This document shows, in pieces, positions 1-64,000 of a stretch of 64,000 bases of DNA. The notes beneath the pieces were generated by a model that saw only the letters and a list, made by a program, of their open reading frames with translations, did no database searches and was not told the origin of the DNA. Position numbers and translations under genes: made by a program. Location of the stretch: contig DATETY010000069.1 of assembly GCA_035283365.1 (NCBI GenBank), forward strand, positions 21,432-85,431, read 5' to 3'. The number at the start of each line of letters is the position of its first letter. Positions within the stretch are counted from its first letter, which is position 1. This DNA is from Thermoplasmata archaeon. Its GTDB lineage: Archaea; Thermoplasmatota; Thermoplasmata; RBG-16-68-12.

Positions 1-539
1 ACCTGCCGAAGCGTCACGGGGTCGTACCAACAGGTGTGTTCCGGGTTCACGGCCGTCCGAAGGCCGGCCACGGCTTTGAAGACACCGTTCGCGGACCACG
101 CGTTGGGCGTGACGAGGCAGAGTAGGCCCTGTTCCCGGAGGTGTCTCCGGGCACGCTCCAAAAAGAGACCCGGATTCGAGAGATGTTCGATGAGGTCGGC
201 CGCGACCACGACATCGAACGTCTCGTCAAGGTCCATCGTCTCGACGTTCATTACACGGACGTCGAATCCCGCAGCTCGCCTCTTCTCGACCTGCTCAGCA
301 ACGATGTCTACTCCCACCGCATGACGGGCGGCCTTCGCGATGTGATAGTGACTCGTGGTCGCAATCTCTGCGGGGTCCTCGACCGGGCCTCCTACGCAGC
401 CACAATCGAGGACATCTTTACCCCCGCAGAGCTCAAGGATTCTCCCGAACTTGCTGTTCGTAAGCTCCCACCTTGGTACTACGCCCCATGACGGATGTCC
501 GGACAGGCGCCCGAGGAGGCTCAGGAGATCGCCTCCGAT
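1..539 (-). CDS. class I SAM-dependent methyltransferase (3' end runs off window; start codon unresolved)
   Basis: The minus-strand frame (last full codon ends at nt 3) reads ...FGRILELCGGKDVLDCGCVGG (SAM motif I)...FDVVVAADLIEHLSNPGLFLERARRHLREQGLLCLVTPN...NPEHTCWYDPVTLRQ and continues past nt 1. The frame is open from the stop at 558-560 but has no ATG/GTG/TTG before motif I, so it is absent from the supplied track. The upper boundary is nominal. Confidence 0.6.
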   Translation of the reverse strand, partial: MGGDLLSLLGRLSGHPSWGVVPRWELTNSKFGRILELCGGKDVLDCGCVGGPVEDPAEIATTSHYHIAKAARHAVGVDIVAEQVEKRRAAGFDVRVMNVETMDLDETFDVVVAADLIEHLSNPGLFLERARRHLREQGLLCLVTPNAWSANGVFKAVAGLRTAVNPEHTCWYDPVTLRQ

Positions 540-1609
540 CTGACCCGCCGGTAGACCTCAAGAATCCTCGGCCCCACGCTCGACCAACTGTACTCCATTG
601 GGAACGAGATCCGATCATGGGAAGCCCGGAGCCGGCGGGCATCGTTCATGGCGCGCGGGAGGTCTTCGGAGTCGTCTGCAAGCACACCTCTGTCTGTGGA
701 GAGAATTTCATCGAGCCCGCTGCCCCTCACAGCTACGACCGGGCATCCCGACGCAAGGGCCTCCAACGCCGCGGTTGGAAGACCTTCGAACTCGCTCGCG
801 AGGACGAGGGCGGTCGCTCGACGGTACTCGTGCGACAGATGCTCGTGAGAGAGTGGACCGAGGAACTCCACACTCCTACCAACCGCGAGTCTCCGTAGAG
901 CGGCTTCGGACGGACCCGCTCCCGCAATACGGAGACGGGCTCCGGATAGTCCGGGCACGGAGAGCGCGCGGATGACTGCATCCACACGCTTCTCAGGGGA
1001 GAGCCGACCGACGAACAGGTATCGAGGTGGATCGTACTCGGCGGGCCTGCCTGGCGCGTCCGGAGCGTCCTCCAATTCGACAGCGACGGGGACGACTTCA
1101 ACGCGGTCGGCCAGGTGTGGATATCGGGCCTTGTAGGAAATCGCGGTTCGCGCATCGACTGCGAGGAGGCGTCGAAACCGTCCAATCCCGCGCCGCTCGA
1201 GGCCTCTGTACGCTCGGGACGCGACGCGGCCGCGCCGTCGGCGGACGGACTTCCACGCGTCTCCGTGCAAGGTACACACCGACAGCCCGAATCGGTCCGG
1301 CAGAGCAGCGCCGTCGTCAGGCCTCTGAAAGTGAAGGATACCGACCTGCGAAGGATCCGTGGACTTTCCCCATCGACGGAGAGCCTTCTGGAAAACGCGG
1401 GCCGAAGGAACGTGAGCAGGGATAACGGAATCGACGCGCACTCCCGAGGCCAGCTCGTCTGCAGGCCCGTTGCCGACGATTGAAACCGAGATCCCGCGGC
1501 CGACCAAGAACCGCGAGAGGCCTAGGACATACGTCCGCGTCCCCCCGGGGGCTCCGCGGCTAAGGTCCGCCCCCGTGACGAGAACGATCACCGGCCGGTC
1601 AGCCGACAT
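521..1609 (-). CDS. glycosyltransferase, group 1 / GT4 (GT-B fold)
   Basis: 362-aa track ORF with N-terminal VLVTGADL...GGTRTYV and a C-terminal ASEFEGLPTAALEALASGCPVVA (E-x7-E-like) motif. Its start overlaps the end of the upstream gene by 11 nt. Confidence 0.85.
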   Translation of the reverse strand: MSADRPVIVLVTGADLSRGAPGGTRTYVLGLSRFLVGRGISVSIVGNGPADELASGVRVDSVIPAHVPSARVFQKALRRWGKSTDPSQVGILHFQRPDDGAALPDRFGLSVCTLHGDAWKSVRRRRGRVASRAYRGLERRGIGRFRRLLAVDARTAISYKARYPHLADRVEVVPVAVELEDAPDAPGRPAEYDPPRYLFVGRLSPEKRVDAVIRALSVPGLSGARLRIAGAGPSEAALRRLAVGRSVEFLGPLSHEHLSHEYRRATALVLASEFEGLPTAALEALASGCPVVAVRGSGLDEILSTDRGVLADDSEDLPRAMNDARRLRASHDRISFPMEYSWSSVGPRILEVYRRVRSEAIS

Positions 1610-2816
1610 GGGATCCCTCGAGAGCTCGCACCACCCGGAGGAGAAGGTCGCGCATGTGCGACCAGTCGAATCGCCGAATCACCTGCTCAGCCTCTGTAAC
1701 GGTCGCGTCGCGAGCCGCGTCCCGGCCCAACGCCGCAGAGATTTCCCGCGACAAGCTGTCCGGGTCACCGGGAGCATAGTACCGAGCCCCCTCGCCGAGC
1801 GTCTCCCGGAGGAACTTCAACCGCGGAACGATCAGGAGCTTCCCGAGTTGGACAAACTCCGGAACGCGTGTAGGCCACGCCAAGTGTGTGAGCGGGTTGG
1901 CTTCGAGGGTCACGACTCCGAGTTCCGCGAGGGACATGAGGGCGAGGGAACGCTCTCGAGACATCCGACCGACGAAGTGAACACGATCCCGGATCCCGAG
2001 GCGGTTCGAGAGTTCTACGAGACCCTCCTTGTACGCTGACTCTCCCTCGCCCGCGACGACGAGCTGCAGGTCCGCCTGGGAAGGCAACCGGGCAAGGGCT
2101 GCTAGCAGGGTCTCAAGGTCCCGCTCCGGGTTGATGCCTCCCGCGTGGACGAGATACCGGCCCTCCGGGAGACCAAGCTCCCTGCGAACCTGATCCCCCG
2201 TCGGGACGGAGGCGGCGGGGTCGCTCGCGTTGTACACGGTCGTGACTTTGCCGGCGGGGATACCGCGGCTCACGATCGTCCTGCGGATCGCGTCGTTTGC
2301 GACGATCACATGGTCCGAGAAACGCGCGCACGCGGCCTCGACGAGCGAAGCGACTCGAACCCACAGGGAGTGCGGGCCGAGACGGAACCGAGCGGCCAGG
2401 ATTTCCGGCATCGCCTCATGGAGGTCCAAGAGAATAGGCACCCCCTGGAGCTTCACTGGTATCGCGGCGAGCACCTGGAAGTCGGGAAGGGAGTGGACAT
2501 GGACCAGGTCGAGCGCGCTACGGCGATGCAACCTCGCAAGGACGGCCGTGCTCATCGCGAGGAACACGCCGTACTGGTAGACGTAGCGCGCCTTGCTTCC
2601 GCGCCGCGTGGCCAATGGGACTTCGTGGATGTGGACTCCGTTCAGATGCGTCGGGGAGGGGCCTGAGGAAGGACGCACGGCGATCACATGTACGACGTAC
2701 CCGGCCTCTGCGAGCGCCTCCGCCTCCCGACGCACCCGCGGGTCCCACGGGTACTCCGTGTAGGCCACGACGGCCACGCTCGGCCGTCCATCCCCAAACT
2801 GAGGCGGCGATGTCAT
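1599..2816 (-). CDS. glycosyltransferase, group 1 / GT4
   Basis: The internal ATG at 2816 of track ORF 1599..3968 gives 405 aa, MTSPPQFGDGRPSVAVVAYTEYPWDPRVRREAEALAEAGY..., a typical GT-B group 1 layout. The upstream 384 codons of the track ORF are an Arg/Pro-rich shadow over gene 2822..3916. Confidence 0.85.
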   Translation of the reverse strand: MTSPPQFGDGRPSVAVVAYTEYPWDPRVRREAEALAEAGYVVHVIAVRPSSGPSPTHLNGVHIHEVPLATRRGSKARYVYQYGVFLAMSTAVLARLHRRSALDLVHVHSLPDFQVLAAIPVKLQGVPILLDLHEAMPEILAARFRLGPHSLWVRVASLVEAACARFSDHVIVANDAIRRTIVSRGIPAGKVTTVYNASDPAASVPTGDQVRRELGLPEGRYLVHAGGINPERDLETLLAALARLPSQADLQLVVAGEGESAYKEGLVELSNRLGIRDRVHFVGRMSRERSLALMSLAELGVVTLEANPLTHLAWPTRVPEFVQLGKLLIVPRLKFLRETLGEGARYYAPGDPDSLSREISAALGRDAARDATVTEAEQVIRRFDWSHMRDLLLRVVRALEGSHVG

Positions 2817-2821
2817 GGATG

Positions 2822-3916
2822 TCACAGCTGACTCAGGAGGAACGCGACCATGCCGCTCACGATGTAGAGGCTCAGTAGGGTCCGGACGAGAGCCCGTTCC
2901 GTCATGGGGCGCTTCGAGAGAATCCAGTAGGCGAGGGTGTACCGCTCCGCACCCTTCGGGGGCCGCAACCGGCCGTCGGGTTCGATCACGGGGTTCCGGC
3001 AGGCGCGCTTTCGCTCCGTGTTCTTCCCCTGAATCCCGTAGTAGAAGGTTGCCCCGGCCTCGTAGAAGGCGGGAGAGATCGCGACGAGGCCGTATAACTC
3101 GAGGTGGCCGAGGATCGTGGCGGCCCCGATCGCGGCGCCGAGGCCGAGCGTCCCGATGTCGCCAATGAAGACCCGGGAAGGGAACCGGTTGAACAGGAAC
3201 AGCCCGATCGCGCTGCCCAGGAGGGCGGCCAACACGAGCGTCGCGAAGTCCGACGTGCCCCGGAGTGTCCCGATCGCCAGCAGGGATCCGGACACGACCA
3301 CGACCTGGCCGCTCTCGAGTCCGTTGTATCCCGCGGACATGTTCATCGCGTTGGATGTGCCCGTGACGCCCACGGGGACGAGCAGGAGCCAGTACGCGAG
3401 GTACAGGTCCGGGCCGAACCGAATCTCGTATCCGAACGGGAGGTCGATGACCTCCGGACCGAGGTGGACCAGCAAGAGGGGCAGGGCGGCGAATCCCACG
3501 ACGATCGCCTTCACGCGCTGTTTCAGGTTCGAGACGTCGTCGATCAGGCCGATCATCGAGGCCATGAAGAACACGCTGATCGCGGCGAGGAACGGTGGCT
3601 CCGCGACGTTCCCGATGAGCTTCTGCAAGCCGACGACGAGGCTCAGGGAGACGGAGAACGCGAACAGCGCGGCAATCCCGCCGAGCTCCGCGACCTTCGC
3701 CTTGGACGCCTTGTTGACGTCGTCCCCGACCATGCCGCCCGCGTGCATCTTGCGGATCAGGGGGGGCATCATGAGCACGACGAGGGTGAACGACAGGGCG
3801 AGCGCCACGAGAGACCCGACCCCATCGGACAGGTCTCCCCACGGCAGGATCTGAAACTGGTATCCACTGCCTGGGCTCGTGAGGCTCACGTCCACGACCC
3901 GCCGAGCCCTGGACAC
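2822..3916 (-). CDS. polyprenyl/dolichyl-phosphate N-acetylhexosamine-1-phosphate transferase (MraY/WecA/AglH family)
   Basis: 364 aa with about 10 hydrophobic helices. Family motifs are IGLIDDVSNLK, NAMNMSAGYNGLESG and VFIGDIGTLGLG. GTG start; the stop lies 5 nt upstream of the next GT gene. Confidence 0.85.
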   Translation of the reverse strand: MSRARRVVDVSLTSPGSGYQFQILPWGDLSDGVGSLVALALSFTLVVLMMPPLIRKMHAGGMVGDDVNKASKAKVAELGGIAALFAFSVSLSLVVGLQKLIGNVAEPPFLAAISVFFMASMIGLIDDVSNLKQRVKAIVVGFAALPLLLVHLGPEVIDLPFGYEIRFGPDLYLAYWLLLVPVGVTGTSNAMNMSAGYNGLESGQVVVVSGSLLAIGTLRGTSDFATLVLAALLGSAIGLFLFNRFPSRVFIGDIGTLGLGAAIGAATILGHLELYGLVAISPAFYEAGATFYYGIQGKNTERKRACRNPVIEPDGRLRPPKGAERYTLAYWILSKRPMTERALVRTLLSLYIVSGMVAFLLSQL

Positions 3917-4026
3917 GATATTTCAATCCTGAGCCGTGGTTCTCGGGGTCGATACTGGCCCCTTTCATCGATGAACCCGGCGAACGGAAGGTTTCAAAGC
4001 CCGAAGGTCATCCCGGGCGGGATCGC

Positions 4027-4593
4027 TTGGCGAATCGAGTCCACCCCACCGCGGACGTCTCCCCCGGTTCCCAGGTCGGCGACGGCACATCGATCTGGCA
4101 CTGGGCCCAGGTCCGGGAAGGAGCCCGCATTGGCCGGAACTGCAACATCGGGAAGGACGTCTACATCGACACGGCGGTCGTCGTGGGGGACGATTGCAAG
4201 ATCCAGAACTTCGCGACCCTGTACCGGGGCCTGACGGTCGGCCGAGGTGTCTTCATCGGTCCCCACGCGTGCTTCACGAACGACATGTACCCCCGCGCGG
4301 TCAGCCCGGACTGGGAAGTCGTCCCCACGAAGGTCGAGGACGGCGCCTCGATCGGGGCGAACGCGACGATCCTGTGTGGCCTCACGATTGGCAAGAACGC
4401 GATGGTCGCCGCAGGCGCCGTGGTCACCAAAGACGTGCCCGCGCACGCCCTCGTCGCGGGCGTCCCCGCGAGGGTCGTCGGCTGGGTCTGCGAGTGCGGC
4501 CGCCCCCTCGACGCGAAGGGCCGATGCGCGCACGACGGGAAGACGTGGCCTTACCCGCCCAAGAAGAAGGCCCGTTCCCGCGCCGGCAAGTGA
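4027..4593 (+). CDS. wbpD: hexapeptide-repeat N-acetyltransferase, WbpD-like (UDP-2-acetamido-3-amino-2,3-dideoxy-glucuronate N-acetyltransferase type)
   Basis: 188-aa left-handed beta-helix protein. VHPTADV...IWHWAQV...CKIQN...GVPARVVGW lines up along its length with P. aeruginosa WbpD as I remember it. TTG start. Confidence 0.8.
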   Translation: MANRVHPTADVSPGSQVGDGTSIWHWAQVREGARIGRNCNIGKDVYIDTAVVVGDDCKIQNFATLYRGLTVGRGVFIGPHACFTNDMYPRAVSPDWEVVPTKVEDGASIGANATILCGLTIGKNAMVAAGAVVTKDVPAHALVAGVPARVVGWVCECGRPLDAKGRCAHDGKTWPYPPKKKARSRAGK

Positions 4594-4635
4594 GCGGCAT
4601 ACCTTGATAGCCCCCTTCCCGCTTCGCCGCGGCGC

Positions 4636-5736
4636 ATGATCCCGATCGCCCGGCCTCTCCTCGGGGAGGAGGAGCTCGCGGCCGTGAAGGAGGTCCTCGA
4701 GTCAGGCCGCCTGGCCCAGGGCCCGAAAGTGGAAGCGTTCGAGAGGGCGTTCGCCGCCTACGTGGGCCGGAAGCACGGGATCGCGGTGACGAACGGCACG
4801 GCGGCCCTGCACATCGCCCTGATGGCCCACGGGCTCAAGGCGACCCACGACGTGATCGTCCCACCCCTCACGTTCTTCGCCTCCGCGTCCACGGTCCTCC
4901 TGACGGGCGCCCGGCCCGTCTTCGCGGACGTGGACCGGGCCACGTACAACCTGGACCCCGCGAAGCTCAAGGACCTGATCACCCGCCGCACGGCCGCGAT
5001 CATGCCGGTCCACCTGTACGGCCAGACCGCGGAGATGGACCCGATCCGGGAGATCGCGGAGGCGCACGACCTCGCGGTCATCGAGGACGCGTGCCAGGCC
5101 CACGGGGCCCAGTACCACGGCAAGAAGGCGGGGAACCTCGGGGACACGGCGTGCTTCTCGTTCTACCCGACGAAGAACATGACGACGGGGGAGGGCGGGA
5201 TGATCCTCACGGACGACGAGGAGACCGCGCGCAAGGCCCGGCTCCTGAGGGATCACGGCCAGACCGCGAAGTACGAGCACGCGATCCTCGGGTACAACTG
5301 CCGGATGACGGAGCTCGCCGCGGCGATCGGCCTCGTCCAGCTCAAGAAGCTCGACGGCTGGGTCGCGAGGCGCCGCGCGAACGCGCACGCCCTGACGAAA
5401 GGGCTCGACGGGATCGAAGGCCTCGTCCCGCCCGCGGAGGGGAACTGGATGGTCCACGCGTTCTACCAATACGTCGTGCGGGCGGACCCCAAGTTCCCGA
5501 TGGCCCGGGACGAGATCGTCCAGACCCTCGTGGAGGACGGGATCGGGTGTCGTCCGTCGTATCCGTCGGCCCTGTACAAGCAGAAGGCCCTGCGGGACCT
5601 CAAGGTCCGCGGCCGGTGCCCCGTCGCGGAGTCCGTCGTCCCGCGGCTGTTCGAGATCCCCGTGCACCCGGGCCTGGGCCCCGGGGACGTGGAGCGGATC
5701 GTGGAGGCCGTCGACCGGCTCGCGAAGCCCTCCTGA
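4636..5736 (+). CDS. wbpE: DegT/DnrJ/EryC1 sugar aminotransferase, WbpE-like
   Basis: 366 aa with the PLP-lysine motif SFYPTKNMTTGEGG, directly downstream of the WbpD-like gene. Confidence 0.85.
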   Translation: MIPIARPLLGEEELAAVKEVLESGRLAQGPKVEAFERAFAAYVGRKHGIAVTNGTAALHIALMAHGLKATHDVIVPPLTFFASASTVLLTGARPVFADVDRATYNLDPAKLKDLITRRTAAIMPVHLYGQTAEMDPIREIAEAHDLAVIEDACQAHGAQYHGKKAGNLGDTACFSFYPTKNMTTGEGGMILTDDEETARKARLLRDHGQTAKYEHAILGYNCRMTELAAAIGLVQLKKLDGWVARRRANAHALTKGLDGIEGLVPPAEGNWMVHAFYQYVVRADPKFPMARDEIVQTLVEDGIGCRPSYPSALYKQKALRDLKVRGRCPVAESVVPRLFEIPVHPGLGPGDVERIVEAVDRLAKPS

Positions 5737-5758
5737 GCCGACGCGAGAGGGAGAGACC

Positions 5759-5765
5759 CTTTTAG
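5759..5765 (+). promoter_or_regulatory. TATA-like box for the zinc-ribbon/ABC operon
   Basis: CTTTTAG lies 24-30 nt upstream of GTG 5789, implying a leaderless transcript. Confidence 0.5.
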
Positions 5766-5788
5766 CGCCTCGCGGGCTACCGCGGGAC

Positions 5789-6952
5789 GTGATCTGCCCG
5801 GCATGCGGCACGTGGAACCGCGAGACCGCCCGGTTCTGCAAGCACTGCGCGGCCCGCCTGGAGCCGGCGACCCCGCCGTCCGCCGGCCCGGCGGCCCCGA
5901 CGCCCGCGTCGGGTGCCCTGCCCCCGCCTCCCGCCTCCCGGCCCCGCGCGTGGTGGCACCCCCTCGGGGTCACGGCCCTCGTCGCGACGTGCGTGGGGTT
6001 CGTCGACGCGGCGCCGGACGCGCGGCTGTCCTGGTCCCTCGTGGCCGTCCCGGGACTCGGGTTCCTCGCGGGGGGCCTCCTGATCCTCCAGTTCCTCGCG
6101 TCCCCCGGCCGGGCGGACCGCAGGCCGTTCTTCGCGGGGTCCGCGTTGCTCGTCGCGGCCCTGTTCCTCCTCCCCGTGGCCGTGGCGGTCCAGGGGCGCG
6201 CGACGACCGCAGAGTCCGTCGAGGTGGCGTACGACCCCGCGGTCCGCTTCGTGAACCTGTACGTGTTCGCGGACCCCGGGGACGTGTCCGTCCGCTTCGA
6301 GGACGCGCCCCCGTACATCGTGCGCGCGGAGATCGTCCACGTGGGCGGCGTGTTCTCGAGCCACTACGACGGGGACGTCGTCGCGACGAACGGGACGACG
6401 GGGGACACCCTCGCGTTCCGGGTCTCGGTCCGCGGGCTCCCGGGCCTCTTCTTCGTCGGCGGGCACGAGGTCCGCGTGTCCGTCCACCGGAACGTGTCCG
6501 TGTCGGTCGCCCTGGAGAGCACGGCGGGGAGCCTGTCCCTGGACGTGCCCGCGGGGGTCGAGGTCCGCGGGATCGACGCGACCGTCACGACGACGGGGAA
6601 CGTGGCCCTGGCCGTCCGCCATGCCGCGTGGGCGAACGGCGCGACGGTCCGCCTGTCGTCCGCGACGGGGTCCGTGACCCTGGACCTCGTCCAGTCGGCC
6701 TCGGGGGCCGGGAGCGTGAGCGTGGGGGCCACGTCGACCACGGGCCGGGTCGTCGTGCGCTTCGCTCCGGATGGAGGCGTGGGGGCCGAGGTGTCCACGT
6801 CCGCGCCGCCCGGCGCGATCGGGTTCGACTCGGCCAAGTACGAGGAGGTCGCCGGCCTCCTGTACGCCCCGTCCCGGACCGGCTTCGAAGCCGCGAACCT
6901 CAAGTTCATCGTCCAGCTCGCGACCACGACGGGGTCCGTGGTGGTCGCATGA
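5789..6952 (+). CDS. zinc-ribbon membrane protein with beta-rich DUF4097/LiaG-like C-terminal domain
   Basis: 387 aa, GTG start. It has an N-terminal ribbon CPACGTWNRETARFCKHC, a Pro-rich linker and about 4 TM helices. The C-terminus is a repetitive beta-rich domain (VSVSVALE, TGSVTLDL, TTGRVVVRF, TTGSVVVA). Confidence 0.7.
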   Translation: MICPACGTWNRETARFCKHCAARLEPATPPSAGPAAPTPASGALPPPPASRPRAWWHPLGVTALVATCVGFVDAAPDARLSWSLVAVPGLGFLAGGLLILQFLASPGRADRRPFFAGSALLVAALFLLPVAVAVQGRATTAESVEVAYDPAVRFVNLYVFADPGDVSVRFEDAPPYIVRAEIVHVGGVFSSHYDGDVVATNGTTGDTLAFRVSVRGLPGLFFVGGHEVRVSVHRNVSVSVALESTAGSLSLDVPAGVEVRGIDATVTTTGNVALAVRHAAWANGATVRLSSATGSVTLDLVQSASGAGSVSVGATSTTGRVVVRFAPDGGVGAEVSTSAPPGAIGFDSAKYEEVAGLLYAPSRTGFEAANLKFIVQLATTTGSVVVA

Positions 6953-7359
6953 TCCGGTGCCCCGCCTGCGCGGTGGAGAGCGAGCCGGACGCGCGGTACT
7001 GCGACGGCTGCGGCGCGGAGCTGGGCGCGCCCGCCGGACCCGGCGAGCCGCGCCCGGCCCGCCCGGAGGCCACGCCCCTCGTCGTGTACGCGCCCGTCCG
7101 CCCGCGGGCCTGGTGGTACCCGATCGGGGTGTGGGTCGTCCTGTCCGCGTTCTTCCTGTTCGTGGACCTCGTCCCCGGGGACGGGCTCGGGTGGGCCCAC
7201 GGGCCCATCGGCGTGCTGGGGATCTTCCTCGTGGGGTTCCCGCTCCTCCATCTCCTCGAGGCGTTCGCGGCCGGGGAGCGGTCCCGCCTGCGCGGGCCGC
7301 GGGGCGAGGGAAGCGCCAAGGCGGAGCCCGAGGACGCGAGGAGGCGCGCGGGGCCCTGA
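6949..7359 (+). CDS. zinc-ribbon membrane protein (N-terminus paralogous to upstream gene)
   Basis: ATG 6949 overlaps the upstream stop (ATGA). The 136-aa product is MIRCPACAVESEPDARYCDGCGAEL plus a Pro-rich linker plus 2-3 TM helices. This is the only sensible part of track ORF 5803..7359. Confidence 0.65.
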   Translation: MIRCPACAVESEPDARYCDGCGAELGAPAGPGEPRPARPEATPLVVYAPVRPRAWWYPIGVWVVLSAFFLFVDLVPGDGLGWAHGPIGVLGIFLVGFPLLHLLEAFAAGERSRLRGPRGEGSAKAEPEDARRRAGP

Positions 7360-7371
7360 CGGGCCCCCGGG

Positions 7372-8058
7372 ATGGCGCCCATGGATCCGCACGAGTTCGC
7401 CCGGAGCCTCCACGAGGGCGCGGACCGGGAGCGCGCGATGCACTGGGAGGAGGCCGCCGCGTTCTACGCGGGCCTCGTGAGGGGGCTCGGGTCCATCGCC
7501 GCGCAGGACGCGCGGGGGCGCGCGATGCGGGCCATGGCCCTCCTCCGACAGGGGAACGCCCTCATGGAGCTGGCCCGGTGGGAGGAGGCCCGGCAGGTCC
7601 TGGACGACGCCCTCCACGACGCGCAGGGGTCCGGCGACGCGGGCGTGGTCGCGCAGGCCCTCCTGGCGGCCGGGGTGTTCGCGGCGAACCGGGCGGACGC
7701 GCCCCGGGCCGAGGCGTTCATGCTCGACGCCCTCGAGCGGTTCCACGCGACGGACGACCGCGCGTCCCTGCAGGGCCGCGGCTGGGCGTTCCTGAACCTC
7801 GCGACCCTGTACGGGAAGACGGGCCGGATCGACCTCGCGTTCGTCACGTTCCACAAGGCCCGGGACGTGCTCGGGGCGGCCCGCAACTGGGCCGGGGTCG
7901 CGGCCGCGTGGGAAGCCCAGGCCCAGCTCCGGCGCGGGATGGGGGACGAGGACCGGTGGCGCGAGGACCTCGCGGAGGCCGTCATCTTCTACGAGCGGGA
8001 CGGCATGCGGGAGAAGGCGGATCGCCTCCGCGCCGTGATCGGCCGCAAGCTCGTGTGA
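7372..8058 (+). CDS. TPR-like helical repeat protein
   Basis: 228 aa, all-helical and Ala/Leu-rich with TPR-like periodicity (WEEAAAFYAGL, WEEARQVLDDAL, LATLYGKTGRIDLAFVTFHKA). It starts 12 nt after the upstream stop. Confidence 0.65.
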   Translation: MAPMDPHEFARSLHEGADRERAMHWEEAAAFYAGLVRGLGSIAAQDARGRAMRAMALLRQGNALMELARWEEARQVLDDALHDAQGSGDAGVVAQALLAAGVFAANRADAPRAEAFMLDALERFHATDDRASLQGRGWAFLNLATLYGKTGRIDLAFVTFHKARDVLGAARNWAGVAAAWEAQAQLRRGMGDEDRWREDLAEAVIFYERDGMREKADRLRAVIGRKLV

Positions 8059-8123
8059 GCCCGCGGCGGGTATGTACCCTAGGGTCGGAACCTTGAACCC
8101 GCCGCGCGCGCCAGGCCGTCCGG

Positions 8124-8537
8124 ATGCAGGACGTCGTGTACGAGAGGAACGTGTTCGCGGAGCGGGCTTGCCCCGTCTGCGGCACGGACCGGGGCCGGCG
8201 GCCTCGGAGGGCGCGGGGCTGCGCCGCGTGCGGGGCCCCCCTCGCCGCGGGGGAGGCGTTTGTCCGCCGGGTCGCGGGCGGCGCTCGCCTCGCGTGCTCG
8301 ATCGCGTGCCTGAAGGCCCTCCACGAGGAGGACGCCGACGCGTCGGCGGGGTGCGGATGGTGCGACGCCCGCCGGCCCCCGGTGGAGGGACCCGAGCGGT
8401 CGTGTCTCCAGTGCGCGGCCCGGCTCTCCGGAGACGTCGGATACGTGGGGATCGTCCGGGGCGGGCGGGCCCGCACGTTCTGCGACGTCGCGTGCCTCGC
8501 GGCGTACCTGTCAAGCCCGAACCCGCTGTGCGGCTGA
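8124..8537 (+). CDS. Cys-rich metal-binding protein with two TRASH-like modules
   Basis: 137 aa with 13 Cys. Two modules each carry C-x2-C ... C-x2-C ... C-x3-C (LACSIACLKAL; FCDVACLAAYL). Confidence 0.6.
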   Translation: MQDVVYERNVFAERACPVCGTDRGRRPRRARGCAACGAPLAAGEAFVRRVAGGARLACSIACLKALHEEDADASAGCGWCDARRPPVEGPERSCLQCAARLSGDVGYVGIVRGGRARTFCDVACLAAYLSSPNPLCG

Positions 8538-8589
8538 GGCCGCGAGCGACCCTTCAAGTGGGACGGACGGCATGGGCCGGTGCGAGACG

Positions 8590-9384
8590 ATGGCCGACCC
8601 GACCGTGGAGATCGCCCAACTCTGGAAGTCGTACGACGGGACGCCGGCCCTCCAGGGGCTCTCCCTCCGGGCGGCACCGGGCGAGATCGTCGGCCTCATC
8701 GGCCCCAACGGGGCGGGCAAGACGACGACGCTCAAGATCCTCGTGGGGCTCCTGCGGCCCGACGCGGGCGTGGTCCGGGTCCTGGGCCGGGACGTCCTCG
8801 CGGACCCGGTCGGATACAAGGCGGCGATCGGGTACATGCCCGAGCTGCCGACCCTCCCGGACTACCTGACCGCGGCCGAGTTCCTCGGATACGTGGGGCG
8901 CATCCGGGGGATGCCGCGGTCGGGCCTCGGGGCCCGCACGCGGGAGCTCCTGCGCGGCCTGGACCTCGCGCCCAAGGCGGACGAGACGATCGCGTCCCTG
9001 TCCAAGGGGATGAAGGCGAAGCTCGCCTTCGCGGCCGCGACGATCCACGATCCGGACCTGCTCATCCTGGACGAACCCCTCATCGGGGTGGACCCGGCCG
9101 GGCAGCACAAGCTCAAGGAGCACCTCGTCGGGGTCGCGCGGGCCGGCGGCACGATCCTCGTGTCGACCCACCAGCTCGACACGGCGGAGAGGCTCTGCTC
9201 GCGGGTCGCGATCGTCCACCACGGGCGCGACGTGGCCACGGGCGACCTCGCGGGGCTCCGGGGTCTCGCCCAGGCGTCCGGGGACAGCAGCCTGGAGGCC
9301 GTGTTCCTCAAGCTCACGCAGGAGACGCCGGCCTCCATGGAGCCCGAGCGTCCCAGGCCGCGGGGCTGGTTCCGGAGAGGATGA
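8590..9384 (+). CDS. ABC transporter ATP-binding protein
   Basis: Walker A GPNGAGKTT, signature LSKGMKAKL, Walker B LLILDEP, H-loop STHQL. I prefer ATG 8590 over track ATG 8572 because a TATA-like CTTCAAG lies at 8552-8558. Confidence 0.9.
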   Translation: MADPTVEIAQLWKSYDGTPALQGLSLRAAPGEIVGLIGPNGAGKTTTLKILVGLLRPDAGVVRVLGRDVLADPVGYKAAIGYMPELPTLPDYLTAAEFLGYVGRIRGMPRSGLGARTRELLRGLDLAPKADETIASLSKGMKAKLAFAAATIHDPDLLILDEPLIGVDPAGQHKLKEHLVGVARAGGTILVSTHQLDTAERLCSRVAIVHHGRDVATGDLAGLRGLAQASGDSSLEAVFLKLTQETPASMEPERPRPRGWFRRG

Positions 9385-10928
9385 GCCTGGGCCGGACCGC
9401 GGCGATCATCTCGTACAAGCTCCGTTTCTTCTTCGGCCCCGCGTTCCGCGGACGCTTCGGCGCGTTCGTGTACCTCGGGCTCATCCTGATCTTCGTCCCG
9501 TCCGGATGGGCCGCGGGGTTCGGGATCGGCTCGAGCCTCCGGGACGCGAGCCCCGAGGCCGCGGTCGAGATGCTGAGCCTGCCCCTCGCGGCGATCCTGT
9601 CCCTGGGGCTCCTGTATTCCCTCGGGACCGGCGTCACGGCCCACGTGTCCGAGTTCGACTTCTTCATGACGGCCCCTCTGCGGCCGCGGGAGTTCCTCGC
9701 CGCGGACCTCGTGTTCCAGTTCCTGTCCCTCCTCGTGTCGGGAGGCCTCGCGGCCGGGATCGCGGCGGTCTCCATTGTCATGACGGTCGGCCGGCCCGTC
9801 GAGACGGCCGTGGCCCTCCTCGCGATCCTCGTCGCGTACGCGTGCCTCGTCCTCATGGTCTCCCAGATCCTCGTCGTCCTGCGGGTCCGCCACCCGCGGG
9901 CGCCCGTCCGGAGCCTCACCCTCGTGCTCATCGTCCTGTCCGCCCTCCCGTCCCTCTCGATCGCCCGGCCCGACTTCCCGCTCCGCTTCACGGACCTCCC
10001 CGTGCCCTCGTCCGCGTTCGGGACCCTCGGGGTCGCGGCCCTCGGCTTCCCGGTCCCCGGGACGCCGGCCCTGGGGATCGCGATGATCTACCTCGGGGTC
10101 GTCCTCGGGGTGTGGGTCCTCGCGTCCGACGCGTACATCTTCCACGGGATCCGCCCGAGCCTGTCCGCGGGGTTCGGCCAGGTCGACATGGCGTCCCGGA
10201 TCGACACGCAGCGCCGGCTCATCGGGGGCCTGGGCCGCCTCACGACGCGGATCGGGCTCCGGACGGACCGGGGAGGCGAGACGGGCCTCATGGCCCGGCT
10301 CCACTTGATCCGGATCTGGCGGGACGGGAGCGTGTTCTTCATCCTCCTGTTCGCGGCCGTGGCGATCCTCCCCACCGTCGTGGGGGCCGGGGACTCCCTC
10401 TCGAGCGTCTCGATCAGCGTGACCCAGGTCCTCACGTTCCTCATCGCGATCCTCGCGATGAACTGGGCGTACTACGAGCGGGAGAACTTGTGGCTCGTCA
10501 TCACGTCGACAGGGCGCCCGGGCTCGTACTTCCGCGGGTTGTTCCTCGCCCTCGCGGGGATCGGGCTCGCCGTGAGCGCCGCGTTCCTCGTCGTCCTGTA
10601 CCTCACGACGGGCACGTCGCCGCCCGTCGAGTCCATCGCGCTCCCCCTCGCGGGCCCGATCGTCTCCGCGATGACCGCGGCCGCGATCATGACGCGCGCG
10701 AAGCTCAAGCCCGCCGCGTTCTCCCCCGCGATCCTGGGGATCCTGTTCGCCGTGTCGATCACGGGGTTCCTCGGGGGCCTTCTCGGAGAGGGGATCGTCC
10801 GTGCGGTCGGTCTGTTCGCCGGACTCGGGGGCGCGGCCCTCGCGGGGGTCCTCGCGGGCTACGTGATCGGGATGGGGGCCCTGGGCCTGTGGGGCGTCAC
10901 GCGCCTCGCGGCGAACTTCCGCCTCTGA
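9381..10928 (+). CDS. ABC-2-type exporter permease (polytopic membrane protein)
   Basis: ATG 9381 overlaps the ATPase stop (ATGA). 515 aa with at least 10 hydrophobic helices. It is the second half of track ORF 8580..10928. Confidence 0.75.
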   Translation: MSLGRTAAIISYKLRFFFGPAFRGRFGAFVYLGLILIFVPSGWAAGFGIGSSLRDASPEAAVEMLSLPLAAILSLGLLYSLGTGVTAHVSEFDFFMTAPLRPREFLAADLVFQFLSLLVSGGLAAGIAAVSIVMTVGRPVETAVALLAILVAYACLVLMVSQILVVLRVRHPRAPVRSLTLVLIVLSALPSLSIARPDFPLRFTDLPVPSSAFGTLGVAALGFPVPGTPALGIAMIYLGVVLGVWVLASDAYIFHGIRPSLSAGFGQVDMASRIDTQRRLIGGLGRLTTRIGLRTDRGGETGLMARLHLIRIWRDGSVFFILLFAAVAILPTVVGAGDSLSSVSISVTQVLTFLIAILAMNWAYYERENLWLVITSTGRPGSYFRGLFLALAGIGLAVSAAFLVVLYLTTGTSPPVESIALPLAGPIVSAMTAAAIMTRAKLKPAAFSPAILGILFAVSITGFLGGLLGEGIVRAVGLFAGLGGAALAGVLAGYVIGMGALGLWGVTRLAANFRL

Positions 10929-10931
10929 CGT

Positions 10932-11111
10932 TCAGTATATCGCTTCGTTGGCCCGCCGGTCTAGGACGAGCTGCCGGAAGTGCTCCGGTTTCCGGTCGAA
11001 ATCCATCTGGCATGTTTCGCTGCAGAAGTAGTACGGGATGCCCTTGTACCAGATCATCCAGAACGCGTTGTGCGGGTTCACGGGCTCCTGGCACACGGGG
11101 TCGACGGCCAT
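10932..11111 (-). CDS. YHS-domain small metal-binding protein (59 aa)
   Basis: ORF below the track cutoff: MAVDPVCQEPVNPHNAFWMIWYKGIPYYFCSETCQMDFDRKPEHFRQLVLDRRANEAIY. It fits the YHS signature DPVC...YYFCS..C...F...P..F. Confidence 0.75.
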   Translation of the reverse strand: MAVDPVCQEPVNPHNAFWMIWYKGIPYYFCSETCQMDFDRKPEHFRQLVLDRRANEAIY

Positions 11112-11176
11112 GGACCCGCCGACGAAGGCGCGCCGCGATATGAAGGCTTCGCCCTCCCGGTGCAGAGCGCCGCGCG

Positions 11177-11183
11177 TTTATAT
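11177..11183 (+). promoter_or_regulatory. TATA box for the Gfo/Idh/MocA gene
   Basis: TTTATAT lies 31-37 nt upstream of ATG 11214. Confidence 0.55.
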
Positions 11184-11213
11184 CCCGCCGGCCCATTCGC
11201 GCGTCCCGTGGCG

Positions 11214-12191
11214 ATGAAGGTCGGCGTGATCGGCGTCGGCTCGATGGGCCAGAACCACGTGCGCGTCCTCACGGAGATCGCGGACGTCGTCGGGATCGCC
11301 GATCCGGACGTGAAGGTCGGCGGCGCGGTCTCGAACCGGTTCAACGTGTCGTACTTCACGGATTACAAGGCCCTCCTCAAGGAGAAGCTCGAGGCCGTGA
11401 GCGTGTGCGTGCCGACCGAGCTCCACGAGAAAGTCGCCCTCGACGCAATCGGCCGGGGGGTCGGCGTCCTCGTCGAGAAGCCGCTCGCGGATTCCGTCGG
11501 ACCGGCACAGCGGATCGTGGAGGCCGCGGATGCCGCGGAGATCGTCCTCGCGGTGGGCCACATCGAACGGCACAACCCCGCGATCGGGGTCGTGAAGCGT
11601 CACCTCGCGGAGGGGCAGTACGGGGACCTCGTGACCGCGACGACGCGGCGCGTGTCCTCGTTCCCGGGGCGGATCCGGGACGTGGGGGTCGTCCTGGACC
11701 TCGGGGTCCACGACATCGACATCCTGCGGTACCTCGTCGGCTCCCCGGTCGAGAGCGTGTTCGCACTCGGGGGCCGGAAGGTCCACGCGCAGTTCGAGGA
11801 CCACGCGAACGTCCTCCTGCGGTTCCAGAACGGGGTGCACGGGTTCGTCGAGGTGAACTGGCTCACCCCCATGAAGGTGCGGCGGCTCGCCCTCACGTGC
11901 CTGAAGAACTTCGTCGAGGTGGACTACACGGACCAGTCCATCACGGTGAGCGCGAGCACGCTCGGGACCCTGGACCCGTACAACCTGTACCAGATCCCCC
12001 TCGAGCACCACTCCCAGCAGATCCACGTCCGCAAGGAGGAGCCCCTCAAGCGGGAGCTCGAGGATTTCCTCGACGCGGTGAAGAAGGATCGCGATCCGCT
12101 CGTCACGGGCCGGGACGCGACGGAGACCCTGCGGGTCGCGGAGGCCGCGAACGAGAGCCACCGGAAGGGGAAGCTCGTCCAGCTCCTGTAG
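11214..12191 (+). CDS. Gfo/Idh/MocA NAD-dependent oxidoreductase (WbpB-type role suggested by context)
   Basis: ATG 11214 gives MKVGVIGVGSMGQNHVRVL (Rossmann fold) and an EKPLA motif, within track ORF 10980..12191. TTTATAT lies at 11177-11183. Confidence 0.85.
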   Translation: MKVGVIGVGSMGQNHVRVLTEIADVVGIADPDVKVGGAVSNRFNVSYFTDYKALLKEKLEAVSVCVPTELHEKVALDAIGRGVGVLVEKPLADSVGPAQRIVEAADAAEIVLAVGHIERHNPAIGVVKRHLAEGQYGDLVTATTRRVSSFPGRIRDVGVVLDLGVHDIDILRYLVGSPVESVFALGGRKVHAQFEDHANVLLRFQNGVHGFVEVNWLTPMKVRRLALTCLKNFVEVDYTDQSITVSASTLGTLDPYNLYQIPLEHHSQQIHVRKEEPLKRELEDFLDAVKKDRDPLVTGRDATETLRVAEAANESHRKGKLVQLL

Positions 12192-12259
12192 GCCCGATCC
12201 GCCGTCGGGCGACCGGACGGGATCCGTGGACTCGACCATCGAGGAGTTCGGTGCCGCTC

Positions 12260-12281
12260 GTTAACCTGGTTCAAGGTTAAC
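12260..12281. repeat. AT-rich perfect hairpin between convergent genes (possible bidirectional terminator)
   Basis: GTTAACCT-ggttca-AGGTTAAC lies in the 125-nt spacer between the oxidoreductase and dehydrogenase 3' ends. Confidence 0.6.
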
Positions 12282-12316
12282 ACGGACCGCCGAGCGCCTT
12301 AGAGGTGTGCGCCTCC

Positions 12317-13615
12317 CTAGAATTGCCCTTTCCCGATCCCGCGGTACACGAAGCCGGCCTTCACGAGGGCGGGGCCGTCCAGGGCGTTCCGCCCGTCCAC
12401 GAGGACCGCGCGGCGCATCCGTCGCTTCGCGGCGCGCAGGTCGAGTCGCCGGTACGCGTCGTGGGCCGTGACGAGGGCGAGGCAGTCCGCGCCGTCCGTC
12501 GCGGCCTTCAGGTCCCGCGACACCTTGAAGCCCCGCTCCGATCGGGCGTACGGATCGTGGATCGTCACCTCGGCCCCGCGGCGCCGCAGCTCGCGGATGA
12601 ACGGGATCGCGGGCGTGTTCCGCGTGTCCTCCGTGTCCTCCCGGTACGCGAAGCCGAGGACCGCGACCCGCGCGCCTTTGATCCGACGGCCCGACGCGTG
12701 GAGGGCCTCCTCGACGAGGCGGGCCATCCGCTTGGGCATGAACTCGTTCACCCAGCGCGCCGTCGGGATGAGCTCCGGCTTGTGATGGAGGCTCGGCGAG
12801 ACGAGGAGCCACGGGTCCTTCGGGATGCAGTGGCCGCCCACGCCCGCGCCCGGGTAGAGCATCGCGCGGAACGGGCACGTGTTCACGAGCTCCCGGACGC
12901 GGAACGCGTCCACCCCGAGCTCCTCGGAGATCAGGGCGACCTCGTTCGCGAACGCGATCTGCACGTCCCAGTACGCGTTCTCGGCCGTCTTGACGACCTC
13001 CGCGGTCGTCCAGTCCGTCGCGTGGACGTCGCCTTTCACGAACCGCCGGTAGAACGCGGTCCCCTTCCGCGCCGCGCGGGGGTCCCGGGCTCCGAGGACC
13101 CGGTGGAGGTTCGTGAGGTTGTACAGGAGCTTCCCCGCCGTGACTCGCTCGGGACAGTGGACGAGGCCGAAGTCCCGGCCCGAACGCATCCCCGAGGACC
13201 GCTCGAGGACGGGTCGCACGAGCTTCTCCATCGTCCCCGGCGCCAGCGTCGACTCGATGGACACGAGCGCGCCGCGGCGCAGGTTCGGACCGAGGGACGC
13301 GAGCGCGGCCTTCAGGGCCCGGTACGAGGGGTCGTGCGTGGACGGGTCGATCGGGGTCTCCACGGCGACCACGACGACGTCCGCGGTCCGGGCCGCGGAC
13401 ATGTCCGACGTCGCGACGAGCCGCTTCCGCGAGACCTGGGTCCGGATCAGCTCCGCGAGCCCCGGCTCCCGGCCGCGCAGCGGGTTCCTCCCCGCGTTGA
13501 TCGCCTGGACCTTCTTCGGGTCGATGTCGATCCCGGCGACGCGCGCGCCCGTCGCGGCCACGGATGCGGCGACCGGCACGCCGACGTACCCGAGGCCCAC
13601 GACGGCGACTCTCAC
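12317..13615 (-). CDS. UDP-N-acetyl-hexosamine 6-dehydrogenase (WbpA/WecC family)
   Basis: VAVVGLGYVGVP Rossmann motif and catalytic GGHCIPKDP. I prefer GTG 13615 (MRVAVVGLGYVG) to track TTG 13654 because TTTAAG lies 26-31 nt upstream. Confidence 0.9.
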   Translation of the reverse strand: MRVAVVGLGYVGVPVAASVAATGARVAGIDIDPKKVQAINAGRNPLRGREPGLAELIRTQVSRKRLVATSDMSAARTADVVVVAVETPIDPSTHDPSYRALKAALASLGPNLRRGALVSIESTLAPGTMEKLVRPVLERSSGMRSGRDFGLVHCPERVTAGKLLYNLTNLHRVLGARDPRAARKGTAFYRRFVKGDVHATDWTTAEVVKTAENAYWDVQIAFANEVALISEELGVDAFRVRELVNTCPFRAMLYPGAGVGGHCIPKDPWLLVSPSLHHKPELIPTARWVNEFMPKRMARLVEEALHASGRRIKGARVAVLGFAYREDTEDTRNTPAIPFIRELRRRGAEVTIHDPYARSERGFKVSRDLKAATDGADCLALVTAHDAYRRLDLRAAKRRMRRAVLVDGRNALDGPALVKAGFVYRGIGKGQF

Positions 13616-13640
13616 GGACCGCGACCATGGAGGCCCTTCG

Positions 13641-13646
13641 CTTAAA
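13641..13646 (-). promoter_or_regulatory. TATA box for the sugar dehydrogenase gene
   Basis: TTTAAG on the minus strand lies 26-31 nt upstream of GTG 13615. Confidence 0.5.
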
Positions 13647-13719
13647 GGTTTCAATGTGGACGCGCGGGGACGAACGAATCCGCGTCGGACGCGCGGGACC
13701 GCGCGACGGGGGAGAACCG

Positions 13720-13725
13720 TTAAAT
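13720..13725 (+). promoter_or_regulatory. TATA box for wecB
   Basis: TTAAAT lies 25-30 nt upstream of GTG 13750. Confidence 0.55.
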
Positions 13726-13749
13726 GGGGAGCCCGTCCTGTGCGCCCTC

Positions 13750-14811
13750 GTGAAGGTCGCGAGCGTCGTGGGCGCTCGGCCCCAGTTCATCAAGGCGGCC
13801 CCCGTGAGCCGGGAGATCCGCCTGCACAACGAGGAGATCCTCGTCCACACGGGCCAGCACTACGACGAGAGCATGTCCGAGGTGTTCTTCGAGACCCTCG
13901 AGATCCCGCGCCCCGACTACAACCTGGGGGTCGGCTCGGGGAGCCACGCGAACCAGACCGCGGAGATGATGAAGGGCCTCGAGGCCGTGTTCGAGAAGGA
14001 GTCGCCCGACCTGGTCCTGATCTACGGGGACACGAACTCGACCCTCGCGGGGGCCCTCGTCGCCGCGAAGCTGCACGTCCCGCTCGCCCACGTGGAGGCG
14101 GGCCTCCGCTCGTACAACCGCGCGATGCCCGAGGAGGTGAACCGGGTCGTCGCGGACCACCTCTCGACTGTCCTGTTCTGCCCGACCCAGACGGCCGTCG
14201 ACAACCTCCATCGGGAGGGCCTCACGTCGGGCGTCCATCTCGTGGGCGACGTGATGTACGACGTCGCGCTCCAGAGCGCTCAGGCCGCCCGGTCCCGCTC
14301 GATCGTCGCGGACCTGGGCCTGCGCCCGGGAGACTTCCTCCTCGCGACCCTCCACCGGCCTCAGAACGTGGACGACCGGGAGACCCTCGGGAAGATCGTG
14401 ACGGCCCTCGAGACGTGCGGGCGGACCGTCGTGTTCCCCGTCCATCCGCGGACCCGGAAGCGCCTCGAGGAGGCGGGCTTGTGGGACGGCCTCCGGTCCA
14501 AGGTGAAGGCGATCGAGCCCGTCGACTACCTCGATTTCATCGCCCTCCTCCTGCGCGCGGCGAAGGTCGTCACGGACAGCGGGGGCGTCCAGAAGGAGGC
14601 GTACTTCTTCGGCGTGCCGTGCGTCACGCTCCGCGACGAGACGGAGTGGATCGAGACGGTCGAGGACGGCTGGAACGCGGTCGTGGGGACGGAGACGGCG
14701 GACGTCCTCCACGCGATCGCTCACTTCAATCCCTCCGGCACGAAGGCGAAGTCATTCGGGGACGGACATGCCGCGGAGCGGATCACGCGGATCCTCGAGA
14801 AGATCGCGTAG
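13750..14811 (+). CDS. wecB: UDP-N-acetylglucosamine 2-epimerase (WecB/WbpI family)
   Basis: Motifs VVGARPQFIK, HTGQHYD, GDTNSTLAGALVAAK and HVEAGLRS. GTG 13750 lies inside track ORF 13564..14811, with a TTAAAT box 25-30 nt upstream. Confidence 0.9.
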   Translation: MKVASVVGARPQFIKAAPVSREIRLHNEEILVHTGQHYDESMSEVFFETLEIPRPDYNLGVGSGSHANQTAEMMKGLEAVFEKESPDLVLIYGDTNSTLAGALVAAKLHVPLAHVEAGLRSYNRAMPEEVNRVVADHLSTVLFCPTQTAVDNLHREGLTSGVHLVGDVMYDVALQSAQAARSRSIVADLGLRPGDFLLATLHRPQNVDDRETLGKIVTALETCGRTVVFPVHPRTRKRLEEAGLWDGLRSKVKAIEPVDYLDFIALLLRAAKVVTDSGGVQKEAYFFGVPCVTLRDETEWIETVEDGWNAVVGTETADVLHAIAHFNPSGTKAKSFGDGHAAERITRILEKIA

Positions 14812-14825
14812 GCCCGGGCGCATCC

Positions 14826-14831
14826 CTTAAG
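14826..14831 (+). promoter_or_regulatory. TATA-like box for rhomboid
   Basis: CTTAAG (context CCTTAAGCCGG) lies 24-29 nt upstream of GTG 14855. Confidence 0.5.
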
Positions 14832-14854
14832 CCGGGGGAGCCTTTCGTCGGCCC

Positions 14855-15751
14855 GTGGACCCGCTGTCCCTCGCCGCGATCGGGGTCGTCGTGGCGAGCG
14901 CCGCCTACGCGGTGGCCCGGAAGGGGCTCCTCTCCCTCGCGTTCGGAATCGCCCTCCTCGTCGTGTTCGCGATCCAGGTCGTCGGCGCGGCGATGGCGAC
15001 GGGCGTGCCGATCGCGCTCCTCTCACCCGTCACGTTCGACCTTGCCCTCCTCGTGACGCCGCTCGGGTCGTCCGCCCCGTGGACGTGGATCACCTTCCAG
15101 TTCGTCCACGCATCCGAGACGCACCTCCTGTTCAACCTGATGGCCCTCGTGTTCATCTCTCCCGTCGTGGAGGAACGCGTCGGGACGACCGCATGGGCCG
15201 TCCTCTTCCTCGCGGGCGGCGCGTTCGGCGCCCTCGCGTTCGTCCTGATCCACGCGGGCGGCGTGGCCCTCGTCGGTGCGTCCGCAGGGATCCTCGCCGT
15301 GTTCGGAGCCCTGGGCCGCCTCTACCCTCGCGAGCGGATCCGCCTGTTCCTCCCGATCCCGGGCATGCCCGCGATCCCCGCCGCGACCCTCGTGGTCGTC
15401 TTCCTCGTCCTCGAGATGGTCCTGAGCCTCGTCGGCCCGGCGGGGATCGCATGGGAGGCCCACGTGGCCGGGATCGCGTTCGGCTTCGCGGTCGCCCCCC
15501 TCCTCGCCCGCCTGCTGCCCCTCCGGCATCGGACGGCCCGGCCCGTCGGGCTGGACGCCCTGCGGCCTCTCGCGACGACGCGGGAGCTCCAGGACATCCT
15601 CGCGGAAGCGGAGAGGGCGGACCGGCCCGAGCTCCGCGCGGCGTGGGTCGAGAAGTTCGTCCGCGGGGCTCCCTGCCCGCGGTGCGGCGGCCCGGTGCGG
15701 ATGCGACTCGGTCGCCTCGCGAGCGACTGCGGCTGGCGGACCCGCCTCTAG
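14855..15751 (+). CDS. rhomboid-family intramembrane serine protease with C-terminal zinc-ribbon-like tail
   Basis: 298 aa with 6-7 TM helices. Catalytic motifs are GASAGI (Ser) and AHVAGIAFG (His), plus HLLFNL. The C-terminus reads CPRCGGPVRMRLGRLASDCGW. GTG start. Confidence 0.85.
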   Translation: MDPLSLAAIGVVVASAAYAVARKGLLSLAFGIALLVVFAIQVVGAAMATGVPIALLSPVTFDLALLVTPLGSSAPWTWITFQFVHASETHLLFNLMALVFISPVVEERVGTTAWAVLFLAGGAFGALAFVLIHAGGVALVGASAGILAVFGALGRLYPRERIRLFLPIPGMPAIPAATLVVVFLVLEMVLSLVGPAGIAWEAHVAGIAFGFAVAPLLARLLPLRHRTARPVGLDALRPLATTRELQDILAEAERADRPELRAAWVEKFVRGAPCPRCGGPVRMRLGRLASDCGWRTRL

Positions 15752-15786
15752 GCCCACCGGGCGCAATCCTTTTGGTCCCGCGAGGG

Positions 15787-16401
15787 ATGGGAACCTCGAT
15801 GGCCGCCCCGAGCGCCCTCGTCCTCCGATGCGAGACGTGCGGCGACACGCCGCACCGCGTCCTCCGCGGGAAGGTCGGCGGGAAGGCGGAGCTCATCTTC
15901 GAGGGCGTCGTGAAGTGCACGAAGTGCGGGACCGTCCGGAACGTCGTGACGCGGGAACCCCGGCCCGTCGCGGTGCCCCTGGTCGTGTCCTGGCTCGAGG
16001 CGTCCGAGCGCACGTCCCTCGAGTTCGGACCCGACGAGGACGTCCGCGTGGGGGACGAGATCGACCTGGACGACAAGCGGGTCGAGATCACGGCCCTCGA
16101 GGCGGGCGGGGCCCGCGTGCCCGTTGCGAAGGCGAGGGATCTCGCGACGATCTGGGCCAAGCGGGCGGACCGGGTCCGCGTCAAGTTCTCCGTGAACAAG
16201 GGAAATCGCTCGGTCGCGCACGACGTGATCGCGACGCCGGACGAGGAGTTCGCGGTCGGGGACATCGTGGACCTCGGGAGGGAGCGGGCCATCGTCCACC
16301 ACGTCCGGACCGCGCACCGCACGGTCCATGAGGGCAGCGTCCGCGCGGACGAGATCGTCCGGATGTACGGCCGGGTCGTGCGGGAGCGCACGAGCCGCTG
16401 A
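15787..16401 (+). CDS. archaeal C4 zinc-finger protein (COG1326/HVO_0476-like, from memory)
   Basis: ATG 15787 (alternative 15799) lies inside track ORF 15079..16401. The product is about 200 aa with a CETCGD...CTKCG ribbon followed by a beta-rich domain. Confidence 0.7.
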   Translation: MGTSMAAPSALVLRCETCGDTPHRVLRGKVGGKAELIFEGVVKCTKCGTVRNVVTREPRPVAVPLVVSWLEASERTSLEFGPDEDVRVGDEIDLDDKRVEITALEAGGARVPVAKARDLATIWAKRADRVRVKFSVNKGNRSVAHDVIATPDEEFAVGDIVDLGRERAIVHHVRTAHRTVHEGSVRADEIVRMYGRVVRERTSR

Positions 16402-16413
16402 CCGCCCGCGCGG

Positions 16414-16620
16414 TCACGCGATTCGATGGCCGCAGGACGGGCACAAGGCCGAGTCGATCGGGATCGCGCGGCCGCACGCGCTGCCGAATCGGACGCGGAA
16501 CGGCCCGTTCGCGAGGGCCCTCAGGGCGATGAACAGGAGCCCGCCCAGGATGGACCCGACGAGGAGCAGGCTGGCGTCGAACGCCGGCCGCCCCGGGACC
16601 CCTCGCCAGTTGATCGCCAT
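16414..16620 (-). CDS. small membrane zinc-ribbon protein (68 aa), hypothetical
   Basis: Internal ATG 16620 of track ORF 16414..16833. It has one TM helix (LLLVGSILGGLLFIAL) and a C-terminal CGRAIPIDSALCPSCGH. Evidence is weak. Confidence 0.4.
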   Translation of the reverse strand: MAINWRGVPGRPAFDASLLLVGSILGGLLFIALRALANGPFRVRFGSACGRAIPIDSALCPSCGHRIA

Positions 16621-16792
16621 CACGGCGGATGTGAGAGGACCGCGACGACGAAGACCGTCCTCGACAGGGCCAAGAACCGGTTGCGGGGCTCCAAGCCTGG
16701 CGTCAGGCGGACCCGCTCCCCGCGAAGTTCGCTCCCGGCGACGGGACGGGACTCCTCTTCGATGAACCTTCGGCCGCGACGCCCGCGGAAGG

Positions 16793-16798
16793 GTTAAG
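16793..16798 (+). promoter_or_regulatory. TATA-like box for the TraB-like gene
   Basis: GTTAAG (context GTTAAGCCGGA, identical to the rnz promoter) lies 28-33 nt upstream of ATG 16826. Confidence 0.5.
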
Positions 16799-16825
16799 CC
16801 GGAAGGGACCTTCGGCGGGAGCGAG

Positions 16826-17512
16826 ATGATCACGCTCCTCGGCGTGGGTCACGTGTTCGACCTCGGCCGATCGATTCGCGCGGAGATCCAAGCGCGTCGA
16901 CCCCGGGTCGTCGCCCTCGAGCTGGACCACCCCCGGTTCGCGGCCCTCGTGGCCCGGGCCCAGGGACCCGCACGGCCCTCCTTCCTCGCCGTCCTGGGTC
17001 GGTTCCAGTCCCGGATCGCGTCCCAGTACGGGGTGCAGGTCGGGGACGAGATGCTCGCCGCGGCCCGTGCGGCCCAGGAGGTCGGGAGCGAGATCGCCCT
17101 GATCGATCGCGAGTCTCGGCAGACCCTGCTCCGCGCGTGGCGGCTCATGCCACTCCGCGAACGCGTGCGGCTCGTGACGTCCGTCCTCGGGAGCCTGTTC
17201 ATCGCCCGCACGAAGGTCGAGGAGGAGCTCGCGCGGTACGAGGCCGACGAGCGGGCCGTCATGGAGGAGTTCGCCGCGCAGCTCCCGACCGCGAAGCGCA
17301 TCCTCATCGACGAGAGGGACGAGCACATGGCGAACACCCTGAGGGACCTGCACCGGGCGAAGGGGGACGTCCTCGCGGTCGTCGGAGACGGCCACATCGA
17401 CGGGCTCCGGGCGCGGCTCTCGGACGAGGCGGTCCAGGTCGTGCGCCTCAAGCAGCTCCGCGCGCGGTCCGAACCGCCGGGCACCAGCGCGACCGTCACG
17501 TATCAGCTGTGA
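16826..17512 (+). CDS. TraB/PrgY/GumN family protein
   Basis: 228 aa MITLLGVGHVFDL...DERDEHMA...VVGDGHIDGL. GTTAAG box 28-33 nt upstream. Confidence 0.75.
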   Translation: MITLLGVGHVFDLGRSIRAEIQARRPRVVALELDHPRFAALVARAQGPARPSFLAVLGRFQSRIASQYGVQVGDEMLAAARAAQEVGSEIALIDRESRQTLLRAWRLMPLRERVRLVTSVLGSLFIARTKVEEELARYEADERAVMEEFAAQLPTAKRILIDERDEHMANTLRDLHRAKGDVLAVVGDGHIDGLRARLSDEAVQVVRLKQLRARSEPPGTSATVTYQL

Positions 17513-18042
17513 CGCCGGGGCCGCCGCGGGATCCACCTCGGGACGGCCCGCCGGTACACTCGGAACGCGTCCCCGAACCGGGCCTCGAGGACTCGCTCCT
17601 CATGGCGGACGAGCGCCTGCGCGGGAAGCCCGAGCAGGAACACGAGGACCGCCGCGCTGATCGAGCCCACGAGGAGGGACGCCCCGAGGAGGCCGAAGAA
17701 ATGAGACACGATGATCGGGTTCCGGATCCGCGCGAACGGGCCCGACGTCACGAGGGACGTCGGCGGGGCGACCGGATTCGGGGTGCCGCCGTGCCGGGCG
17801 AACGCGGCGAGGGACCAGCCGAGGACCGAGGCCCCTAGGAGGAACGGCCCGATCCCGAGCCACCGCACGGGGTCCGCCAGCGGAACGACCCGCAGCGCGT
17901 CATCCGCGAGTCGCCCGCCCAGGGGCAGGCCCACGTACAGGACCGCGAACAGGCACGCGGTCTCGATCCAGGCGAGGACGATCCGGCGCAAGGGAGGGTC
18001 GATGCCCTCCGAGCTATTTGTGCGATGCGAGCGTTCGCGCAT
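17503..18042 (-). CDS. isoprenylcysteine carboxyl / phospholipid methyltransferase family membrane protein
   Basis: 179 aa with 4-5 TM helices. The C-terminal RIRNPIIVSHFF...HEERVLEARFGDAFRVYRRAVPRW is typical of the ICMT/PEMT family. Its 3' end overlaps the convergent TraB-like gene by 10 nt. Confidence 0.75.
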   Translation of the reverse strand: MRERSHRTNSSEGIDPPLRRIVLAWIETACLFAVLYVGLPLGGRLADDALRVVPLADPVRWLGIGPFLLGASVLGWSLAAFARHGGTPNPVAPPTSLVTSGPFARIRNPIIVSHFFGLLGASLLVGSISAAVLVFLLGLPAQALVRHEERVLEARFGDAFRVYRRAVPRWIPRRPRRHS

Positions 18043-18053
18043 CCCCCCGCAGC

Positions 18054-18059
18054 CTTAAG
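18054..18059 (+). promoter_or_regulatory. TATA-like box for priS
   Basis: CTTAAG lies 27-32 nt upstream of ATG 18086. Confidence 0.5.
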
Positions 18060-18085
18060 GTCGCGGGTCGCGTTCGCGTCGGTGC

Positions 18086-19372
18086 ATGGGGGAGCCCGAC
18101 CCTTCGAAGGAAGCGACCGTCGCATGGCTCCGCGACCAGTTCCGGCGGCACTACGCATCCCGGAAGCCGACCCTGCCGGACCGGTTCGGCCGGCGCGAGT
18201 TCGGATTCATGTTCTGGTCCCCCGGGATGGTCCAGCGACACATCGGCTTCTCGCGGGAGGACCAGCTCCGCGGATTCCTCCAGACCCGCGTCCCCGCGCA
18301 CGTGTACTACTCGAGCGCGTACTACGAGAAACCCGACGCCCCGACCATGGAGGAGAAAGGCTGGCTCGGGGCGGACCTCATCTTCGACCTCGACGCGGAC
18401 CACATCCCCGGGGCGAACAAGATGTCCTATTCGGAGATGCTCGAGGCGGTCCGCCTCCGCATCACCCAACTGTACGATGAGTTCCTCGTCGAGGACTTCG
18501 GATTCGGCGGGGACGAGCTGCGGCTCGTGTTCTCCGGGGGCCGCGGGTACCACATCCACGTCGCGGACGAGGCCGTGTGGTCCCTCGGGAGCCACGAACG
18601 ACGGGAGATCGTGGACTGGATTACCGCGAAGGGGCTCGACCTCGGGACCGTGTTCAAGGAGCCCGTGTTCGACGCGCGGGAGTTCAAGGGGCGGCTGTAC
18701 GCGAAGCGCCAGGTCGTCATGGCGGATCCGACGAAGGATGTCGGCTGGCCCCGCAAGATCGTGCGAGGCCTCATCCAGCTCGCCAGGCAGCTCGAGCCGA
18801 TGGACCGCGAATCGGCCGTCGGGTTCCTCGCGAGCTTCGAGGGCGTCGAGAGGAAGGAGGCCGAGGGCCTCTGGGAAAACCTCTTCGCGAACCGGTCCAA
18901 GAGCGGTCCGAGGATCCGAGGGATCGACCGCCTGATCGAGACGCGCAAGATCGAGACCCTGTCGGATCGGAACGTGAAGCTCATCGTGGCGATCGTCTCC
19001 CAGCTCCAGCACGTGCGCCTCAACGAATACCGGGGCGTGCCGCTGGGAGGGATCACGCCCCGGGGCGAGACGGACGAGCCCGTCACGTCGGACATCAAGC
19101 GGCTCATCCGGATGCCTTCGTCCCTCCATGGGAAGACGGGGTTCCAGGTCGTGCCGCTCACGCGGGATCAGCTCGACGGCTTTCGCCCGCTCCGGGACGC
19201 GATCCCCGCGACGTGGACGGACGAGCCCGTCCAGGTACGTCTCGCGTCTGGTATCACTTCGGAGATGAAGGACGAAACGTTCAAGTTGGCCCCTGGGCTA
19301 AACGACGTTCCGCAGTACCTGGCCATCTTCCTGGCGGCCAGTCGAAAGGCGAGCGTCGTCCAAGAGGGCTAG
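18086..19372 (+). CDS. priS: DNA primase small (catalytic) subunit PriS
   Basis: 428 aa with AEP primase motifs DLIFDLDADH and SGGRGYHIHV. CTTAAG box at 18054-18059. Confidence 0.9.
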   Translation: MGEPDPSKEATVAWLRDQFRRHYASRKPTLPDRFGRREFGFMFWSPGMVQRHIGFSREDQLRGFLQTRVPAHVYYSSAYYEKPDAPTMEEKGWLGADLIFDLDADHIPGANKMSYSEMLEAVRLRITQLYDEFLVEDFGFGGDELRLVFSGGRGYHIHVADEAVWSLGSHERREIVDWITAKGLDLGTVFKEPVFDAREFKGRLYAKRQVVMADPTKDVGWPRKIVRGLIQLARQLEPMDRESAVGFLASFEGVERKEAEGLWENLFANRSKSGPRIRGIDRLIETRKIETLSDRNVKLIVAIVSQLQHVRLNEYRGVPLGGITPRGETDEPVTSDIKRLIRMPSSLHGKTGFQVVPLTRDQLDGFRPLRDAIPATWTDEPVQVRLASGITSEMKDETFKLAPGLNDVPQYLAIFLAASRKASVVQEG

Positions 19373-19379
19373 TCATCCC

Positions 19380-21524
19380 ATGTCGGGGTATCAGCAGAGG
19401 CTCCAGGGCAAGGTCCGCCTCTCCCGGATCCGCCGGATCCGGAACATGGCGCTCCTCGCACTCGGAGGCGTGACCGCCGTGTTCATCCTCAGCGGCTTCG
19501 CCGCGGAGGGCGCGAGCCTGAAGCCTCTCTACCTGCCCCTCGGGGAGGCCGTCGAGATCGGCCTGATCATGGTCCTCGTCGCGACCGTCCTCGCGATGTA
19601 CTTCCGGAACCTCGAGTTCAAGCACGCCGCGGGGGACAGCCAGCGGTTCCTCATGGCGAAGGAGAGCATGGCCCGTTCCACGGGGCTCGCGATCGCGTCC
19701 GTCGTGTTCGCGGTCCTCCTGTTCCTCCCGATGTCCCCGGGCGTCTCGGGGGGCCTCCTCACGGATCCTCCGACCCCCGTGACCGTTGCAGGCTTCGGCT
19801 CCGGCGAGCTGAACTTCACGAGCCCGGACGGACTCGGCCTGAGCTTCGTGAGGCGGGTCGTCGTGGTCGGCGCCTCGTGGTCCGCGGGAGACGTCCAGGT
19901 CACCGTGTTGTTCGGCGGGCGCGTGATGGGCTCCGGTTGGGTGAACGCCTCGGGGCGGGCCGAGCTGCCGCTCGATGCGACCTCGCGCCTCACGTTCGGC
20001 ACGTGGACGGTCAGCTTCCAGAACGTGGCGAGCGGCTCCGCGGCCCTCAACCTCGTCCTCGAGGAGGCCGTCATGCCCGCCCTCTTCGCGTTCGTCCCGT
20101 TCCTCCTCGTCCTGAACGCCGCCGCGAACGTCGGCTTCTGGGTCGGGGTCCGCCCGATCCGCGAGCGCACCCGCGCGGCCGCCGTGTATGCGGGCGGCGT
20201 CTCGACGACCCAGGAGCAGGACGAGCGGTTCTACGCCGAGTACGCGGCGAACCCCGTCCAGGACATGATCCCGATGGAGCCCCCGCCCCCTCCTCCGGCG
20301 CCCGAGGTGCGGCTCTCGAATCCGATGCCGTCGCCCGTCGTCGCCCCGTCCCTCCCACCCGCGGAGCCGCCCGCGCCCGCGAGCGTCCCAAGGACCGCGA
20401 AGCCGAAGCCCGACACGCCCGAGACGTTCGTCGCGAAGGCGGACGTCCTCGGCTCCGCGGGCCAGCACGACTCGGCTCTCGTCGCGTACGACGAAGCCCT
20501 GCGCCTGAACCCGAGCCACCTCCCCGGCCTCTTGGGACGCGCGAAGTCCCTCGCGGGGATGGGACGCAGGGCCGACGCCCTCGAGGCGTACCGCCGCGTC
20601 GTGACCGCGGACCGTCGAAACGAAGAGGCCCAGAGGGCCATCGCATCGATCCTCACCGGGGAGCGCCGATGGCGCGAGGCCCTCGAGGCGGTCGACGCGT
20701 TCCTCCGGCAGCGACCCAACGACGCGGCGAGCCTCCACCTCCGCGGAGACATCCTGACGAACCTGGGCCGGCGGACCGAGGCGCTCACCGCGTACAACGG
20801 GGCGTTCGCGCTGGACCCGACCGACGAGAACCTGAAGCAGAAGATCGAGGAGGTCCGGGTCGACGTGCCCGGGATCCTGAGCCGGGCCCTCATCGCCTCC
20901 GCGTCGGGCAACTACGCGCAGGCCCTCGGCCTGTTCGACGAGATCCTCGAGATCGACCCCGGGAACGTGAACGCGCTGATCGGGAAGGCGGTCGCGTACC
21001 GCCGCAGCGGGAAGTCCCGAGAGGCGATCAACTGCCTGGACCTCGTCCTCTCGATCCAGCCGGAGAACGCGGCGGCCCTCTACAACCGCGGCCAGCTCCT
21101 CGAGACGAGCGGAGACCTCGAGGAAGCGCTCGAGACGTACGACCGGCTCGTGAGCGTCTCGAGCCTGGACGACGAGGCGTGGGCCGCCCAGGGGGACATC
21201 CTCACGAAGATGGGACGGGACGACGACGCGCTGCGGGCGTACGCGGAGGCCCTCAAGCTGAACCCCGGGGACGAACTGATCCGGGCGAAGGTCCGCGAGC
21301 TCGAGGAGGCCCGCACGGTCCAGTCGGACATCCTGGACGAGCTGTACAAGGTGAAGGGGATCGGCCCCTCGAAGGCGAAGGCCCTCCTCGACGCGGGATT
21401 CAACACGGCGGACGGCTTCGCCCTCGCGGACGTCGACCAGCTCGTCGCGGTGAAGGGGATCACCCGGAAGATCGCGCAGGACCTGCTCCGCCACTTCCGC
21501 AAGGAGAACGTCCAGGTCCGCTGA
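19380..21524 (+). CDS. membrane-anchored TPR repeat protein with C-terminal tandem helix-hairpin-helix motifs
   Basis: 714 aa. The N-terminal ~250 aa hold 4-5 TM helices and a beta-rich loop, followed by a Pro-rich linker (PPPPPPAPE...). About 8-9 TPRs follow (ALVAYDEALRLNP, ALEAYRRVV..., ALRAYAEALKLNPGD). The C-terminus reads VKGIGPSKAKALLDAGF...VAVKGITRKIAQDLL (2x HhH). It starts 7 nt after the priS stop. Confidence 0.8.
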   Translation: MSGYQQRLQGKVRLSRIRRIRNMALLALGGVTAVFILSGFAAEGASLKPLYLPLGEAVEIGLIMVLVATVLAMYFRNLEFKHAAGDSQRFLMAKESMARSTGLAIASVVFAVLLFLPMSPGVSGGLLTDPPTPVTVAGFGSGELNFTSPDGLGLSFVRRVVVVGASWSAGDVQVTVLFGGRVMGSGWVNASGRAELPLDATSRLTFGTWTVSFQNVASGSAALNLVLEEAVMPALFAFVPFLLVLNAAANVGFWVGVRPIRERTRAAAVYAGGVSTTQEQDERFYAEYAANPVQDMIPMEPPPPPPAPEVRLSNPMPSPVVAPSLPPAEPPAPASVPRTAKPKPDTPETFVAKADVLGSAGQHDSALVAYDEALRLNPSHLPGLLGRAKSLAGMGRRADALEAYRRVVTADRRNEEAQRAIASILTGERRWREALEAVDAFLRQRPNDAASLHLRGDILTNLGRRTEALTAYNGAFALDPTDENLKQKIEEVRVDVPGILSRALIASASGNYAQALGLFDEILEIDPGNVNALIGKAVAYRRSGKSREAINCLDLVLSIQPENAAALYNRGQLLETSGDLEEALETYDRLVSVSSLDDEAWAAQGDILTKMGRDDDALRAYAEALKLNPGDELIRAKVRELEEARTVQSDILDELYKVKGIGPSKAKALLDAGFNTADGFALADVDQLVAVKGITRKIAQDLLRHFRKENVQVR

Positions 21525-21543
21525 CGGGCCCGCTCACGGAAGC

Positions 21544-21550
21544 TTTTAAG
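21544..21550 (+). promoter_or_regulatory. TATA box for rpl18a-pfdA-ftsY
   Basis: TTTTAAG lies 28-34 nt upstream of ATG 21578. Confidence 0.55.
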
Positions 21551-21577
21551 TAAGACGCCCCTTTGCCAACCGTTCCG

Positions 21578-21808
21578 ATGAACGCGTACCGCATCCAGGG
21601 ACGGTTCCGGATGGGCCGCGACTGGCAGGGTTTCTCGAAGGAGATTGCCGCGGCGGACGAGGCGGCCGCGCGGGAGAAGCTGCTCTCAGTCCTCGGGAGC
21701 CAGCACGGGGTCGAGCGGAGGTACATCGAGATCGCCGCGGTCGCGGCCGTCCCCGCGAACGAGCTGCGGGACCCCGCGGTCCGATACGCCGTGGAGGGGA
21801 AGCCGTGA
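21578..21808 (+). CDS. rpl18a: 50S ribosomal protein LX / L18Ae (eL20)
   Basis: ATG 21578 gives MNAYRIQGRFRMGRDWQGFSKEI...GSQHGVERRYIEI (76 aa). The track start 21563 is TTG. TTTTAAG box at 21544-21550. Confidence 0.8.
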   Translation: MNAYRIQGRFRMGRDWQGFSKEIAAADEAAAREKLLSVLGSQHGVERRYIEIAAVAAVPANELRDPAVRYAVEGKP

Positions 21809-22245
21809 GCGCGTCCGAGCAAGACCTGCGCCGGGGGATCGCGGTCCTCGAACAGTACCGCGCCCAGATCGACGCGCTGGCCCAGCAGCAGGAGATCATC
21901 CGGGTGTCCCTCGAAGAGCACATGCGGGCCCGGGAGACCCTCTCGCGGACCCGGGAGGCCGGGAAGGGCAAGGAGGTCCTCATGCCCGTCGGCGCGCAGT
22001 CGTTCGTCGTCGCGGAGGTCCGCGACGCGGACAAGGCATTCGTCGGGATCGGCTCGGACCTCGTCGTGTACGATGAGATCCCGACGCAGATCGAGCGGCT
22101 CGACGCGCGGATCAAGTCGATCACGGACGCGGCGAACGCGGTCGGTCAGCGCCTCGCGGAACTCCATCGCCGCGCGGACGCGCAGGGCGCGTTCGTGGAG
22201 GACATGTACGGCCAGCTCCAGACGGGCCAGGACGAGCGGACGTAG
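21805..22245 (+). CDS. pfdA: prefoldin alpha subunit
   Basis: 146 aa with a coiled-coil / beta-hairpin / coiled-coil layout. Its GTG start overlaps the rpl18a stop. The gene order LX-PfdA-FtsY is the conserved archaeal one. Confidence 0.8.
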   Translation: MSASEQDLRRGIAVLEQYRAQIDALAQQQEIIRVSLEEHMRARETLSRTREAGKGKEVLMPVGAQSFVVAEVRDADKAFVGIGSDLVVYDEIPTQIERLDARIKSITDAANAVGQRLAELHRRADAQGAFVEDMYGQLQTGQDERT

Positions 22246-23184
22246 ATGTTCAAGGCGCTCCGCGAGCGACTCAAGGGGTGGCGCGAGAAGGCGGAGGCGG
22301 AGGTCGCCGCTCCCGGGGACGTGATCGGGGAGAAGGGCCGCAAGATCGACTCGAAGAAGCTCGACGAGGTCCTGTACGACCTCGAGATCGCGCTCCTCGA
22401 GAGCGATGTGGCGTTCGCCGTCACGAAGGAGATCGTGGACCACCTCGCGGACGAGATCCAGGGCCGCCGGATCACGAAAGACGTCTCGTTCGAGAAGGGG
22501 GTCGAGATCGCCCTGCGGGCCGCGATCGGGAAGGCTCTCGCGGTCCCGCCTCTGGACTTCTTCAAGGTCGTCACGGAGGCCACGAAGCCCGCCGTCGTGA
22601 TGTTCGTCGGCGTGAACGGCACGGGGAAGACGACCACGATCGCGAAGCTCGCGTACCACCTTCAGAAGCGGGGGCTCACGTGCGTCGTCGCGGCCGCGGA
22701 CACGTTCCGGGCCGGAGCCATCGAACAGCTCGAGCGGCACTCCGAGACGGTCGGGTTCAAGCTCATCAAGCACAACGCGGGCGCGGACCCCGCGGCCGTC
22801 GCGTTCGACGCGGTCGAACACGCGCGGGCTCGCGGGCGGGACGTCGTCCTGATCGACACGGCGGGCCGGATGCAGACGAACACGAACCTGATGGATCAGA
22901 TGAAGAAGATCAGGCGGGTCGCGGAGCCGAGCCTCGTCGTGTACGTGGGGGACGCCCTCGCGGGGAACGACGCGGTCGAGCAGGCGAAGCAGTTCCACGC
23001 GGCCGTCGGGCTCGACGGGGTCATCCTCACGAAGATCGACGCGGATGCGAAGGGCGGGGCGGCCCTGTCGATCGCCCACACGATCGGGAAGCCCGTCCTG
23101 TTCGTGACGGTCGGGCAGGGATACGAGGACCTGAAGGCGTTCGACGCATCGTGGATGGTCGACCGGCTGTTCCAGGAGGACTGA
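22246..23184 (+). CDS. ftsY: signal recognition particle receptor FtsY
   Basis: 312 aa with SRP-GTPase motifs GVNGTGKTTT, DTAGR and TKIDADAKGG. ATG lies immediately after the pfdA TAG. Confidence 0.95.
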   Translation: MFKALRERLKGWREKAEAEVAAPGDVIGEKGRKIDSKKLDEVLYDLEIALLESDVAFAVTKEIVDHLADEIQGRRITKDVSFEKGVEIALRAAIGKALAVPPLDFFKVVTEATKPAVVMFVGVNGTGKTTTIAKLAYHLQKRGLTCVVAAADTFRAGAIEQLERHSETVGFKLIKHNAGADPAAVAFDAVEHARARGRDVVLIDTAGRMQTNTNLMDQMKKIRRVAEPSLVVYVGDALAGNDAVEQAKQFHAAVGLDGVILTKIDADAKGGAALSIAHTIGKPVLFVTVGQGYEDLKAFDASWMVDRLFQED

Positions 23185-23185
23185 C

Positions 23186-24280
23186 GTGGCGTTCCGCGGC
23201 CTCGTCGAGAAGGGCGAGGTCGTGGACCTCCCGATCCTCCAGCTCGCCCTCGCCGCGATCAAGGGCCGGGTGGAGCGGCTCACGGTCCGCGCGCTCGGCT
23301 TCGGGGGCGGGGAGAGGGAGGACGAGCCGCTCCTCGAGATCACGGGTCCGCCGTCCCGGTTCGGCCTGCGCGTCCTCAACGAGGATCCCGAATACCTGGA
23401 CTGGCTCAACTCGGCCCTCCTGTGCTCCGGGCTCGTCGTGCCGGACGGCCTCACGTCCATCGCGCGACGCCTCGCGGAGCACGAGGACATCATCCTCGGC
23501 GTGGACACGAACGTCCTGTACGCTTGCATCCTGAGCGAGCACCTGCTCGACGAGTTCGCCCGGATCCATCCGCGGCCGTACCGGGAGAGCGTGAACTGGA
23601 TCCTCCTGATCATCCCCGGGGTCGTCATGAAGGAGATCGAGAACGCGGCGAACCAGAAGAAGGGCGGACACCTCATCCACGTCGGGCGGCGAGGCTACCG
23701 GGCGCTCCAGGAGATCACGAACCTGAACCGCACGGAGGGGTTCCAGGGCCTCAGCGTCCTCGTCGTGGGGCACACGAACCCGGAGCAGCTCCGCATGTCC
23801 CCGGACGGGATGACGATCCTGAACGCGGACTCCCTGATCCGGGACCAGTTCAAGACGTTCCTCCGGGGGATCGAGTTCCGCAAAGGCGTGTTCTTCCTGA
23901 CCCTCGACAAGACGAACGCGTCCCTCGCGACCGCGGAGGGGCTCGCGGCCCTCCTCGTCCGCCACCCGCGACGCCTGCGGAAGGGGGACCACATCGCGAT
24001 GCCGCGGGACGAGTCCGTCCTCCTCGCCCGCGTGCTGTACGAGCTCGCGGTCGAGTTCGGGATCGTGCGGGTGTCGTGGAACGACGGGCAGGACCACCAC
24101 CTGGACCTGGACGGCGGGTGGTCCTGGAAGTCCATGGAGCACTGGGACGCGTGGCAGCTCCTGTGCGCGGACCAGGATCCGGGGTTCCACAAGGTCCTCG
24201 CGCGCTACGTCGGCGGACGGTTTGACGCGAAGCGGATCCTGCGGGAGTGGGAGAAGCTCGCGGCGGACCTCGCGACCTGA
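23186..24280 (+). CDS. PIN-domain protein with unassigned N- and C-terminal domains
   Basis: 364 aa, GTG start 1 nt after the ftsY stop. The central PIN-like acidic pattern is ILGVDTNVLY, IIPGVVMKEIE, NADSLIRD. Confidence 0.65.
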   Translation: MAFRGLVEKGEVVDLPILQLALAAIKGRVERLTVRALGFGGGEREDEPLLEITGPPSRFGLRVLNEDPEYLDWLNSALLCSGLVVPDGLTSIARRLAEHEDIILGVDTNVLYACILSEHLLDEFARIHPRPYRESVNWILLIIPGVVMKEIENAANQKKGGHLIHVGRRGYRALQEITNLNRTEGFQGLSVLVVGHTNPEQLRMSPDGMTILNADSLIRDQFKTFLRGIEFRKGVFFLTLDKTNASLATAEGLAALLVRHPRRLRKGDHIAMPRDESVLLARVLYELAVEFGIVRVSWNDGQDHHLDLDGGWSWKSMEHWDAWQLLCADQDPGFHKVLARYVGGRFDAKRILREWEKLAADLAT

Positions 24281-24970
24281 TCACGCGCGCCGCGGCAGCC
24301 AGCCGAACCGCTTCCGGAACAGCCACACGAGGTTTTCCGTCGCGTCCGGGACGCTCCGGATCTTCCGGTCCCCGATGCGCGGACGGTAGTCGATGGGCAC
24401 CTCAAGGAACCGGAGGCCCATACGAATCACCTCGAGCTTGAGTTCCTCGGAGAACGCCATCCCGTCGTGGAGGAGGTCCAGGCGGTCCAGGATGTCGCGG
24501 CGGAACGCCCACATCCCGGACTGGCAGTCGCGGATCGGATGGCCATACAGGGCGTGGAACGCGGCGTTCAACATCCGGTTCCCGATCCGGTGCATCCCAG
24601 ACATCGCCTCGTCGCGCAGGCGGGTCAGCCGGTCGGCGGAGACGAAGTCCGCGCGGCCTTCCTCGAGCGGCCGAAGCAGGTCAGGAAGCCGGTCCGCGGG
24701 ATACGTCAGGTCCGCGTCGAGCGTGAGGACGAACGCTCCGCGCGAGGCCGCGAATCCCGTCTTGTACGCCCGGCCGTACCCGCGGCGCGGCTCGTGGACC
24801 ACGCGGGCCCCTTTGGACGCCGCGATCTCGTTCGTGCGGTCCCGCGAGTCCGTGTCCACCGTGAGGATCTCGAGGTCCCGGCCCGCGAGGGCGGCCCGCA
24901 CCTCGTCGATCACGGCCCCGATCGAGGCCCCCTCGTTCATCGTGGGGATCACGACGGAGACCTCGGGCAT
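24281..24970 (-). CDS. GT2 glycosyltransferase, dolichyl-phosphate sugar synthase-like
   Basis: 229 aa with VVIPTMNE, TVDTDSRDRT and LDADLTYP (DxD). CTTATA box 25-30 nt upstream. Its stop abuts the convergent PIN gene with zero gap. Confidence 0.85.
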   Translation of the reverse strand: MPEVSVVIPTMNEGASIGAVIDEVRAALAGRDLEILTVDTDSRDRTNEIAASKGARVVHEPRRGYGRAYKTGFAASRGAFVLTLDADLTYPADRLPDLLRPLEEGRADFVSADRLTRLRDEAMSGMHRIGNRMLNAAFHALYGHPIRDCQSGMWAFRRDILDRLDLLHDGMAFSEELKLEVIRMGLRFLEVPIDYRPRIGDRKIRSVPDATENLVWLFRKRFGWLPRRA

Positions 24971-24994
24971 CCGCCGCGCGATGGGGGGTCCGCG

Positions 24995-25000
24995 TATAAG
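24995..25000 (-). promoter_or_regulatory. TATA box for the GT2 gene 24281..24970
   Basis: CTTATA on the minus strand lies 25-30 nt upstream of ATG 24970. Confidence 0.5.
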
Positions 25001-25013
25001 CGTTGCGCGCCCT

Positions 25014-25796
25014 TCACGTCGGACGCGGCCGTCCGAACATCTTGTACCCGACGTACCCGAGGAGCGCGGTGCTCAGCCGGAGGACGGACCACGCGGTCGT
25101 CTTCTGACGGAACATCGCGAACGGACGGTACGACCGCCAGAGGGCGCCGTGCTTCAGGGTGAGCTGCTTCCGACCCGCGCCGTTCCAGAACGCCTGCTTG
25201 AGGAAGTCGTGCACGGAATCCCTCGTGCGGTGGTACACGATCGCGTTCGCGCGGTACCCGATCCGCTGGCCCGCCTTCACCGCACGCAGGTTCAGGTCGA
25301 TGTCCTCCGCGGTGACGAACCACTCGTCGAATCCGCCGATTTCCTTCAGGACCGTCGTCCGGTACGCGAGGTTCGCGGACGGGAACGTGACGTCGGACCC
25401 CCGCACGACGAGCTCGACGCGCTCGAGATCCTCGAACGGGCGGTACCCGATCTGGATCGTCCTCCCCGCGACGACGCCCGCGGACGCGAGGCCCTCGCGC
25501 AGCTCCTTGAGCCAGAACGGGCTCGCGATCCCGTCCCCGTCGATGAACGCGATCGCCGCGCCGCGCGCCTTCCCGATCCCGAAGTTGCGGCCCGCCGCGC
25601 GGGTCCCTCCGCGGTTGTACAGGTGCACGAACTCGTACCGCTTCTCGTACGCCCGGACGATGTCCCGCGTCGCGTCCGTGCTCCCGGCGTCCACGAGGAT
25701 CACCTCGATGGGCGGCTCCTGGATCACGAGGCTGTCGAGGAGGGCCGCGATGTTTCGCGCCTCGTCGCGCACCGTGATCACGACGGACAGGAGCAA
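25014..25796 (-). CDS. GT2 glycosyltransferase
   Basis: 260 aa with VVITVRDE, LVDAGSTD and FIDGDG (DxD). Confidence 0.85.
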   Translation of the reverse strand: MLLSVVITVRDEARNIAALLDSLVIQEPPIEVILVDAGSTDATRDIVRAYEKRYEFVHLYNRGGTRAAGRNFGIGKARGAAIAFIDGDGIASPFWLKELREGLASAGVVAGRTIQIGYRPFEDLERVELVVRGSDVTFPSANLAYRTTVLKEIGGFDEWFVTAEDIDLNLRAVKAGQRIGYRANAIVYHRTRDSVHDFLKQAFWNGAGRKQLTLKHGALWRSYRPFAMFRQKTTAWSVLRLSTALLGYVGYKMFGRPRPT

Positions 25797-25860
25797 CGGC
25801 GGGCGCGTAGGGTCCGACCCGTTATGATGGTTTCGGGCTCCCGCGCGGGAGCGCGAGCAT

Positions 25861-25868
25861 CTTTAATA
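25861..25868 (+). promoter_or_regulatory. TATA box for the wecB2-GT4-asnB1-GNAT operon
   Basis: CTTTAATA lies 30-37 nt upstream of ATG 25898. Confidence 0.55.
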
Positions 25869-25897
25869 CGCACCCCAGGATATGCGCGCGTCCCGCC

Positions 25898-26986
25898 ATG
25901 GCCCGGATCGTCACGATCGTCGGGACCCGGCCCGAGATCATCAAGATGGCTCCGGTCGTGGAGGCGCTCGACGGGCTCTCGCACGAGCATGTGCTCGTGC
26001 ACTCGGGCCAGCACTATGACCTCGAGATGGACGAGGTGTTCTTCCGGGACATGGCCCTCCGGGATCCGGACCATCGATTCGAACTCAAAGAGCAGCCCCC
26101 TCATCTCCAGGTCGCGGGCACGATCCGCCAGGTCGCGGACGTCGCCAAGGACGCGGACCTCGTCGTCGTCCATGGAGACACGAACACGACCCTCGCGGGC
26201 GCGCTCCTCGCGAGCAAGCTCGGACGGCCTCTCGCGCACGTCGAGGCGGGCATCCGGTCCTTCGACCGGACGATGCCCGAGGAGACGAACCGGGTCGTCG
26301 CGGACCAGCTGTCGGATCTCCTGTTCGCGCCCACGGATGTGTCGCGGACGAACCTGAAGCGGGAGAACGTCGTGCGCGGCGTGCATGTGGTGGGCAACAG
26401 CGTGGTCGACGCGCTCACCCAGAACATCGCGCGGGCGGAGCAGCGGTCCGACGTCCTCGCGCGCCTCGGGCTCACGCCACGAGGCTACCTCCTGTTGACC
26501 TTCCATCGGGCGGAGAACGTCGACTCGAAGTCGCGCCTCGCGAAGGCCCTCGACGCGTTCGCCGCCGTCGCGGACGCGACGGGCCTCCCAATCGTCTTCC
26601 CGGTCCACCCGCGCACCGCGAAGGGCCTGCGGTCGCACGGGCTCGAACCGCGCGCGGCCTCGATCCCTCGAATGCGGCGCATCGAGCCGACGGGCTACCT
26701 CGACATGCTCGTCCTCGAGAAGCACGCGGCCCTCGTGATGACGGACTCGGGAGGCCTGCAGGAGGAAAGCTGCTTCTTCCAGGTCCCATGCGTCACCTTG
26801 CGGGCGAACACGGAGCGTCCAGAGACCCTAGACATCGGCGCGAACGTCCTCGCGGGGACGGAACCCGACGAGGTCCTCAAGGCCGTGCGGGGCCAGCTCG
26901 GCGCGACGAAGGGGTGGACGAATCCCTACGGGGATGGGACGACGGGCGCGCGGATCGCACGGATCGTGGACGAGTTTCTCGGGTGA
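25898..26986 (+). CDS. UDP-N-acetylglucosamine 2-epimerase family, divergent second copy
   Basis: 362 aa with IVGTRPEIIKM, HSGQHYD, GDTNTTLAGALLASK and HVEAGIRSFD. CTTTAATA box at 25861-25868. Confidence 0.85.
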   Translation: MARIVTIVGTRPEIIKMAPVVEALDGLSHEHVLVHSGQHYDLEMDEVFFRDMALRDPDHRFELKEQPPHLQVAGTIRQVADVAKDADLVVVHGDTNTTLAGALLASKLGRPLAHVEAGIRSFDRTMPEETNRVVADQLSDLLFAPTDVSRTNLKRENVVRGVHVVGNSVVDALTQNIARAEQRSDVLARLGLTPRGYLLLTFHRAENVDSKSRLAKALDAFAAVADATGLPIVFPVHPRTAKGLRSHGLEPRAASIPRMRRIEPTGYLDMLVLEKHAALVMTDSGGLQEESCFFQVPCVTLRANTERPETLDIGANVLAGTEPDEVLKAVRGQLGATKGWTNPYGDGTTGARIARIVDEFLG

Positions 26987-26993
26987 CGGGGCG

Positions 26994-28106
26994 ATGCGGA
27001 TCCTCATGGTCGTCTCGAACGACGTCGTGCACGACTCCCGGGTCCTCAAGGAGGCGCGGGCCCTCCGCACGGCGGGGCACACGGTCACACTCATCGGTTG
27101 GGACCGGTCGGGCGCCGGGCCTGCCCGCACGACGTGGGACGGATTCGAGGTCCACCGCGTGAAGACGGAGGGCCTCATGCGCCTCGCGGGCAAGGACCTG
27201 TTCCGGAACCCGATGTGGTGGCGTCGCGCCGTGCGGATCGGCCGAAGCCTGGCGTTCGACGTCGTGCATTGTCACGACCTCGACACGCTCCCGATCGGGA
27301 TCCGGCTCAAGGAGCTCCGCGAGACTCCGATCGTGTACGACGCCCACGAGGTGTTCGGCTACATGATCGAGACGGACGTGCCCCGGCCCGTCGTGGATTA
27401 CGTGTTCCGGATGGAACGCCGGCTCGCGCCCCAGGCGGACCGCGTGATCGCCGTGAACGAGGCCGTGAAAGAGTACATCGACAGGGCATCGGGCCACGAC
27501 GCCGTGGTCGTCCGGAACTGCCACGACCTCGTCCTCGACGCGTACCGACCGCCTCCCGGCCCGCCCTTCACGGTGATCTACTTGGGAACGCTCCACATCA
27601 GCCGGTTCATCCTCCAGGCGATCGACGTGGTCGGCGAGATGCCCGACGTTCGGCTCGTCCTCGGCGGGAGCAAGAAGCTGACGGCCCTCGTCCGGGAACG
27701 ATGTGCGCGCCATCCGAACACCCCGTTCCTGGGCGTCGTCCCGAACGAGCGCGTCCTGCCGATGACCCTCGAGGCCCACGCGGTCCTCGCGATGCTCGAC
27801 CCCGGCCACCGGATCTCGAAAGTCGGGATCTCGAACAAGATGTTCGAGGCCATGGTGACGGGGCGTCCGTGCATCGTGACGGAGGGTCTCCTGATGGCAG
27901 GCATCGTGGCGCAGGAGGACTGCGGACTCGTCGTGCCGTACACGCACGCGGGATTCCGGGGCGCCGTGGAACGGCTCCGGGACGACCCCGCGCTCGCGGA
28001 GCGTCTCGGACGGAACGGGCTCGAGGCCGCGAAGCGGGAGTACAACTGGGGCGCGGAACAGGCCCGCCTCGTCCGCCTGTACGAGGATCTCGCCCGGCGG
28101 GCGTGA
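26994..28106 (+). CDS. glycosyltransferase, group 1 / GT4
   Basis: ATG 26994 gives MRILMVVSNDVVHDSRVLKEARAL..., 370 aa, inside track ORF 26934..28106. It starts 8 nt after the upstream stop. Confidence 0.85.
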   Translation: MRILMVVSNDVVHDSRVLKEARALRTAGHTVTLIGWDRSGAGPARTTWDGFEVHRVKTEGLMRLAGKDLFRNPMWWRRAVRIGRSLAFDVVHCHDLDTLPIGIRLKELRETPIVYDAHEVFGYMIETDVPRPVVDYVFRMERRLAPQADRVIAVNEAVKEYIDRASGHDAVVVRNCHDLVLDAYRPPPGPPFTVIYLGTLHISRFILQAIDVVGEMPDVRLVLGGSKKLTALVRERCARHPNTPFLGVVPNERVLPMTLEAHAVLAMLDPGHRISKVGISNKMFEAMVTGRPCIVTEGLLMAGIVAQEDCGLVVPYTHAGFRGAVERLRDDPALAERLGRNGLEAAKREYNWGAEQARLVRLYEDLARRA

Positions 28107-28107
28107 C

Positions 28108-30018
28108 ATGTGCGGGATCTGCGGCGTGTACGACCCGCGCGGCGGGATCGACGCGGACCTCGTGCGGCGGATGAACGAGACCCTCCGCCACCGGGGACCC
28201 GACGCGGATGCGATCAAGGCGTTCCCCGCCTGCGTGATCGCGTACAGGCGCCTCAGCATCATCGACCTGCCCACGGGGTTCCAGCCCATGTCGGACGAGT
28301 CGGGCCGGTCATGGATCGTGTACAACGGGGAGATTTACAACTACAAGACCCTCCGGGACGGCCTCCTGACCCGGGGTCACACCCTCCGCACGAACAGCGA
28401 CACGGAGACGATCGTCCACTTGTACGAGGAGAAGGGCGCGGACGCGGTCCACGACCTGAACGGGATGTTCGCGTTCGCGATCTGGGACGAAGGCGAGGGA
28501 CGCCTCCTCCTCGCGCGCGACCGGCTGGGAATCAAGCCGCTCTACTACCGGGAGGCGGAAGGCCGGGTCGCCTTCGCGTCCGAGATCAAGGGGATCCTCG
28601 CGGACCCCGCGGTCCATCGGTCCCTCGACCGCCGGGCCCTCGCGGACTACCTCGCGTTCCAGAACGTGTTCGGCGACAAGACGTTCTTCGAAGGCGTCAA
28701 GGTCCTCCCCGCGGGCCACGTCCTGACGGCCCGGGACGGGCGGGTCGAGGTCCGGGAGTACTGGGACCTCCCGTTTCCCGGCGACCTCCGGGACGAGGCG
28801 GACGCGGTCGCGCGGTTCCGGTCCCTCCTCGACGAATCCGTCGAGATGCAGCTCATGAGCGACGTGCCCCTCGGGAGCCACCTGAGCGGAGGCCTCGATT
28901 CATCGGGCATCGTGATGCGGGCCAGCCGCAAGCTCGCCGAGCGGCTCAAGACGTTCAGCGTGTACTTCGCGGAGCCCGAGTACGATGAGAGCTCGCTGAT
29001 CGAGGAGATGTCCCTCCTCGCGGACACGATCCACTACGACCTCCTACTGGACCCGGCTGAGTTCCCGAAGATACTGTCGCGGATCATGTACCATCTCGAC
29101 GAGCCGCGGGTCGGACCCAGCGTGATCCCCCAGTGGTACGTCGCGGAGATCGCGTCGAAGGAGGTGCGCGTCGTCCTCACGGGGCACGGCGGCGACGAGC
29201 TGTTCGCCGGGTATCCGGCGTACCTCGTGCCATACCTCCGGGAGGTGTGGGCGCGTCGCGACCTGTCGGAGGCGGTCCGGATCGCGCGGGCGTTCCGTGA
29301 CCGGGTGCGGGCGGAAGGCTGGAGACGACTCATCGGGTTGCCCCTGTTCGCCCTCGTGAACCGGGACCTGGCCCGGTATGGGCGCGCTGCGGTCTTCGAC
29401 GATCGGGAACGGGACGGCCTGATGGGCCCTGGAGAGCCCGAGCGACTGGACGGATACGACCCCCGGGCCGAGCTCGAGCGGGTCCTCGCGCGGTGCCACG
29501 CGGGCCCGCTCGATCGGATCCTGTACCTGGACATCAAGACGTACCTGCCGTCCCTCCTCCTCGTCGAGGACCGGATGTCGATGGCCCACTCCGTGGAGAA
29601 TCGCGTCCCCCTCCTCGACCACCGGATCGCCGAGTTGGCCGCGCGGGTCCCGGGCCGGCTCAAGATCCGGGACCTCACGCTCAAATGGATCCCGAGGCGG
29701 GGCGCGGAAGGCGTGCTGCCGAAGTCGATCCTCGAGCATCGGAAGGTCGGGTTCCTCGTCCCCCTGGCCGAATGGCTTCGAGGGCCCCTCCAGGGGTTCC
29801 TCGAGGACACGCTCCTCGGCGAGCGGGCCGCGGCCCGGGGTCTGTTCCGCACCGACACCGTCCGCCGACTCGTCCGGGATCACGTGTCCGGCGCGCGGGA
29901 TCACTCGTGGAAGCTGTGGTCCCTCCTGAACGTGGAGCTGTGGCACCGCGTCTGGATCGACGGGGAGGGGCCAGGGTCGGACCGCCTCGGGCCTCCCGGG
30001 GTCCAGCGGAAGGGTTAA
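28108..30018 (+). CDS. asparagine synthase (glutamine-hydrolysing)-like amidotransferase, copy 1
   Basis: 636 aa with the N-terminal nucleophile MCGICG and the PP-loop LSGGLDSS. It starts 2 nt after the GT4 stop. Confidence 0.9.
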   Translation: MCGICGVYDPRGGIDADLVRRMNETLRHRGPDADAIKAFPACVIAYRRLSIIDLPTGFQPMSDESGRSWIVYNGEIYNYKTLRDGLLTRGHTLRTNSDTETIVHLYEEKGADAVHDLNGMFAFAIWDEGEGRLLLARDRLGIKPLYYREAEGRVAFASEIKGILADPAVHRSLDRRALADYLAFQNVFGDKTFFEGVKVLPAGHVLTARDGRVEVREYWDLPFPGDLRDEADAVARFRSLLDESVEMQLMSDVPLGSHLSGGLDSSGIVMRASRKLAERLKTFSVYFAEPEYDESSLIEEMSLLADTIHYDLLLDPAEFPKILSRIMYHLDEPRVGPSVIPQWYVAEIASKEVRVVLTGHGGDELFAGYPAYLVPYLREVWARRDLSEAVRIARAFRDRVRAEGWRRLIGLPLFALVNRDLARYGRAAVFDDRERDGLMGPGEPERLDGYDPRAELERVLARCHAGPLDRILYLDIKTYLPSLLLVEDRMSMAHSVENRVPLLDHRIAELAARVPGRLKIRDLTLKWIPRRGAEGVLPKSILEHRKVGFLVPLAEWLRGPLQGFLEDTLLGERAAARGLFRTDTVRRLVRDHVSGARDHSWKLWSLLNVELWHRVWIDGEGPGSDRLGPPGVQRKG

Positions 30019-30031
30019 TTCGTCCGCGAGG

Positions 30032-30565
30032 ATGGCCCGGACGATGATCCGCGGGAAGAAGGTCACGTTCCGCGCGATCGAGCGGGACGACTTGCCTCGC
30101 CTCCGGGACTGGCGCAACAGCCCGGAGATCCGCGCGCGCACCCGCGAGTTCCGGCTCCTCAGCATGATGGACCAGGAGCGATGGTTCGAGGGTCTGCACA
30201 ACGACCGGCACACGATCATGTTCGCGGTCCTCAACGGGGAGGGGAGCCTCATCGGGGTCGTGGGCCTGACGTACATCGATTGGAAGAACCGCCGCGCGGA
30301 GGTCTCCATCTACGTGGGAGAGGAAGGGGCCCAGGGGAAGGGTTACGGGTACGATGCGCTGCGGACCCTCCTGGCATACGGGTTCCACACGGTGAACCTC
30401 CACAAGCTGTACGCGGAGATTTTCGCCTTCAACGAGCCGAGCATCCGCCTGTTCGAGAAGGCGGGCTTCAAGCGGGACGGCGCGAAGCGGGAGGACCAGT
30501 TCGTGGACGGCAAGTACTGGGACACGTACGTCTACTCGATCCTCGCGTCCGAGTTCAAGGATTGA
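30032..30565 (+). CDS. GNAT N-acetyltransferase (RimJ/RimL-PseH-like)
   Basis: 177 aa with GVVGLTYIDWKNRRAEVSIYVGEEGAQGKGYG...FNEPSIRLFEKAGF. Confidence 0.8.
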   Translation: MARTMIRGKKVTFRAIERDDLPRLRDWRNSPEIRARTREFRLLSMMDQERWFEGLHNDRHTIMFAVLNGEGSLIGVVGLTYIDWKNRRAEVSIYVGEEGAQGKGYGYDALRTLLAYGFHTVNLHKLYAEIFAFNEPSIRLFEKAGFKRDGAKREDQFVDGKYWDTYVYSILASEFKD

Positions 30566-30572
30566 GCCCCAC

Positions 30573-31616
30573 TCAGACATCGTCCCACGTGAGGGCCGAA
30601 TGGGCCCGGATGGCCCGTCGGGCCGGTCGACCGAGGACCCGGTCCAGCTCCCGGGGCTCGAGGCCCTCCGTCCCGCGCAGGATCGCGACCATCGTCCGCC
30701 TCACCGGCGTGCCCTTCGGGATGTCGACGACCGCGAAGATCCGGCGGCGAGCGAGCCGTGACAGCTCCTCCTCCGCGGGGACGGCCTCCTTCCGGCCCGA
30801 GCCCGATGCCGCCTCCGTGTCCCGGATCGCGCGGACCATCGCGGCCAGCTCGCCCGGGTCGAGGGCGAACGGATGGTCCGGCCCCGGGAGGCCTTTGTCG
30901 ACTGTGAAGTGCTTCTCGAGGACGCACGCCCCGAGGGCCACGGCGGCCGTGCTCACGGTCCAGCCCACGGTGTGGTCCGAGAACCCCACGGGCACGTGGA
31001 ACGCGGCGCGCATCGTGGCCATCGCGCGGAGGTTCGCGTCCCCCGGGGCCGCCGGGTACACGGACGCGCAATGGAGCAGGACCACGTCCCGCTGGTACCG
31101 ACGGATCACGGCGAGGGCCTCTTCGATGGCCGCGAGGTCCGCCATCCCCGTGGACACGATCATCGGCTTCTTCTTCGCCGCGACGTGCTCGATGAGGGGG
31201 AGATGATTCAGCTCGAAGCTGGCGATCTTGAAGCACGGCACGCCGACCGAGTCGAGCAGGTCCGCGCTCCCTTCGTCGAACGGAGTGCTGAAGAAGACGA
31301 GGCCATGCGCCTGCGCGTGGTCCCGGAGCTCTGCGTGCCACGCGTCGGGCACCTCGAGCCGCCGGAACGTATCGTGGAGGGTCTCTCCGGGGGCGAGGAG
31401 CGTGTCCAGGTACGACGGCCGGTCCGCGACCTTCGCGACGATCCGATCCGCGCGGAACGTCTGGAACTTGATCGCGTCGCACCCGGCTTCCGCGGCGACC
31501 TCCACGAGGCGCTTCGCCTGCGCGAGCTTTCCGTCGTGGTTCGATCCGGCCTCCCCGACGATGAACGTCGGCTCCCCGGCGCCAATCCAGCGGTCCGCGA
31601 TCCTCACGCGCTCCAT
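30573..31616 (-). CDS. nonulosonic acid synthase (NeuB/PseI/LegI family) with SAF domain
   Basis: 347 aa with FIVGEAGSNHDG, KFQTF and a C-terminal SAF-like region. Confidence 0.85.
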   Translation of the reverse strand: MERVRIADRWIGAGEPTFIVGEAGSNHDGKLAQAKRLVEVAAEAGCDAIKFQTFRADRIVAKVADRPSYLDTLLAPGETLHDTFRRLEVPDAWHAELRDHAQAHGLVFFSTPFDEGSADLLDSVGVPCFKIASFELNHLPLIEHVAAKKKPMIVSTGMADLAAIEEALAVIRRYQRDVVLLHCASVYPAAPGDANLRAMATMRAAFHVPVGFSDHTVGWTVSTAAVALGACVLEKHFTVDKGLPGPDHPFALDPGELAAMVRAIRDTEAASGSGRKEAVPAEEELSRLARRRIFAVVDIPKGTPVRRTMVAILRGTEGLEPRELDRVLGRPARRAIRAHSALTWDDV

Positions 31617-31649
31617 CGAATCCCCGGGATGACCGAGGGCCTATTTACG

Positions 31650-32402
31650 TCACTCCCTCGGGCCCTTCTGCCGCACGTGGGCGTTGATCGAGCGGATCTC
31701 CGGATGGTCGGCCAGGAGACGCGCGTAGCGCTGCGCGGCCACGCGGATCGGATCCTCGTCCGTCACGAGGGCCACGAGTCGGGACAGGGCCTCGTGGTCC
31801 TCCGCCGTGTCGAGGGTCATCCGCAGGTCCGCGCGTCGGAGGTCGCCAGGAGGCGCGACGGGATTCAGCCGGAACGCGGCCGGGTTCTCGTAGAGCGCGG
31901 CCGTCACATGCTCTCGGTGGTGGGGCTCGCCGAATCGGGATCGGCTGCGCCTCAGCGCGTCGACGGAGAACGCCTCCACCGCGAGGCCGAGGGGGAACGG
32001 GCCGCTCAGGCCGTACGAACTGTACTCCGCGCCGGATCGGCGGTGACTCTCCACGAGGCGGTCGATCAGGGCAGCGTCCACGAGGGGGTTGTCGCACGTG
32101 AGCCGGACCACGGTCTTCGCCCCGACGGCATCCGCGGCCGCGATGTACCGCGACTGGACGTCCGTCGGGTCGCCGCGGAAGACCCGATGTCCCATGGCGC
32201 GAATCCGATCTGCGAGGATGTGGTCCTCCGGGCCGTCCGGGATCCCGATGACGACGCCGTCCACGGAAGCCCGCCCGGCCCGGGTCCCGACCCAGTCCAC
32301 GACGGACCGCCCGGCGAGGGGAAGGAGGACCTTCCCGGGGAGGCGGGTCGAACCCATCCTAGCCTGAGCGATGGCGTACACGGGCCCGCGGCCGCCAGAC
32401 AT
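31650..32402 (-). CDS. acylneuraminate/SpsF-type cytidylyltransferase (CTP_transf_3)
   Basis: 250 aa with the AIAQARMGSTRLPGKVL N-terminus. The start may be GTG 32381. It overlaps the 3' end of the upstream gene. Confidence 0.8.
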   Translation of the reverse strand: MSGGRGPVYAIAQARMGSTRLPGKVLLPLAGRSVVDWVGTRAGRASVDGVVIGIPDGPEDHILADRIRAMGHRVFRGDPTDVQSRYIAAADAVGAKTVVRLTCDNPLVDAALIDRLVESHRRSGAEYSSYGLSGPFPLGLAVEAFSVDALRRSRSRFGEPHHREHVTAALYENPAAFRLNPVAPPGDLRRADLRMTLDTAEDHEALSRLVALVTDEDPIRVAAQRYARLLADHPEIRSINAHVRQKGPRE

Positions 32403-33576
32403 CCATCACCTTCCGGAGGGCCCGGACGACGTCCATCGCGTCCTCGTCCGTCATCCGGGGGAACAGGGGCAGAGTGAGCACCCGCTCGTACGCGCGTTCC
32501 GCGCGGGGGAACCGTCCCTTCCGGTCGCCGAACCGCTCCCGGTAGTACGGGTGGTAGTGGACGGGGATGTAGTGCACGTTGACCCCGATGTTCTCTGCCC
32601 GCATCGCCTTGAACGCCCAGTCCCGATCGAGGCCCGGCCCGGTGAGCTCGATCACGTACAGATGCCACGCGTGGAGGACCTCGGATCGCGAGACGGGGAG
32701 CCGGATCCCCTCGACGCCGCCGAGTTCCCGCTCGTACAAGGCCACGATCTCCCGTCGGCGGCGCTGGAACGACTCGAGGCGCCCGAGCTGCGCGATCCCG
32801 AGCGCGGCCTGCATGTCCGTCATGTAGAACCGGTGTCCAAGGAGGCGCATCTCGTAGAAGTACGACCCGCGCGGGCCGAACCGCGCGTCAGGATCCGTCA
32901 TGACGCCGTGGGCGCGCAGGGCGCGGACCCGCTCCGCGAGCTCGCCCGAGTTCGTCGTGACCATCCCGCCCTCCCCCGTCGTGATGTTCTTCACGGGGTG
33001 GAACGAGAACACCGCGAGGCCGTCCGTCCCACCGATCCGCCGGCCGCGGTACTCCGCGCTCAACGCGTGAGCCGCGTCCTCCACGACCGCGAGGGAGTGG
33101 TCCTTCGCGAGCTTTCGAAGCTCGTCCATGTCGCACGGGTGGCCCCCGAAGTGTACGGGGACGATCGCTTTCGTCTTCCGCGTGATCGCGCCGGCCGCCG
33201 CGCCCGGGTCCAAGTTCCGCGTGTCCTCCTGGATGTCCGCGAAGACGGGCGTGCCGCCGCGGAACAGGACCGCGTTGCTCGTCGCCGCGAACGTGAACGG
33301 CGTCGTGATGACCTCGTCCCCCGGATCGATCCCGAGGGCCCCCATCGAGAGGTGCAAGGCGGCGGTCCCCGAATGGCACGAGACTGCATGCTTCGCCCCG
33401 ACGTACCTCGCGAACGCCTCCTCGAACTCCTTCGTGACGGGGCCCGTCGTGATCCACTCGGACCGTAGGACCTGGAGGACGCGGGCCTCTTCGTCCGGGC
33501 CGATCCACTGGGTCGCGTACGGGAGGAACGTGTCCCGGACGGGTGTGCCGCCGTCGATCGCGAGCGTCTCGGTCAC
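32359..33576 (-). CDS. DegT-family sugar aminotransferase (PseC/LegC-like)
   Basis: GTG 33576 overlaps the upstream stop (GTGA), giving 405 aa with the PLP motif SFHPVKNITTGEGG. The first 82 codons of track ORF 32359..33822 are Arg/Gly-rich and I rejected them. Confidence 0.85.
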   Translation of the reverse strand: MTETLAIDGGTPVRDTFLPYATQWIGPDEEARVLQVLRSEWITTGPVTKEFEEAFARYVGAKHAVSCHSGTAALHLSMGALGIDPGDEVITTPFTFAATSNAVLFRGGTPVFADIQEDTRNLDPGAAAGAITRKTKAIVPVHFGGHPCDMDELRKLAKDHSLAVVEDAAHALSAEYRGRRIGGTDGLAVFSFHPVKNITTGEGGMVTTNSGELAERVRALRAHGVMTDPDARFGPRGSYFYEMRLLGHRFYMTDMQAALGIAQLGRLESFQRRRREIVALYERELGGVEGIRLPVSRSEVLHAWHLYVIELTGPGLDRDWAFKAMRAENIGVNVHYIPVHYHPYYRERFGDRKGRFPRAERAYERVLTLPLFPRMTDEDAMDVVRALRKVMDVWRPRARVRHRSG

Positions 33577-34502
33577 GGGGCCATCCACCTCCGCAGCCTC
33601 GCGAGCCCGTCCTCGAGGGAAACGCTCGGGCGCCAGCCCAGGAGTTTCGCGGCCTTCCGAGCGTCCGCGCGCAGCTTTTGGATCTCGCTCTGGGGATGCG
33701 GATGGGAGACGTGGACGACCTCGCCGTCCGGACCCCCGACGAGCCGCGCCAGGTCGTTCACCGCGATGTCCCGGCCCGACCCTCCGTTCAGCACCTCGCC
33801 GAGGGCCGCCTTCGACTCGCACGCACGCAGGATGAGGTCGACGCAGTCATCCACGTAGAGGAAATCCCTCGTCTGGGTCCCGTCCCCGAACACCTCGAGG
33901 GGTTCCTTTCGGAGGGCTCGGCGGACGAAGACCGCGACGACACCGCCCTCTTGGTTGGCCTTCTGGAACGGACCGTACGTGTTGAATGGGCGCACGACGG
34001 ACACGGGCAGGCCGTACGCGTGGCCGTACGCGAGGGTCAGGTGCTCCGCCGCGAGTTTCGTGGCCGCGTACGGCGAGACGGGTTTCACGGGGTGGGACTC
34101 CGAGATGGACCCTCTCGCGCTCGCCATGTCGTACACCATGCACGTGCTCACGAACGTCGCGCGCACGTCGCCCGCGCGGCACGCCTCGAGCACGTTCGCG
34201 GTCCCGCCCACGTTCACGTCGACGCTCCGCGCGGGGTCGACGAGGCTCTTCTGGACCTCGATCACGGCGGCGAGATGGATCGCGAGGTCGGCGCCTCCCG
34301 CGAACGCGTCCACGACGGCCTTAGGGTCCGCGACGTCCCCGCGGACGACGTGGAGGTGGGGATCAGCCCGGAATTCAGCCAGGTTGGCCATGGAGCCGTT
34401 CGACAGGTCGTCGATCACGACGACCTCATCGCCGCGGGCCAGGAGGGACGCGACGATCCACCGGCCGATGAACCCGGCGCCGCCCGTCACGACCACCCGC
34501 AT
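33573..34502 (-). CDS. NAD-dependent sugar epimerase/dehydratase (extended SDR)
   Basis: 309 aa with VVVTGGAGFIGRW and the catalytic YAATK. Confidence 0.85.
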   Translation of the reverse strand: MRVVVTGGAGFIGRWIVASLLARGDEVVVIDDLSNGSMANLAEFRADPHLHVVRGDVADPKAVVDAFAGGADLAIHLAAVIEVQKSLVDPARSVDVNVGGTANVLEACRAGDVRATFVSTCMVYDMASARGSISESHPVKPVSPYAATKLAAEHLTLAYGHAYGLPVSVVRPFNTYGPFQKANQEGGVVAVFVRRALRKEPLEVFGDGTQTRDFLYVDDCVDLILRACESKAALGEVLNGGSGRDIAVNDLARLVGGPDGEVVHVSHPHPQSEIQKLRADARKAAKLLGWRPSVSLEDGLARLRRWMAP

Positions 34503-34513
34503 GGACGGTCGCC

Positions 34514-35536
34514 TCAGAGAAGGCCTTCCGCCTTCATGAGTCCCGCGAGGTCCTGGCGGCTCAACATGGACACCTGATCGGATCGGTACACGATCCGGCG
34601 AACCGGTTTCGCGCCGGGATACGCCTTCATGTCCACGGGCAGGAGCTCCGGCATGTTCGGGACGACGAGGTACATGTCCGCGAGCTCGTACGCTCGCGAG
34701 GCTTCCTCCTCCGTCATGAGCTCCTCGTGGAGCCTCTCCCCGGGCTTCGGGCCCGACCGGGAGACGGTGACCTTCCGGCCCTCCCGGGCCCCGCCCCGCT
34801 CGATGAGGACGGCCGCCAGGTCCGAGATCCGCGCGGCGTCCATCTTGAGGATGAACGTCTCCCCTCCCCGGGTCAGGTCGATCGCCTTCAGCACGAGGCG
34901 GACCGCGTCGGGGAGAGTCATGACGAACCGCGTCATCCGCTCGTCCGTGAGGGTGACGGGGCCCCCGGCGATGACCTGCTCGCGGAACAGGAGCGGCGCG
35001 GAGCCGCGGGAGCCGAGGACGTTCCCGAAGCGGACGCAGCTGAACGCCGTGCGATGGCTGCCTCGGTAGAAGTTCGCGGCGACGATGAGTTTCTCCGCGA
35101 GGAGCTTCGTCGCGCCCAAGACGCTCACGGGATTCACGGCCTTATCCGTGCTCGTGAGGACGACCTTCTCGACGTTGGCCTCGAGGCCCGCGTCGATCAC
35201 GTTCTGGGTCCCGATCACGTTCGTCTTGACGGCCTCGAACGGGTTGTACTCGCTGCTCTCCACGTGCTTCAGGGCGGCCGCGTGAATGATCACGTCGATG
35301 TCCGCGCACGCCGTCTCGAGCCGCGGGAGGTCACGCAGGTCGCCGAGGAGGAGACGGAGTCGAGGTTCCCCGCGGTGTCGTTCCCGGAGGGCCCAGAGGC
35401 CATTTTCGTCGTGATCGAGGACCCGGACGACCTTCGCCTTCCGCTCGAGCAACTCCGCGACGAGGGCCTGCCCGAACGAGCCACTGCCTCCCGTCACGAG
35501 GATCTTCTGCCCCGCGAAGGCGACGGACTCGGCCAT
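34514..35536 (-). CDS. pseB: UDP-N-acetylglucosamine 4,6-dehydratase (PseB/FlaA1/CapD-short family)
   Basis: ATG 35536 gives 340 aa with ILVTGGSGSFG, IIHAAALKHV, LGATKLLAEK, RFGNVLGSRGS and MTRF. It resembles H. pylori FlaA1 along its length as I remember it. Confidence 0.8.
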   Translation of the reverse strand: MAESVAFAGQKILVTGGSGSFGQALVAELLERKAKVVRVLDHDENGLWALRERHRGEPRLRLLLGDLRDLPRLETACADIDVIIHAAALKHVESSEYNPFEAVKTNVIGTQNVIDAGLEANVEKVVLTSTDKAVNPVSVLGATKLLAEKLIVAANFYRGSHRTAFSCVRFGNVLGSRGSAPLLFREQVIAGGPVTLTDERMTRFVMTLPDAVRLVLKAIDLTRGGETFILKMDAARISDLAAVLIERGGAREGRKVTVSRSGPKPGERLHEELMTEEEASRAYELADMYLVVPNMPELLPVDMKAYPGAKPVRRIVYRSDQVSMLSRQDLAGLMKAEGLL

Positions 35537-35681
35537 GGTGCTCCTCTCGCGGTCACCGAACACGCGATGGCGTACATAAGGTCTGGCCACGGCCCGAGGC
35601 GGGTCTCGATCGCGCGCGGACGTGCGCGGATCGTTCGGTTCCGTCACGCCGCCATCGGGTGTCCGCTGCTGGGTGAACCTT

Positions 35682-36347
35682 ATGGACGGCCGGGGCTTAC
35701 GGGCTCCGACCCGGGAAGGGACTCGCGTGGCTCATCAGCTGGACGTGTGGCGAGGTCGGTTCGGCCGGGAGTACACGGACCGCAACGTGGTGGCATGGCG
35801 ATCCCGCGTTCCGGCCTTCCGAGAGGCCTTGGCCGGCCTGTCGATCCGACGTGTGCTCGAGGTGGGCTGCAACCGCGCGCACAACCTGGTCGCCCTCGCG
35901 GAGCTCCTCGGAGTGGACGCGCAGATCGTCGGGATCGAACCGAACCGGTACGCGCTCGAACGAGGACGCGCCGCCCAACCGAGGGCGGCGATCCTTCAAG
36001 GCGCCGTGTTCGACCTGCCCTTCCACGATCGAGCGTTCGACCTCGTGTTCACCGCGGGGGTGCTCATCCATGTCCCGCTCGAGAGTCTCCCGCAGGCCCT
36101 GGCCGAGATGCACCGCGTCTCTCGGCGGTACCTCCTGGCCGTCGAATACTTCGGCGAACAGGAAACCCCGGTCCCGTACCGCGGCGAGGAGGGCCTCCTA
36201 TGGCGGCGGGATTTCCCGACGCATTTCCGATCCCAGTTCCCGGACCTGGGCCTCGTGCGATCCGGCTTCTGGGACCAGGCCTTGGGGTTCGACCGGACCA
36301 CATGGTGGCTGTTCGAGAAGGCAGCGGGCCGAAAGGGACGCGGCTAA
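35682..36347 (+). CDS. class I SAM methyltransferase (pseudaminic-acid-cluster-associated methylase type, from memory)
   Basis: ATG 35682 (alternative GTG 35727) lies inside track ORF 35622..36347. Motif I is VLEVGCNRAHNL. Its 3' end overlaps the convergent 616-aa gene by 4 nt. Confidence 0.7.
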   Translation: MDGRGLRAPTREGTRVAHQLDVWRGRFGREYTDRNVVAWRSRVPAFREALAGLSIRRVLEVGCNRAHNLVALAELLGVDAQIVGIEPNRYALERGRAAQPRAAILQGAVFDLPFHDRAFDLVFTAGVLIHVPLESLPQALAEMHRVSRRYLLAVEYFGEQETPVPYRGEEGLLWRRDFPTHFRSQFPDLGLVRSGFWDQALGFDRTTWWLFEKAAGRKGRG

Positions 36348-38194
36348 CCTCCGATCCGCCGGAGAAGTTCGTCTGCAAGCCTCCTCGCGCTGCCCGTGCC
36401 CCCTCCGTACGCGAATTGTGTGAGGAACGCGTGCCGCGTTTCCTCGAGGGACCGACGCGTCGCGGGATCGCCGAGCACGGCTCGCACGGCCCGGCGCAGG
36501 TCGTCCTTGGACTCCGCGACCATCGCGCCGCCCGCGTCGGCGAACGGGACCGGCGGGCTCGTCCTCCAGGGGTTGTACACGATCGACGGGCAGCCGGACA
36601 CGGCCGCTTCCACGACCGTGGTCGAGAATCCCGTGACGAGCGCGCCTGCGGATCGAAGGAGCCGCATCAAGTCGATGTCGTCGACCACGCGGGTCTTTGC
36701 GGCCCGCGTTCGGACGAAATCGGCGTAGAAGCGCGTGTCCTCGAGCGGATGGGGCTTGATGACGAGGTCCCCGAGGTCGCGACACGCCTCGACGACGTCC
36801 GTGATCCACACCTCGCGATCGAAAGGATGGGTCGCCACGACGATCCGTCGGGGATCCCGTCCAACGGGATCCGAGACCCGGTCATCGCCGGCCTCGTACC
36901 TCATCTGGCCCGTCACGACGAGGGAGTCCCTCGGGTATGCGCCGACTTCCAACAGGACCCGCCGGTAGTACTCCCCATCGAGGGCCGTCAGGTCCGGATT
37001 GGGGCAACTCCAGGGGAGCCCGCGATCCATCGAAACGGGGTCGTTGATGTACTCGATGTGCTGGGGAGTGATGAGGCCGTGCTGCACGCCAACGGACGGG
37101 ACCGAGCCGCGGCGACAGGCGGCCACAACGGCTCGACCTGCGTAGCCCGTCTCGTTCGTGACGACCACCAGGCGCGGACGCATCGCGTCGAGCAGCTCCT
37201 CGAACGCGGCCAGGTAGTACACCCCGGTCGGCGCGTGCCGACGGACCGCGTCTCCGAGTCGTGCGCGGAGAGTCCGCGGCAGGGGAGTCCCGCGCCACGC
37301 CATCGCCTCGAGGGCGCGAGGTGCGATCCGTTCCCACGACTCGACGAGGCCCCGGTACGCGCGGGCGAGTTCGCCGGCCGGCCGGTCGCTGATCGCCTGC
37401 TCGAGCAGGAACCCCCCGTCCGGGAGGGACGGGCTCATGGGCCGCAGCGAGGGGTTCGAGTCCGCGGCCGTGTTCACGTAACAGAGGGCGTGCGGCACCC
37501 CGCGGCGGTTCAGTTCCTCGTGCAACGGGCCCAGATAGACGTCGTGGCGAGCCTCGCCGACCCGCCGGAGCGCGTTCAAATGGCTCACGAGGAGGATCGG
37601 CCCCTGCCCTCCCCGCACGCGCGGGCCGAGCTTCCGACGCCGGAGGAGGACCCACCGGATCGCCAGGGGTCGTACCGCGTCCGTGAGCCAGCTCGCGGTC
37701 GGGCCAGGGGTCGGCCCCGACACCTCGAGGCCGAAATGGCTGGCCACGTCGCGCACGAGGAGGCTCGCCATCGGTCGGATGTCCGAGGTGAAGACGACGC
37801 GGTCGAAAGTGGTCGATTCCATGATGACCTTCAGCGCCTCGCAGGCCTCAAGTAGCTTCGACATGGGCGGGGACGTCGGGTCCGCGGGCCGGCCGAACCA
37901 GATGGGGGACTCGAGCCACCACCAGAGCGACACGGAACGATGCTCGAGGTGTTCCGCGAGGTTCCGCTCGCCGACTGCCGTCCGGGGGATCTGCTTCAGC
38001 CAGGAGATGCCATGATGGACGATCTGGTCCCTCACTTCCGGGCTCAACAGGTCCGACGCGGTCTTCGCCGTCCGGGACGGCGGACGGTCTGTCCCGCCGA
38101 GCTCGAGGTGCAGGGCCGGGGCGAGCCGGCGGACCATATGGAGGACGCGATCCGACCGCGCATGGGTGTACGACACGAGGAGGACGCGCGCCAT
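36344..38194 (-). CDS. unassigned 616-aa protein with GT-B-like C-terminal half (candidate sugar/nonulosonate transferase)
   Basis: Clean non-repetitive ORF. The C-terminal part (VVVTNETGYAGRAVV...VGVQHG...IKPHP...GALVTGFSTTVVEAAVSGCPSIVYNP) looks like a Rossmann-type GT-B or capsule-synthesis fold. I recognised no motif in the N-terminal ~300 aa. Confidence 0.6.
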   Translation of the reverse strand: MARVLLVSYTHARSDRVLHMVRRLAPALHLELGGTDRPPSRTAKTASDLLSPEVRDQIVHHGISWLKQIPRTAVGERNLAEHLEHRSVSLWWWLESPIWFGRPADPTSPPMSKLLEACEALKVIMESTTFDRVVFTSDIRPMASLLVRDVASHFGLEVSGPTPGPTASWLTDAVRPLAIRWVLLRRRKLGPRVRGGQGPILLVSHLNALRRVGEARHDVYLGPLHEELNRRGVPHALCYVNTAADSNPSLRPMSPSLPDGGFLLEQAISDRPAGELARAYRGLVESWERIAPRALEAMAWRGTPLPRTLRARLGDAVRRHAPTGVYYLAAFEELLDAMRPRLVVVTNETGYAGRAVVAACRRGSVPSVGVQHGLITPQHIEYINDPVSMDRGLPWSCPNPDLTALDGEYYRRVLLEVGAYPRDSLVVTGQMRYEAGDDRVSDPVGRDPRRIVVATHPFDREVWITDVVEACRDLGDLVIKPHPLEDTRFYADFVRTRAAKTRVVDDIDLMRLLRSAGALVTGFSTTVVEAAVSGCPSIVYNPWRTSPPVPFADAGGAMVAESKDDLRRAVRAVLGDPATRRSLEETRHAFLTQFAYGGGTGSARRLADELLRRIGG

Positions 38195-38202
38195 TCCTCA
38201 CC

Positions 38203-40083
38203 CTACAGCTGGACCCTCGTCCAGTCGCCGAGGTTCTCGAGGTAAATCCGGTGCCACAGTTCGAAGGCGAGCAAGGACCACAGGAGCCAGGAGTTGTCGA
38301 CGCGACGATGCTGGGCGATCTTTCGCGCCACGTACCCCGGTGCGAAATACCTCGACGTCGCGGACTCGTTTGCCGTGAGGAGGGACTCCGTCACTTCCTT
38401 CAGCTCCCCGCGGAACCAGTCCCGCTCGGGCGCGGAGAAGCCCGCCTTGGTGCGGGTGAGTACCCGCTCGGGGAGCAGGTCCTTCACCGCACGCTTGAGC
38501 AGATGCTTCTTTTCTCCGTCCCGGATCTTGTACGACTCCGGGATGGTCGCGGCGAACTCCACGATCCTGTAGTCGAGGAGCGGGACGCGGTTCTCGATCG
38601 AGGCAGCCATGTTCATCTTGTCCTGCGTGACCAGGAGGCCGACGAGGTACGTCTTCTGCATCACATAGAGGACGCGGTTCAGCGGTTCCGAAGTGGGCGC
38701 CTTCGCGAAGAAGGCCACGATCTCCTCATCGCCCCGTACGGGATCGATCGCCCTCCGCAGGGAAGGGCCGTACAGGCGATCGCGCACCCCCGCCTTCACA
38801 CCCGTCGTCTCGATCACGTACGAGACGTCCGCGGGCGCGAACCGGTGGAGGAGTTCGGATCGTCGCCGCATCGGCACGGGGATCAAGTTGATCGAACGGG
38901 ACAGCCAGTCCTCCGTGAACCATCGGCTCTCGGACCGCGTGCGTCCCGAAGAGCCCCGGAGCCCATGGAGGATCTCGTACCCCGCGAACAGCTCATCCCC
39001 TCCGTGACCGCACAGGGCCACCTTGACGTACTTCTTCGCGATCTCCGAGATGAGATACTGGGCGATCCCCGTCGAGTGGATGAGCGGTTCATCGAAGTGC
39101 CAGGTCATCCGCACGATGTTCTCGATGATGTCCTTCGAGCTGAACATGGACTCGTGGTGATCCGTGCCCCACTTCTCCGCGACGGCCCGCGCGTAGGGAA
39201 GTTCGTTGAACGACGCCTCGTCGAAGCCTACGCTGAACGTCCGTACCCTCTCCTCGCCGACGGTCGCGGCGAGCCCTGTCACCGTCGACGAGTCAATCCC
39301 GCCGCTCAGGAATACGCCGATCGGAACGTCCGCGATGAGCCTGCGCCGGGTCGCGTCTTCCAGGAGGGCCCTGAGGCGGCGCGCGGCGGCCACGGGATCG
39401 ATGGGCGCCGGAGCCTGCCGGATATCCCACCACTCCTCGACCGTGACGTCGCCGGCCCGCCAGAAGAGCCGGTGGCCCGCCCGCAGCTGCCGCACTCCCC
39501 GAAACAGGGTGCGGTCCCCGTAGTGCATCCGGAACGCGAGGTACGACGGGATCGCGAGGGGGTCGATCTCGGGAGGTCCGTCGAGGACCGGGAGGATCGA
39601 CTTGATTTCGGAGCCGAAAGCGAGGGAGCCGTCCGGCGCCGCGTAGTAGATCGGCTTGACGCCGAGCCGATCCCGCGCGAGGAAGAGTTCCTTCCGCGCC
39701 GCGTCCCAGATCGCGAACGCCCACATTCCATTGAGCCGGTCGAGCATCGCGGGCCCCTCCATCTCGTACAGGTGGACGAGGACCTCCGTGTCCGAGTTCG
39801 TATAGTACCGGTGCCCCGCGGCTTCCGTCTCTCGACGGAGCTCACGGTAGTTGAAAATCTCCCCGTTGAACGTGATCCAAAGGTCCTCGTCCTCGTCGTG
39901 GATCGGCTGGTGCCCGCCCGGCAGGTCGATGATGCTCAGCCGCCGGTTCGCGAGCCCGACGTGGTCCGAGACGTAGTAGCCCTCGTCGTCCGGACCGCGA
40001 TGGGACACGGACTCCGCCATCCGGCGGAGTCGCCCCGCGTCGATCCCCTTCTCCGTCGATACGACCCCGCAGATTCCGCACAC
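38203..40083 (-). CDS. asparagine synthase (glutamine-hydrolysing)-like amidotransferase, copy 2
   Basis: 626 aa, GTG start, MCGICG nucleophile, PP-loop LSGGIDSS. Confidence 0.9.
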   Translation of the reverse strand: MCGICGVVSTEKGIDAGRLRRMAESVSHRGPDDEGYYVSDHVGLANRRLSIIDLPGGHQPIHDEDEDLWITFNGEIFNYRELRRETEAAGHRYYTNSDTEVLVHLYEMEGPAMLDRLNGMWAFAIWDAARKELFLARDRLGVKPIYYAAPDGSLAFGSEIKSILPVLDGPPEIDPLAIPSYLAFRMHYGDRTLFRGVRQLRAGHRLFWRAGDVTVEEWWDIRQAPAPIDPVAAARRLRALLEDATRRRLIADVPIGVFLSGGIDSSTVTGLAATVGEERVRTFSVGFDEASFNELPYARAVAEKWGTDHHESMFSSKDIIENIVRMTWHFDEPLIHSTGIAQYLISEIAKKYVKVALCGHGGDELFAGYEILHGLRGSSGRTRSESRWFTEDWLSRSINLIPVPMRRRSELLHRFAPADVSYVIETTGVKAGVRDRLYGPSLRRAIDPVRGDEEIVAFFAKAPTSEPLNRVLYVMQKTYLVGLLVTQDKMNMAASIENRVPLLDYRIVEFAATIPESYKIRDGEKKHLLKRAVKDLLPERVLTRTKAGFSAPERDWFRGELKEVTESLLTANESATSRYFAPGYVARKIAQHRRVDNSWLLWSLLAFELWHRIYLENLGDWTRVQL

Positions 40084-40342
40084 GCTTCGTTCACCGTGGA
40101 GACGGCGGGCCGGGCCGCCCGGGAAGCCGGTCGAACTCGCCCCGGATGAGGATCACGCCGGCGAACCCGTCCCGGCAAGGCGACGGCACATCCGGGTAAA
40201 TCTTCTTTCCGTCGAGTCTCTAGCCGCCGGGACCGTCTCGATCGGCGAAGCGTTGGACCGGGTGGTCGTCGCGCGCCCGCGTGTAGAGATTCAGCGACGG
40301 AGGGACGCGTTTGTCAACCCGGAACGCCAGGCCCCGGTACAC

Positions 40343-40349
40343 TTTTATA
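40343..40349 (+). promoter_or_regulatory. TATA box ~115 nt upstream of smc
   Basis: TTTTATA is the only strong TATA in the 373-nt asnB2-smc spacer. Its predicted TSS falls at the 40373-40392 hairpin. Confidence 0.4.
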
Positions 40350-40372
40350 GCCAACATGACCTTGCCGCCAAT

Positions 40373-40392
40373 CGTCCGACGCTGGTCGGACG
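40373..40392. repeat. perfect 8-bp stem / 4-nt loop hairpin
   Basis: CGTCCGAC-gctg-GTCGGACG, read directly. Confidence 0.7.
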
Positions 40393-40465
40393 TCAGAAGG
40401 ATATAGATGGGATGGGTAGTCGCGACACCCCTCAGAGCTGACCTTCCCCCGATCAGGTGAGGACC

Positions 40466-43400
40466 GTGTTTCTCAAAGAGATCCAGATGGAGAACTTCAA
40501 GTCATTCGGGCGAAAGATCTCGGTTCCGTTCCTCCAAGGCTACACGACGATCACGGGACCGAATGGCTCCGGGAAGAGCAACATCTCGGACGCAATCCTG
40601 TTCGTCCTCGGGCCGAAGAGCTCGAAGGCGATCCGCGCGGGGAAGCTCACGGACCTCGTGTGGAACGGCGGGAAGGACCGCAAGGGGTCCGACTACACGC
40701 AGGTCAGTCTCGTCTTCGACAACTCGGACCGGGGGCTCCCTGTCGAGGCCGATGAGGTCAAGCTCACGCGGTACGTCGGCCTGAGCGCAAGCGTCGAGGG
40801 CGGGTACAACTCGTACTTCTACATCAACGACCGGAAGTCCTCCCTGGCGGAGTTCGACCAGCTCCTCGCCCACGGCCGGATCAGCGCGGAGGGCTACAAC
40901 CTGGTCCAGCAGGGGGACGTCCAGAAGATCGTCTCGATGTCCTCCGTGGACCGCCGCCGGATCCTGGACAACATCGCGGGGATCACGAAGTTCGACGACG
41001 ACATCCACCAGGCCGAGGGGAAGCGGAAGGAGACGGAGGAGAACCTCGAGCGCATCCGAATCATCCTCGAGGAGATCGAGAAGCAGCTCAAGCAGCTCGA
41101 GGCGGACCGGGAAGGAGCCCTCAGGTACAAGGAGCTCAACGAGCGCCTCTCGACCGCGCGGGCCCAGCTCGCGTACAAGAACCGCGAGTTGATCGAGAGC
41201 CAGATCGTCGGAACGAAGGAGGCCATCGCGAAGCACGAAGCGGACCGGGCGAAGCTCCTCGCGCAGCGGGACGAACTGAGGACGCGGCTCGAGGCCGCCC
41301 AGACGCGTCTCGGGGAGCTCGAGGTCGAGATGGCGGAGCGCGGGGGCGAGGAGGCGAAACAGACGAAGCAGAAGCTCGACGCCCTGCGCATCGAGCGGGC
41401 GCGCGCGACGGACGGGATCGAGACGTCCAAGGAGACCCTCAAGCAGCTGCGGCTCGACGCGGGCGAGGCGTCGAAGGAGCAGGGGAAGGTCCTCAAAGAG
41501 GTCGACGCGCTCGGGCGGGAGCGGACGAACCTCGAAGCCCGCATCGCGGAGCTCGACTCGGCCCTCAAGGAGGCCGACGAAAACCTGAAGGAAGTCGACC
41601 AGCTCGCGTCGAAGAGCGACGCGAAAGTTCTCACGATCCAGAAGGAGATCATCGCCCTGAACAAGAAGGCGGACGAGCTCGAGGACCGGCTCAAAGCCCT
41701 CGTGCTCGAGGGGGACCGGACGAAGGAGTCGATGGTCCGGCTCGAATCGGAGATCGCGCAGCTCGAGGAGTCCCGCAAGACGTACCAGGTCGAGTTCGAC
41801 GACGCGGACTGGCAGCTCAAGGAACTCAAGTCGTCCACGAAGGAGACGGGGAAGAGCCTCCAGAAGCTCCAGCAGGAGTTCTACGGGCGCCGCCGGGAGG
41901 AGGCCGAGCTGTCGAAGCAGCAGACGGAGCTCCAGCAGGCCCTCCTCACGCTGACCCGGCAGTACGCGCAGCTCAAAGCGGAGGCCGACGTCGCGGAGAA
42001 CATGCGGAAGGGCTACTCGACCGCGGTGTCCGCGATCCTCGAGGCCCGCGAGACGGGGACCCTCAAGGGGGTCCACGGGACGGTGGCCCAGCTCGCCCAT
42101 GTGGAGACCCAGTACGAGACCGCGATCATCACGGCCGCGGGGTCGCGGATGCAGGCGATCATCGTGGACGACGACGGGGTCGCGGCGGGGTGCATCGACT
42201 ACCTGAAGAAGCGCCGGATCGGGCGCGCGACATTCCTCCCTCTCAACAAGATGCTCGTCGGGAAGCCGCGAGGCAAGGCGATCCTCGTAGCGAAGGAGTG
42301 CCTCGGCTTCGCGATCGACCTGTGCCACTTCGACGAGAAGTACCGGGACGCGTTCTTCTACGTGTTCGGAGACACCCTCGTCGTGAAGACCCTCGACGAG
42401 GCCCGCAAGTGGATGGGCGGGGTGCGCCTCGTGACCGTCGAGGGCGAGCTCATCGAGGCGAGCGGGGCGATGGTCGGCGGGGACATGGAGAGGACCCAGC
42501 TCAAGTTCGGATCGTCGTCCGCGAGTGAGCTCGAGAAAGTCGCGGAGAAGCTCCGCGAGGTCCAGGCCCAGTCCGAGACGGTCGCGTCCCGGCTCGAGGA
42601 CGTGCGCCGGGACATCCTCGACCTCGAGGGTCAGCTCAAGGACCACGGGAGCCAGACGGGCGCGGTCGACGTGAGGACGAGCGCGCTCGAGGCCAAGCGG
42701 AAAGACTTCCAGGCGAAGCTGGCCGCGAACGGGAAGGACCTCGAGGATCGCAAGAGGCGGTTCGAGGAGGCCCAGACGACCGCGGAGCGCCTCCAGGAGG
42801 ACCTCGCGAAGTTCACGAAGGGACTCGACGAAGTGCGGAAGAAGCGGGACGAGCGCAAGAAGGCGGTCATCGACGCGACGCCCCAGCAGATCGCGACCCG
42901 GATGAAGGAGCTCATGGCCCGGCGCGCCACCGTCGCGGAGGAGATCACGGGACACCGGTCCAAGATCGAGGCGATGGCGGACCAGCTCCGGATCCTCGAG
43001 GACCGGCGGACCGAACTCGAGACCCGAACGGGCTCCCTCGACGCCCAGAGGAAGGAGCACGAGAAACGCATCGACGGATTCGAGTCGGCCCTGGGCCGCC
43101 TCGAGAACGAGATCCGCGGCCTCGAGAAGATGGAGATGCAGCTCGCGAAGAAAATGAAGGACATCCAGGACGCCCGCGACGCCGCGTACAAGGAGAAGAC
43201 GGACGCCGAGGCGGACCTCGACAAGGCGACCCACAAGATCGAGACGAAGGAGGACTTCCTCCTCAAGATGGAGACGGAGCTCAAGGTCCAGGAGGACCAG
43301 CTCGCGGAGGCGGAACGGGTCATGCAGGAGATGGCCGTCGAGATCAAGCAAGGCAAGCTCCCGTCCCTCGAGGAGCTCAGGCGCACGATCAACGAGTCCG

Positions 43401-44053
43401 AGACCCTGATCGGGGCCCTCGGCCCGATCAACCTACGGGCCCTCGAGGACTACGAGGCCCAGGAGACCCGGCACGGCGAGCTCAAGGAGGAGTTCGCCCG
43501 GCTCGAGGGGCAGCGTCAGGAGCTGATTAACCTCGTCGAAGAACTCACCGAGAAGAAGAAGGGCGGCCTGTCCAAGGTCTTCGACGCGATCAACGAGAAC
43601 TTCAAGCGCGTGTACGCGGAGCTCAGCGAGGGAGGCGAGGCGGAGCTCGTCATCGAAAACCCCGACAAGCCGTTCGATGCGGGGCTCATCGTGAAGGCGA
43701 AGCCGCCCCACAAGAAGGTCTTGCGGCTCGAGGCCCTCTCGGGCGGCGAGAAGTCCCTCGTCTCCATGGCGTTCATCTTCGCGATCCAGGAGTACGACCC
43801 GTCCCCGTTCTATCTCCTCGACGAGATCGACCAGAACCTGGACGCGGTGAACGCGGAGAAGGTCGCCCGGATGATCCGGCGGAACAGCCACACGGCCCAG
43901 TTCGTCCAGATCTCCCTCCGGAAGGCGACCATCAAGGAGGCGGACCACATCGTCGGCGTGACGATGACGCCCGCGTCGATCAGCGAGCTCCTCATGCGCG
44001 TGAACCTCGCGGACATCGAGGACGAGAAGACGGTCGAGGCGGTGACCGCGTGA
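40466..44053 (+). CDS. smc: chromosome segregation protein SMC
   Basis: Walker A GPNGSGKSN, long coiled coils, a hinge (GVHGTVAQL...RATFLPLNKM), signature LSGGEKSL and Walker B FYLLDEIDQNLD. I prefer GTG 40466 (MFLKEIQMENFKSFG) because GGTGAGG lies 4-10 nt upstream. The track start is GTG 40457. Confidence 0.95.
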   Translation: MFLKEIQMENFKSFGRKISVPFLQGYTTITGPNGSGKSNISDAILFVLGPKSSKAIRAGKLTDLVWNGGKDRKGSDYTQVSLVFDNSDRGLPVEADEVKLTRYVGLSASVEGGYNSYFYINDRKSSLAEFDQLLAHGRISAEGYNLVQQGDVQKIVSMSSVDRRRILDNIAGITKFDDDIHQAEGKRKETEENLERIRIILEEIEKQLKQLEADREGALRYKELNERLSTARAQLAYKNRELIESQIVGTKEAIAKHEADRAKLLAQRDELRTRLEAAQTRLGELEVEMAERGGEEAKQTKQKLDALRIERARATDGIETSKETLKQLRLDAGEASKEQGKVLKEVDALGRERTNLEARIAELDSALKEADENLKEVDQLASKSDAKVLTIQKEIIALNKKADELEDRLKALVLEGDRTKESMVRLESEIAQLEESRKTYQVEFDDADWQLKELKSSTKETGKSLQKLQQEFYGRRREEAELSKQQTELQQALLTLTRQYAQLKAEADVAENMRKGYSTAVSAILEARETGTLKGVHGTVAQLAHVETQYETAIITAAGSRMQAIIVDDDGVAAGCIDYLKKRRIGRATFLPLNKMLVGKPRGKAILVAKECLGFAIDLCHFDEKYRDAFFYVFGDTLVVKTLDEARKWMGGVRLVTVEGELIEASGAMVGGDMERTQLKFGSSSASELEKVAEKLREVQAQSETVASRLEDVRRDILDLEGQLKDHGSQTGAVDVRTSALEAKRKDFQAKLAANGKDLEDRKRRFEEAQTTAERLQEDLAKFTKGLDEVRKKRDERKKAVIDATPQQIATRMKELMARRATVAEEITGHRSKIEAMADQLRILEDRRTELETRTGSLDAQRKEHEKRIDGFESALGRLENEIRGLEKMEMQLAKKMKDIQDARDAAYKEKTDAEADLDKATHKIETKEDFLLKMETELKVQEDQLAEAERVMQEMAVEIKQGKLPSLEELRRTINESETLIGALGPINLRALEDYEAQETRHGELKEEFARLEGQRQELINLVEELTEKKKGGLSKVFDAINENFKRVYAELSEGGEAELVIENPDKPFDAGLIVKAKPPHKKVLRLEALSGGEKSLVSMAFIFAIQEYDPSPFYLLDEIDQNLDAVNAEKVARMIRRNSHTAQFVQISLRKATIKEADHIVGVTMTPASISELLMRVNLADIEDEKTVEAVTA

Positions 44054-44973
44054 GCGAGAAGGCCCAGGCCGTCCTGAACCATCTCCTGTTCCACAAGGCC
44101 CTCATCAGCGAGCAGGAGGGCGGCGAACGGATCAACCGGTACCTCGAGCTCCTCCAGGAGATCGACCAAGGCCTCCACGTGGCGGTCCGCGACCCGTTCG
44201 AGAAGTCCGCCGTGGCCGCGTTCGAGCTCGTCCTGGACCGCGGGATGGACCCGTGGGAGATCGACCTCGTCGAGTTCACGCGGATGTACCTCGACAAGGT
44301 GCGGTCCGCGGGGGTCGTGAATTTCGTGACCGCGGGCAAGCTCGTCTTCCTCGCCTGGTCCATCCTGAAGCTCCAATCCGACAAGGTCCTCCTGGCCGCG
44401 ATGCCGCCCGAGCCGGCGCCGGACGCGGGAGGTTGGGACCTGGACATGTACCGGGAGCCCGAGGACCTCGACTACAACCAGGCGATCCTCACGGGCCACG
44501 CGATGCCCCTGTCCGAAGCGATCCGGCGGGAGGGACGGCGCGCCGTCACCCTGATGGAGCTCATGGACGCCTTCGACGAGGCGCGGAAGGAGGCGGACGC
44601 CCACGTGCAGCTCGCGGCGCTCCGCGAGGAGGCGCTCCGCAAGTTCGCCCCGAACTTCCACCAGAAGGTCCACGGGGAGGACCTCACGGAGGACATCGGC
44701 CTCACGTGGTCCCGCCTCGTCCAGTTCAACGGAGACGCGGTCCCCCTCCGCGCGATCACGGTCGGGGGCGTCTGGGACGAGGTGACCGTGTTCATGGCCC
44801 TCCTCTTCCTCGCCCGCATGGAGAAGGTCAAACTCTGGCAGGAGGGGTACCCGTTCGGGGAGATCTACGTCAAGCGGCTCTCCTCGGAGGACGTGATCGT
44901 CTCGGAGGACCTCGTGGGCGTGCCGAGGGTGGGACCCGAACCCGAACACGACGAAGAGGCGGTGGAATCATGA
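44050..44973 (+). CDS. scpA: segregation and condensation protein A (kleisin)
   Basis: 307 aa. Its GTG start overlaps the smc stop (GTGA). The ScpA-like region reads DPWEIDLVEFTRMYLDKV...LVFLAWSILKLQS. Confidence 0.85.
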   Translation: MSEKAQAVLNHLLFHKALISEQEGGERINRYLELLQEIDQGLHVAVRDPFEKSAVAAFELVLDRGMDPWEIDLVEFTRMYLDKVRSAGVVNFVTAGKLVFLAWSILKLQSDKVLLAAMPPEPAPDAGGWDLDMYREPEDLDYNQAILTGHAMPLSEAIRREGRRAVTLMELMDAFDEARKEADAHVQLAALREEALRKFAPNFHQKVHGEDLTEDIGLTWSRLVQFNGDAVPLRAITVGGVWDEVTVFMALLFLARMEKVKLWQEGYPFGEIYVKRLSSEDVIVSEDLVGVPRVGPEPEHDEEAVES

Positions 44974-45599
44974 CGGAGAAAGGGCTCGTCGAGGCGGCTC
45001 TCTACTCGAGCGGGAGCGCCCTGACGGTCGAGGCGATCGCCCGCACGACGGGCCTCGACGAGACGAAGGTGAAGGACCTCCTGCGGAAGCTCGCGAAGGA
45101 CTACGACGCGCGGGACAGCGCACTCGAGGTCGCGCAGATCGGCACGAAGTGGGCCATGCAGATCCGGTCCGAGTACGCGGGCCCCGCGCGCACGTTCGCG
45201 CCGCCCGAGATCGACCGGGACGTCCTCAAGACGGCGGCCCTCATCGCGTACCACCAGCCTCTCCTCCAGAGCGATCTGTTCGACATGATCGGCTCGAAGG
45301 TGTACGAGCACACGCAGGCCCTCGAGTCCCTCGGGCTCATCTCGCGGAAGCCGTCGGGCCGATCCCTGGCCCTCACGACGACGCGGTTCTTCGCCGAGTT
45401 CTTCGGGATCAAGGCGACGGACCGCGAGGGGATCCGCAGGCTCATGGCGAAGAAGGCCGGCGTCCCGTTCAAGGAGAAGCCCCCGGAGGGCGCGCCCGAC
45501 GGCTCGGCCGACGCCGCCACGGACACCCCGCCAGCCGCCGTCGAGCTGGCCCCGCCCGCGCGGGTCGCGGAGACCGCCGTCACGGACCCCCCTGCGTGA
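44970..45599 (+). CDS. scpB: segregation and condensation protein B
   Basis: ATG 44970 overlaps the scpA stop (ATGA). 209 aa with winged-helix pattern LVEAALYSSGSALTVEAIA...ALIAYHQPLLQSDL and an acidic/Pro-rich tail. Confidence 0.85.
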   Translation: MTEKGLVEAALYSSGSALTVEAIARTTGLDETKVKDLLRKLAKDYDARDSALEVAQIGTKWAMQIRSEYAGPARTFAPPEIDRDVLKTAALIAYHQPLLQSDLFDMIGSKVYEHTQALESLGLISRKPSGRSLALTTTRFFAEFFGIKATDREGIRRLMAKKAGVPFKEKPPEGAPDGSADAATDTPPAAVELAPPARVAETAVTDPPA

Positions 45600-45631
45600 A
45601 CGATCGCTCGTGAGAATCACGGGCTAACGGC

Positions 45632-45638
45632 TTTATAA
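45632..45638 (+). promoter_or_regulatory. TATA box upstream of the giant repeat-protein gene
   Basis: TTTATAA lies ~80 nt upstream of GTG 45719. GGAG lies 9 nt before the start codon. Confidence 0.45.
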
Positions 45639-45718
45639 CGTCCATCCCCTAAGATCCGCTCGGAACCTCCAGAGGGACGAGCCTACCGCCTCCCCCTGGG
45701 ATAGCGGAGCCACGGGCC

Positions 45719-48700
45719 GTGAGCGGATTCCTCCGGGACAGCGCGCTGCGTCGGCAGCTCGAGGAGAAGGTCAAGGAGGCCACCCGAACCCGGGGCGTCG
45801 CGGAGGAGGCCCTCAAGGCGGCCCGCGAAGTCCTGGACGCCGCGAAGCGCATCGACGCGGACATCGGGGTGGCCCAGGAGCCCCTCGCGGAAGCCGAGAG
45901 CGCCTTCGGCGCGAAGGACTACAGGCTCGCGGCGGACAAGGCCGCGGAGGCGAAGGAGCGCGGCCAGCGCCTGTACCGCGGCCGCGCGGAGGCGATCGTC
46001 ACCTCGAGCGAGTCCCTCGCGAACCTGGCCCGGAGCGTGGGTGGGGAGCTCGGGGAGGCGGAGTCCGCCCTCAAGAAGGCCCGGGATGCCCTCTCCTCGG
46101 ACGACCTGACCAATGCGGTGGACCAGGCGAAGAAGGCATGGAAGCGCGGGGAGAAAGTCCTCCACGAGCATCTGTCCCTCTCGTTCTCGAAAGCCCAGTC
46201 CCTCATCCTCACCGCGAAGAACCTGGGGCGCGAAGTCGCCCCGATCGAGGACCTCCTGTCCCGCGCTCGGACCGGGATGGACTCGAACGACTACGACTCG
46301 GCAGTCTCCTTCACGAAGGAGGCTCTCGCCACGATCACGGACGACCTCCGCGCGAACCTGGACGGGGAGATGCGCGAGGCGGAGGACCTCATGCGGACGG
46401 CCCAGGAGCTCGGGGCCGACGTGACGCGCCCGTCCGGGCTCATCGAGCGGGCCCGCGGGGACCTCGAGAACCTGGACTTCGAGAAGGCCCGCAACGCGTT
46501 CCGGCAGAGCCGCGGGGAGTCCGAGAAGGCCCTCCAGAAGAGCCTCGACGGGAAGGTCGCGAACTTCGCGAAGTTCCTCGACGAGGCCACGGGCCTCGGA
46601 GCGGAGACGTCTGCGGCCGCGGAACGTTTCGACCAGGCGGAAGCCGCGATCAAGAAGGGCGACTACAAGACGGGAGGCCGGCTCGCGAAGGAAGGCTTCC
46701 AGGTCGTCCAGCAGGCCCAGTTCACGCGGGTGCTCCAGACCGTCGCGGCGTCCCGCGAGAAGTTCGTGGCCGCCATGAATCTCGGCGCCGACGTGTCCGG
46801 CCCCGTCGCGACCCTCAACAAGGCCCGGGAGGCCCTCCAGCGGAACGCGTTCCGCGAGGCGATCGACTGGGCGAAGAAGGCGGACGAAGGGGTCGAGCAA
46901 GTCCTCGGACGGTACCGGTCCGCCGAGCTCAAGCTCCGGGACCTGCACCGGGCCATGGCGGAGGCGGAGGCCCTCGGTGTCTCCACGACGAACGCTCGCC
47001 GCTTCTCGGAGCAAGCCCGGGAAGCGTACCAGAACCGGAACCCGGACGGCCTCGATCGGGCCCTCGGATCCGCACTCGAGGAGCTCCGCCGGTCGGAACA
47101 CGAGCGGACCATGCAATCGATCGAGCAGGCGGAGTTCATCCTCACCCTCGGGGAGCGGAACGAGGCGGACCTCGGGGAAGCCCAGACGCTCCTCGAGGGG
47201 TCCATCGTCGCCGCGAAGGCCCAGGAGTACCGGAAGGCGCTCGACCTCGCGGGGAAGGCCGCGAGCCGGGCGGACGACGGACTGCGTCGCCGCGTGGCGG
47301 ACGGCCTCGCGGTCCTCCGGAACGTCCTGCCCCACCTGGGGGAGGAGGCGTCCACCGTGAAGGTCCTGCTGAACCGAGCGGAGGCGTCCGTGACGGCCCG
47401 GGACTTCGAGGGTGCGTTCGGAGCGATCGCGGAGGCCCGGGGCCTCGTGGAGCGCCGCACGGCGGGACTCGCCTCCCAGGCCGTCGAGGACCTCGGGACG
47501 ATCGTCGCGATGGGGCTCGACCTCGGCGCGGACATCGGGGGCGTCGAGGCCCTGTACAAGGAGCTCAACGGCCACCTCGGGGCCGGCCGGCCGAGCGAGG
47601 TCCTCGCGGGGCGGGACCGGGTGCGGTCCACCCTCGCGACGGCCTCCGACGGCCTGTTCAACCTCGTGAAGAACCGCGTCGCGCAGGCGAGGGACCTCAA
47701 GATCGACATCGAGGAGATGCGGGACCTCCTGAAGCGGTCCAAGGTCGCCCTGAGCATCGAGAACTACCACGAGGGCCTCGGCTTGCTCAGGGAGTGCAAC
47801 GACCGGGCCCGCAAGGCGACCGCGATGTACCGTCAGGCCCAGACGGCTCTCGCGAGCGCGGCCGCGTTCGCCGCGGAGGCGCGCAAGAGGGACGTCGACG
47901 TCGGGAGAGTCCTCGAGATCCTCCTCGAGGGAAAGCGCGCGTTCGAGCAGCTCGACTACGGGAAGTCGATCGATCTCGCCGCGAAGGCCCGCGCGGAGAC
48001 GGGGAAACTCCTCGTCCTGTACACGTCCGCCCAGAAGATCGTGTCCAGCCGGGAGCGGATGGACCTCGCGACGCGCCTCGGGATCGACGCGCCCCATCTC
48101 CGGGACGCCCTCACGGACGCGAAGGAGTCGATGAAGGCGAAGGACTACGAACGGGCGTTGGCGAACGCCCAGCGCGTCGAGCAGGAGATCACCTCCCTCA
48201 TCGGGCAGAGGATCGCATCCCTCCTCGAGGCGACGGAAGCCGCGGTGGGCAGCGTCCAGGGGGCGAACCTCGCGGCCCTGAACGACGAGATCGTGAAGGC
48301 GCGGCAGTACCTTGGGGCGGGCCAGTTCGCGCCCGCGGCGGATGCCTCCCTCCGGCTCAAGGACCAGCTCGACCGGCTCACGCGGCAGGGCGAGGAAGCG
48401 GACGGGGCGATCCGTCGGGTCCGGGAGCTCATCGCGGACGCGGAAGGGATGAACGTCGAGCTCGTCGCGACCTCGCGCCTCCTTGAGCGTTCCCTGCGCG
48501 CGTTCAAGATGGCCCAGTTCGACGAGGCCCTCGACCACGCGGCGCAGGCGGAGGCCGAGGCCACGAAGGAACGGGATCAGGCGATCGCGTCCCTGATGGC
48601 CCAGTTCCAGGAGTCGATCGAGCGGGCCAAGAGGGAGGGGACGGACACTCGGAGCGCGGAGCGGCTCCTCGACCGCGCGCGGGAGTTCTTGCGCGGGAAG

Positions 48701-50206
48701 AAGTACCGCCAGGCCCTGGCCCTCGCGGAACAGAGCGAGGGGGAGGCGGAGCGGATCGGGCTCCAGCAGAAGATGGCGGCCCAGGCCCTCCAGACCGCGG
48801 AGCGGAAGCTCCAGGGCCTCGGGTTCCCGGTCCCTCCGGTGGCCCACGCGCTCGACGAGGCGAAGCGCGGGTTCGCCTCGGCCGACTACGTGAAGGCCCT
48901 CGACGCCGCGATCAAGGCCTCGGACGCCCTCACGGACATCCGGAACGAGCTCGGGGAGCTCCACAAGGCGAGGGACCGCGTGCAAGCCCTCCTCGCGACC
49001 GTTCAGGAGGTCGGCGCGGAGACGGTCAAGCTCATCCAGATCTTCGACGAGGGCGAAGCGGCCCTCCACGTGGGCGACGTGACGAAGGCGCGCGCCGCGT
49101 ACGCGCAGGCGACGGAGTGGGCGACGGGCGTCCTGAAGAACCACCTCCGGGACCTGCTCGCGCGGGCGAGCGGGATCACGGAGACGGGCCGCCGGATGCA
49201 GATCGACCCGACCGCGGCCCTGAACCACCTCGCGGAGGCCCGCTCCCGGATCGAGGCGGGGGACTTCGGGCTCGCGTACAAGGCGATCCAGTCGGGCCAG
49301 CGGATCGCGGAAGTCGCCCTCGGCACGAAGTTGAACGAGGCGATCCTGCAGGCCGCGGACAACGTGACCCATGCGAAGAAGCTGGGCACGGACGCCCGGG
49401 AGGCAGAGGACATCCTCCGGCAGGCCCGCGCACGGATCGAGCGCATGGAGTACGACGGGGCCCTGGAGCTCACGGAACGGGCCCTCGAGAAGGTCGAGTC
49501 CGTGAAGGTCGTCGAGAAGCGGTTCGTCGACCTCACGTACAAGGCGGAGTCGACGATCCGGAACGGGAAGAAGTTCGGGGTCGACATGCGCCCCGCGGAG
49601 CGCCGGCTCGCGGACTCCATGGCCCTCCGGAAGACGAACCTCGCGGACGCAATCAAGGCTGCAGAGGAAGCGTACCGGCTCGGGTGGGACGCCGTCGAGG
49701 AGTTCGCCCCCGCGATGGAGGCGGGCCTCGAGATGGGCCCCACGAAGCTCAACGAGTGGACGGACGCGACCCTCACCCTGATGAACGTCGGGAAGGGGCT
49801 CGCCAAGGACGTCCGGGTGAAGATCCTAGGGGACGCGGAGACGGAGGGTCTCCAAGACGTGCCCGCGGTCCGCGCGAAGGGCCAGGAATCCCTCCGTATC
49901 CGGATCAAGATGACCGCCTCGGGGAGCGTCCCCCTCGCGATCCAGATCACCTCCCACCGCGTGCTCGACGACAAGGCGTACACCCAGGAGATGATCGCGC
50001 AGATCGAGGTCGCGGAGGACGCGATCGAACGGCCCAAGAGGCTCGTCGCGGACCTGGAGACCCGCTGCCCGATCTGCAAGGGGATGATCAAGAAGGGGTT
50101 CAAGGTCCTACGTTGCGGATGCGGCCGCGACTTCCACGAGCTGTGCGCGTCCCGGATCGGTCGGTGCCCCGCCTGCTTCCGTCCGCTCGGGACGGCCGCG
50201 GGCTGA
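45719..50206 (+). CDS. giant cytoplasmic helical-repeat protein with C-terminal beta-sandwich and C4HC3 RING/PHD-like zinc finger
   Basis: 1495-aa ORF, GTG start, with no signal peptide or TM helix. It holds about 21 tandem ~62-aa repeats, a CARDB-like segment (LTLMNVGKGLAKDVRVKILGD...) and a terminal CPICKGMIKKGFKVLRCGCGRDFHELCASRIGRCPAC. Confidence 0.85.
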   Translation: MSGFLRDSALRRQLEEKVKEATRTRGVAEEALKAAREVLDAAKRIDADIGVAQEPLAEAESAFGAKDYRLAADKAAEAKERGQRLYRGRAEAIVTSSESLANLARSVGGELGEAESALKKARDALSSDDLTNAVDQAKKAWKRGEKVLHEHLSLSFSKAQSLILTAKNLGREVAPIEDLLSRARTGMDSNDYDSAVSFTKEALATITDDLRANLDGEMREAEDLMRTAQELGADVTRPSGLIERARGDLENLDFEKARNAFRQSRGESEKALQKSLDGKVANFAKFLDEATGLGAETSAAAERFDQAEAAIKKGDYKTGGRLAKEGFQVVQQAQFTRVLQTVAASREKFVAAMNLGADVSGPVATLNKAREALQRNAFREAIDWAKKADEGVEQVLGRYRSAELKLRDLHRAMAEAEALGVSTTNARRFSEQAREAYQNRNPDGLDRALGSALEELRRSEHERTMQSIEQAEFILTLGERNEADLGEAQTLLEGSIVAAKAQEYRKALDLAGKAASRADDGLRRRVADGLAVLRNVLPHLGEEASTVKVLLNRAEASVTARDFEGAFGAIAEARGLVERRTAGLASQAVEDLGTIVAMGLDLGADIGGVEALYKELNGHLGAGRPSEVLAGRDRVRSTLATASDGLFNLVKNRVAQARDLKIDIEEMRDLLKRSKVALSIENYHEGLGLLRECNDRARKATAMYRQAQTALASAAAFAAEARKRDVDVGRVLEILLEGKRAFEQLDYGKSIDLAAKARAETGKLLVLYTSAQKIVSSRERMDLATRLGIDAPHLRDALTDAKESMKAKDYERALANAQRVEQEITSLIGQRIASLLEATEAAVGSVQGANLAALNDEIVKARQYLGAGQFAPAADASLRLKDQLDRLTRQGEEADGAIRRVRELIADAEGMNVELVATSRLLERSLRAFKMAQFDEALDHAAQAEAEATKERDQAIASLMAQFQESIERAKREGTDTRSAERLLDRAREFLRGKKYRQALALAEQSEGEAERIGLQQKMAAQALQTAERKLQGLGFPVPPVAHALDEAKRGFASADYVKALDAAIKASDALTDIRNELGELHKARDRVQALLATVQEVGAETVKLIQIFDEGEAALHVGDVTKARAAYAQATEWATGVLKNHLRDLLARASGITETGRRMQIDPTAALNHLAEARSRIEAGDFGLAYKAIQSGQRIAEVALGTKLNEAILQAADNVTHAKKLGTDAREAEDILRQARARIERMEYDGALELTERALEKVESVKVVEKRFVDLTYKAESTIRNGKKFGVDMRPAERRLADSMALRKTNLADAIKAAEEAYRLGWDAVEEFAPAMEAGLEMGPTKLNEWTDATLTLMNVGKGLAKDVRVKILGDAETEGLQDVPAVRAKGQESLRIRIKMTASGSVPLAIQITSHRVLDDKAYTQEMIAQIEVAEDAIERPKRLVADLETRCPICKGMIKKGFKVLRCGCGRDFHELCASRIGRCPACFRPLGTAAG
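45791..49708 (+). repeat. about 21 degenerate tandem protein repeats of ~62 residues (~186 nt) inside the giant gene
   Basis: The anchor motif (L)G-x-[DE]-[VIT] recurs at residues 46, 110, 172, 234, 296, 358, 422, 484, 543, 605, 663, 727, 790, 850, 912, 976, 1037, 1101, 1163, 1225 and 1289, with spacing of 58-64. Each anchor is followed by LL..A[RK]..[LF]...[DN][YF]..A...A. Confidence 0.8.
50066..50176 (+). other. C4HC3 zinc-finger signature (RING-CH/PHD-like) at the C-terminus of the giant protein
   Basis: C-x2-C-x12-C-x-C-x4-H-x2-C-x6-C-x2-C, read directly from residues 1450-1486. Confidence 0.7.
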
Positions 50207-51724
50207 TCACGCGAGCGGGCCCGCCGCGCGCTCCGCGGCCGCGACGAGGTCGCCGGACCGCATCGCGTCGAGGATCCGTCCCACGTCGGCGGCCATCGCG
50301 CGGTCCGCCTCGAGCGGCGGGACAGACTTGCGGATGAGCGCGCGCGCGGCCCGGGGGCCGATCCCCGCGCGGAGCGGCGAGAGGAACTCGAGGCCCTGAG
50401 CCGCCGCGAGGTACTCCATCGCGACGACGTGCGCCGCGTTCTCGAGGGCCGTGCGCGCCTTGAGGGCCGCGGCCATCCCCATGGGGACCCAGTCCTCCTG
50501 ATTCGCCGACGTGGGGATGGAGTCCGCGGACGCGGGATGGGCGAGGACCTTGTTCTCGCTCGCGTAGCCCGCCGCGACGTACTGGAGGAGCATCATCCCG
50601 GAGTTCAGGCCGCCCTCCTTCGTGAGGAACGCGGGGAGCTCGCTCAGCCGCGTGTCCACGAGGCGGGCGATGCGCCGCTCCGAGAAGCCCGCCACCACGG
50701 ACATCGCGAGGGAGACGTGGTCGAGGGCCATCGCGACGGCCTGCCCGTGGAAGTTCCCGCCGCTCAAGCCGGAGCCGGCCACGATGAGGGGATTGTCCGT
50801 CGCGGCGTTCATCTCGATGCGCACGGCGTCCCCCGCGAATCGGAGAGCCGCCCGGCACGCCCCGAGGACCTGGGGGATGCACCGGAGCGTGTACGGGTCC
50901 TGGACCCGGTGGGGACCCTTGTGGGACGGGACGATCTCGCTGCCGCGCAGGAGGCGGCGGAGGTTCGCCGCGACCTCGCGGGCGCCCGGCTGGGGCTTGA
51001 GCCGCACGATCCGGTCCTCGTAGGGCTGGGGGGAGCCCCGGAGGGCCTCGAACGCAACGGAGGCGGCGACCTGGGCGTCCTTCAGGAGGGCCAGGCCGTC
51101 CGCGACGACGAGGGCGCCGACCCCGGCCATCACGGAGGTCCCGTTGATGATCGCCAGCCCCTCCTTCGTCTCGAGGGTGATCGGGGCGAGGCCCGCGCGC
51201 CGCAGGGCCTCCTTCCCGGGCACGGTCCTCCCCCGGTACGTCGCCTGACCCTCCCCGACGAGGACGAGCCCCAGGTGGGCCAGGGGGGCCAGGTCCCCGC
51301 TCGCCCCGAGGGAACCGCGGGACGGGATCACGGGATGGACCCCGCCGTTGAGCATCCCGAGGAGGAGCTCGATGAGCCCGCGGCGGACCCCCGAGACTCC
51401 GATCGCGAGGGTGTTCGCCCGGAGGAGGAGGGCCGCGCGGACCTCGTCCGTCCGGAGCGGCTCGCCCTGTCCGACCGCGTGGCTCCGGACCAAGTTCAGC
51501 TGGAGGGCCCGCACGTCCGCGTCCGGGATCGTCACGTTCGCGAGCTCGCCGAAGCCCGTCTTGATCCCGTATGCGACGGCCCCGCTCGCGACGATCCGCT
51601 CGAGGGCCTTCCGGGATGCGTCCACGCGCCGTGCGGCCTCGGGCGCGAGGCGGACTTCCTCCCGTCGCCGCGAGACCCGGACGACGTCGTCGAGACCCAG
51701 GGACCGGCCGTCCAACGAGAGCAT
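50207..51724 (-). CDS. hutH: histidine ammonia-lyase
   Basis: ATG 51724 gives MLSLDGRSLGLDDV..., 505 aa. It carries the MIO-forming GASGDLAPLAH and the Ser-His selectivity pair in LVRSHAVG, as in HALs. Confidence 0.85.
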   Translation of the reverse strand: MLSLDGRSLGLDDVVRVSRRREEVRLAPEAARRVDASRKALERIVASGAVAYGIKTGFGELANVTIPDADVRALQLNLVRSHAVGQGEPLRTDEVRAALLLRANTLAIGVSGVRRGLIELLLGMLNGGVHPVIPSRGSLGASGDLAPLAHLGLVLVGEGQATYRGRTVPGKEALRRAGLAPITLETKEGLAIINGTSVMAGVGALVVADGLALLKDAQVAASVAFEALRGSPQPYEDRIVRLKPQPGAREVAANLRRLLRGSEIVPSHKGPHRVQDPYTLRCIPQVLGACRAALRFAGDAVRIEMNAATDNPLIVAGSGLSGGNFHGQAVAMALDHVSLAMSVVAGFSERRIARLVDTRLSELPAFLTKEGGLNSGMMLLQYVAAGYASENKVLAHPASADSIPTSANQEDWVPMGMAAALKARTALENAAHVVAMEYLAAAQGLEFLSPLRAGIGPRAARALIRKSVPPLEADRAMAADVGRILDAMRSGDLVAAAERAAGPLA

Positions 51725-51788
51725 CCGGGCCGCCTCGCGCGCCCCATCGGAGCCGCGGCGATAAAGCTTTGGCGCGCGCCACAAAGCC

Positions 51789-51794
51789 GTTAAG
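51789..51794 (+). promoter_or_regulatory. TATA-like box for rnz
   Basis: GTTAAG (GTTAAGCCGGA) lies 26-31 nt upstream of ATG 51820. Confidence 0.5.
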
Positions 51795-51819
51795 CCGGAC
51801 CGGCCCATCCCGCGCCTGC

Positions 51820-52728
51820 ATGCAGATCGTGTTCCTCGGGACGTCCGGTTCGTGGCCCACGCCGAAGCGGAACGTGAGCGCGGTCGCCGTGAAACGCGGG
51901 CCCGAGGTCCTCCTGTTCGACTGCGGGGAGGGCACCCAGCGGCAGTTCATGCTGAGCCGGCTCAGCTTCATGCAGGTCTCCCGGGTGTTCCTCAGCCACT
52001 TCCACGGGGACCACTTCCTCGGCCTCCCGGGGCTCGTCCAGAGCATGTCCATGAACGGCCGGGAGGCGCCCCTCGACGTGGTCGGACCGCGCGGCGTCGA
52101 ACGGTTGGTGTCGGATCTCCTGGGCCTCGGCTACTTCACGCCGGGCTTCCCGGTTCGCGCGAAGGAGCTCCCGCCGGGCGCCTCGATCGATGCCGGGGAG
52201 TACGCGGTGACCGCGTTCGAGGCGGTCCATACGGTCCCGGGGCTCAGCTACGTCCTCGAGGAGCACCCCCGCCCGGGCCGGTTCCATCGGGACCGGGCCC
52301 TCGCACTCGGCGTGCCCGAAGGTCCCCTGTTCAGCCGGCTCCAGGAGGGCGAGGCCGTCCGGGTCGGTGAGCGGACCGTGCGGCCCGAGGAGGTCCTGGG
52401 CCCGCCCCGCCGGGGCCGGAAGATCGTGTACACGGGCGACTCGATGCCCCACGAGGTCCTCGTCGAGATGGCCCGCGGGGCCGATGTGTTGATCCACGAC
52501 GCAACGAGCGACGCGGCCCTCGAGGAGAAGGCGAACCGGTACGGACACTCGTCGTCGCGGCAGGCCGCGGAGGTCGCGAAGAAGGCGGGGGTCGGACTCC
52601 TCGTCCTCACGCACCTGAGCCCGCGGTACGAGGACCCGACCACGATCCTGGCGGACGCGAGCGCGGTCTTCGAGCCCGTGCGGATCGCGGAGGACTTCTC
52701 CGAGATCGACGTGCCGTACCCCGACTAG
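51820..52728 (+). CDS. rnz: ribonuclease Z (tRNA 3' endonuclease)
   Basis: ATG 51820 gives MQIVFLGTSGSWPTPKRN..., 302 aa, with the metallo-beta-lactamase motif HFHGDHFLGLPG. GTTAAG box at 51789-51794. Confidence 0.9.
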   Translation: MQIVFLGTSGSWPTPKRNVSAVAVKRGPEVLLFDCGEGTQRQFMLSRLSFMQVSRVFLSHFHGDHFLGLPGLVQSMSMNGREAPLDVVGPRGVERLVSDLLGLGYFTPGFPVRAKELPPGASIDAGEYAVTAFEAVHTVPGLSYVLEEHPRPGRFHRDRALALGVPEGPLFSRLQEGEAVRVGERTVRPEEVLGPPRRGRKIVYTGDSMPHEVLVEMARGADVLIHDATSDAALEEKANRYGHSSSRQAAEVAKKAGVGLLVLTHLSPRYEDPTTILADASAVFEPVRIAEDFSEIDVPYPD

Positions 52729-52737
52729 GCGCGATGC

Positions 52738-52743
52738 CTTAAG
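52738..52743 (+). promoter_or_regulatory. TATA-like box for the SDR gene
   Basis: CTTAAG lies 31-36 nt upstream of ATG 52774. Confidence 0.45.
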
Positions 52744-52773
52744 TCCGGCGCGCCCCTTCGGCCTTCGGGCCCG

Positions 52774-53775
52774 ATGCGGTACTTCGTCACGGGCGCGACG
52801 GGGTTCATCGGCGGCCATGTCGCGCGTCAGCTCGCCGAGGCGGGACACGATGTCGTGGCCCTGGCCCGGTCCCGAGCCAAGGCGGGAGGCCTCGAGGCCG
52901 CCGGCCTCGTGGTCGCGACGGGAGACGTCACGGACCAAGCGTCCATGCGGGTCCCCATGGAGGGGGCGGACGGGGTGTTCCACCTCGCGGCCTGGTACAA
53001 GGTCGGGGTGCGGGACAAGTCGCCCGCCTGGTCGATCAACGTGGACGGCACGCGGAACGTGCTCGAGCTCGCGTCCGAGCTCGGCGTGCCGAAGACCGTG
53101 TACACGAGCACCCTCGCCGTGTTCTCGGACACGCGCGGCCAGATCGTCGACGAGTCGTATCGCCACGACGGGCCCTTCCTGAGCGAGTACGAACGGACGA
53201 AGTGGACCGCGCACTACGAGGTCGCGCAACCCATGATCCGGAAAGGCCTCCCGATCGTCGTCGTGCAGCCCGGCGTCACGTACGGCCCGGGGGACGAGGG
53301 CCCCATGTACGACCTCCTCGCGCGATACCTCACGGGCACGCTCCCGCTGGTCCCCCGAGGTACCGCGTACTGCTGGGGCCACGTGGAGGACACGGCCCGA
53401 GGCCACGTGCTCGCGATGGAGCGGGGCCGGCCCGGAGAGAGCTACATCCTCGCGGGCCCGCCGCACTCCCTCGAGGACGCCCTCCTCCTCGCGGAGCGCC
53501 TCACGGGGATCCCACTCCCGCGCCGCCGCGCGTCCCCGGCCATGATGCGATTCCTCTCGCGGCTCATGGGTCTCGTGGGGCGGGTCAAGGATCTCCCCGA
53601 GGCGTACGACCCGGAGGGCCTCCGGGTTCTCGCGGGGGCCACGTACCTCGGGACGAGCGCTAAGGCGGAGCACGAGCTGGGATTCAGGGCGAGGTCCCTC
53701 GAGGACGGCCTCCCGGAGGCGTTGCGGGATGCGATGGACCGCCTCGGGGTGCGCCCCGCGGCACGAGACGAGTGA
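52774..53775 (+). CDS. NAD-dependent epimerase/dehydratase family protein (extended SDR)
   Basis: 333 aa with YFVTGATGFIGGHV and YERTK. CTTAAG box at 52738-52743. Confidence 0.8.
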   Translation: MRYFVTGATGFIGGHVARQLAEAGHDVVALARSRAKAGGLEAAGLVVATGDVTDQASMRVPMEGADGVFHLAAWYKVGVRDKSPAWSINVDGTRNVLELASELGVPKTVYTSTLAVFSDTRGQIVDESYRHDGPFLSEYERTKWTAHYEVAQPMIRKGLPIVVVQPGVTYGPGDEGPMYDLLARYLTGTLPLVPRGTAYCWGHVEDTARGHVLAMERGRPGESYILAGPPHSLEDALLLAERLTGIPLPRRRASPAMMRFLSRLMGLVGRVKDLPEAYDPEGLRVLAGATYLGTSAKAEHELGFRARSLEDGLPEALRDAMDRLGVRPAARDE

Positions 53776-53884
53776 CGAGGCCGTCGGGTGGGATCGGGCC
53801 AGCCCAAGTCGTCATCGTGGCTTGACCCGGGCGCGGTCGCACGACGCCACGTGTCTCCACGGAACTCTCGGGCGGCCGGCCCGT

Positions 53885-54472
53885 TCAGAGGAGCTTCATG
53901 AGGTCCGACTTCGTGACGATCCCGGTCACGTCGCCCTTCGTCGTCACGAGGACCGCGTTGTAATGCCGCAGGAGCCCCGCCGCGAGCTCGACGGGGGCTT
54001 TCGCGTCCACTTGGGGGAACGCGGGCTCCATGACCTCGTCGACCCGGATGTGCGAGAGCTCCCTGGGGTCTCGCCCGCTCAGGATCAGGTTGTTGATCAC
54101 CTTGTCCGAGATCGAGCCCACCGGGTGGCCGTTGTGGAACACGGGCATCTGGGAGAACTTCCATCGCCGCATCTCCCCGGCGGCCGCCTCCAGGGGGAGC
54201 TTCGCCTCGATGACCTGGACCTTCCGGGTCTGGATCTGGTCCACGAGCGCCTTCTTCTCCTGCTTCTTGAGCTCCTGCTGGAGCGCGTTCATGATCCGCC
54301 GGACGACGTCGTAGGACGGGTTCATCTGCTTCTTCTCGATTTTCACGATCGTGGACTGGCTCACGTTCGAGAGGCGGGCGAGGGCCGTCTGGGTGAGGCC
54401 GAGCGCCTTCCGGAGCCGGGGGATCTCGTCGAGGTCCGGCAACATGCGCTCGGGAACGCGGAGCCCGTACAT
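53885..54472 (-). CDS. HTH (XRE-type) + CBS-pair transcriptional regulator
   Basis: 195 aa. The N-terminal LRKALGLTQTALARLSNVSQSTIVKIEKK is followed by two CBS-like repeats (...MPVFHNGHPVGSISD..., ...AVLVTTKGDVTGIVTKSDL). Confidence 0.8.
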   Translation of the reverse strand: MYGLRVPERMLPDLDEIPRLRKALGLTQTALARLSNVSQSTIVKIEKKQMNPSYDVVRRIMNALQQELKKQEKKALVDQIQTRKVQVIEAKLPLEAAAGEMRRWKFSQMPVFHNGHPVGSISDKVINNLILSGRDPRELSHIRVDEVMEPAFPQVDAKAPVELAAGLLRHYNAVLVTTKGDVTGIVTKSDLMKLL

Positions 54473-54503
54473 ATTCCCTTCGGAATTTTTCAGGGGAAGC
54501 GGA

Positions 54504-54509
54504 TATTAA
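54504..54509 (-). promoter_or_regulatory. TATA box for the HTH-CBS regulator gene
   Basis: TTAATA on the minus strand (plus-strand ATATTAATAG) lies 32-37 nt upstream of ATG 54472. Confidence 0.5.
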
Positions 54510-54598
54510 TAGACGCGAACCGGTAGCGCGAATCGGAATAGCCGCGATGCCCCACTGGATTCCCGTTCCGCGTCCTCGCGGCCCGGACGACAAAGTCC

Positions 54599-54604
54599 AT
54601 ATAT
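54599..54604 (+). promoter_or_regulatory. TATA box for SAM synthetase
   Basis: ATATAT lies ~41-46 nt upstream of TTG 54645. Confidence 0.45.
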
Positions 54605-54644
54605 GGACCTGGGACTTCGGCCCGTTCAACCCGGGGGGCGCCCG

Positions 54645-55841
54645 TTGAGCCGCGGCATCTTCGTGGAAGAACTTCGTCATACGCCGATCGAGGAGCAGGG
54701 CACGGAAATCGTCGAGCGGAAGGGGATCGGCCATCCGGACAGCGTCGCGGACGGGATCGCGGAGGCCGTGTCCCGCGCCCTGTGCGCGATGTACATCGAG
54801 CGGTATGGCCGGATCCTGCACCACAACACGGACCAGGGAGAGGTCGTCGGAGGCCAGAGCGCCCCGAAGTTCGGGGGCGGCACGGTCCTCGAGCCCGCGT
54901 ACATCCTCCTCGTCGGGCGGGCCGTGACCCAAGTGAACGGGGAGCGCCTCCCGTACCGCACGACGGCCGTCCAGGCGGCCCACGACTACCTCGAGACGAA
55001 CTGCACGAACCTGAGCGTCGACGCGGACGTGATCATCGACTGCAAGATCGGGCAGGGCTCCATCGACCTGCGCGGCCTGTACGACACGCAGAAGCACCTC
55101 GCGAACGACACGTCGTTCGGAGTGGGCTTCGCCCCCTTCTCGGAGACGGAGACCCTCGTCCTGAGGACGGAGGAACTCATCAACGGCCCCCTCAAGAAGG
55201 ACCTCAAGGAGGTCGGCCAAGACATCAAGGTGATGGGCGTCCGGAGCGCCGACACGATCCGGCTCACGATCGCGGCCGCCATGGTGGACCGCTACATCCC
55301 GGACAAGGACCACTACCGGAACGTGATCGAGGAGCTGCGCGAGCGGGTCCTCGACCACTCGGTGAAGTTCACGGATCGCAAGGTCCTCGTGGACGTGAAC
55401 ACGGGAGACAGCTACGACGCGGGGATCTACTACCTGACCGTCACGGGCCTCTCCTGGGAGAACGGGGACGACGGGTCCGTGGGCCGCGGGAACCGCGTGA
55501 GCGGCCTCATCACGCCCTACCGGCCCATGTCCATGGAGGCGGCCGCGGGCAAGAACCCCGTGACCCACGTGGGGAAACTGTACAACCTCCTCGCGTTCGA
55601 CATCGCGGACCGGATCGCGAAGGAGCTCGAGTCGAGCGTGCGGGAGGTGTGGGTCCGGATCGTCTCCCAGATCGGGAAGCCGATCGAGGAGCCCCAGGCC
55701 GCGTCGGTCCAGATCAGCCCCGCGCCCGGCGTGACCCTGAACAAGTTCCGGACCGACGCGGAGTCGATTGTCGCGGAAGGCCTCGACGGGATCTCGAAGA
55801 TCACGGAACGGATCGTCCAGGGAAAGGTCCGCGTCTTCTGA
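54645..55841 (+). CDS. metK: archaeal-type S-adenosylmethionine synthetase
   Basis: Carries ERKGIGHPDSVADGIAEAVSRALC...HHNTDQ. I prefer TTG 54645 (M-SRGIFVEEL, matching the MRNIIVKKL-type N-terminus of methanogen MAT). Track ATG 54603 lies inside the TATA-like ATATAT at 54599-54604. Confidence 0.9.
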   Translation: MSRGIFVEELRHTPIEEQGTEIVERKGIGHPDSVADGIAEAVSRALCAMYIERYGRILHHNTDQGEVVGGQSAPKFGGGTVLEPAYILLVGRAVTQVNGERLPYRTTAVQAAHDYLETNCTNLSVDADVIIDCKIGQGSIDLRGLYDTQKHLANDTSFGVGFAPFSETETLVLRTEELINGPLKKDLKEVGQDIKVMGVRSADTIRLTIAAAMVDRYIPDKDHYRNVIEELRERVLDHSVKFTDRKVLVDVNTGDSYDAGIYYLTVTGLSWENGDDGSVGRGNRVSGLITPYRPMSMEAAAGKNPVTHVGKLYNLLAFDIADRIAKELESSVREVWVRIVSQIGKPIEEPQAASVQISPAPGVTLNKFRTDAESIVAEGLDGISKITERIVQGKVRVF

Positions 55842-55888
55842 GCCGCGCGGGGCGCGGGTCCGAACCTATTTATCCCGATGCCCGTTTC

Positions 55889-57184
55889 GTGCGCGGGGGG
55901 CGCCCGCTGAACGAGGACGTCGCGTTCATCCACGGCCAGGTGGACCGCCACCACGCATGGTTCGCCACGTGCCTTCCCATGATCGCCTCCGAGAACGTGA
56001 TCAGCCCGCTCGCCCGCGAGCTCCTCGTGAGCGACTTCGGGGACCGGTACGCGGAGGGCTGGCCGCGGGAGCGGTACTACCAGGGCCTCACGTACGTGGA
56101 CGAGGTCGAGGAGCGCGTGATCGCGCTCGCGAAGCGCCTCTTCCACGTCCGCCACGCGGACTCGCGGCTCGTGAGCGGGACCGTGGCGAACATGGCCGTG
56201 TACTTCGCCCTTCTCGAGTACGGGGACATCATGACGTCCGTGGCCCTGAGCCACGGGGCGCACATCTCGTCCGCGAAGTTCGGCGCGGCGGGGTTCCGGG
56301 GCGTCCACAACGTGAACTATCCGTTCGACGTGGAACGGATGAACATCGACGTGGACGGGACCGCGAGGCTTCTCCGGCAGGTCCGCCCGAAGGTCGCCGC
56401 GTTCGGCCAGAGCGTGTTCCTGTTCCCGACCCCACTCAAGGAGCTGCGGGACGCGTTCCAAGAGGCGGGTTGCCACGTCTGGTACGACGGCGCGCACGTG
56501 ATCGGCCTCATCGCGGGCGGGATGTTCCAGGATCCCCTCCACGAGGGCGCCGACGTGATGACGGGCTCCACCCACAAGACCCTCCCGGGCCCCCAGCACG
56601 GCATCCTGCTCTCCGACTCCGACGACGAGAAGTTCGTCAAGCGCCTCGTGAAGGCCGTCTTCCCCGGCGTCGTGTCGAACCACCACCTCCACGCGATGGC
56701 CGCCCTCGGGGTCACCCTCGCGGAGCACCTCGAGTTCGGCCGCGCGTACGCGGAGCAGATCGTGAAGAACTCGAAGGCGCTCGCCCAGGCCCTCCACGAG
56801 CGCGGGATCAAGGTCCTCGCGGAGAAGCACGGGTTCACGGAGAGCCACACGGTCGCCCTGGACGTCGCCGCGGTCGGGGGCGGCGCGAAAGTCGCGACGG
56901 ACCTCGAGCGGGCGAACATCATCACGAACAAGAACCTCCTCCCATGGGACACGTCCCCCGTGAAGCCGAGCGGCGTGCGGCTCGGGACCCAGGAGCTCAC
57001 CCGCCTGGGGATGAAGGAGCCCCAGATGCGGGAGGTCGCGGACCTGATCGCCCGCGTCGCGCTCAAGGGAGAACCCCCCGCGAAGATCGCCGCCGACGTC
57101 GGGGCGATGCGGCGGGACTTCAACCGGGTGCACTACTGCTTCACGCCGGACGCGGAGGCCCACCGACGCTGGCGGATCACTTGA
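55889..57184 (+). CDS. glyA: serine hydroxymethyltransferase
   Basis: Carries IASENVISP, RYAEGWPRERYYQG and the PLP motif TGSTHKTLPGPQHG. There is no in-frame ATG before IASEN, so GTG 55889 is the best candidate start. It is the last 431 codons of track ORF 54782..57184. Confidence 0.9.
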   Translation: MRGGRPLNEDVAFIHGQVDRHHAWFATCLPMIASENVISPLARELLVSDFGDRYAEGWPRERYYQGLTYVDEVEERVIALAKRLFHVRHADSRLVSGTVANMAVYFALLEYGDIMTSVALSHGAHISSAKFGAAGFRGVHNVNYPFDVERMNIDVDGTARLLRQVRPKVAAFGQSVFLFPTPLKELRDAFQEAGCHVWYDGAHVIGLIAGGMFQDPLHEGADVMTGSTHKTLPGPQHGILLSDSDDEKFVKRLVKAVFPGVVSNHHLHAMAALGVTLAEHLEFGRAYAEQIVKNSKALAQALHERGIKVLAEKHGFTESHTVALDVAAVGGGAKVATDLERANIITNKNLLPWDTSPVKPSGVRLGTQELTRLGMKEPQMREVADLIARVALKGEPPAKIAADVGAMRRDFNRVHYCFTPDAEAHRRWRIT

Positions 57185-57761
57185 GGGAGTCCGCGCGCAC
57201 GTTGAGGAGCACGTCCACGAGGTGGCGGAACCCGTCCTCGACGCCTCGCCCCGTCTTCGCGCTCGTGTACGACCAGGGCCAGCCGCGCGCGTGGCAGAAC
57301 GCGTCGATCTCGGACTCCTTCACAGCCCGGTCCGCCTCGAGGTCCGCCTTGTTCACCACGACGTACGTCGGGACATCGCCCGCGACGGCTCGGATCGAAC
57401 GGGCCCACGCGTCGAGCTCGCCGAGGGTCTCCTCCCGGGTCAGGTCCGCGACCGCGAGGATGCCCTGGGCTCCGTGATAGTACGCCTCCTTGAGGAGCTC
57501 GCGCAACGTCCGGGTGCCCATCACGTCCCAGAGGATCGTGTGGACCTCCACGAGCTTGCTGGTCAGGGGGTCCGTCGCGATGAGGGATTTCTTCGAGACC
57601 TTCGTGCCCAGGGTTGCCACGTACCGGTCGTCGTACTCATCGAGGACGTACCTCCGGATCAGGGACGTCTTCCCGACGGCCGCCTCCCCGGCCATGCACA
57701 CCTTGAGCTTCACGGTGTCCGCCGTGAACACGGGCTCTCCCGGGGCGATCGGCGGGCTCAC
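57177..57761 (-). CDS. Ras/Rab-like small GTPase
   Basis: 194 aa with G1 GEAAVGKT, switch I YVATLGT, G3 WDVMG, G4 NKAD and G5 TSAK. Its GTG start overlaps the upstream stop (GTGA). Its 3' end overlaps the convergent glyA by 8 nt. Confidence 0.9.
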   Translation of the reverse strand: MSPPIAPGEPVFTADTVKLKVCMAGEAAVGKTSLIRRYVLDEYDDRYVATLGTKVSKKSLIATDPLTSKLVEVHTILWDVMGTRTLRELLKEAYYHGAQGILAVADLTREETLGELDAWARSIRAVAGDVPTYVVVNKADLEADRAVKESEIDAFCHARGWPWSYTSAKTGRGVEDGFRHLVDVLLNVRADSLK

Positions 57762-58087
57762 GGCTCGTGCGCCTCCGCGCTTTGGCGGGCCGATTCCGCG
57801 GCTTCCCGGTCCCCGAGGAGGCCGTGCAGCTTCGCCTTGAAGATCCAGGCTCCCGGGTATCTCGGATCGATCCGCAGGACCCGCTCGAGTACGGACAGGC
57901 CCCCGCCCACATCGCCGTCCCGGAGCCGGAGGGCCGCGAGGACGAACAGCGCGTCCACGTCGTCCGCGTTCGCGCGGAGCCGTTCGCGCACGAGGGCGTC
58001 CGTGTCGGGACGTTCATGGGTCACGGGGTTGATCTCCTCGAGAGAAGGCGGCTCGGGGCGGGACGCGAACTCCTGATCGGGCCGCAT
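57758..58087 (-). CDS. small TPR protein
   Basis: ATG 58087 gives 109 aa with two TPR-like units (DALFVLAALRLRDGDVGGGLSVLERVLRIDPRYPGAWIFKAKLHGLLGDREAA). Track start 58195 would overlap the upstream gene by 52 nt. Confidence 0.65.
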   Translation of the reverse strand: MRPDQEFASRPEPPSLEEINPVTHERPDTDALVRERLRANADDVDALFVLAALRLRDGDVGGGLSVLERVLRIDPRYPGAWIFKAKLHGLLGDREAAESARQSAEAHEP

Positions 58088-58143
58088 GCAGGCCGGCCCA
58101 ATTAAACATTCTTGCGCAGAATTGAACGGAGAATGCGAACATG

Positions 58144-59550
58144 TCAACGGAACCTGGGAATTCGGGTCCTCGCGCGACGGGCCCAGTCCGTCCACGCGCG
58201 GCCCCGGTAGCCGCCGCCGAGGAGGGTCCGGACCGCGGGGGCCGCGCGGTCCAGCTTGCTGATCCGACCGTCCCAGTTCGCCAGGGCCGGGCCGTGGGCG
58301 TCCTCGATCTCCTGGACGGCAGCCTGGAGCTGGGGAAGCAGGTACCGCACGTCGCCGCGGGACAGGATCGCCGCGAGCACGACGTGCTTCCCGCGCACGA
58401 TCGCGGCGTGCCGTCCCCCGAACGCGAACTCGTCGAGGGTCGCCTCGCTCCGGAACGAATCGCGCACGAACTCCTGGATCGCGACGAGCATGGACGCGAC
58501 GAGGTCGTCGTCCTTCTTGAGCGCGGGCCCACGACTCTGGTGGTGGATCAGGAGCCCGCTCCGGTGCATGAGGAAGACCTCGTCGATCCGGAGGCGCCGT
58601 TGGCCGAGGAACAGGAGGACGATGATGGCTCCCAGGACGGGCAGGACGAGGGCCGCGAGGGCGGCGAGGAGGCCCTCGGGCGGCACGATGGCGGTCGGGA
58701 GTACGACGATCGCGGCGTCCAGCGTGATCGACGGCACGGGGCGACGGTCGTAGTCCTCGTATGCGAACACGAGTCGGATCAGGAGGGACTCCCCGGCCGA
58801 CGAATTCGTCGGGAGCAGGACCTCGAACTCAAGACCCTGCGCGCTGCCCGAGGTGAGCTCCGGGACGAACAGCGTGAGGTTCGTTCCCTCGTCGATCACG
58901 AGGCGGGCGTCCGGGACGATCGTCACGCTCACGTTCCAGGCCGAATCGGACGCGTCCCGCTCGTTGAACACCTCGACGCGCACGTTCACCTTCTCCCCGG
59001 CCCGGATGGCGGCGAGGAGCGGGTCCACCTCGAAGCGCAGGACAGAGCCCCGGACGTCCACGGCCGCGACGCCCCCAGGAGGCGTCGTGTACGTGCCCCC
59101 GGAGAAGGTCGTCGCGCTGATCGTCGCGTTCGCGGCGCCGACGGCCGCGTTGGGCCCGACGGCCGCATCGATCGTCCATCTGATGGAGCCCGAGCGAAGG
59201 CCCGTACACTCCCAGGACAGGGCCCCGGTCCGGGAGCACTGCGACGGCCCCGTCGCGTTCGACGTGTCCGGGATCAGGTCCGACTCGAAGCTGAGGTTCA
59301 CCCACGCGACCTGGAGGGACCCCGAGCCCGTGAGGTTCAGCCAGGCATTGAACCGGACGGGGTCCGTGCGGCCCGCCGCCGTCGCGTCCGCGACGATCGC
59401 GACGGATCCGCCCGGCACGGCGGGCGACGCCCCGAGGCCGGGCGCACCGGCCGCGCGGGGCCCGGCGAGGACCGCCAGGACGACGAAGAATAGGGCGAGC
59501 GCGGCGAGGAATCTCACGGGATCCCGAATCTCATGGGGACGGCCGCTCAT
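58144..59550 (-). CDS. type I membrane protein: sequon-rich beta ectodomain + TM + cytoplasmic Roadblock/LC7/MglB-like domain
   Basis: 468 aa. It has an N-terminal hydrophobic signal/anchor, 7 N-x-S/T sequons and a TM helix at aa ~293-316. The C-terminal VFLMHRSGLLIHH...DDLVASMLVAIQEFVRDSF...LDEFAFGGRHAAIVRGKHVVLAAILS matches MglB block by block. Confidence 0.8.
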   Translation of the reverse strand: MSGRPHEIRDPVRFLAALALFFVVLAVLAGPRAAGAPGLGASPAVPGGSVAIVADATAAGRTDPVRFNAWLNLTGSGSLQVAWVNLSFESDLIPDTSNATGPSQCSRTGALSWECTGLRSGSIRWTIDAAVGPNAAVGAANATISATTFSGGTYTTPPGGVAAVDVRGSVLRFEVDPLLAAIRAGEKVNVRVEVFNERDASDSAWNVSVTIVPDARLVIDEGTNLTLFVPELTSGSAQGLEFEVLLPTNSSAGESLLIRLVFAYEDYDRRPVPSITLDAAIVVLPTAIVPPEGLLAALAALVLPVLGAIIVLLFLGQRRLRIDEVFLMHRSGLLIHHQSRGPALKKDDDLVASMLVAIQEFVRDSFRSEATLDEFAFGGRHAAIVRGKHVVLAAILSRGDVRYLLPQLQAAVQEIEDAHGPALANWDGRISKLDRAAPAVRTLLGGGYRGRAWTDWARRARTRIPRFR

Positions 59551-59672
59551 GGACTTTGCGCCGCGGTTATCGAATGGCCGTTCCTATGGAGAAACCGATG
59601 GCGAGGCGAGAACCTTTATATGGATAGGTCCGCATCGGCACGCTCCGGTCGGACGACGAGGGACGGGGCGGC

Positions 59673-60533
59673 TTGCTTGACGAGCTGAAGCTGAAGAGAG
59701 AACGCGAGAACGCGGAGGCGGAACGCCACCGCCGGCGGCGCGACGAACTCAACGACAAGACGCGCGAGTGGGTCGCGAAGCGGGACGAACTGAACGCACA
59801 GGTGCGCGGTCTCGTAGAGGAGGCGACCGGGCACCGGATCAAGCGGGACGAGCTCAACGCGGAGGTCAAGAAGGCGAAGGAGGAGCGGGACATCTGGAAC
59901 CGCAACCGGAACGAACTCCTCGACAACCTCAACGAGGTGAAGCGGCGGAAGCTCCCGCGGGGCGCGATCCCCGTCGGGAAGCTCAAACGAGACCTGAAGG
60001 CCCTCGAGTTCAGGCAGATGACCTCCGTCCTCACGGTGGACAAGGAGCGCGCGCTCATCGAGGAGATCCAGCGCCTCCAGGCCGAGGTGAAGCGGCTCGA
60101 GAAGTCCCTCGAGGAGAACGAAGAGGTGAAGGCCTTGATCGCCACGCTGAAGGACGCGGAGGACCGGGCCGAGGCGGCCCACCGCCGGGTCGGGCAGCTC
60201 GCGGAGCAGGCCCAGGCGGAGCACGACCTGATGACCAGCCTGTACGAACAGTCCGACGAGCTCCGCCGGCAGGCGGACAACGCCCAGGAGGAGTTCATCA
60301 AGACGAAGATGCTCGCGGACGAGGAGCACCGGAAGCACATCGAGCACATCCGCCAGGTCCACGACTACGACAAGATCGTGCAGGGGATCTGGCTGAAGGA
60401 GCGCACGACGACGGGCGTGGAGGAGGAGGTCGACGCGAGGCGCCAGGCCGAGGAGATCTTCGAGCGCTTCAAGAAAGGGGAGAAGCTCTCCACGGAGGAT
60501 CTCATGACCCTCCAGAAGAGCGGGTACCTTTGA
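59673..60533 (+). CDS. archaeal coiled-coil protein (COG1340-like)
   Basis: 286 aa, TTG start, heptad-rich and highly charged (KRDELNAQV..., KRDELNAEVKKAKEERD...). CTTTATAT lies at 59614-59621. Confidence 0.7.
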   Translation: MLDELKLKRERENAEAERHRRRRDELNDKTREWVAKRDELNAQVRGLVEEATGHRIKRDELNAEVKKAKEERDIWNRNRNELLDNLNEVKRRKLPRGAIPVGKLKRDLKALEFRQMTSVLTVDKERALIEEIQRLQAEVKRLEKSLEENEEVKALIATLKDAEDRAEAAHRRVGQLAEQAQAEHDLMTSLYEQSDELRRQADNAQEEFIKTKMLADEEHRKHIEHIRQVHDYDKIVQGIWLKERTTTGVEEEVDARRQAEEIFERFKKGEKLSTEDLMTLQKSGYL

Positions 60534-60564
60534 GGCGCCACCGCCCCGAAGGCGATGACAAATC

Positions 60565-60572
60565 CTTAAATA
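60565..60572 (+). promoter_or_regulatory. orphan TATA box in the coiled-coil/srp54 spacer
   Basis: CTTAAATA has no ORF start 25-35 nt downstream. It precedes the 60607-60654 hairpin and a T5 run. Confidence 0.35.
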
Positions 60573-60606
60573 TCGGAATCCGGATACAACGTTTCGGGGG
60601 AATTTC

Positions 60607-60654
60607 GGGCTAGTTCGTTAGAGTGCATCCCATCCCTTCTGACAAGACTAGCCC
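60607..60654. repeat. 8-bp inverted repeat enclosing 32 nt
   Basis: GGGCTAGT ... ACTAGCCC, followed by CCCTTTTT at 60661-60668. Confidence 0.6.
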
Positions 60655-60702
60655 TCCCTTCCCTTTTTAATAGACTGCGCGACGCGGCATCCGCAGGCCA
60701 AC

Positions 60703-60708
60703 CTTAAT
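60703..60708 (+). promoter_or_regulatory. TATA-like box for srp54
   Basis: CTTAAT lies 26-31 nt upstream of ATG 60734. Confidence 0.5.
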
Positions 60709-60733
60709 GCCCGAACGACCCTTCGAGTCCTGA

Positions 60734-62077
60734 ATGGTCCTCGAGAAGCTCGGCTCCTCCCTGCGCGACGCCCTGCGCAAGATCGCGGGCTCGAGCTACG
60801 TCGACGAGGCCCTCATCAAGGAGATCGTCCGGGACATCCAGCGGGCCCTTCTCCAGGCGGACGTGAACGTCCAGCTGGCCCTCGGGATCACGAAGCAGCT
60901 CCAGCGCCGCGCCCTCGAGGAGTCCCCGCCTGCGGGGATGAGCCCGCGGGAGCACGTGGTCCGGATCATCTACGAGGAACTCGTGAAGGTCCTCGGCACG
61001 TCCCGGGAGGTCCCGATCCAGAAGCAACGGATCCTGCTCGTCGGTCTGTACGGCCAGGGGAAGACGACGACCGCGGGGAAGCTCGGGAAGTACTTCCAGA
61101 AGAAGGGCCTGAATGTCGGGCTCGTCGCGGCGGACGTCCACCGCCCCGCGGCATACGACCAACTTCGTCAGATCGCGGACCAGATTAAGGCCCCGTTCTA
61201 CGGGGAGCCGGGCGGGAAGGACGCGGTGAAGATCGTGAAGGCGGGCCTCAAGGCCCTGGAAGCCGCGGACGTCGTGATCGTGGACTCGTCCGGGCGGCAC
61301 GCCCTCGAGCCGGACCTGATCGAAGAGATCAAGGCGGTCGGGAAGGCGTTCGCGGCGGACGAGCGGCTCCTCGTCGTGGATGCGACGATCGGGCAGCAGG
61401 CGGGGCCCCATGCCAAGGCGTTCCACGACGCGGTCGCGATCACGGGGGTCATCGTGACGAAGCTCGACGGGACCGCGAAGGGGGGCGGGGCCCTGAGCGC
61501 CGTCGCGGAAGTCCAGGCGCCCATCGTGTTCATCGGCATCGGGGAGAAGCTCGACGACTTGGAGCGGTTCGAGCCGCCGCGGTTCATCTCCCGCCTCCTC
61601 GGGATGGGGGACCTCGAGTCCCTCCTCGAGAAAGCCCAGGAGACGATCGACGAGGCGAAGGCGGAGGAGCTCACGAAGAAGATCCTCGCGGGGAAGTTCA
61701 CCCTCAACGAGATGTACGACCAGATCGAGATGCTCACGGACATGGGCCCCATGAAGCGGCTCGCCTCGATGATCCCAGGCGTCGCGGGGAAGATGAAGGA
61801 GGAGGACATGGAAGGGACCCAGGTCCGCCTCCGGCGGTTCAAGGTGATCATGGACTCCATGACGGAGGACGAGATGACGGAGCCGAAGAGCGTGAAGTCC
61901 TCCCGGGTCCAGCGGATTGCGCGCGGGGCCGGAGTCGCCCCGAAGGACGTGAAGGAGCTCCTCCGGCATTACGAGATGGCCCGGAAGGCGATCAAGGGCT
62001 TCGCGGGGAACCGCAAGATGCGGAAGCAGCTCCTCAAGCAGCTCGAGGCCGCCGGGATGAGCGCGCCCCAGGAGTGA
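60734..62077 (+). CDS. srp54: signal recognition particle protein SRP54
   Basis: 447 aa with GLYGQGKTTT, VDSSGR, TKLDGTAKGG and a Met-rich M domain. CTTAAT box at 60703-60708. Confidence 0.95.
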   Translation: MVLEKLGSSLRDALRKIAGSSYVDEALIKEIVRDIQRALLQADVNVQLALGITKQLQRRALEESPPAGMSPREHVVRIIYEELVKVLGTSREVPIQKQRILLVGLYGQGKTTTAGKLGKYFQKKGLNVGLVAADVHRPAAYDQLRQIADQIKAPFYGEPGGKDAVKIVKAGLKALEAADVVIVDSSGRHALEPDLIEEIKAVGKAFAADERLLVVDATIGQQAGPHAKAFHDAVAITGVIVTKLDGTAKGGGALSAVAEVQAPIVFIGIGEKLDDLERFEPPRFISRLLGMGDLESLLEKAQETIDEAKAEELTKKILAGKFTLNEMYDQIEMLTDMGPMKRLASMIPGVAGKMKEEDMEGTQVRLRRFKVIMDSMTEDEMTEPKSVKSSRVQRIARGAGVAPKDVKELLRHYEMARKAIKGFAGNRKMRKQLLKQLEAAGMSAPQE

Positions 62078-62148
62078 CGAGCCGCGCTAGCGGCGCACGG
62101 GAAAACTTCAAGACGGAACCCCCGCTACCGCGGCCGGGGCAGAGGACG

Positions 62149-62778
62149 ATGGGCATCAAGGGATGGATCATCCCGCAGGAGAGGCAGTTCTTCGACCTTT
62201 TGGACCGGCTGGCCAAGACGGTCGCGGAGGGCGCGGTCGCGCTCCTCGATCTCCTCCGGGACTTCCGCGACGTGGACGCGAAGCAGCGCCGGATCAAGGA
62301 CATCGAGCACCGCGGGGACGAGATCACCCACCAGGTGCACGAGGAACTGAACAAGACGTTCATCACGCCGATCGACCGGGAGGACATCCAGGACCTCGCC
62401 AGCCGCCTGGACGACGTCTTGGACATGATCGACGCGGGCGCGAACCGGATCCACCTGTACCGGATCGAGCGGCCGAACGAGGCGATGGTCCACCTCGCCG
62501 ACGTGATCGCGCAGTCGACCGCGATGCTGCAGCGGGCCGTCGGAATGATCCGGGACATGAAGCAAGGGGACGAGGTCGAGCGGATCGCCTCCGAGGTCCA
62601 CCGTCTCGAGAACGTCGCGGACGACCTGATGAACAACGCGGTCGCGCGCCTGTTCGAGGGCACGGACCCCGTGCAGATCATCAAGTTCAAAGAGATCATC
62701 GAGGTCCTCGAGCAGGCCACCGACTACTGCGAGGATGTCGCGAACGTCCTGAGTGACGTCGTGGCGAAGAACCGGTAG
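62149..62778 (+). CDS. DUF47 / PhoU-like phosphate transport regulator
   Basis: ATG 62149 gives MGIKGWIIPQERQFFDLLDRLA..., 209 aa, helical, directly upstream of the PiT gene. Confidence 0.8.
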   Translation: MGIKGWIIPQERQFFDLLDRLAKTVAEGAVALLDLLRDFRDVDAKQRRIKDIEHRGDEITHQVHEELNKTFITPIDREDIQDLASRLDDVLDMIDAGANRIHLYRIERPNEAMVHLADVIAQSTAMLQRAVGMIRDMKQGDEVERIASEVHRLENVADDLMNNAVARLFEGTDPVQIIKFKEIIEVLEQATDYCEDVANVLSDVVAKNR

Positions 62779-62788
62779 GCCGACGCCC

Positions 62789-63811
62789 ATGGCCCAGGAG
62801 CTGCTCCTCGCGGGGATCGGTGTCGCGCTCTTCTTCGCGTTCTGGAACGGCTTCACGGACGCGGCGAACGCGATCTCGACGATCGTCGCGACGCGGGTGC
62901 TCGCGCCCGCGAAGGCCGTCGTCCTGTCCGCGATGGGGAACTTCATCGGCCTGTACTTCGGGGGCCAGGTCGCAATCACGATCTGGAGGGGGATTCTGGA
63001 CGACGCGGTCGTCCGAGGGCTCGCGATCTCCGCGGTCGTCCTCGTGATCGCGGCCGTCCTGGGGGGTCTCGTGTACGACGTGATCACCTGGTACTTCGGG
63101 CTCCCCGTGAGCGAGACGCACGTCCTGATCGGGAGCCTGGTCGGGGCGGGACTGTTCTTCGGCGGAGCGAATGCGGTCCTTCTCGGAGGCGTCGTGAACC
63201 GGGTCGTCCTCCCGATGATCTACTCCCCGCTCATCGCGTTCGCGGCCGCCTTCCTGTTCGCCGCCCTCATCATCCGCCTGTTCCGCCGGCACCCCGCGAC
63301 GCGGGCGAACCGGTACTTCCGGAACCTGCAGCTCGTCTCGTCGTTCTTCTTCTCGTTCTCCCACGGGTCCCAGGACGGCCAGAAGACGGTCGGGATCATC
63401 CTCCTCATGCTCGCGGCCGAGGGGCTCATCGCCCCGACCGCAACCCACGCGGACCTGTGGGTCATCACCCTCGTCCAGGTCGCCCTGTCGCTCGGGACCC
63501 TCCTCGGCGGGTGGCGGATCGTCCGGACCATGGCGATGAAGATCACGAAGCTCCGGCCTTACCAGGGATTCGCCGCGGAGACGAGCGGGGCCCTCGTCCT
63601 CGTCGCGATGGCCCAGATCGGGGCCCCAATCAGCACGACCCATGCGATCTCGACGTCCATCATGGGGGTCGGGGCCACTCAGCGGGTGTCCGCCGTGCGC
63701 TGGGGCATCGCGCGGCGGATCGTGGGCGCCTGGATCCTCACCCTGCCGGCGGCCGCCTTCTTCGCGTACGTCGTCGCGTGGATCGCCGCGATCCTCCTAG
63801 GGGTCGCCTAG
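62789..63811 (+). CDS. inorganic phosphate transporter, PiT family
   Basis: ATG 62789 gives 340 aa, polytopic, with NGFTDAANAI and SHGSQDGQKT motifs. Confidence 0.9.
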   Translation: MAQELLLAGIGVALFFAFWNGFTDAANAISTIVATRVLAPAKAVVLSAMGNFIGLYFGGQVAITIWRGILDDAVVRGLAISAVVLVIAAVLGGLVYDVITWYFGLPVSETHVLIGSLVGAGLFFGGANAVLLGGVVNRVVLPMIYSPLIAFAAAFLFAALIIRLFRRHPATRANRYFRNLQLVSSFFFSFSHGSQDGQKTVGIILLMLAAEGLIAPTATHADLWVITLVQVALSLGTLLGGWRIVRTMAMKITKLRPYQGFAAETSGALVLVAMAQIGAPISTTHAISTSIMGVGATQRVSAVRWGIARRIVGAWILTLPAAAFFAYVVAWIAAILLGVA

Positions 63812-64000
63812 CCGTACCTCTCATTGGGCTCGCGGCGCGGAGCCGACCGGATCTGAGTACGGACGCCCACCGTGAAGGCTCTGGACGCCGATGGGAGTCA
63901 GCGAGGAGGGCCGAGATCCGTGCGGGGGGTACCCTCGGTCCCGACGTTCACCGGTCAGGGTAGGACCCGATCCGCTCGGGCTCCCCAAGACGCGGCCTCG

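Follow-up and report, generated by a model that had tools for sequence, protein, structure and literature searches.

The described systems closest to the protein considered here are the TPR, which has a period of 34 residues and whose hairpins stack side by side into a right-handed superhelix, and the spectrin repeat (PF00435), a three-helix unit of approximately 106 amino acids. CARDB domains, to which part of its C-terminus bears a likeness, are typically extracellular. The Thermoplasmata, in which the protein occurs, are abundant, mostly uncultured archaea. The locus lies in a 64-kb window (by which is meant the whole stretch of DNA analyzed, 64,000 nucleotides in length), where one long gene, located directly downstream of smc-scpA-scpB, encodes a giant protein composed of 62-residue helical repeats, a beta-sandwich, and a zinc finger. 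The reading favored here, with a probability of roughly 0.6, is that it is a soluble, elongated scaffold conserved in Thermoplasmata cells, in which TPR-like 62-aa repeats would form a rod of fixed length that carries a RING-type head, and whose link to SMC is not that of a functional operon. A literature search on the giant protein, on Prok-RING and on spectrin-like proteins in Thermoplasmatota yielded nothing relevant, and no earlier description of the protein was found.

The gene, its control elements, the parts of its product and its upstream context are located in the window as follows:

40457-45599, + strand: smc-scpA-scpB operon, genomic context outside the feature itself (Pfam matches)
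45632-45638, + strand: TATA box TTTATAA, approximately 80 nt 5' of the start codon (read from the sequence; TATA-like element in loci L001-L007)
45706-45709, + strand: GGAG Shine-Dalgarno-like element, 9 nt before the GTG and inside the conserved AGCGGAGC (conserved in orthologous loci)
45719-50206, + strand: coding sequence of the giant protein, with a GTG start (1495 aa, 163 kDa, pI 6.2, no signal peptide or TM segment)
45728-45793, + strand: residues 4-25, N-terminal half of the first long helix, without a partner short helix (AlphaFold2 helix, residues 4-44)
45794-49711, + strand: residues 26-1331, 21 tandem repeats of approximately 62 aa (periodicity, HMM and AlphaFold2 secondary structure, pLDDT of approximately 90)
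48734-48778, + strand: residues 1006-1020 (SEGEAERIGLQQKMA), within the long helix that connects repeats 16 and 17 (ranks second for conservation in the family)
49715-50014, + strand: approximately residues 1333-1432, Ig-like beta-sandwich of CARDB-like type (AlphaFold2 strands, Foldseek)
50066-50176, + strand: residues 1450-1486, C4HC3 binuclear zinc finger, RING-type and Prok-RING_1-like (ligand pattern, Pfam)

The 1495-aa open reading frame called in the first-pass annotation is sound, since its GC3 of 0.94 is typical of real genes in DNA of approximately 70% GC, and its orthologues share the start MSGYLRD...; a long antisense ORF at 45683-49372 is a high-GC artefact. The description of the product as cytoplasmic and devoid of TM helices also holds, the Kyte-Doolittle maximum over 19 residues being 1.23. 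The gene had moreover been credited with a TATA box of its own, and this element is found exactly where it had been placed; a TATA-like element occurs at equal distance in L001-L007, whose proteins are 44-64% identical to that of the window, and AGCGGAGC is kept 8-12 nt upstream of the start in 7/7 orthologous loci. Judged from these conserved sequence elements, the giant-protein gene is transcribed from its own promoter. No RNA gene was detected in the window with Rfam.

The array that had been read from the sequence, with approximately 21 repeats and a period of 58-64 aa, was recovered by two measures. The autocorrelation of the repeat region (BLOSUM62) peaks at lags of 62 (-0.04) and 124 (-0.33), whereas in 1000 shuffled controls the maximum over lags 20-199 averages -0.51 (sd 0.025) and never exceeds -0.37, and an HMM built from the 21 anchors first proposed returned 21 non-overlapping matches, at a spacing of 58-64, over residues 28-1328. 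The units begin at residues 26, 90, 152, 214, 276, 338, 402, 464, 523, 585, 643, 707, 770, 830, 892, 956, 1017, 1081, 1143, 1205, and 1269. In a leave-one-out HMM test, 18 of the 21 scored 12.6-41 bits, whereas no shuffled unit exceeded 9.2 bits; the weak ones are R7 (7.1 bits), R10 (6.8), and R14 (2.0), and the first two retain the common helix pattern in the AlphaFold2 model. The recurring motif proposed at the outset is real in the looser form xxAxxLGxDxxxxxxxLxxAxxAxxxxDxxxAxxxAxxA, but in its strict form it matches none of the units literally. Pfam yielded no match for the whole protein at E<=0.01 and, for the three repeat-bearing thirds, no informative match to the repeats at a threshold as loose as E<=10; the 62-aa repeat is without a Pfam model.

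At the DNA level no 186-nt tandem repeat is present in the array, which indicates that the array is old and diverged. Comparison between relatives leads to the same view: repeats at the same position outscore paralogous ones (diagonal means of 48-75 vs 36-42 off the diagonal), and for 4-12 of the 21 units the best-scoring partner is the unit at the same position, against a chance expectation of approximately one. Proteins that are just 19-25% identical agree in repeat number and order, and individual repeats retain sequences specific to their position. A recently expanded or unstable array is ruled out by the lack of the 186-nt DNA repeat and by the conservation of same-position repeats in distant relatives.

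In the AlphaFold2 predictions each period consists of one 15-aa helix and one 39-aa helix, with turns of 3 and 5 residues between them, and DSSP analysis of the models gives unbroken helices of 39-41 aa that alternate with helices of 13-15 aa. A unit thus runs from the end of a long helix through a 5-residue LGxD loop, a 15-aa helix, and a 3-residue turn into the start of the next 39-aa helix, and the last helix before the Ig domain is of half length. The regular 39/15-aa pattern is present in two models with pLDDT values of 89.9 and 89.6; residues 621-1159 were left out of the modeling and the pTM is 0.45, so that the long-range shape is uncertain. A Foldseek search of the PDB with the 620-residue repeat model found nothing at E<=0.001 (best E 0.066), its best matches being designed repeat proteins with a TM-score of approximately 0.1.

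Since a period offers one 15-aa and one 39-aa helix, the repeat unit is not self-contained, and the first-pass likening of each unit to a helical bundle is refined on this point: with the helix lengths predicted by AlphaFold2, the long helix would be common to adjacent bundles. Each short helix would pack where two successive long helices meet, against the last part of the first and the first part of the second, so that small three-helix bundles would follow one another in a chain with spectrin-like connectivity, linked by helices that run on without a break. Such a rod is implied, rather than displayed, by the prediction; it would be of fixed length, approximately 60-80 nm if straight, a geometry and a length deduced from helix and loop lengths alone and not from model coordinates. 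The C-terminus would serve as a partner-binding head.

That head comprises two modules, both of which had been anticipated. The beta-sandwich proposed to follow the repeats appears as seven to nine strands predicted by AlphaFold2, with Foldseek matches to TRAP, CARDB 3idu, adaptin ear, and ASH/PapD (E 1e-5 to 1e-4); the Pfam CARDB model (PF07705) gives 18.4 bits for the window copy (E 2.6e-3), under its cut-off of 22.7, and matches 7 of 32 family members at E<=0.01. The zinc finger can be assigned more specifically to the C4HC3 RING type of the Prok-RING_1 kind. Its pattern, C1450-x2-C-x12-C-x-C-x4-H-x2-C-x6-C-x2-C1486, agrees with the RING cross-brace spacing C-x2-C-x(9-39)-C-x(1-3)-[HC]-x(2-4)-[HC]-x2-C-x(4-48)-C-x2-C, and all eight Zn ligands are invariant in 43 family sequences. 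Prok-RING_1 (PF14446) matches 42 of these 43 fingers at E<=0.1 (best E 1.2e-16) and 20 of 32 full-length members at E<=0.01, the window finger scoring 22.9 bits (E 8e-5), under the 29.1-bit gathering cut-off. A profile of the finger matches the RING-H2 domains of Arkadia/RNF165 over the whole domain at E of approximately 1e-6, and a phmmer search of PDB sequences with the window protein gave weak RING matches alone.

The giant protein is, on the evidence of its relatives' sequences, not a one-off but the representative of a Thermoplasmata-wide family. The relatives are 1434-1624 aa long, collinear with the window protein, found only in uncultured Thermoplasmata/Thermoplasmatota, and all annotated as hypothetical. 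A single match per locus rules out a second family member in the window or in the other loci, and the 1650-aa and 1503-aa neighbors seen in L010 and L059, respectively, are unrelated. Proteins as long as 7274 aa contain the 62-aa repeat as well, and it is a modular element, found in other proteins alongside canonical TPR arrays, beta-propellers, PKD/Ig domains, a kinase, and zinc ribbons. Near-constant length and repeat number across the class make it likely that the protein does something basic.

Conservation along the protein is uneven. A conservation scan identified residues 9-23 as the most conserved stretch in the family; the same stretch was chosen as the search pattern for a metagenome scan. 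Conservation is highest at the unpaired N-terminal half-helix, in repeat 6, and at the junction of repeats 16 and 17, where Q1016 is invariant in both sets of diverse family members (41 and 32) and where residues 1006-1020 form a candidate docking site. The retention of repeat number, order, and position-specific sequences is more in keeping with a ruler or platform that offers distinct docking sites than with a generic polymer. The term 'scaffold' describes a shape, and would fit this predicted anatomy.

What such a scaffold could serve is a question on which three proposals bear, the first of which concerns protein modification. The giant protein could be a RING-type E3 ligase or adaptor of ubiquitin-like conjugation in Thermoplasmata, whose finger would recruit an E2 or E2-like partner while the rod binds substrates or positions the ligase; this seems rather unlikely. 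The finger shares with RING-H2 E3 ligases and Prok-RING_1 the eight cross-brace ligands, together with the hydrophobic residue that precedes the second Cys and the Pro that follows the seventh, both of which are found in RINGs that bind E2. However, it is C4HC3 and not C3H2C3, its loop 2, at 6 residues, is shorter by four and has neither the conserved Trp nor the helix that contains it, and the conserved basic linchpin after the eighth Cys is missing, being Gly in most members. Pfam C1 and PHD models match the finger too, so that it may be a general binding module, and three subfamily representatives lack it altogether.

Prok-RING_1 genes are reportedly associated, in their neighborhoods, with Ubl, E1, E2 or JAB genes (Pfam/Burroughs 2011 description). 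Immediately upstream of the giant-protein gene in two loci, L012 and L016, lies a divergently oriented gene whose product joins a ubiquitin-like domain to a UBC/E2 fold; identity between the two loci is 40% for the giant proteins and 31% for the fusions (tblastn E 2e-36). The presence of this neighbor in two distant lineages may be taken as a weak hint of E3-type function. Genuine E2s, with an HPN...C active site, are encoded in Thermoplasmata, and L059 has a Ubl(internal GG)-E2-JAB operon with no adjoining RING gene. Against this, the fusion neighbor is seen in just 2 of approximately 58 loci, its E2-like domain has lost the catalytic Cys and is UEV-like, tblastn found no homologue of it across the 64-kb window or in the loci besides these two, and Pfam identified no E1, E2, Ubl, or JAB among 48 of the 49 predicted genes of the window (the ORF at 8580-10928 being left out). 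The fuller form of the proposal, in which a cytoskeleton-like rod of tens of nm, built from a TPR-derived 62-residue repeat with spectrin-like connectivity and bearing a RING-type head, would be the missing E3 or adaptor of the Ubl-E2-JAB cassettes of these archaea, is more doubtful still; if true, it would represent a giant structural E3 outside eukaryotes and Asgard/Aigarchaeota.

The second proposal arises from the position of the gene. In the window, smc (40457-44053), scpA (44050-44973), and scpB (to 45599) lie directly upstream of the giant-protein gene, on the same strand and with a gap of 119 nt, and scpB holds this place in 28 loci of one clade, persisting even in L028, a locus in which the giant protein is 31% and SMC 49% identical and no downstream HAL gene was detected. 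The giant protein could on this basis be an SMC-ScpAB accessory factor, a long rod acting in chromosome organization, and its deduced length would be of the same order as that of SMC arms; such a role appears improbable. A conserved TATA box and RBS precede the gene itself, and no DNA-binding domain was detected in its product. The adjacency is missing in the close relatives L001 and L004 (64% identical), the latter having a divergent 545-aa gene where scpB would be, and smc, scpA, and scpB are near none of 17 distant loci (<=30% identity, with >=2 kb of upstream sequence), 10 of which have cgi121 in place of smc/scpAB. In addition, the downstream HAL, MBL-fold, and SAM synthetase genes are also conserved in most loci of the scpB-adjacent clade, which makes the whole region syntenic there. 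The location behind smc-scpA-scpB looks like conserved gene order in one clade, positional rather than a functional operon, as the first-pass annotation had suspected, and membership in an SMC operon is rejected on the distribution of the synteny and on the separate promoter, although the adjacency that reaches down to L028 means that a functional link to SMC may exist in that clade.

A membrane skeleton, in which the rod would be held at the inner face of the membrane by the zinc finger and, in most lineages, by a polybasic C-terminal tail, and would provide spectrin-like support, is likewise improbable: the predicted helix connectivity is spectrin-like, in most members from other clades than that of the window protein the C-terminus consists of a low-complexity linker, a Lys/Arg run, and a terminal hydrophobic-alternating motif (for example KKKLALKIG), and models of the lipid-binding C1 domain match 28 of 43 fingers, but the window protein (which ends ...CFRPLGTAAG) and its clade are without the tail, the tail might just as well serve as a peptide to which a protein partner binds, the C1 similarity is weaker than that to Prok-RING_1 and RING, and the conserved neighborhoods of the loci contain no membrane protein partner.

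The soluble scaffold proposed above is relevant to several areas. If the predicted geometry is right, a TPR-like hairpin would here be made into a long rigid rod in a new way, a point of interest for the evolution and the design of repeat proteins. The extent of archaeal ubiquitin-like signaling is a question on which the RING-type head, the Ubl-E2-like neighbors in two lineages, and the stand-alone Ubl-E2-JAB operons bear. With regard to annotation, the giant-protein gene should not be named from its SMC neighborhood.

Among known systems, CARDB and other Ig-like domains share the fold of the sandwich, of which the match to CARDB 3idu is an example, but the copy in the giant protein is cytoplasmic and is placed between a helical rod and a zinc finger. 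A further comparison is provided by YfdX (PF10938; cut-off 26.6 bits), which has no match in the window protein, matches 5 of 32 family members at E<=0.01, and matches the distant repeat protein P0249 at 39.2 bits over approximately 1.7 repeats; tracing this similarity against PDB sequences yielded nothing, and it may reflect a remote relationship to the 62-aa repeat.

The TPR is closer. The first-pass view that the unit is TPR/MIT-like and of no named repeat class is essentially right: positions 17-53 of the repeat profile align in register (helix A, turn, helix B) with consensus TPR designs (9qhb, E 1e-45; CTPR3 1na0, E 4e-10), and weakly with the HOP/PP5 TPRs (HOP TPR2A, E 2e-4). The TPR-clan model ANAPC3 matches 9 of 32 family members and TPR_2 one of 32, while comparison by hhalign with natural Thermoplasmata TPR units gives a probability of 22% for an alignment of 24 columns that has the expected register. 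The TPR hairpin is marked by a small/large residue pattern (G/A at the turn, GDY..A...A..A), and each unit appears to carry such an A-turn-B signature, with a B helix approximately 25 residues longer. Nevertheless, the period is 62 (58-64) and not the 34 of the TPR clan (CL0020), Pfam TPR models find nothing in the window protein, even at E<=10 on segments, whereas a canonical TPR protein at 19380-21524 of the same window, serving as control, is detected at E 2e-40, and Foldseek TM-scores of the repeat model to TPR solenoids are 0.07-0.10. Canonical TPR arrays and 62-aa repeats also occur in separate regions of one protein (P0188 and P0230). An ordinary TPR is ruled out by the period, by the lack of a Pfam match despite the internal control, and by the low hhalign probability. 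Both systems are all-helical tandem repeats and, by analogy, would probably share a role as protein-binding scaffolds. The predicted 39-aa helix B of the giant protein bridges into the next unit, and this, together with the short loops, suggests an array that progresses in the direction of the helix axis and does not stack into a superhelix.

In the deduced connectivity of its bundles the giant protein would resemble spectrin, alpha-actinin, and bacterial EzrA, in which bundles joined by an uninterrupted helix form a rod of defined length. The spectrin repeat is ruled out as a homologue: the unit is of 62 aa against approximately 106, no spectrin similarity was found in the window protein by sequence or by Pfam, and the Foldseek comparison with EzrA 4uxv is not significant (E 6.6, TM 0.13). 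The analogy is retained, and the likeness to spectrin-type rods is at best convergent.

The gene for the giant repeat protein carries promoter elements of its own:

45719-50206, forward strand: coding sequence of the giant repeat protein, 1495 codons, GTG start
45632-45638: TATA element TTTATAA, conserved in seven orthologous loci
directly before the start codon: AGCGGAGC, kept in seven orthologous loci

The conservation of both elements across these loci points to a separate promoter and a 5' untranslated region of ~55 nt, in agreement with the TATA box proposed in the first-pass annotation. Within this 5' UTR, a little 3' of the predicted transcription start and ~40 nt 5' of the start codon, a GGGACG(A) motif (window ~45668-45684) is conserved at the same position in family loci L001-L004, and may have a regulatory or structural role. 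The GC content of the window is ~70%, and the third-position GC of the ORF is 0.94, as in the window's other real genes; a 1229-codon antisense ORF on the opposite strand was dismissed as the usual high-GC artefact. An Rfam scan of the whole window gave zero matches, and the protein has no TM segment.

The presence of 21 tandem units of ~62 residues (R1-R21, residues 26-1331), claimed in the first-pass annotation, is confirmed. The autocorrelation of this region (BLOSUM62) has maxima at lags 62 (-0.04) and 124 (-0.33), the value at lag 62 lying beyond all of 1000 composition-preserving shuffles, for which the best value over lags 20-199 had a mean of -0.51 (sd 0.025) and stayed at or below -0.37. 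The repeat is visible by eye once the sequence is stacked on the 21 anchor residues proposed earlier, and an HMM built from the 21 units matches the protein 21 times without a break (residues 28-1328). Since such a scan of an HMM's own units is circular, a leave-one-out test was run, in which 18 of 21 units scored 12.6-41 bits versus at most 9.2 bits for shuffled units, R7, R10 and R14 being weak. The consensus, ...A..LG.D.......L..A..A....D...A...A..A, is looser than the motif originally put forward, which matches none of the 21 units when taken literally as a regular expression. At the DNA level, the gene contains no 186-nt tandem repeat.

AlphaFold2 models of residues 1-620 and 1160-1495, calculated from an alignment of 45 homologues, reached pLDDT values of 89.9 and 89.6, respectively. 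The predicted secondary structure is strictly periodic, each unit comprising a helix of 39-41 residues, a 5-residue loop that corresponds to the LGxD motif, a helix of 13-15 residues, and a 3-residue turn; the first long helix begins at residue 4, and the final helix ahead of the beta domain is of half length (21 residues). Loops so short would force each short helix to double back on the final part of the preceding long helix, with the following long helix beginning at its side. We infer small three-helix bundles arranged in a chain, neighbouring bundles having a long helix in common. Such a chain would advance by ~24 residues (~36 Å) per repeat, and 21 repeats would extend over ~60-80 nm if straight; the pTM of 0.45 is consistent with an elongated object of uncertain long-range shape. 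A Foldseek search of the PDB with the repeat model returned nothing significant (best E 0.066, TM ~0.1).

Even at E<=10, no Pfam model matches the repeats. The 62-position repeat profile matches consensus-designed TPR proteins over its positions 17-53 (9qhb, E 1e-45; CTPR3, E 4e-10), and the TPRs of HOP and PP5 more weakly, so that TPR helix A would correspond to the short helix, and helix B to the first part of the long one. The TPR-clan model ANAPC3 matches 9 of 32 diverse family members, and hhalign pairs the repeat with natural TPR units of Thermoplasmata proteins at only 22% probability, though with the register unchanged. That the units are ordinary TPRs, the case in which they would lose their novelty, is ruled out by two observations. 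Pfam TPR models, silent on the giant protein, match a canonical TPR protein of the same window (19380-21524) at E 2e-40, and two repeat proteins (P0188 and P0230) carry canonical TPR arrays (E 1e-114) and 62-residue repeats in separate parts of one polypeptide. We conclude that the 62-residue unit is best read as a TPR-like hairpin with ~25 residues added to its second helix, a change that would turn a stacked solenoid into a staggered rod. The structural reading of the first-pass annotation is largely right.

The 714-residue protein that served as TPR-detection control (forward strand) ends in a helix-hairpin-helix and is directly preceded by the primase small subunit gene (18086-19372); such a fusion beside primase may be of interest in itself. 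The YfdX Pfam model matches residues 973-1082 of the distant repeat protein P0249 (39.2 bits, above the gathering cut-off), spanning ~1.7 of its 62-66-residue repeats, as well as P0239 and 5 of 32 family members, a hint that bacterial YfdX and the repeat may be remotely related.

The repeats are followed by the two domains that had been predicted as a CARDB-like beta-sandwich and a zinc finger:

residues ~1333-1432: Ig-like sandwich (AlphaFold2, Foldseek, sub-threshold Pfam CARDB)
residues 1450-1486: zinc finger of RING type, 37 residues, C-x2-C-x12-C-x-C-x4-H-x2-C-x6-C-x2-C

Foldseek relates the sandwich to TRAP subunits, CARDB 3idu, adaptin ears and ASH/PapD domains with a probability of 1.0, and a short, low-confidence linker joins it to the finger. 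All eight finger ligands are invariant among 43 diverse sequences, of which 42 are matched by Prok-RING_1 (best E 1.2e-16), 39 by zf-RING_2, and fewer by C1 or PHD models; the finger of the window's protein itself scores 22.9 bits, under the Prok-RING_1 cut-off of 29.1. The finger profile also matches Arkadia/RNF165 RING-H2 domains over the full domain (E ~1e-6). Most members outside the window's clade (P0127, P0128, P0164 and P0170, for example) bear an extra, conserved tail after the finger, absent from the window's protein, in which a variable, low-complexity linker is followed by a run of Lys/Arg and a terminal motif of the type [KR][KR]-[LV]-[AS]-L-K-[IL]-(G), such as KKKLALKIG; the tail may serve in membrane targeting or as a peptide ligand.

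A word-indexed search identified 202 relatives; the matches listed are 86-44% identical, and nearly all are 1493-1517 residues long. The MAGs they come from bear the labels Thermoplasmata, Methanobacteriota or Euryarchaeota RBG_16_67_27; all of the proteins are annotated as 'hypothetical'. Against 1.84 billion cluster representatives, the repeat profile matched 1711 proteins at E<=1e-3, of which 160 also reached E<=1e-30; because it also matches consensus TPR designs, the weak tail of the 1711 may contain plain TPR proteins. The strong matches form three groups:

group 1, ~1450-1620 residues: 18-22 repeats, Ig domain and finger
group 2, ~1434-1445 residues: chain ending with the Ig domain
group 3, giants of 2000-7274 residues: up to 49 repeats, period often 66 residues

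All named members come from Thermoplasmata/Thermoplasmatota MAGs. Whole-length collinear alignment persists in members only 19-25% identical to the window's protein, same-position repeats outscore other pairs (means 48-75 versus 36-42), and best matches fall on the diagonal for 4-12 of 21 units, versus ~1 expected; the 21-repeat array is thus ancestral, and its repeats are individually distinct. Conservation across the family peaks at the N-terminal half-helix that lacks a partner (residues 9-23), at residues 1006-1020, which belong to the long helix joining R16 to R17, and in repeat 6; in all three it exceeds that of the zinc finger. Both the repeat class and the family appear to be undescribed: no Pfam model exists, every copy is annotated as hypothetical, and the literature searches yielded nothing. 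Our preferred reading, to which we assign a probability of roughly 0.6, is that of a fixed-length, rod-shaped scaffold of TPR-derived 62-residue repeats, with conserved docking patches, an Ig-RING head, and expression independent of SMC.

It is doubtful that the protein is instead a giant RING E3 or adaptor. A clue to function comes from two loci (L012 and L016, giant proteins 40% identical to each other) in which the divergent gene directly upstream encodes a ubiquitin-like (Ubl) domain fused to a UBC/E2 fold:

L012 1552-2238, reverse strand: Ubl-UBC/E2 fusion gene
L016 1-648, reverse strand: Ubl-UBC/E2 fusion gene

Given this adjacency, a Ubl system is a candidate partner for the RING-type head. 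However, such a neighbour occurs in only 2 of 58 loci, the E2-like domains are inactive, and the window holds no Ubl-system gene detectable by Pfam (48 of 49 predicted genes) or by tblastn across its length. The two fusion proteins (31% identical, tblastn E 2e-36) are UEV-like, since both keep the HPN motif and have lost the catalytic Cys; in L012, a small CDC48_N-domain gene adjoins the fusion gene. Searches with these fusions found ~170-residue E2s with intact HPN...C sites in Thermoplasmata, including a Methanomassiliicoccus MAG, and one such E2 belongs to an operon on a Thermoplasmata-type contig:

L059 9715-11096, forward strand: Ubl-E2-JAB three-gene operon

It encodes a 93-residue Ubl (internal Gly-Gly, then a C-terminal extension), an E2 with intact HPN...C, and a JAB peptidase, with no E1 or RING gene adjacent.

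A role as SMC accessory factor is improbable. In the window, smc, scpA and scpB lie upstream of the giant gene, and its convergent downstream neighbour is an aromatic amino acid (histidine) ammonia-lyase gene (HAL). Among the 58 loci gathered, which were scored by tblastn, scpB is directly upstream in 28, where the giant protein is 31-65% identical to that of the window and HAL lies downstream in most cases as well; L028 alone keeps scpB beside the giant gene with no detectable HAL gene, so that a functional tie specific to this clade, though improbable, may exist. Two loci whose protein is 64% identical (L001 and L004) have no scpB upstream, a divergent 545-residue gene occupying its place in L004, and smc, scpA or scpB is near the giant gene in none of the 17 loci with identity <=30% and >=2 kb of upstream sequence; 10 of these have cgi121 upstream, and the others unrelated genes. 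The linkage is one of conserved gene order within one clade, and this, along with the separate promoter, upholds the first-pass annotation's caution that it may be positional only. The KEOPS subunit gene cgi121 is found on the same strand directly upstream in L013, L053, L054, L056, L057 and L058, and 2-3 kb upstream in L014, L037, L040, L041, L044, L049 and L055, another clade-specific synteny, whose functional sense is not apparent, in lineages without the scpB adjacency. A membrane skeleton element is likewise an unlikely identity for the protein.

Other genes of these regions deserve mention. The mechanical scpB ORF of the window (44253-45599, forward strand) has 448 codons, its in-frame upstream GTG overlapping scpA; as homologues have 165-203 residues and the tblastn match begins at 44985, the real start is placed at ~44985. 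The 1389-residue SMC of a related Thermoplasmata lineage (L006 4272-8441, L007 2057-6226) carries an intein (Pfam Intein_splicing) inside its N-terminal head domain. A small Ras/Arf/Roc-family GTPase gene (window 57177-57761, reverse strand) is adjoined by genes for a 468-residue protein with no Pfam match (58144-59550, reverse) and a DUF7121 protein (59673-60533, forward); L005 and L006 both have the GTPase gene in their syntenic regions, and L006 has the DUF7121 gene as well.

With regard to known systems, the sharing of long helices between neighbouring bundles, as deduced from predicted helix and loop lengths, would resemble that in spectrin rods; in Foldseek, EzrA is matched by the repeat model only at E 6.6. 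The finger differs from RING-H2 in its ligand pattern, C4HC3, and in a shorter second loop without Trp, and the residue after the last Cys is usually Gly instead of the basic linchpin of many E3s. The giant protein represents no new category, but a variation on known kinds, namely TPR-like repeat proteins and Prok-RING fingers.

Follow-up and report, generated by a model that had tools for sequence, protein, structure and literature searches.

A putative membrane-tethered longin/roadblock-like platform encoded with a TPR protein and a Ras/Rab-like GTPase in a Thermoplasmata archaeon

Introduction

In every domain of life, the longin/roadblock sandwich provides small GTPases with a docking platform. 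In longin/roadblock complexes, helix a1 provides the face for both GTPase binding and dimerization (PMC3747258). Among bacteria, the Group 1 Rup GTPases described by Wuichet and Sogaard-Andersen in 2014 have a partner in which a 'domain of unknown function' (Unc) is combined with a transmembrane (TM) helix and OmpA (PMC4316618).

Here we describe a related locus in a window of 64,000 nucleotides (the whole stretch of DNA analysed) from a Thermoplasmata archaeon, in which the genes for a membrane protein (mem), a small TPR protein and a small GTPase follow one another. On balance we lean towards the view that this operon encodes a membrane-tethered platform for the small GTPase, with the cytoplasmic domain of mem (memC) as the docking element. 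To our knowledge, no such membrane-platform/adaptor/GTPase module has been studied experimentally.

Results

Architecture of the locus

All three co-oriented minus-strand open reading frames reported by the first-pass annotation at 57177-59550 are present at these coordinates (Table 1). The proposed layout of mem (signal or anchor, beta-rich ectodomain, one TM helix, cytoplasmic domain) was borne out by hydropathy and by a full-length AF2 model (pLDDT 83), and 27 homologues share 37-64% identity. The N-terminal helix is predicted to be a signal peptide or signal anchor. With the sequence QRRLR directly after the TM helix (positive-inside), mem is predicted to be a type-I surface glycoprotein with its N-terminus outside.

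In the AF2 model the ectodomain consists of two Ig-like beta-sandwiches. Its Foldseek matches (integrin alpha calf/thigh domains, transglutaminase C-terminal barrels and adhesin Ig domains) indicate a generic predicted fold, and neither Pfam nor Foldseek revealed a recognizable ligand-binding domain. The seven N-x-S/T sequons listed earlier (N72, N85, N98, N141, N206, N224 and N249) are exactly placed and take up 7 of the 11 ectodomain Asn residues, against 1.8 +/- 1.2 expected from 20,000 shuffles (P = 4e-4). Sequons number 6-14 on the outside of 26 homologues, with almost none inside; in the homologue alignment N72 and N85 are near-invariant (at least 90% conserved), and two ectodomain cysteines, C105 and C115, are invariant.

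Table 1. Coordinates of features at the locus, in positions of the window
Feature	Position	Strand	Basis
DUF7121 coiled-coil protein gene, divergently transcribed	59673..60533	+	Pfam DUF7121 7e-43
AT-rich CTTTATAT element in the 122-bp divergent intergenic region	59613..59621	.	read from sequence
mem gene, predicted 468-aa type-I membrane glycoprotein, ATG start	58144..59550	-	ORF, homologues, AF2
mem N-terminal hydrophobic helix, aa 12-28	59467..59517	-	AF2 helix; Kyte-Doolittle peak aa 8-37
mem ectodomain, aa ~45-288	58687..59418	-	AF2 strands 47-284, pLDDT >90
mem single TM helix, aa 291-318	58597..58680	-	AF2 helix; hydropathy maximum 2.96 at aa 297-315
memC core, aa 321-424, b1-b2-a1-b3-b4-b5-a2	58279..58590	-	domain-only AF2 and Foldseek
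mem C-terminal extension, aa 425-468	58147..58278	-	alignment and AF2
Small TPR protein gene, 109 aa from ATG 58087	57758..58087	-	Pfam TPR_14 E = 1.9e-5, above curated cut-off
Ras/Rab-like (Rup-type) GTPase gene, 194 aa, GTG start	57177..57761	-	Pfam Ras 9e-28, Roc 1e-22
GTPase P-loop G-E-A-A-V-G-K-T, Ala at Ras Gly12 and Gly13 positions	57666..57689	-	read from sequence, alignment
GTPase G3/switch II W-D-V-M-G-T, Asp kept, catalytic Gln replaced by Thr83	57513..57530	-	alignment

The TPR assignment of the second gene holds, while its length of about 109 aa is uncertain: relatives have 88-89 aa, conservation begins at about aa 21, and an in-frame GTG at 58024 offers an alternative start that would give 88 aa. 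The GTPase gene begins with a GTG that overlaps the TPR stop codon by 4 nt (GTGA), as had been noted, and called relatives have the identical overlap, so that the two genes may be translationally coupled.

The GTPase had been credited with complete G1-G5 motifs. All five are present (GEAAVGKT, ATLGT, WDVMGT, NKAD and SAK), and what is missing is the catalytic Gln of G3. Among 47 neighbouring GTPases this position is Thr or Ala in the window lineage, Glu in the bacterial loci and Gln in DHVE2 and in the loci L035 and L038. By sequence it is closest in the PDB to Rab21, Rab18 and a Thorarchaeota Rab (~1e-20). In bits against the window GTPase, the GTPases encoded beside memC in the three other arrangements described below score 86-119, except for one disrupted copy (L086, 56 bits); the top-scoring eukaryotic Rab of the PDB reaches 79 bits. 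The window GTPase has no apparent lipid-anchor motif.

No output or effector gene was found in the archaeal operon. The divergent DUF7121 gene adjoins mem in 27 related loci, and always does so in this lineage; its coiled-coil product is possibly a fourth component of the module. The AT-rich element between the two genes is, from its sequence and position, a candidate archaeal TATA box common to both.

Distribution of memC and its linkage to GTPase genes

memC belongs to a large unnamed family with more than 4,000 clusters at 50% identity. Most members are 1,400-2,600-aa surface proteins rich in FG-GAP, PKD and Ig domains that carry memC at the extreme C-terminus, and in Thermoplasmatota the ectodomains that precede it vary and are often giant. 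The proteobacterial members carry the domain fused to TM-OmpA, and the window memC is homologous by sequence to theirs (tblastn 1e-10 to 1e-13; phmmer 1e-12 to 1e-14).

Ras-family GTPase genes adjoin memC genes in four gene arrangements across archaea and bacteria: the mem-TPR-GTPase order of the window; DHVE2 loci, where a convergent GTPase gene lies behind that of a 1,587-aa FG-GAP/PKD protein; L035 and L038, where a co-directional GTPase gene follows tandem paralogues; and proteobacterial loci, where the GTPase gene stands beside memC in all 7 that have downstream DNA. Because only 17% of prokaryotic genomes were found to encode small Ras-like GTPases (PMC4316618), such repeated adjacency is unlikely to arise by chance. 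memC is not always accompanied in this way, given that about 35 loci of giant surface proteins (Methanomassiliicoccales-type) have no GTPase gene within ~6 kb and three further memC contexts likewise have none.

These latter loci bear on an alternative that we judge possible, if rather unlikely, namely that memC is a general cytoplasmic anchoring or oligomerization module of archaeal surface proteins (adhesins and S-layer-like giants), tying them together or to an inner scaffold. The GTPase and TPR protein would then be lineage-specific accessories acting upstream, from the inside out, for example on placement, clustering or turnover of the surface protein, and would receive no signal from it. 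The predominance of giant surface proteins with no GTPase gene nearby speaks for this, as do the generic window ectodomain and the existence of longin domains that bind no GTPase, such as the longin SNAREs (PMC3747258). Against it stands the repeated, independent adjacency of memC to Ras-family GTPases in two domains of life, together with the bacterial members that bear a peptidoglycan-binding OmpA in place of a surface ectodomain and yet retain a PP2C output gene along with the GTPase and a coiled-coil protein. Missing adjacency is moreover weak evidence, since longin/roadblock genes of Asgard archaea generally lie outside the operons of their GTPases (PMC10933270).

Predicted fold of memC

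The GTPase platform that we favour depends on the fold of memC. The cytoplasmic domain, first put at ~110 aa, is longer (~145 aa, from aa 321 to ~465) and begins 2-3 residues past the TM helix. Helix a1, with the family signature D-D-L-V-A-S-M-L-V-A-I-Q-E-F-V-R-D-S-F, is the best-conserved element among 23 diverse members. The C-terminal extension contains an invariant W-D-G loop, two helices (436-444 and 449-463), a G-G-Y-R motif and a basic tail, in which D427, G428, G446 and R449 are invariant in the homologue alignment.

A domain-only AF2 model, predicted as a single chain (as were all our models) from 38 sequences, reached pLDDT 86.8 and pTM 0.79. All 50 of the 50 PDB matches listed by Foldseek are longin/roadblock domains, most of them from GTPase-regulator complexes: Mon1-Ccz1(-Ypt7) (5ldd), MglB (1j3w, 3t12), LAMTOR (Ragulator), TRAPP, AP sigma, 9jq8, 3kye and archaeal or bacterial Roadblock proteins. 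E-values are moderate (2e-4 to 1.5e-3), with TM-scores of up to 0.62 (query-normalized) and 0.72 (target-normalized). By its predicted structure, memC thus falls into the longin/roadblock structural superfamily. The one Pfam family matched, if weakly, by more than one memC member is likewise a longin family, Fuz_longin_1. The first-pass annotation had aligned it 'block for block' with Roadblock/LC7/MglB proteins, a likeness that holds for the predicted structure and not by sequence: memC matched nothing in Pfam, NCBIfam or the PDB sequences, no Roadblock or longin family profile passed threshold, and the modelled order (b-b-a-b-b-b-a-a) is that of longins rather than Roadblock.

Could this likeness be a coincidence of modelling? 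memC would then be some other small alpha/beta module (such as a PAS/GAF/profilin-like domain for ligand binding or dimerization) with no platform role, and its adjacency to GTPase genes would reflect a shared process instead of direct binding. Consistent with this are the lack of sequence relationship to known families, the sub-threshold score of the Fuz_longin_1 matches (E = 0.058), and the lower confidence of helix a1 in the domain-only model (block means of 75-79, against 92-96 elsewhere). Longins also sit within a broader PAS/GAF-like fold space (PMC4917890). We nevertheless consider a coincidence improbable, as PAS and GAF domains are absent from the 50 listed matches, which span several independent longin and roadblock families with TM-scores of up to the values given above, and the full-length and domain-only models agree on one secondary-structure order.

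Conservation of the gene block

Co-conservation of the three genes is seen in about 30 contigs from related uncultured Thermoplasmata (L001-L031), which keep the mem-TPR-GTPase order as a block. The TPR gene directly follows mem in all relatives, and in two of them (P0004 and P0009) the two are fused, the C-terminal tail of mem running on into the TPR protein. Cassettes of memC and TPR without a GTPase also occur, and of the syntenic loci L041 and L038 one has the TPR gene and the other the GTPase gene.

Conservation within the window lineage is weak evidence on its own, since the whole neighbourhood is syntenic there, and the housekeeping neighbours SRP54, serine hydroxymethyltransferase (SHMT) and SAM synthetase are equally so in the same relatives. 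This would suit three functionally unrelated neighbours held together by recent common descent only, which we regard as very unlikely in view of the mem-TPR fusion, the conserved 4-nt overlap and the reappearance of memC next to GTPase genes in bacteria and in unrelated genomic settings.

Discussion

Taken as a membrane-tethered platform, the operon could work as follows. The longin/roadblock-like sandwich of memC would be the docking surface for the small GTPase. Two copies would probably dimerize in the usual longin/roadblock manner, with strand b3 and helix a1 at the interface, which would turn the conserved a1 'top' face towards the GTPase. The TPR protein is probably an adaptor on the C-terminal tail of mem, given its fusion to that tail in two relatives and its presence beside related genes that have no GTPase, and the GTPase is probably produced in step with it through the 4-nt overlap. 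Without an apparent lipid-anchor motif, the GTPase would reach the membrane only through the mem/TPR complex. As it has Thr83 instead of the catalytic Gln and an Ala at the Gly12 position, its GTP/GDP state should depend on partners with GAP or GEF activity. The ectodomain could make the state of the GTPase responsive to contact or clustering at the cell surface (outside-in), or control could run the other way, from the GTPase to the surface protein (inside-out).

Among described systems, ArvABC (OapABC) of Haloferax volcanii, to which the locus had been linked at first, resembles it as an archaeal three-gene operon centred on a small GTPase (PMC10927574). That our locus is a divergent vesicle-formation operon of this type is scarcely credible: two small or uncharacterized partner genes, a euryarchaeal-grade lineage and the wide spread of ArvA homologues in Euryarchaeota would fit, whereas ArvB (DUF2073) and ArvC (DUF2072 zinc ribbon) are encoded downstream of arvA (PMC10927574) and both domains are absent here, the window partners (TM longin-like and TPR) lying upstream and the gene downstream of the GTPase being the convergent SHMT gene. 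ArvA, moreover, is annotated PF01926 with Arf as its closest family, while the window GTPase resembles Ras/Roc (9e-28) and scores only weakly against Arf (1.7e-9).

The locus also resembles the Group 1 Rup systems. The mem architecture had been presented as one not recognized as characterized, yet the system is not entirely unrecognized: the bacterial loci with memC fit the Group 1 'unknown domain + TM + OmpA' partner (PMC4316618). Proteobacterial memC-TM-OmpA genes sit in a cassette with coiled-coil, GTPase and output genes, which fits the Rup/Unc systems by description rather than by locus tags. Like the Group 1 GTPases (PMC4316618), the window GTPase is Ras/Rab-like, keeps the G3 Asp and lacks the catalytic Gln; its gene also stands beside that of a protein with a Pfam-less conserved cytoplasmic domain set against a single TM helix, and a coiled-coil protein gene is adjacent here too, with no detectable homology between DUF7121 and the bacterial coiled-coil partner. 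The order differs (ectodomain-TM-domain here, N-terminal region-domain-TM-OmpA in bacteria), and the window has a TPR protein in place of OmpA and of a GGDEF/EAL, histidine kinase or PP2C output gene. The host here is an archaeon, whereas Group 1 was bacterial only in 2014 (PMC4316618).

In MglA-MglB, too, a small GTPase gene adjoins that of a roadblock/longin sandwich, and MglB structures (1j3w, 3t12, 3t1r and 6h5b) are among the top memC matches. memC differs from MglB in having no Robl_LC7 sequence match, a longin-type order, and a membrane tether and fused ectodomain; the window GTPase has DxxG, the Asp of which is replaced by Thr in MglA (PMC3000849). The actinobacterial conservons (CvnA-D/Mfp) are likewise proposed to be signalling modules, with a membrane sensor, a roadblock protein and a small GTPase encoded in one operon (PMC4316618). 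There, the sensor (a histidine kinase), roadblock and GTPase (MglA family) are separate proteins, whereas here the sensor-like ectodomain and platform domain form one polypeptide and the GTPase is Rup/Ras-like.

The eukaryotic platforms (Mon1-Ccz1, TRAPP, Ragulator-Rag, and SR-alpha SRX with SR-beta) share the predicted fold and secondary-structure order of memC, and are also membrane-associated and serve a Rab/Ras-like GTPase; the Mon1/Ccz1 longin domains give the best whole-domain superposition (157-159 aligned columns, TMq 0.62). They are soluble or lipid-tethered multi-subunit complexes inside cells, none of them TM-fused to an extracellular domain, and for the window module a GEF or GAP role is putative. 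We take the locus to be a new variation on the GTPase-plus-longin/roadblock theme, with an inferred function.

Gene content of the operon

The first-pass annotation had placed three co-oriented genes on the minus strand at 57177-59550, encoding a receptor-like membrane protein (mem), a TPR protein and a small GTPase. Spurious long ORFs are frequent in this G+C-rich DNA (about 69% over the window). Because conserved homologues were found for each of the three ORFs and two of them pass Pfam thresholds (Ras, E = 9.2e-28; TPR_14, E = 1.9e-5, 25.3 bits against a cut-off of 23.5, over aa 81-123 of a 145-aa ORF), we read all three from their sequences as real genes, in agreement with that annotation. 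The GTG start of the GTPase gene overlaps the TPR stop as GTGA, as had been noted, and the same 4-nt overlap recurs in called genes of homologous loci from related genomes (L001, 7771/7768; L003, 7776/7773; L008, 5902/5899). In a further related locus, L006, it joins a fused mem-TPR gene to the GTPase gene at 7707/7704.

The locus is surrounded by housekeeping genes (archaeal-type SAM synthetase, SHMT and SRP54). SHMT lies downstream of the GTPase gene in convergent orientation, and DUF7121 and SRP54 flank the operon on the other side. Neither a second copy of the mem cytoplasmic domain nor a second small GTPase was found elsewhere in the window, and searches of the window for tRNA and Rfam families returned nothing. 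A scan for bacterial-type promoters and terminators was uninformative, the host being archaeal.

Features of the operon and its surroundings (positions in the window, or in amino acids of the membrane protein)
Feature	Position	Strand	Description
mem ORF	58144-59550	-	468 aa, ATG start
mem N-terminal hydrophobic helix	aa 12-28		hydropathy and AlphaFold2
mem ectodomain, two beta-sandwich domains	aa 47-284		AlphaFold2, pLDDT mostly above 90
mem single TM helix	aa 291-318		followed by QRRLR; hydropathy and AlphaFold2
mem cytoplasmic alpha/beta domain	after TM helix		AlphaFold2
TPR ORF	57758-58087	-	109 aa from ATG; frame open up to GTG at 58195
GTPase ORF	57177-57761	-	194 aa, GTG start
DUF7121 coiled-coil protein	59673-60533	+	Pfam 7e-43; divergent from mem
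CTTTATAT	59613-59621		candidate TATA box
SRP54	60734-62077	+	
SMC gene	40457-44053		
ORF without Pfam match	45719-50206	+	1,495 aa
G+C-rich segment	6001-10000		G+C 0.73-0.755, negative AT skew

The membrane protein is predicted to display a glycosylated ectodomain

Hydropathy and a full-length AlphaFold2 model, built from a 27-sequence alignment (mean pLDDT 83), concur on the layout of the membrane protein and uphold the proposed order of ectodomain, TM helix and cytoplasmic domain. The earlier count of seven ectodomain sequons proved exactly right: they occupy 7 of the 11 Asn residues, compared with 1.8 +/- 1.2 in shuffled sequences (P = 4e-4). Among 26 homologues, 6-14 sequons lie outside and practically none inside; conservation reaches at least 90% at N72 and N85 and is complete at C105 and C115. 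On the strength of this enrichment and sidedness, together with the conserved sequons and cysteines, the prediction of an N-out, glycosylated and probably disulfide-bonded ectodomain is well supported.

All Foldseek matches of the full-length model were Ig-like sandwiches of a generic kind (integrin alpha legs, transglutaminase barrels and adhesins; TMq ~0.24). An integrin-like ectodomain was not adopted, as the matches of the window protein are to generic Ig-like legs (TM ~0.24); FG-GAP repeats are confined to the DHVE2-type relatives. Since such matches dominated the full-length search, a domain-only model was needed for the cytoplasmic part, which is far better conserved than the ectodomain.

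The cytoplasmic domain has a predicted longin-like fold

The cytoplasmic segment had been described as aligning block for block with Roadblock/LC7/MglB proteins. This alignment is statistically undetectable. Pfam and NCBIfam searches of the whole membrane protein gave no match to the domain at E<=1, and neither phmmer with the domain nor a 23-member family profile found anything among PDB sequences, MglB, LC7 and LAMTOR included. Robl_LC7 was not matched in Pfam by any of the 23 family members at E<=10. The only Pfam family matched by more than one member was Fuz_longin_1 (FUZ/MON1/HPS1), which stayed below threshold (2 of 23 members, best E = 0.058).

The domain-only AlphaFold2 model (38 sequences, pLDDT 86.8, pTM 0.79) was compared with the PDB using Foldseek, and all 50 of the matches listed were longin or roadblock domains, with E values from 2e-4 to 1.5e-3. 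They included Mon1-Ccz1 complexed with Ypt7 (5ldd; TMq 0.62, 157-159 aligned columns), AP sigma subunits (TMt up to 0.72) and TRAPP Bet5/Trs23. Matches of roadblock type included MglB of T. thermophilus and M. xanthus, LAMTOR2/p14-MP1, and Asgard Roadblock2 and Streptomyces Roadblock/LC7 proteins; those to MglB (1j3w, 3t12), LAMTOR2/p14-MP1, 9jq8 and 3kye spanned E values of 2.6e-4 to 1.5e-3 and TMt of 0.42-0.69.

Roadblock domains follow the order a-b-b-a-b-b-b, with a helix first, and longin domains the order b-b-a-b-b-b-a-a. In the model, the domain has the sandwich of the former, a five-stranded antiparallel sheet between helices that can be superposed on MglB and LAMTOR. Its elements run b1-b2-a1-b3-b4-b5-a2, followed by two short helices (a3-a4), and the only helix preceding b1 is the TM helix, so the model lacks the Roadblock order. 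The AlphaFold2 models instead display the longin order, and their sandwich has a single helix on one side and a pair on the opposite side. This is the sandwich described for longin domains in PMC3747258, where Roadblock is given as a circular permutant of longin. The idea of an MglB-like cytoplasmic module thus stands for the predicted fold at superfamily level (longin/roadblock), but Roadblock/MglB is the wrong family label, given the longin order and the lack of any sequence match.

Conservation within the family peaks strongly in helix a1, whose mean top-residue frequency of 0.73 stands well above the 0.10-0.60 of the other elements; M354, Q359, F361 and V362 are invariant in it. F366, just past a1 in a D-S-F motif, is invariant as well.

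Distribution and architectures of the domain family

Word-indexed protein searches perform poorly for this family, retrieving 2 proteins with the domain alone and 23 with a profile of diverse members, so a genome scan and an exhaustive HMM search were required. The scan covered one genome per GTDB species and yielded 112 encoding stretches, from which a set of 80 loci was retained. The HMM search of 1.84 billion representatives returned 5,583 clusters at E<=1e-3 and 4,245 at E<=1e-10, which are upper estimates for the domain alone because the profile contained part of the ectodomain. The domain is cytoplasmic and membrane-adjacent in every architecture encountered.

The window's own lineage (Thermoplasmata, Euryarchaeota RBG and Methanobacteriota MAGs; group a) always has the order DUF7121 (divergent), mem, TPR, GTPase. 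Conservation of the three-gene neighbourhood, a check suggested in the first-pass annotation, holds within this lineage. No GTPase gene accompanies two other groups, the giants (group b) and the paralogue/TPR loci (group e). The giants are surface proteins of 1,400-2,200 aa ending in a TM helix and the domain, and no GTPase gene lies within ~6 kb of them in any of the ~35 Methanomassiliicoccales/Thermoplasmata loci. So many giant domain-bearing proteins with no GTPase gene nearby speak for the main rival to a dedicated domain-GTPase system, namely a general role for the domain in anchoring surface proteins, with the GTPase as a lineage-specific controller. Elsewhere the family adjoins Ras-like GTPases in archaea and bacteria alike. 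The DHVE2/Aciduliprofundum-type loci (group c) encode a 1,587-aa FG-GAP and PKD protein with TM helix and domain at its end, and a convergent gene for a 264-aa Ras-family GTPase abuts the gene for this protein. L035 and L038 (group d) have 3-4 tandem paralogues followed by a gene for a 273-aa GTPase. In Proteobacteria (group f), the protein fuses an N-terminal region, the domain, a TM helix and OmpA in that order; its gene is flanked, in all eight loci that extend far enough, by genes for a coiled-coil protein, a Ras-family GTPase of 164-176 aa and a SpoIIE/PP2C phosphatase.

Group (e) comprises L032, L036, L039 and L041, each with two paralogues and a 91-100-aa TPR gene in the absence of a GTPase; L037, cut at a contig edge with one paralogue visible, belongs with them. 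L041 and L038 are syntenic, with TPR in the former and GTPase in the latter, and have the same convergent ~510-560-aa gene downstream. Two homologous proteins, P0004 (568 aa) and P0009 (587 aa), carry the TPR as an in-frame fusion to the C-terminal tail of mem, and the GTPase gene directly follows the fused gene. These fusions, along with the GTPase-less loci of group (e), tie the TPR to the tail of the domain and not primarily to the GTPase.

Several further features of these loci were recorded. The ~510-560-aa gene (L041:8204-9736 (-), L038:6430-8118 (-)), convergent after the domain cassettes of two otherwise different Thermoplasmata lineages, reads from its sequence as Elp3-like and is followed in both by the same 95-aa and 151-aa genes. 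Some members (P0052, 2,171 aa; P0059-P0066 and others) contain the domain in duplicate or triplicate, or have it in mid-protein in chains of up to ~2,400 aa, which suggests multi-pass or multi-platform architectures. In 25 loci among L049-L075 the giant gene is followed, 0-16 nt past its stop, by a gene for a conserved multi-pass membrane protein of ~257 aa; the gene downstream of the giant at the comparable P0036 locus was called DUF92. This adjacency may reflect order-level synteny or functional partnership.

The GTPase is Ras-like and lacks the catalytic glutamine

Reading of the motifs confirmed the complete G1-G5 set reported for the GTPase (GEAAVGKT / ATLGT / WDVMG / NKAD / SAK). In Pfam it matched Ras (9e-28), Roc (1e-22), Arf (1.7e-9) and MMR_HSR1 (1.2e-3), and its closest PDB sequences are Rab21, Rab18 and a Thorarchaeota Rab (~1e-20, 79 bits). 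GTPases adjoining the domain in other lineages score higher against it in pairwise comparison (86-119 bits) than this best PDB Rab, the exception being a disrupted copy in L086 (56 bits). No C-terminal lipidation motif is apparent in its sequence. The P-loop has Ala at both the Gly12 and Gly13 positions of Ras.

In G3 (W-D-V-M-G-T) the Asp is kept and the catalytic Gln is replaced by Thr (Thr83). This position is T or A in 31 of 31 relatives from the lineage; the bacterial loci have Glu and groups (c) and (d) Gln. A Thr is likewise found here in Rap GTPases, which depend on a residue supplied by their GAP, a likeness that we offer purely as an analogy.

The 264-273-aa GTPases beside the domain in DHVE2-type loci (as in L044:6417-7211 (-)) and in L035/L038-type loci (as in L038:5598-6419 (+)) share a ~100-aa C-terminal extension, apparently conserved between the two, with the pattern D-x-I-I-x-D-F … M-P-x-V-R-x-Q … A-G-V … E-V-E-x-x-F-K-G. 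For L044, Pfam matched the G domain only.

Neighbouring features of the window

DUF7121 keeps its position beside mem in 27 related loci, L008 and L009 included. The domain-bearing bacterial cassettes likewise begin with a coiled-coil protein. Within the 122-bp divergent intergenic region, CTTTATAT is the sole AT-rich element in 69% G+C DNA, and could serve as an archaeal TATA box for both mem and DUF7121.

SRP54 lies two genes away from the TM-anchored longin-like protein and the small GTPase. In the eukaryotic SRP receptor, an SRX domain of longin fold is joined by SR-beta, a TM-anchored GTPase. The nearness of SRP54 to the operon is probably a coincidence, as SRP54 was not called within ~3 kb past DUF7121 in L008 and L009.

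The 1,495-aa ORF is two ORFs downstream of the SMC gene, where AT skew is strongly positive, and appears by eye to consist of degenerate alpha-helical repeats with a Cys-rich, zinc-ribbon-like tail at its end. The G+C content of the segment at 6001-10000 exceeds the window average of ~0.69.

A possible membrane-tethered GTPase platform

The topology, the glycosylated ectodomain and the membrane-proximal longin-like fold are predictions from sequence and models; with the fusion and overlap evidence and the motif state of the GTPase, they form the basis of the following proposed mechanism. The domain would dimerise through b3/a1, as longin/roadblock domains do, and its a1 'top' face would dock the GTPase. 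The TPR protein may bridge or stabilise the complex, which would determine either the nucleotide state of the GTPase, predicted to be low in intrinsic hydrolysis, or its location. Signalling could run either outside-in or inside-out, with the domain as GAP, GEF or anchor.

Pairs of small GTPases and longin/roadblock platforms hold a central place in eukaryotic membrane traffic and in bacterial polarity, and the origin of the Rab/Ras-longin pairing is the broader question here. The wider result is the structure-based recognition of a large family of predicted longin-like domains, unnamed and unstudied, with thousands of metagenome clusters, fixed at the membrane and fused to extracellular domains. 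It is this result, on a membrane-tethered family, that specialists are likely to find of interest, and it is directly testable; the absent catalytic Gln makes the window GTPase well suited to a clean biochemical test. If the prediction holds, orphan Rup GTPases (prokaryotic Ras-like proteins) gain a candidate regulator, and the locus would exemplify a receptor-like link from the cell surface to a Ras-type switch in organisms that have no internal membranes.

A bolder proposition, which we consider rather unlikely, is that the unnamed domain represents a genuine longin-type platform of prokaryotes, common across Thermoplasmatota and Proteobacteria, always at the inner membrane face and partnered with Rup GTPases. 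Were it true, the association of a Rab/Ras-like switch and a longin platform (compare the Mon1-Ccz1, TRAPP and DENN GEFs) would be older than eukaryotes and exist outside Asgard archaea too. In origin this pairing would have been the cytoplasmic end of a membrane-spanning receptor at the surface, the prokaryotic equivalent of small-GTPase signalling coupled to receptors.

Comparison with known systems

The suggested link to the arvABC operon fails. ArvB is a DUF2073 protein encoded directly downstream of the GTPase, ArvC is a DUF2072 zinc ribbon encoded nearby, and ArvA is Arf-like (annotated PF01926, closest family PF00025) (PMC10927574). Pfam found neither DUF2073 nor DUF2072 in the window partners, the downstream gene is SHMT, and the Ras and Roc matches of the window GTPase are far ahead of Arf. 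Nor is the GTPase of MglA type, because it retains the G3 Asp: MglA has Thr in place of this conserved residue (TxxG; PMC3000849), and the window GTPase has W-D-V-M-G instead.

Wuichet and Sogaard-Andersen described a neighbourhood, Group 1 Rup, to which the locus bears a likeness; it comprises a Rup GTPase without the catalytic Gln, a coiled-coil protein, an output gene, and a protein with a TM helix and a domain to which the paper assigns no fold, 'often' accompanied by OmpA; Rup are the prokaryotic GTPases placed closest to eukaryotic Rab/Ras/Rho (PMC4316618). The proteobacterial loci of our family fit this neighbourhood, the two being equated by matching descriptions. No later characterisation of the domain or system was found in the literature searched. 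The window differs from Group 1 in that its protein has an N-terminal Ig-like ectodomain in place of OmpA, and no output gene (GGDEF/EAL, histidine kinase or PP2C) flanks the operon. A coiled-coil gene, DUF7121, is divergently adjacent, although its homology to the bacterial coiled-coil partner is undetectable beyond coiled-coil noise (blastp E = 0.086). The likenesses are a GTPase with eukaryote-like G1-G5 motifs, retaining the G3 Asp and lacking the catalytic Gln, and a domain, beside a TM helix, that is homologous in sequence to the one in the proteobacterial TM-OmpA proteins. The architecture is consequently not wholly novel, as had been supposed. The locus is best filed as a variation on the theme of small GTPases with longin/roadblock platforms, and probably represents an archaeal relative of Group 1 Rup, itself an uncharacterised system.
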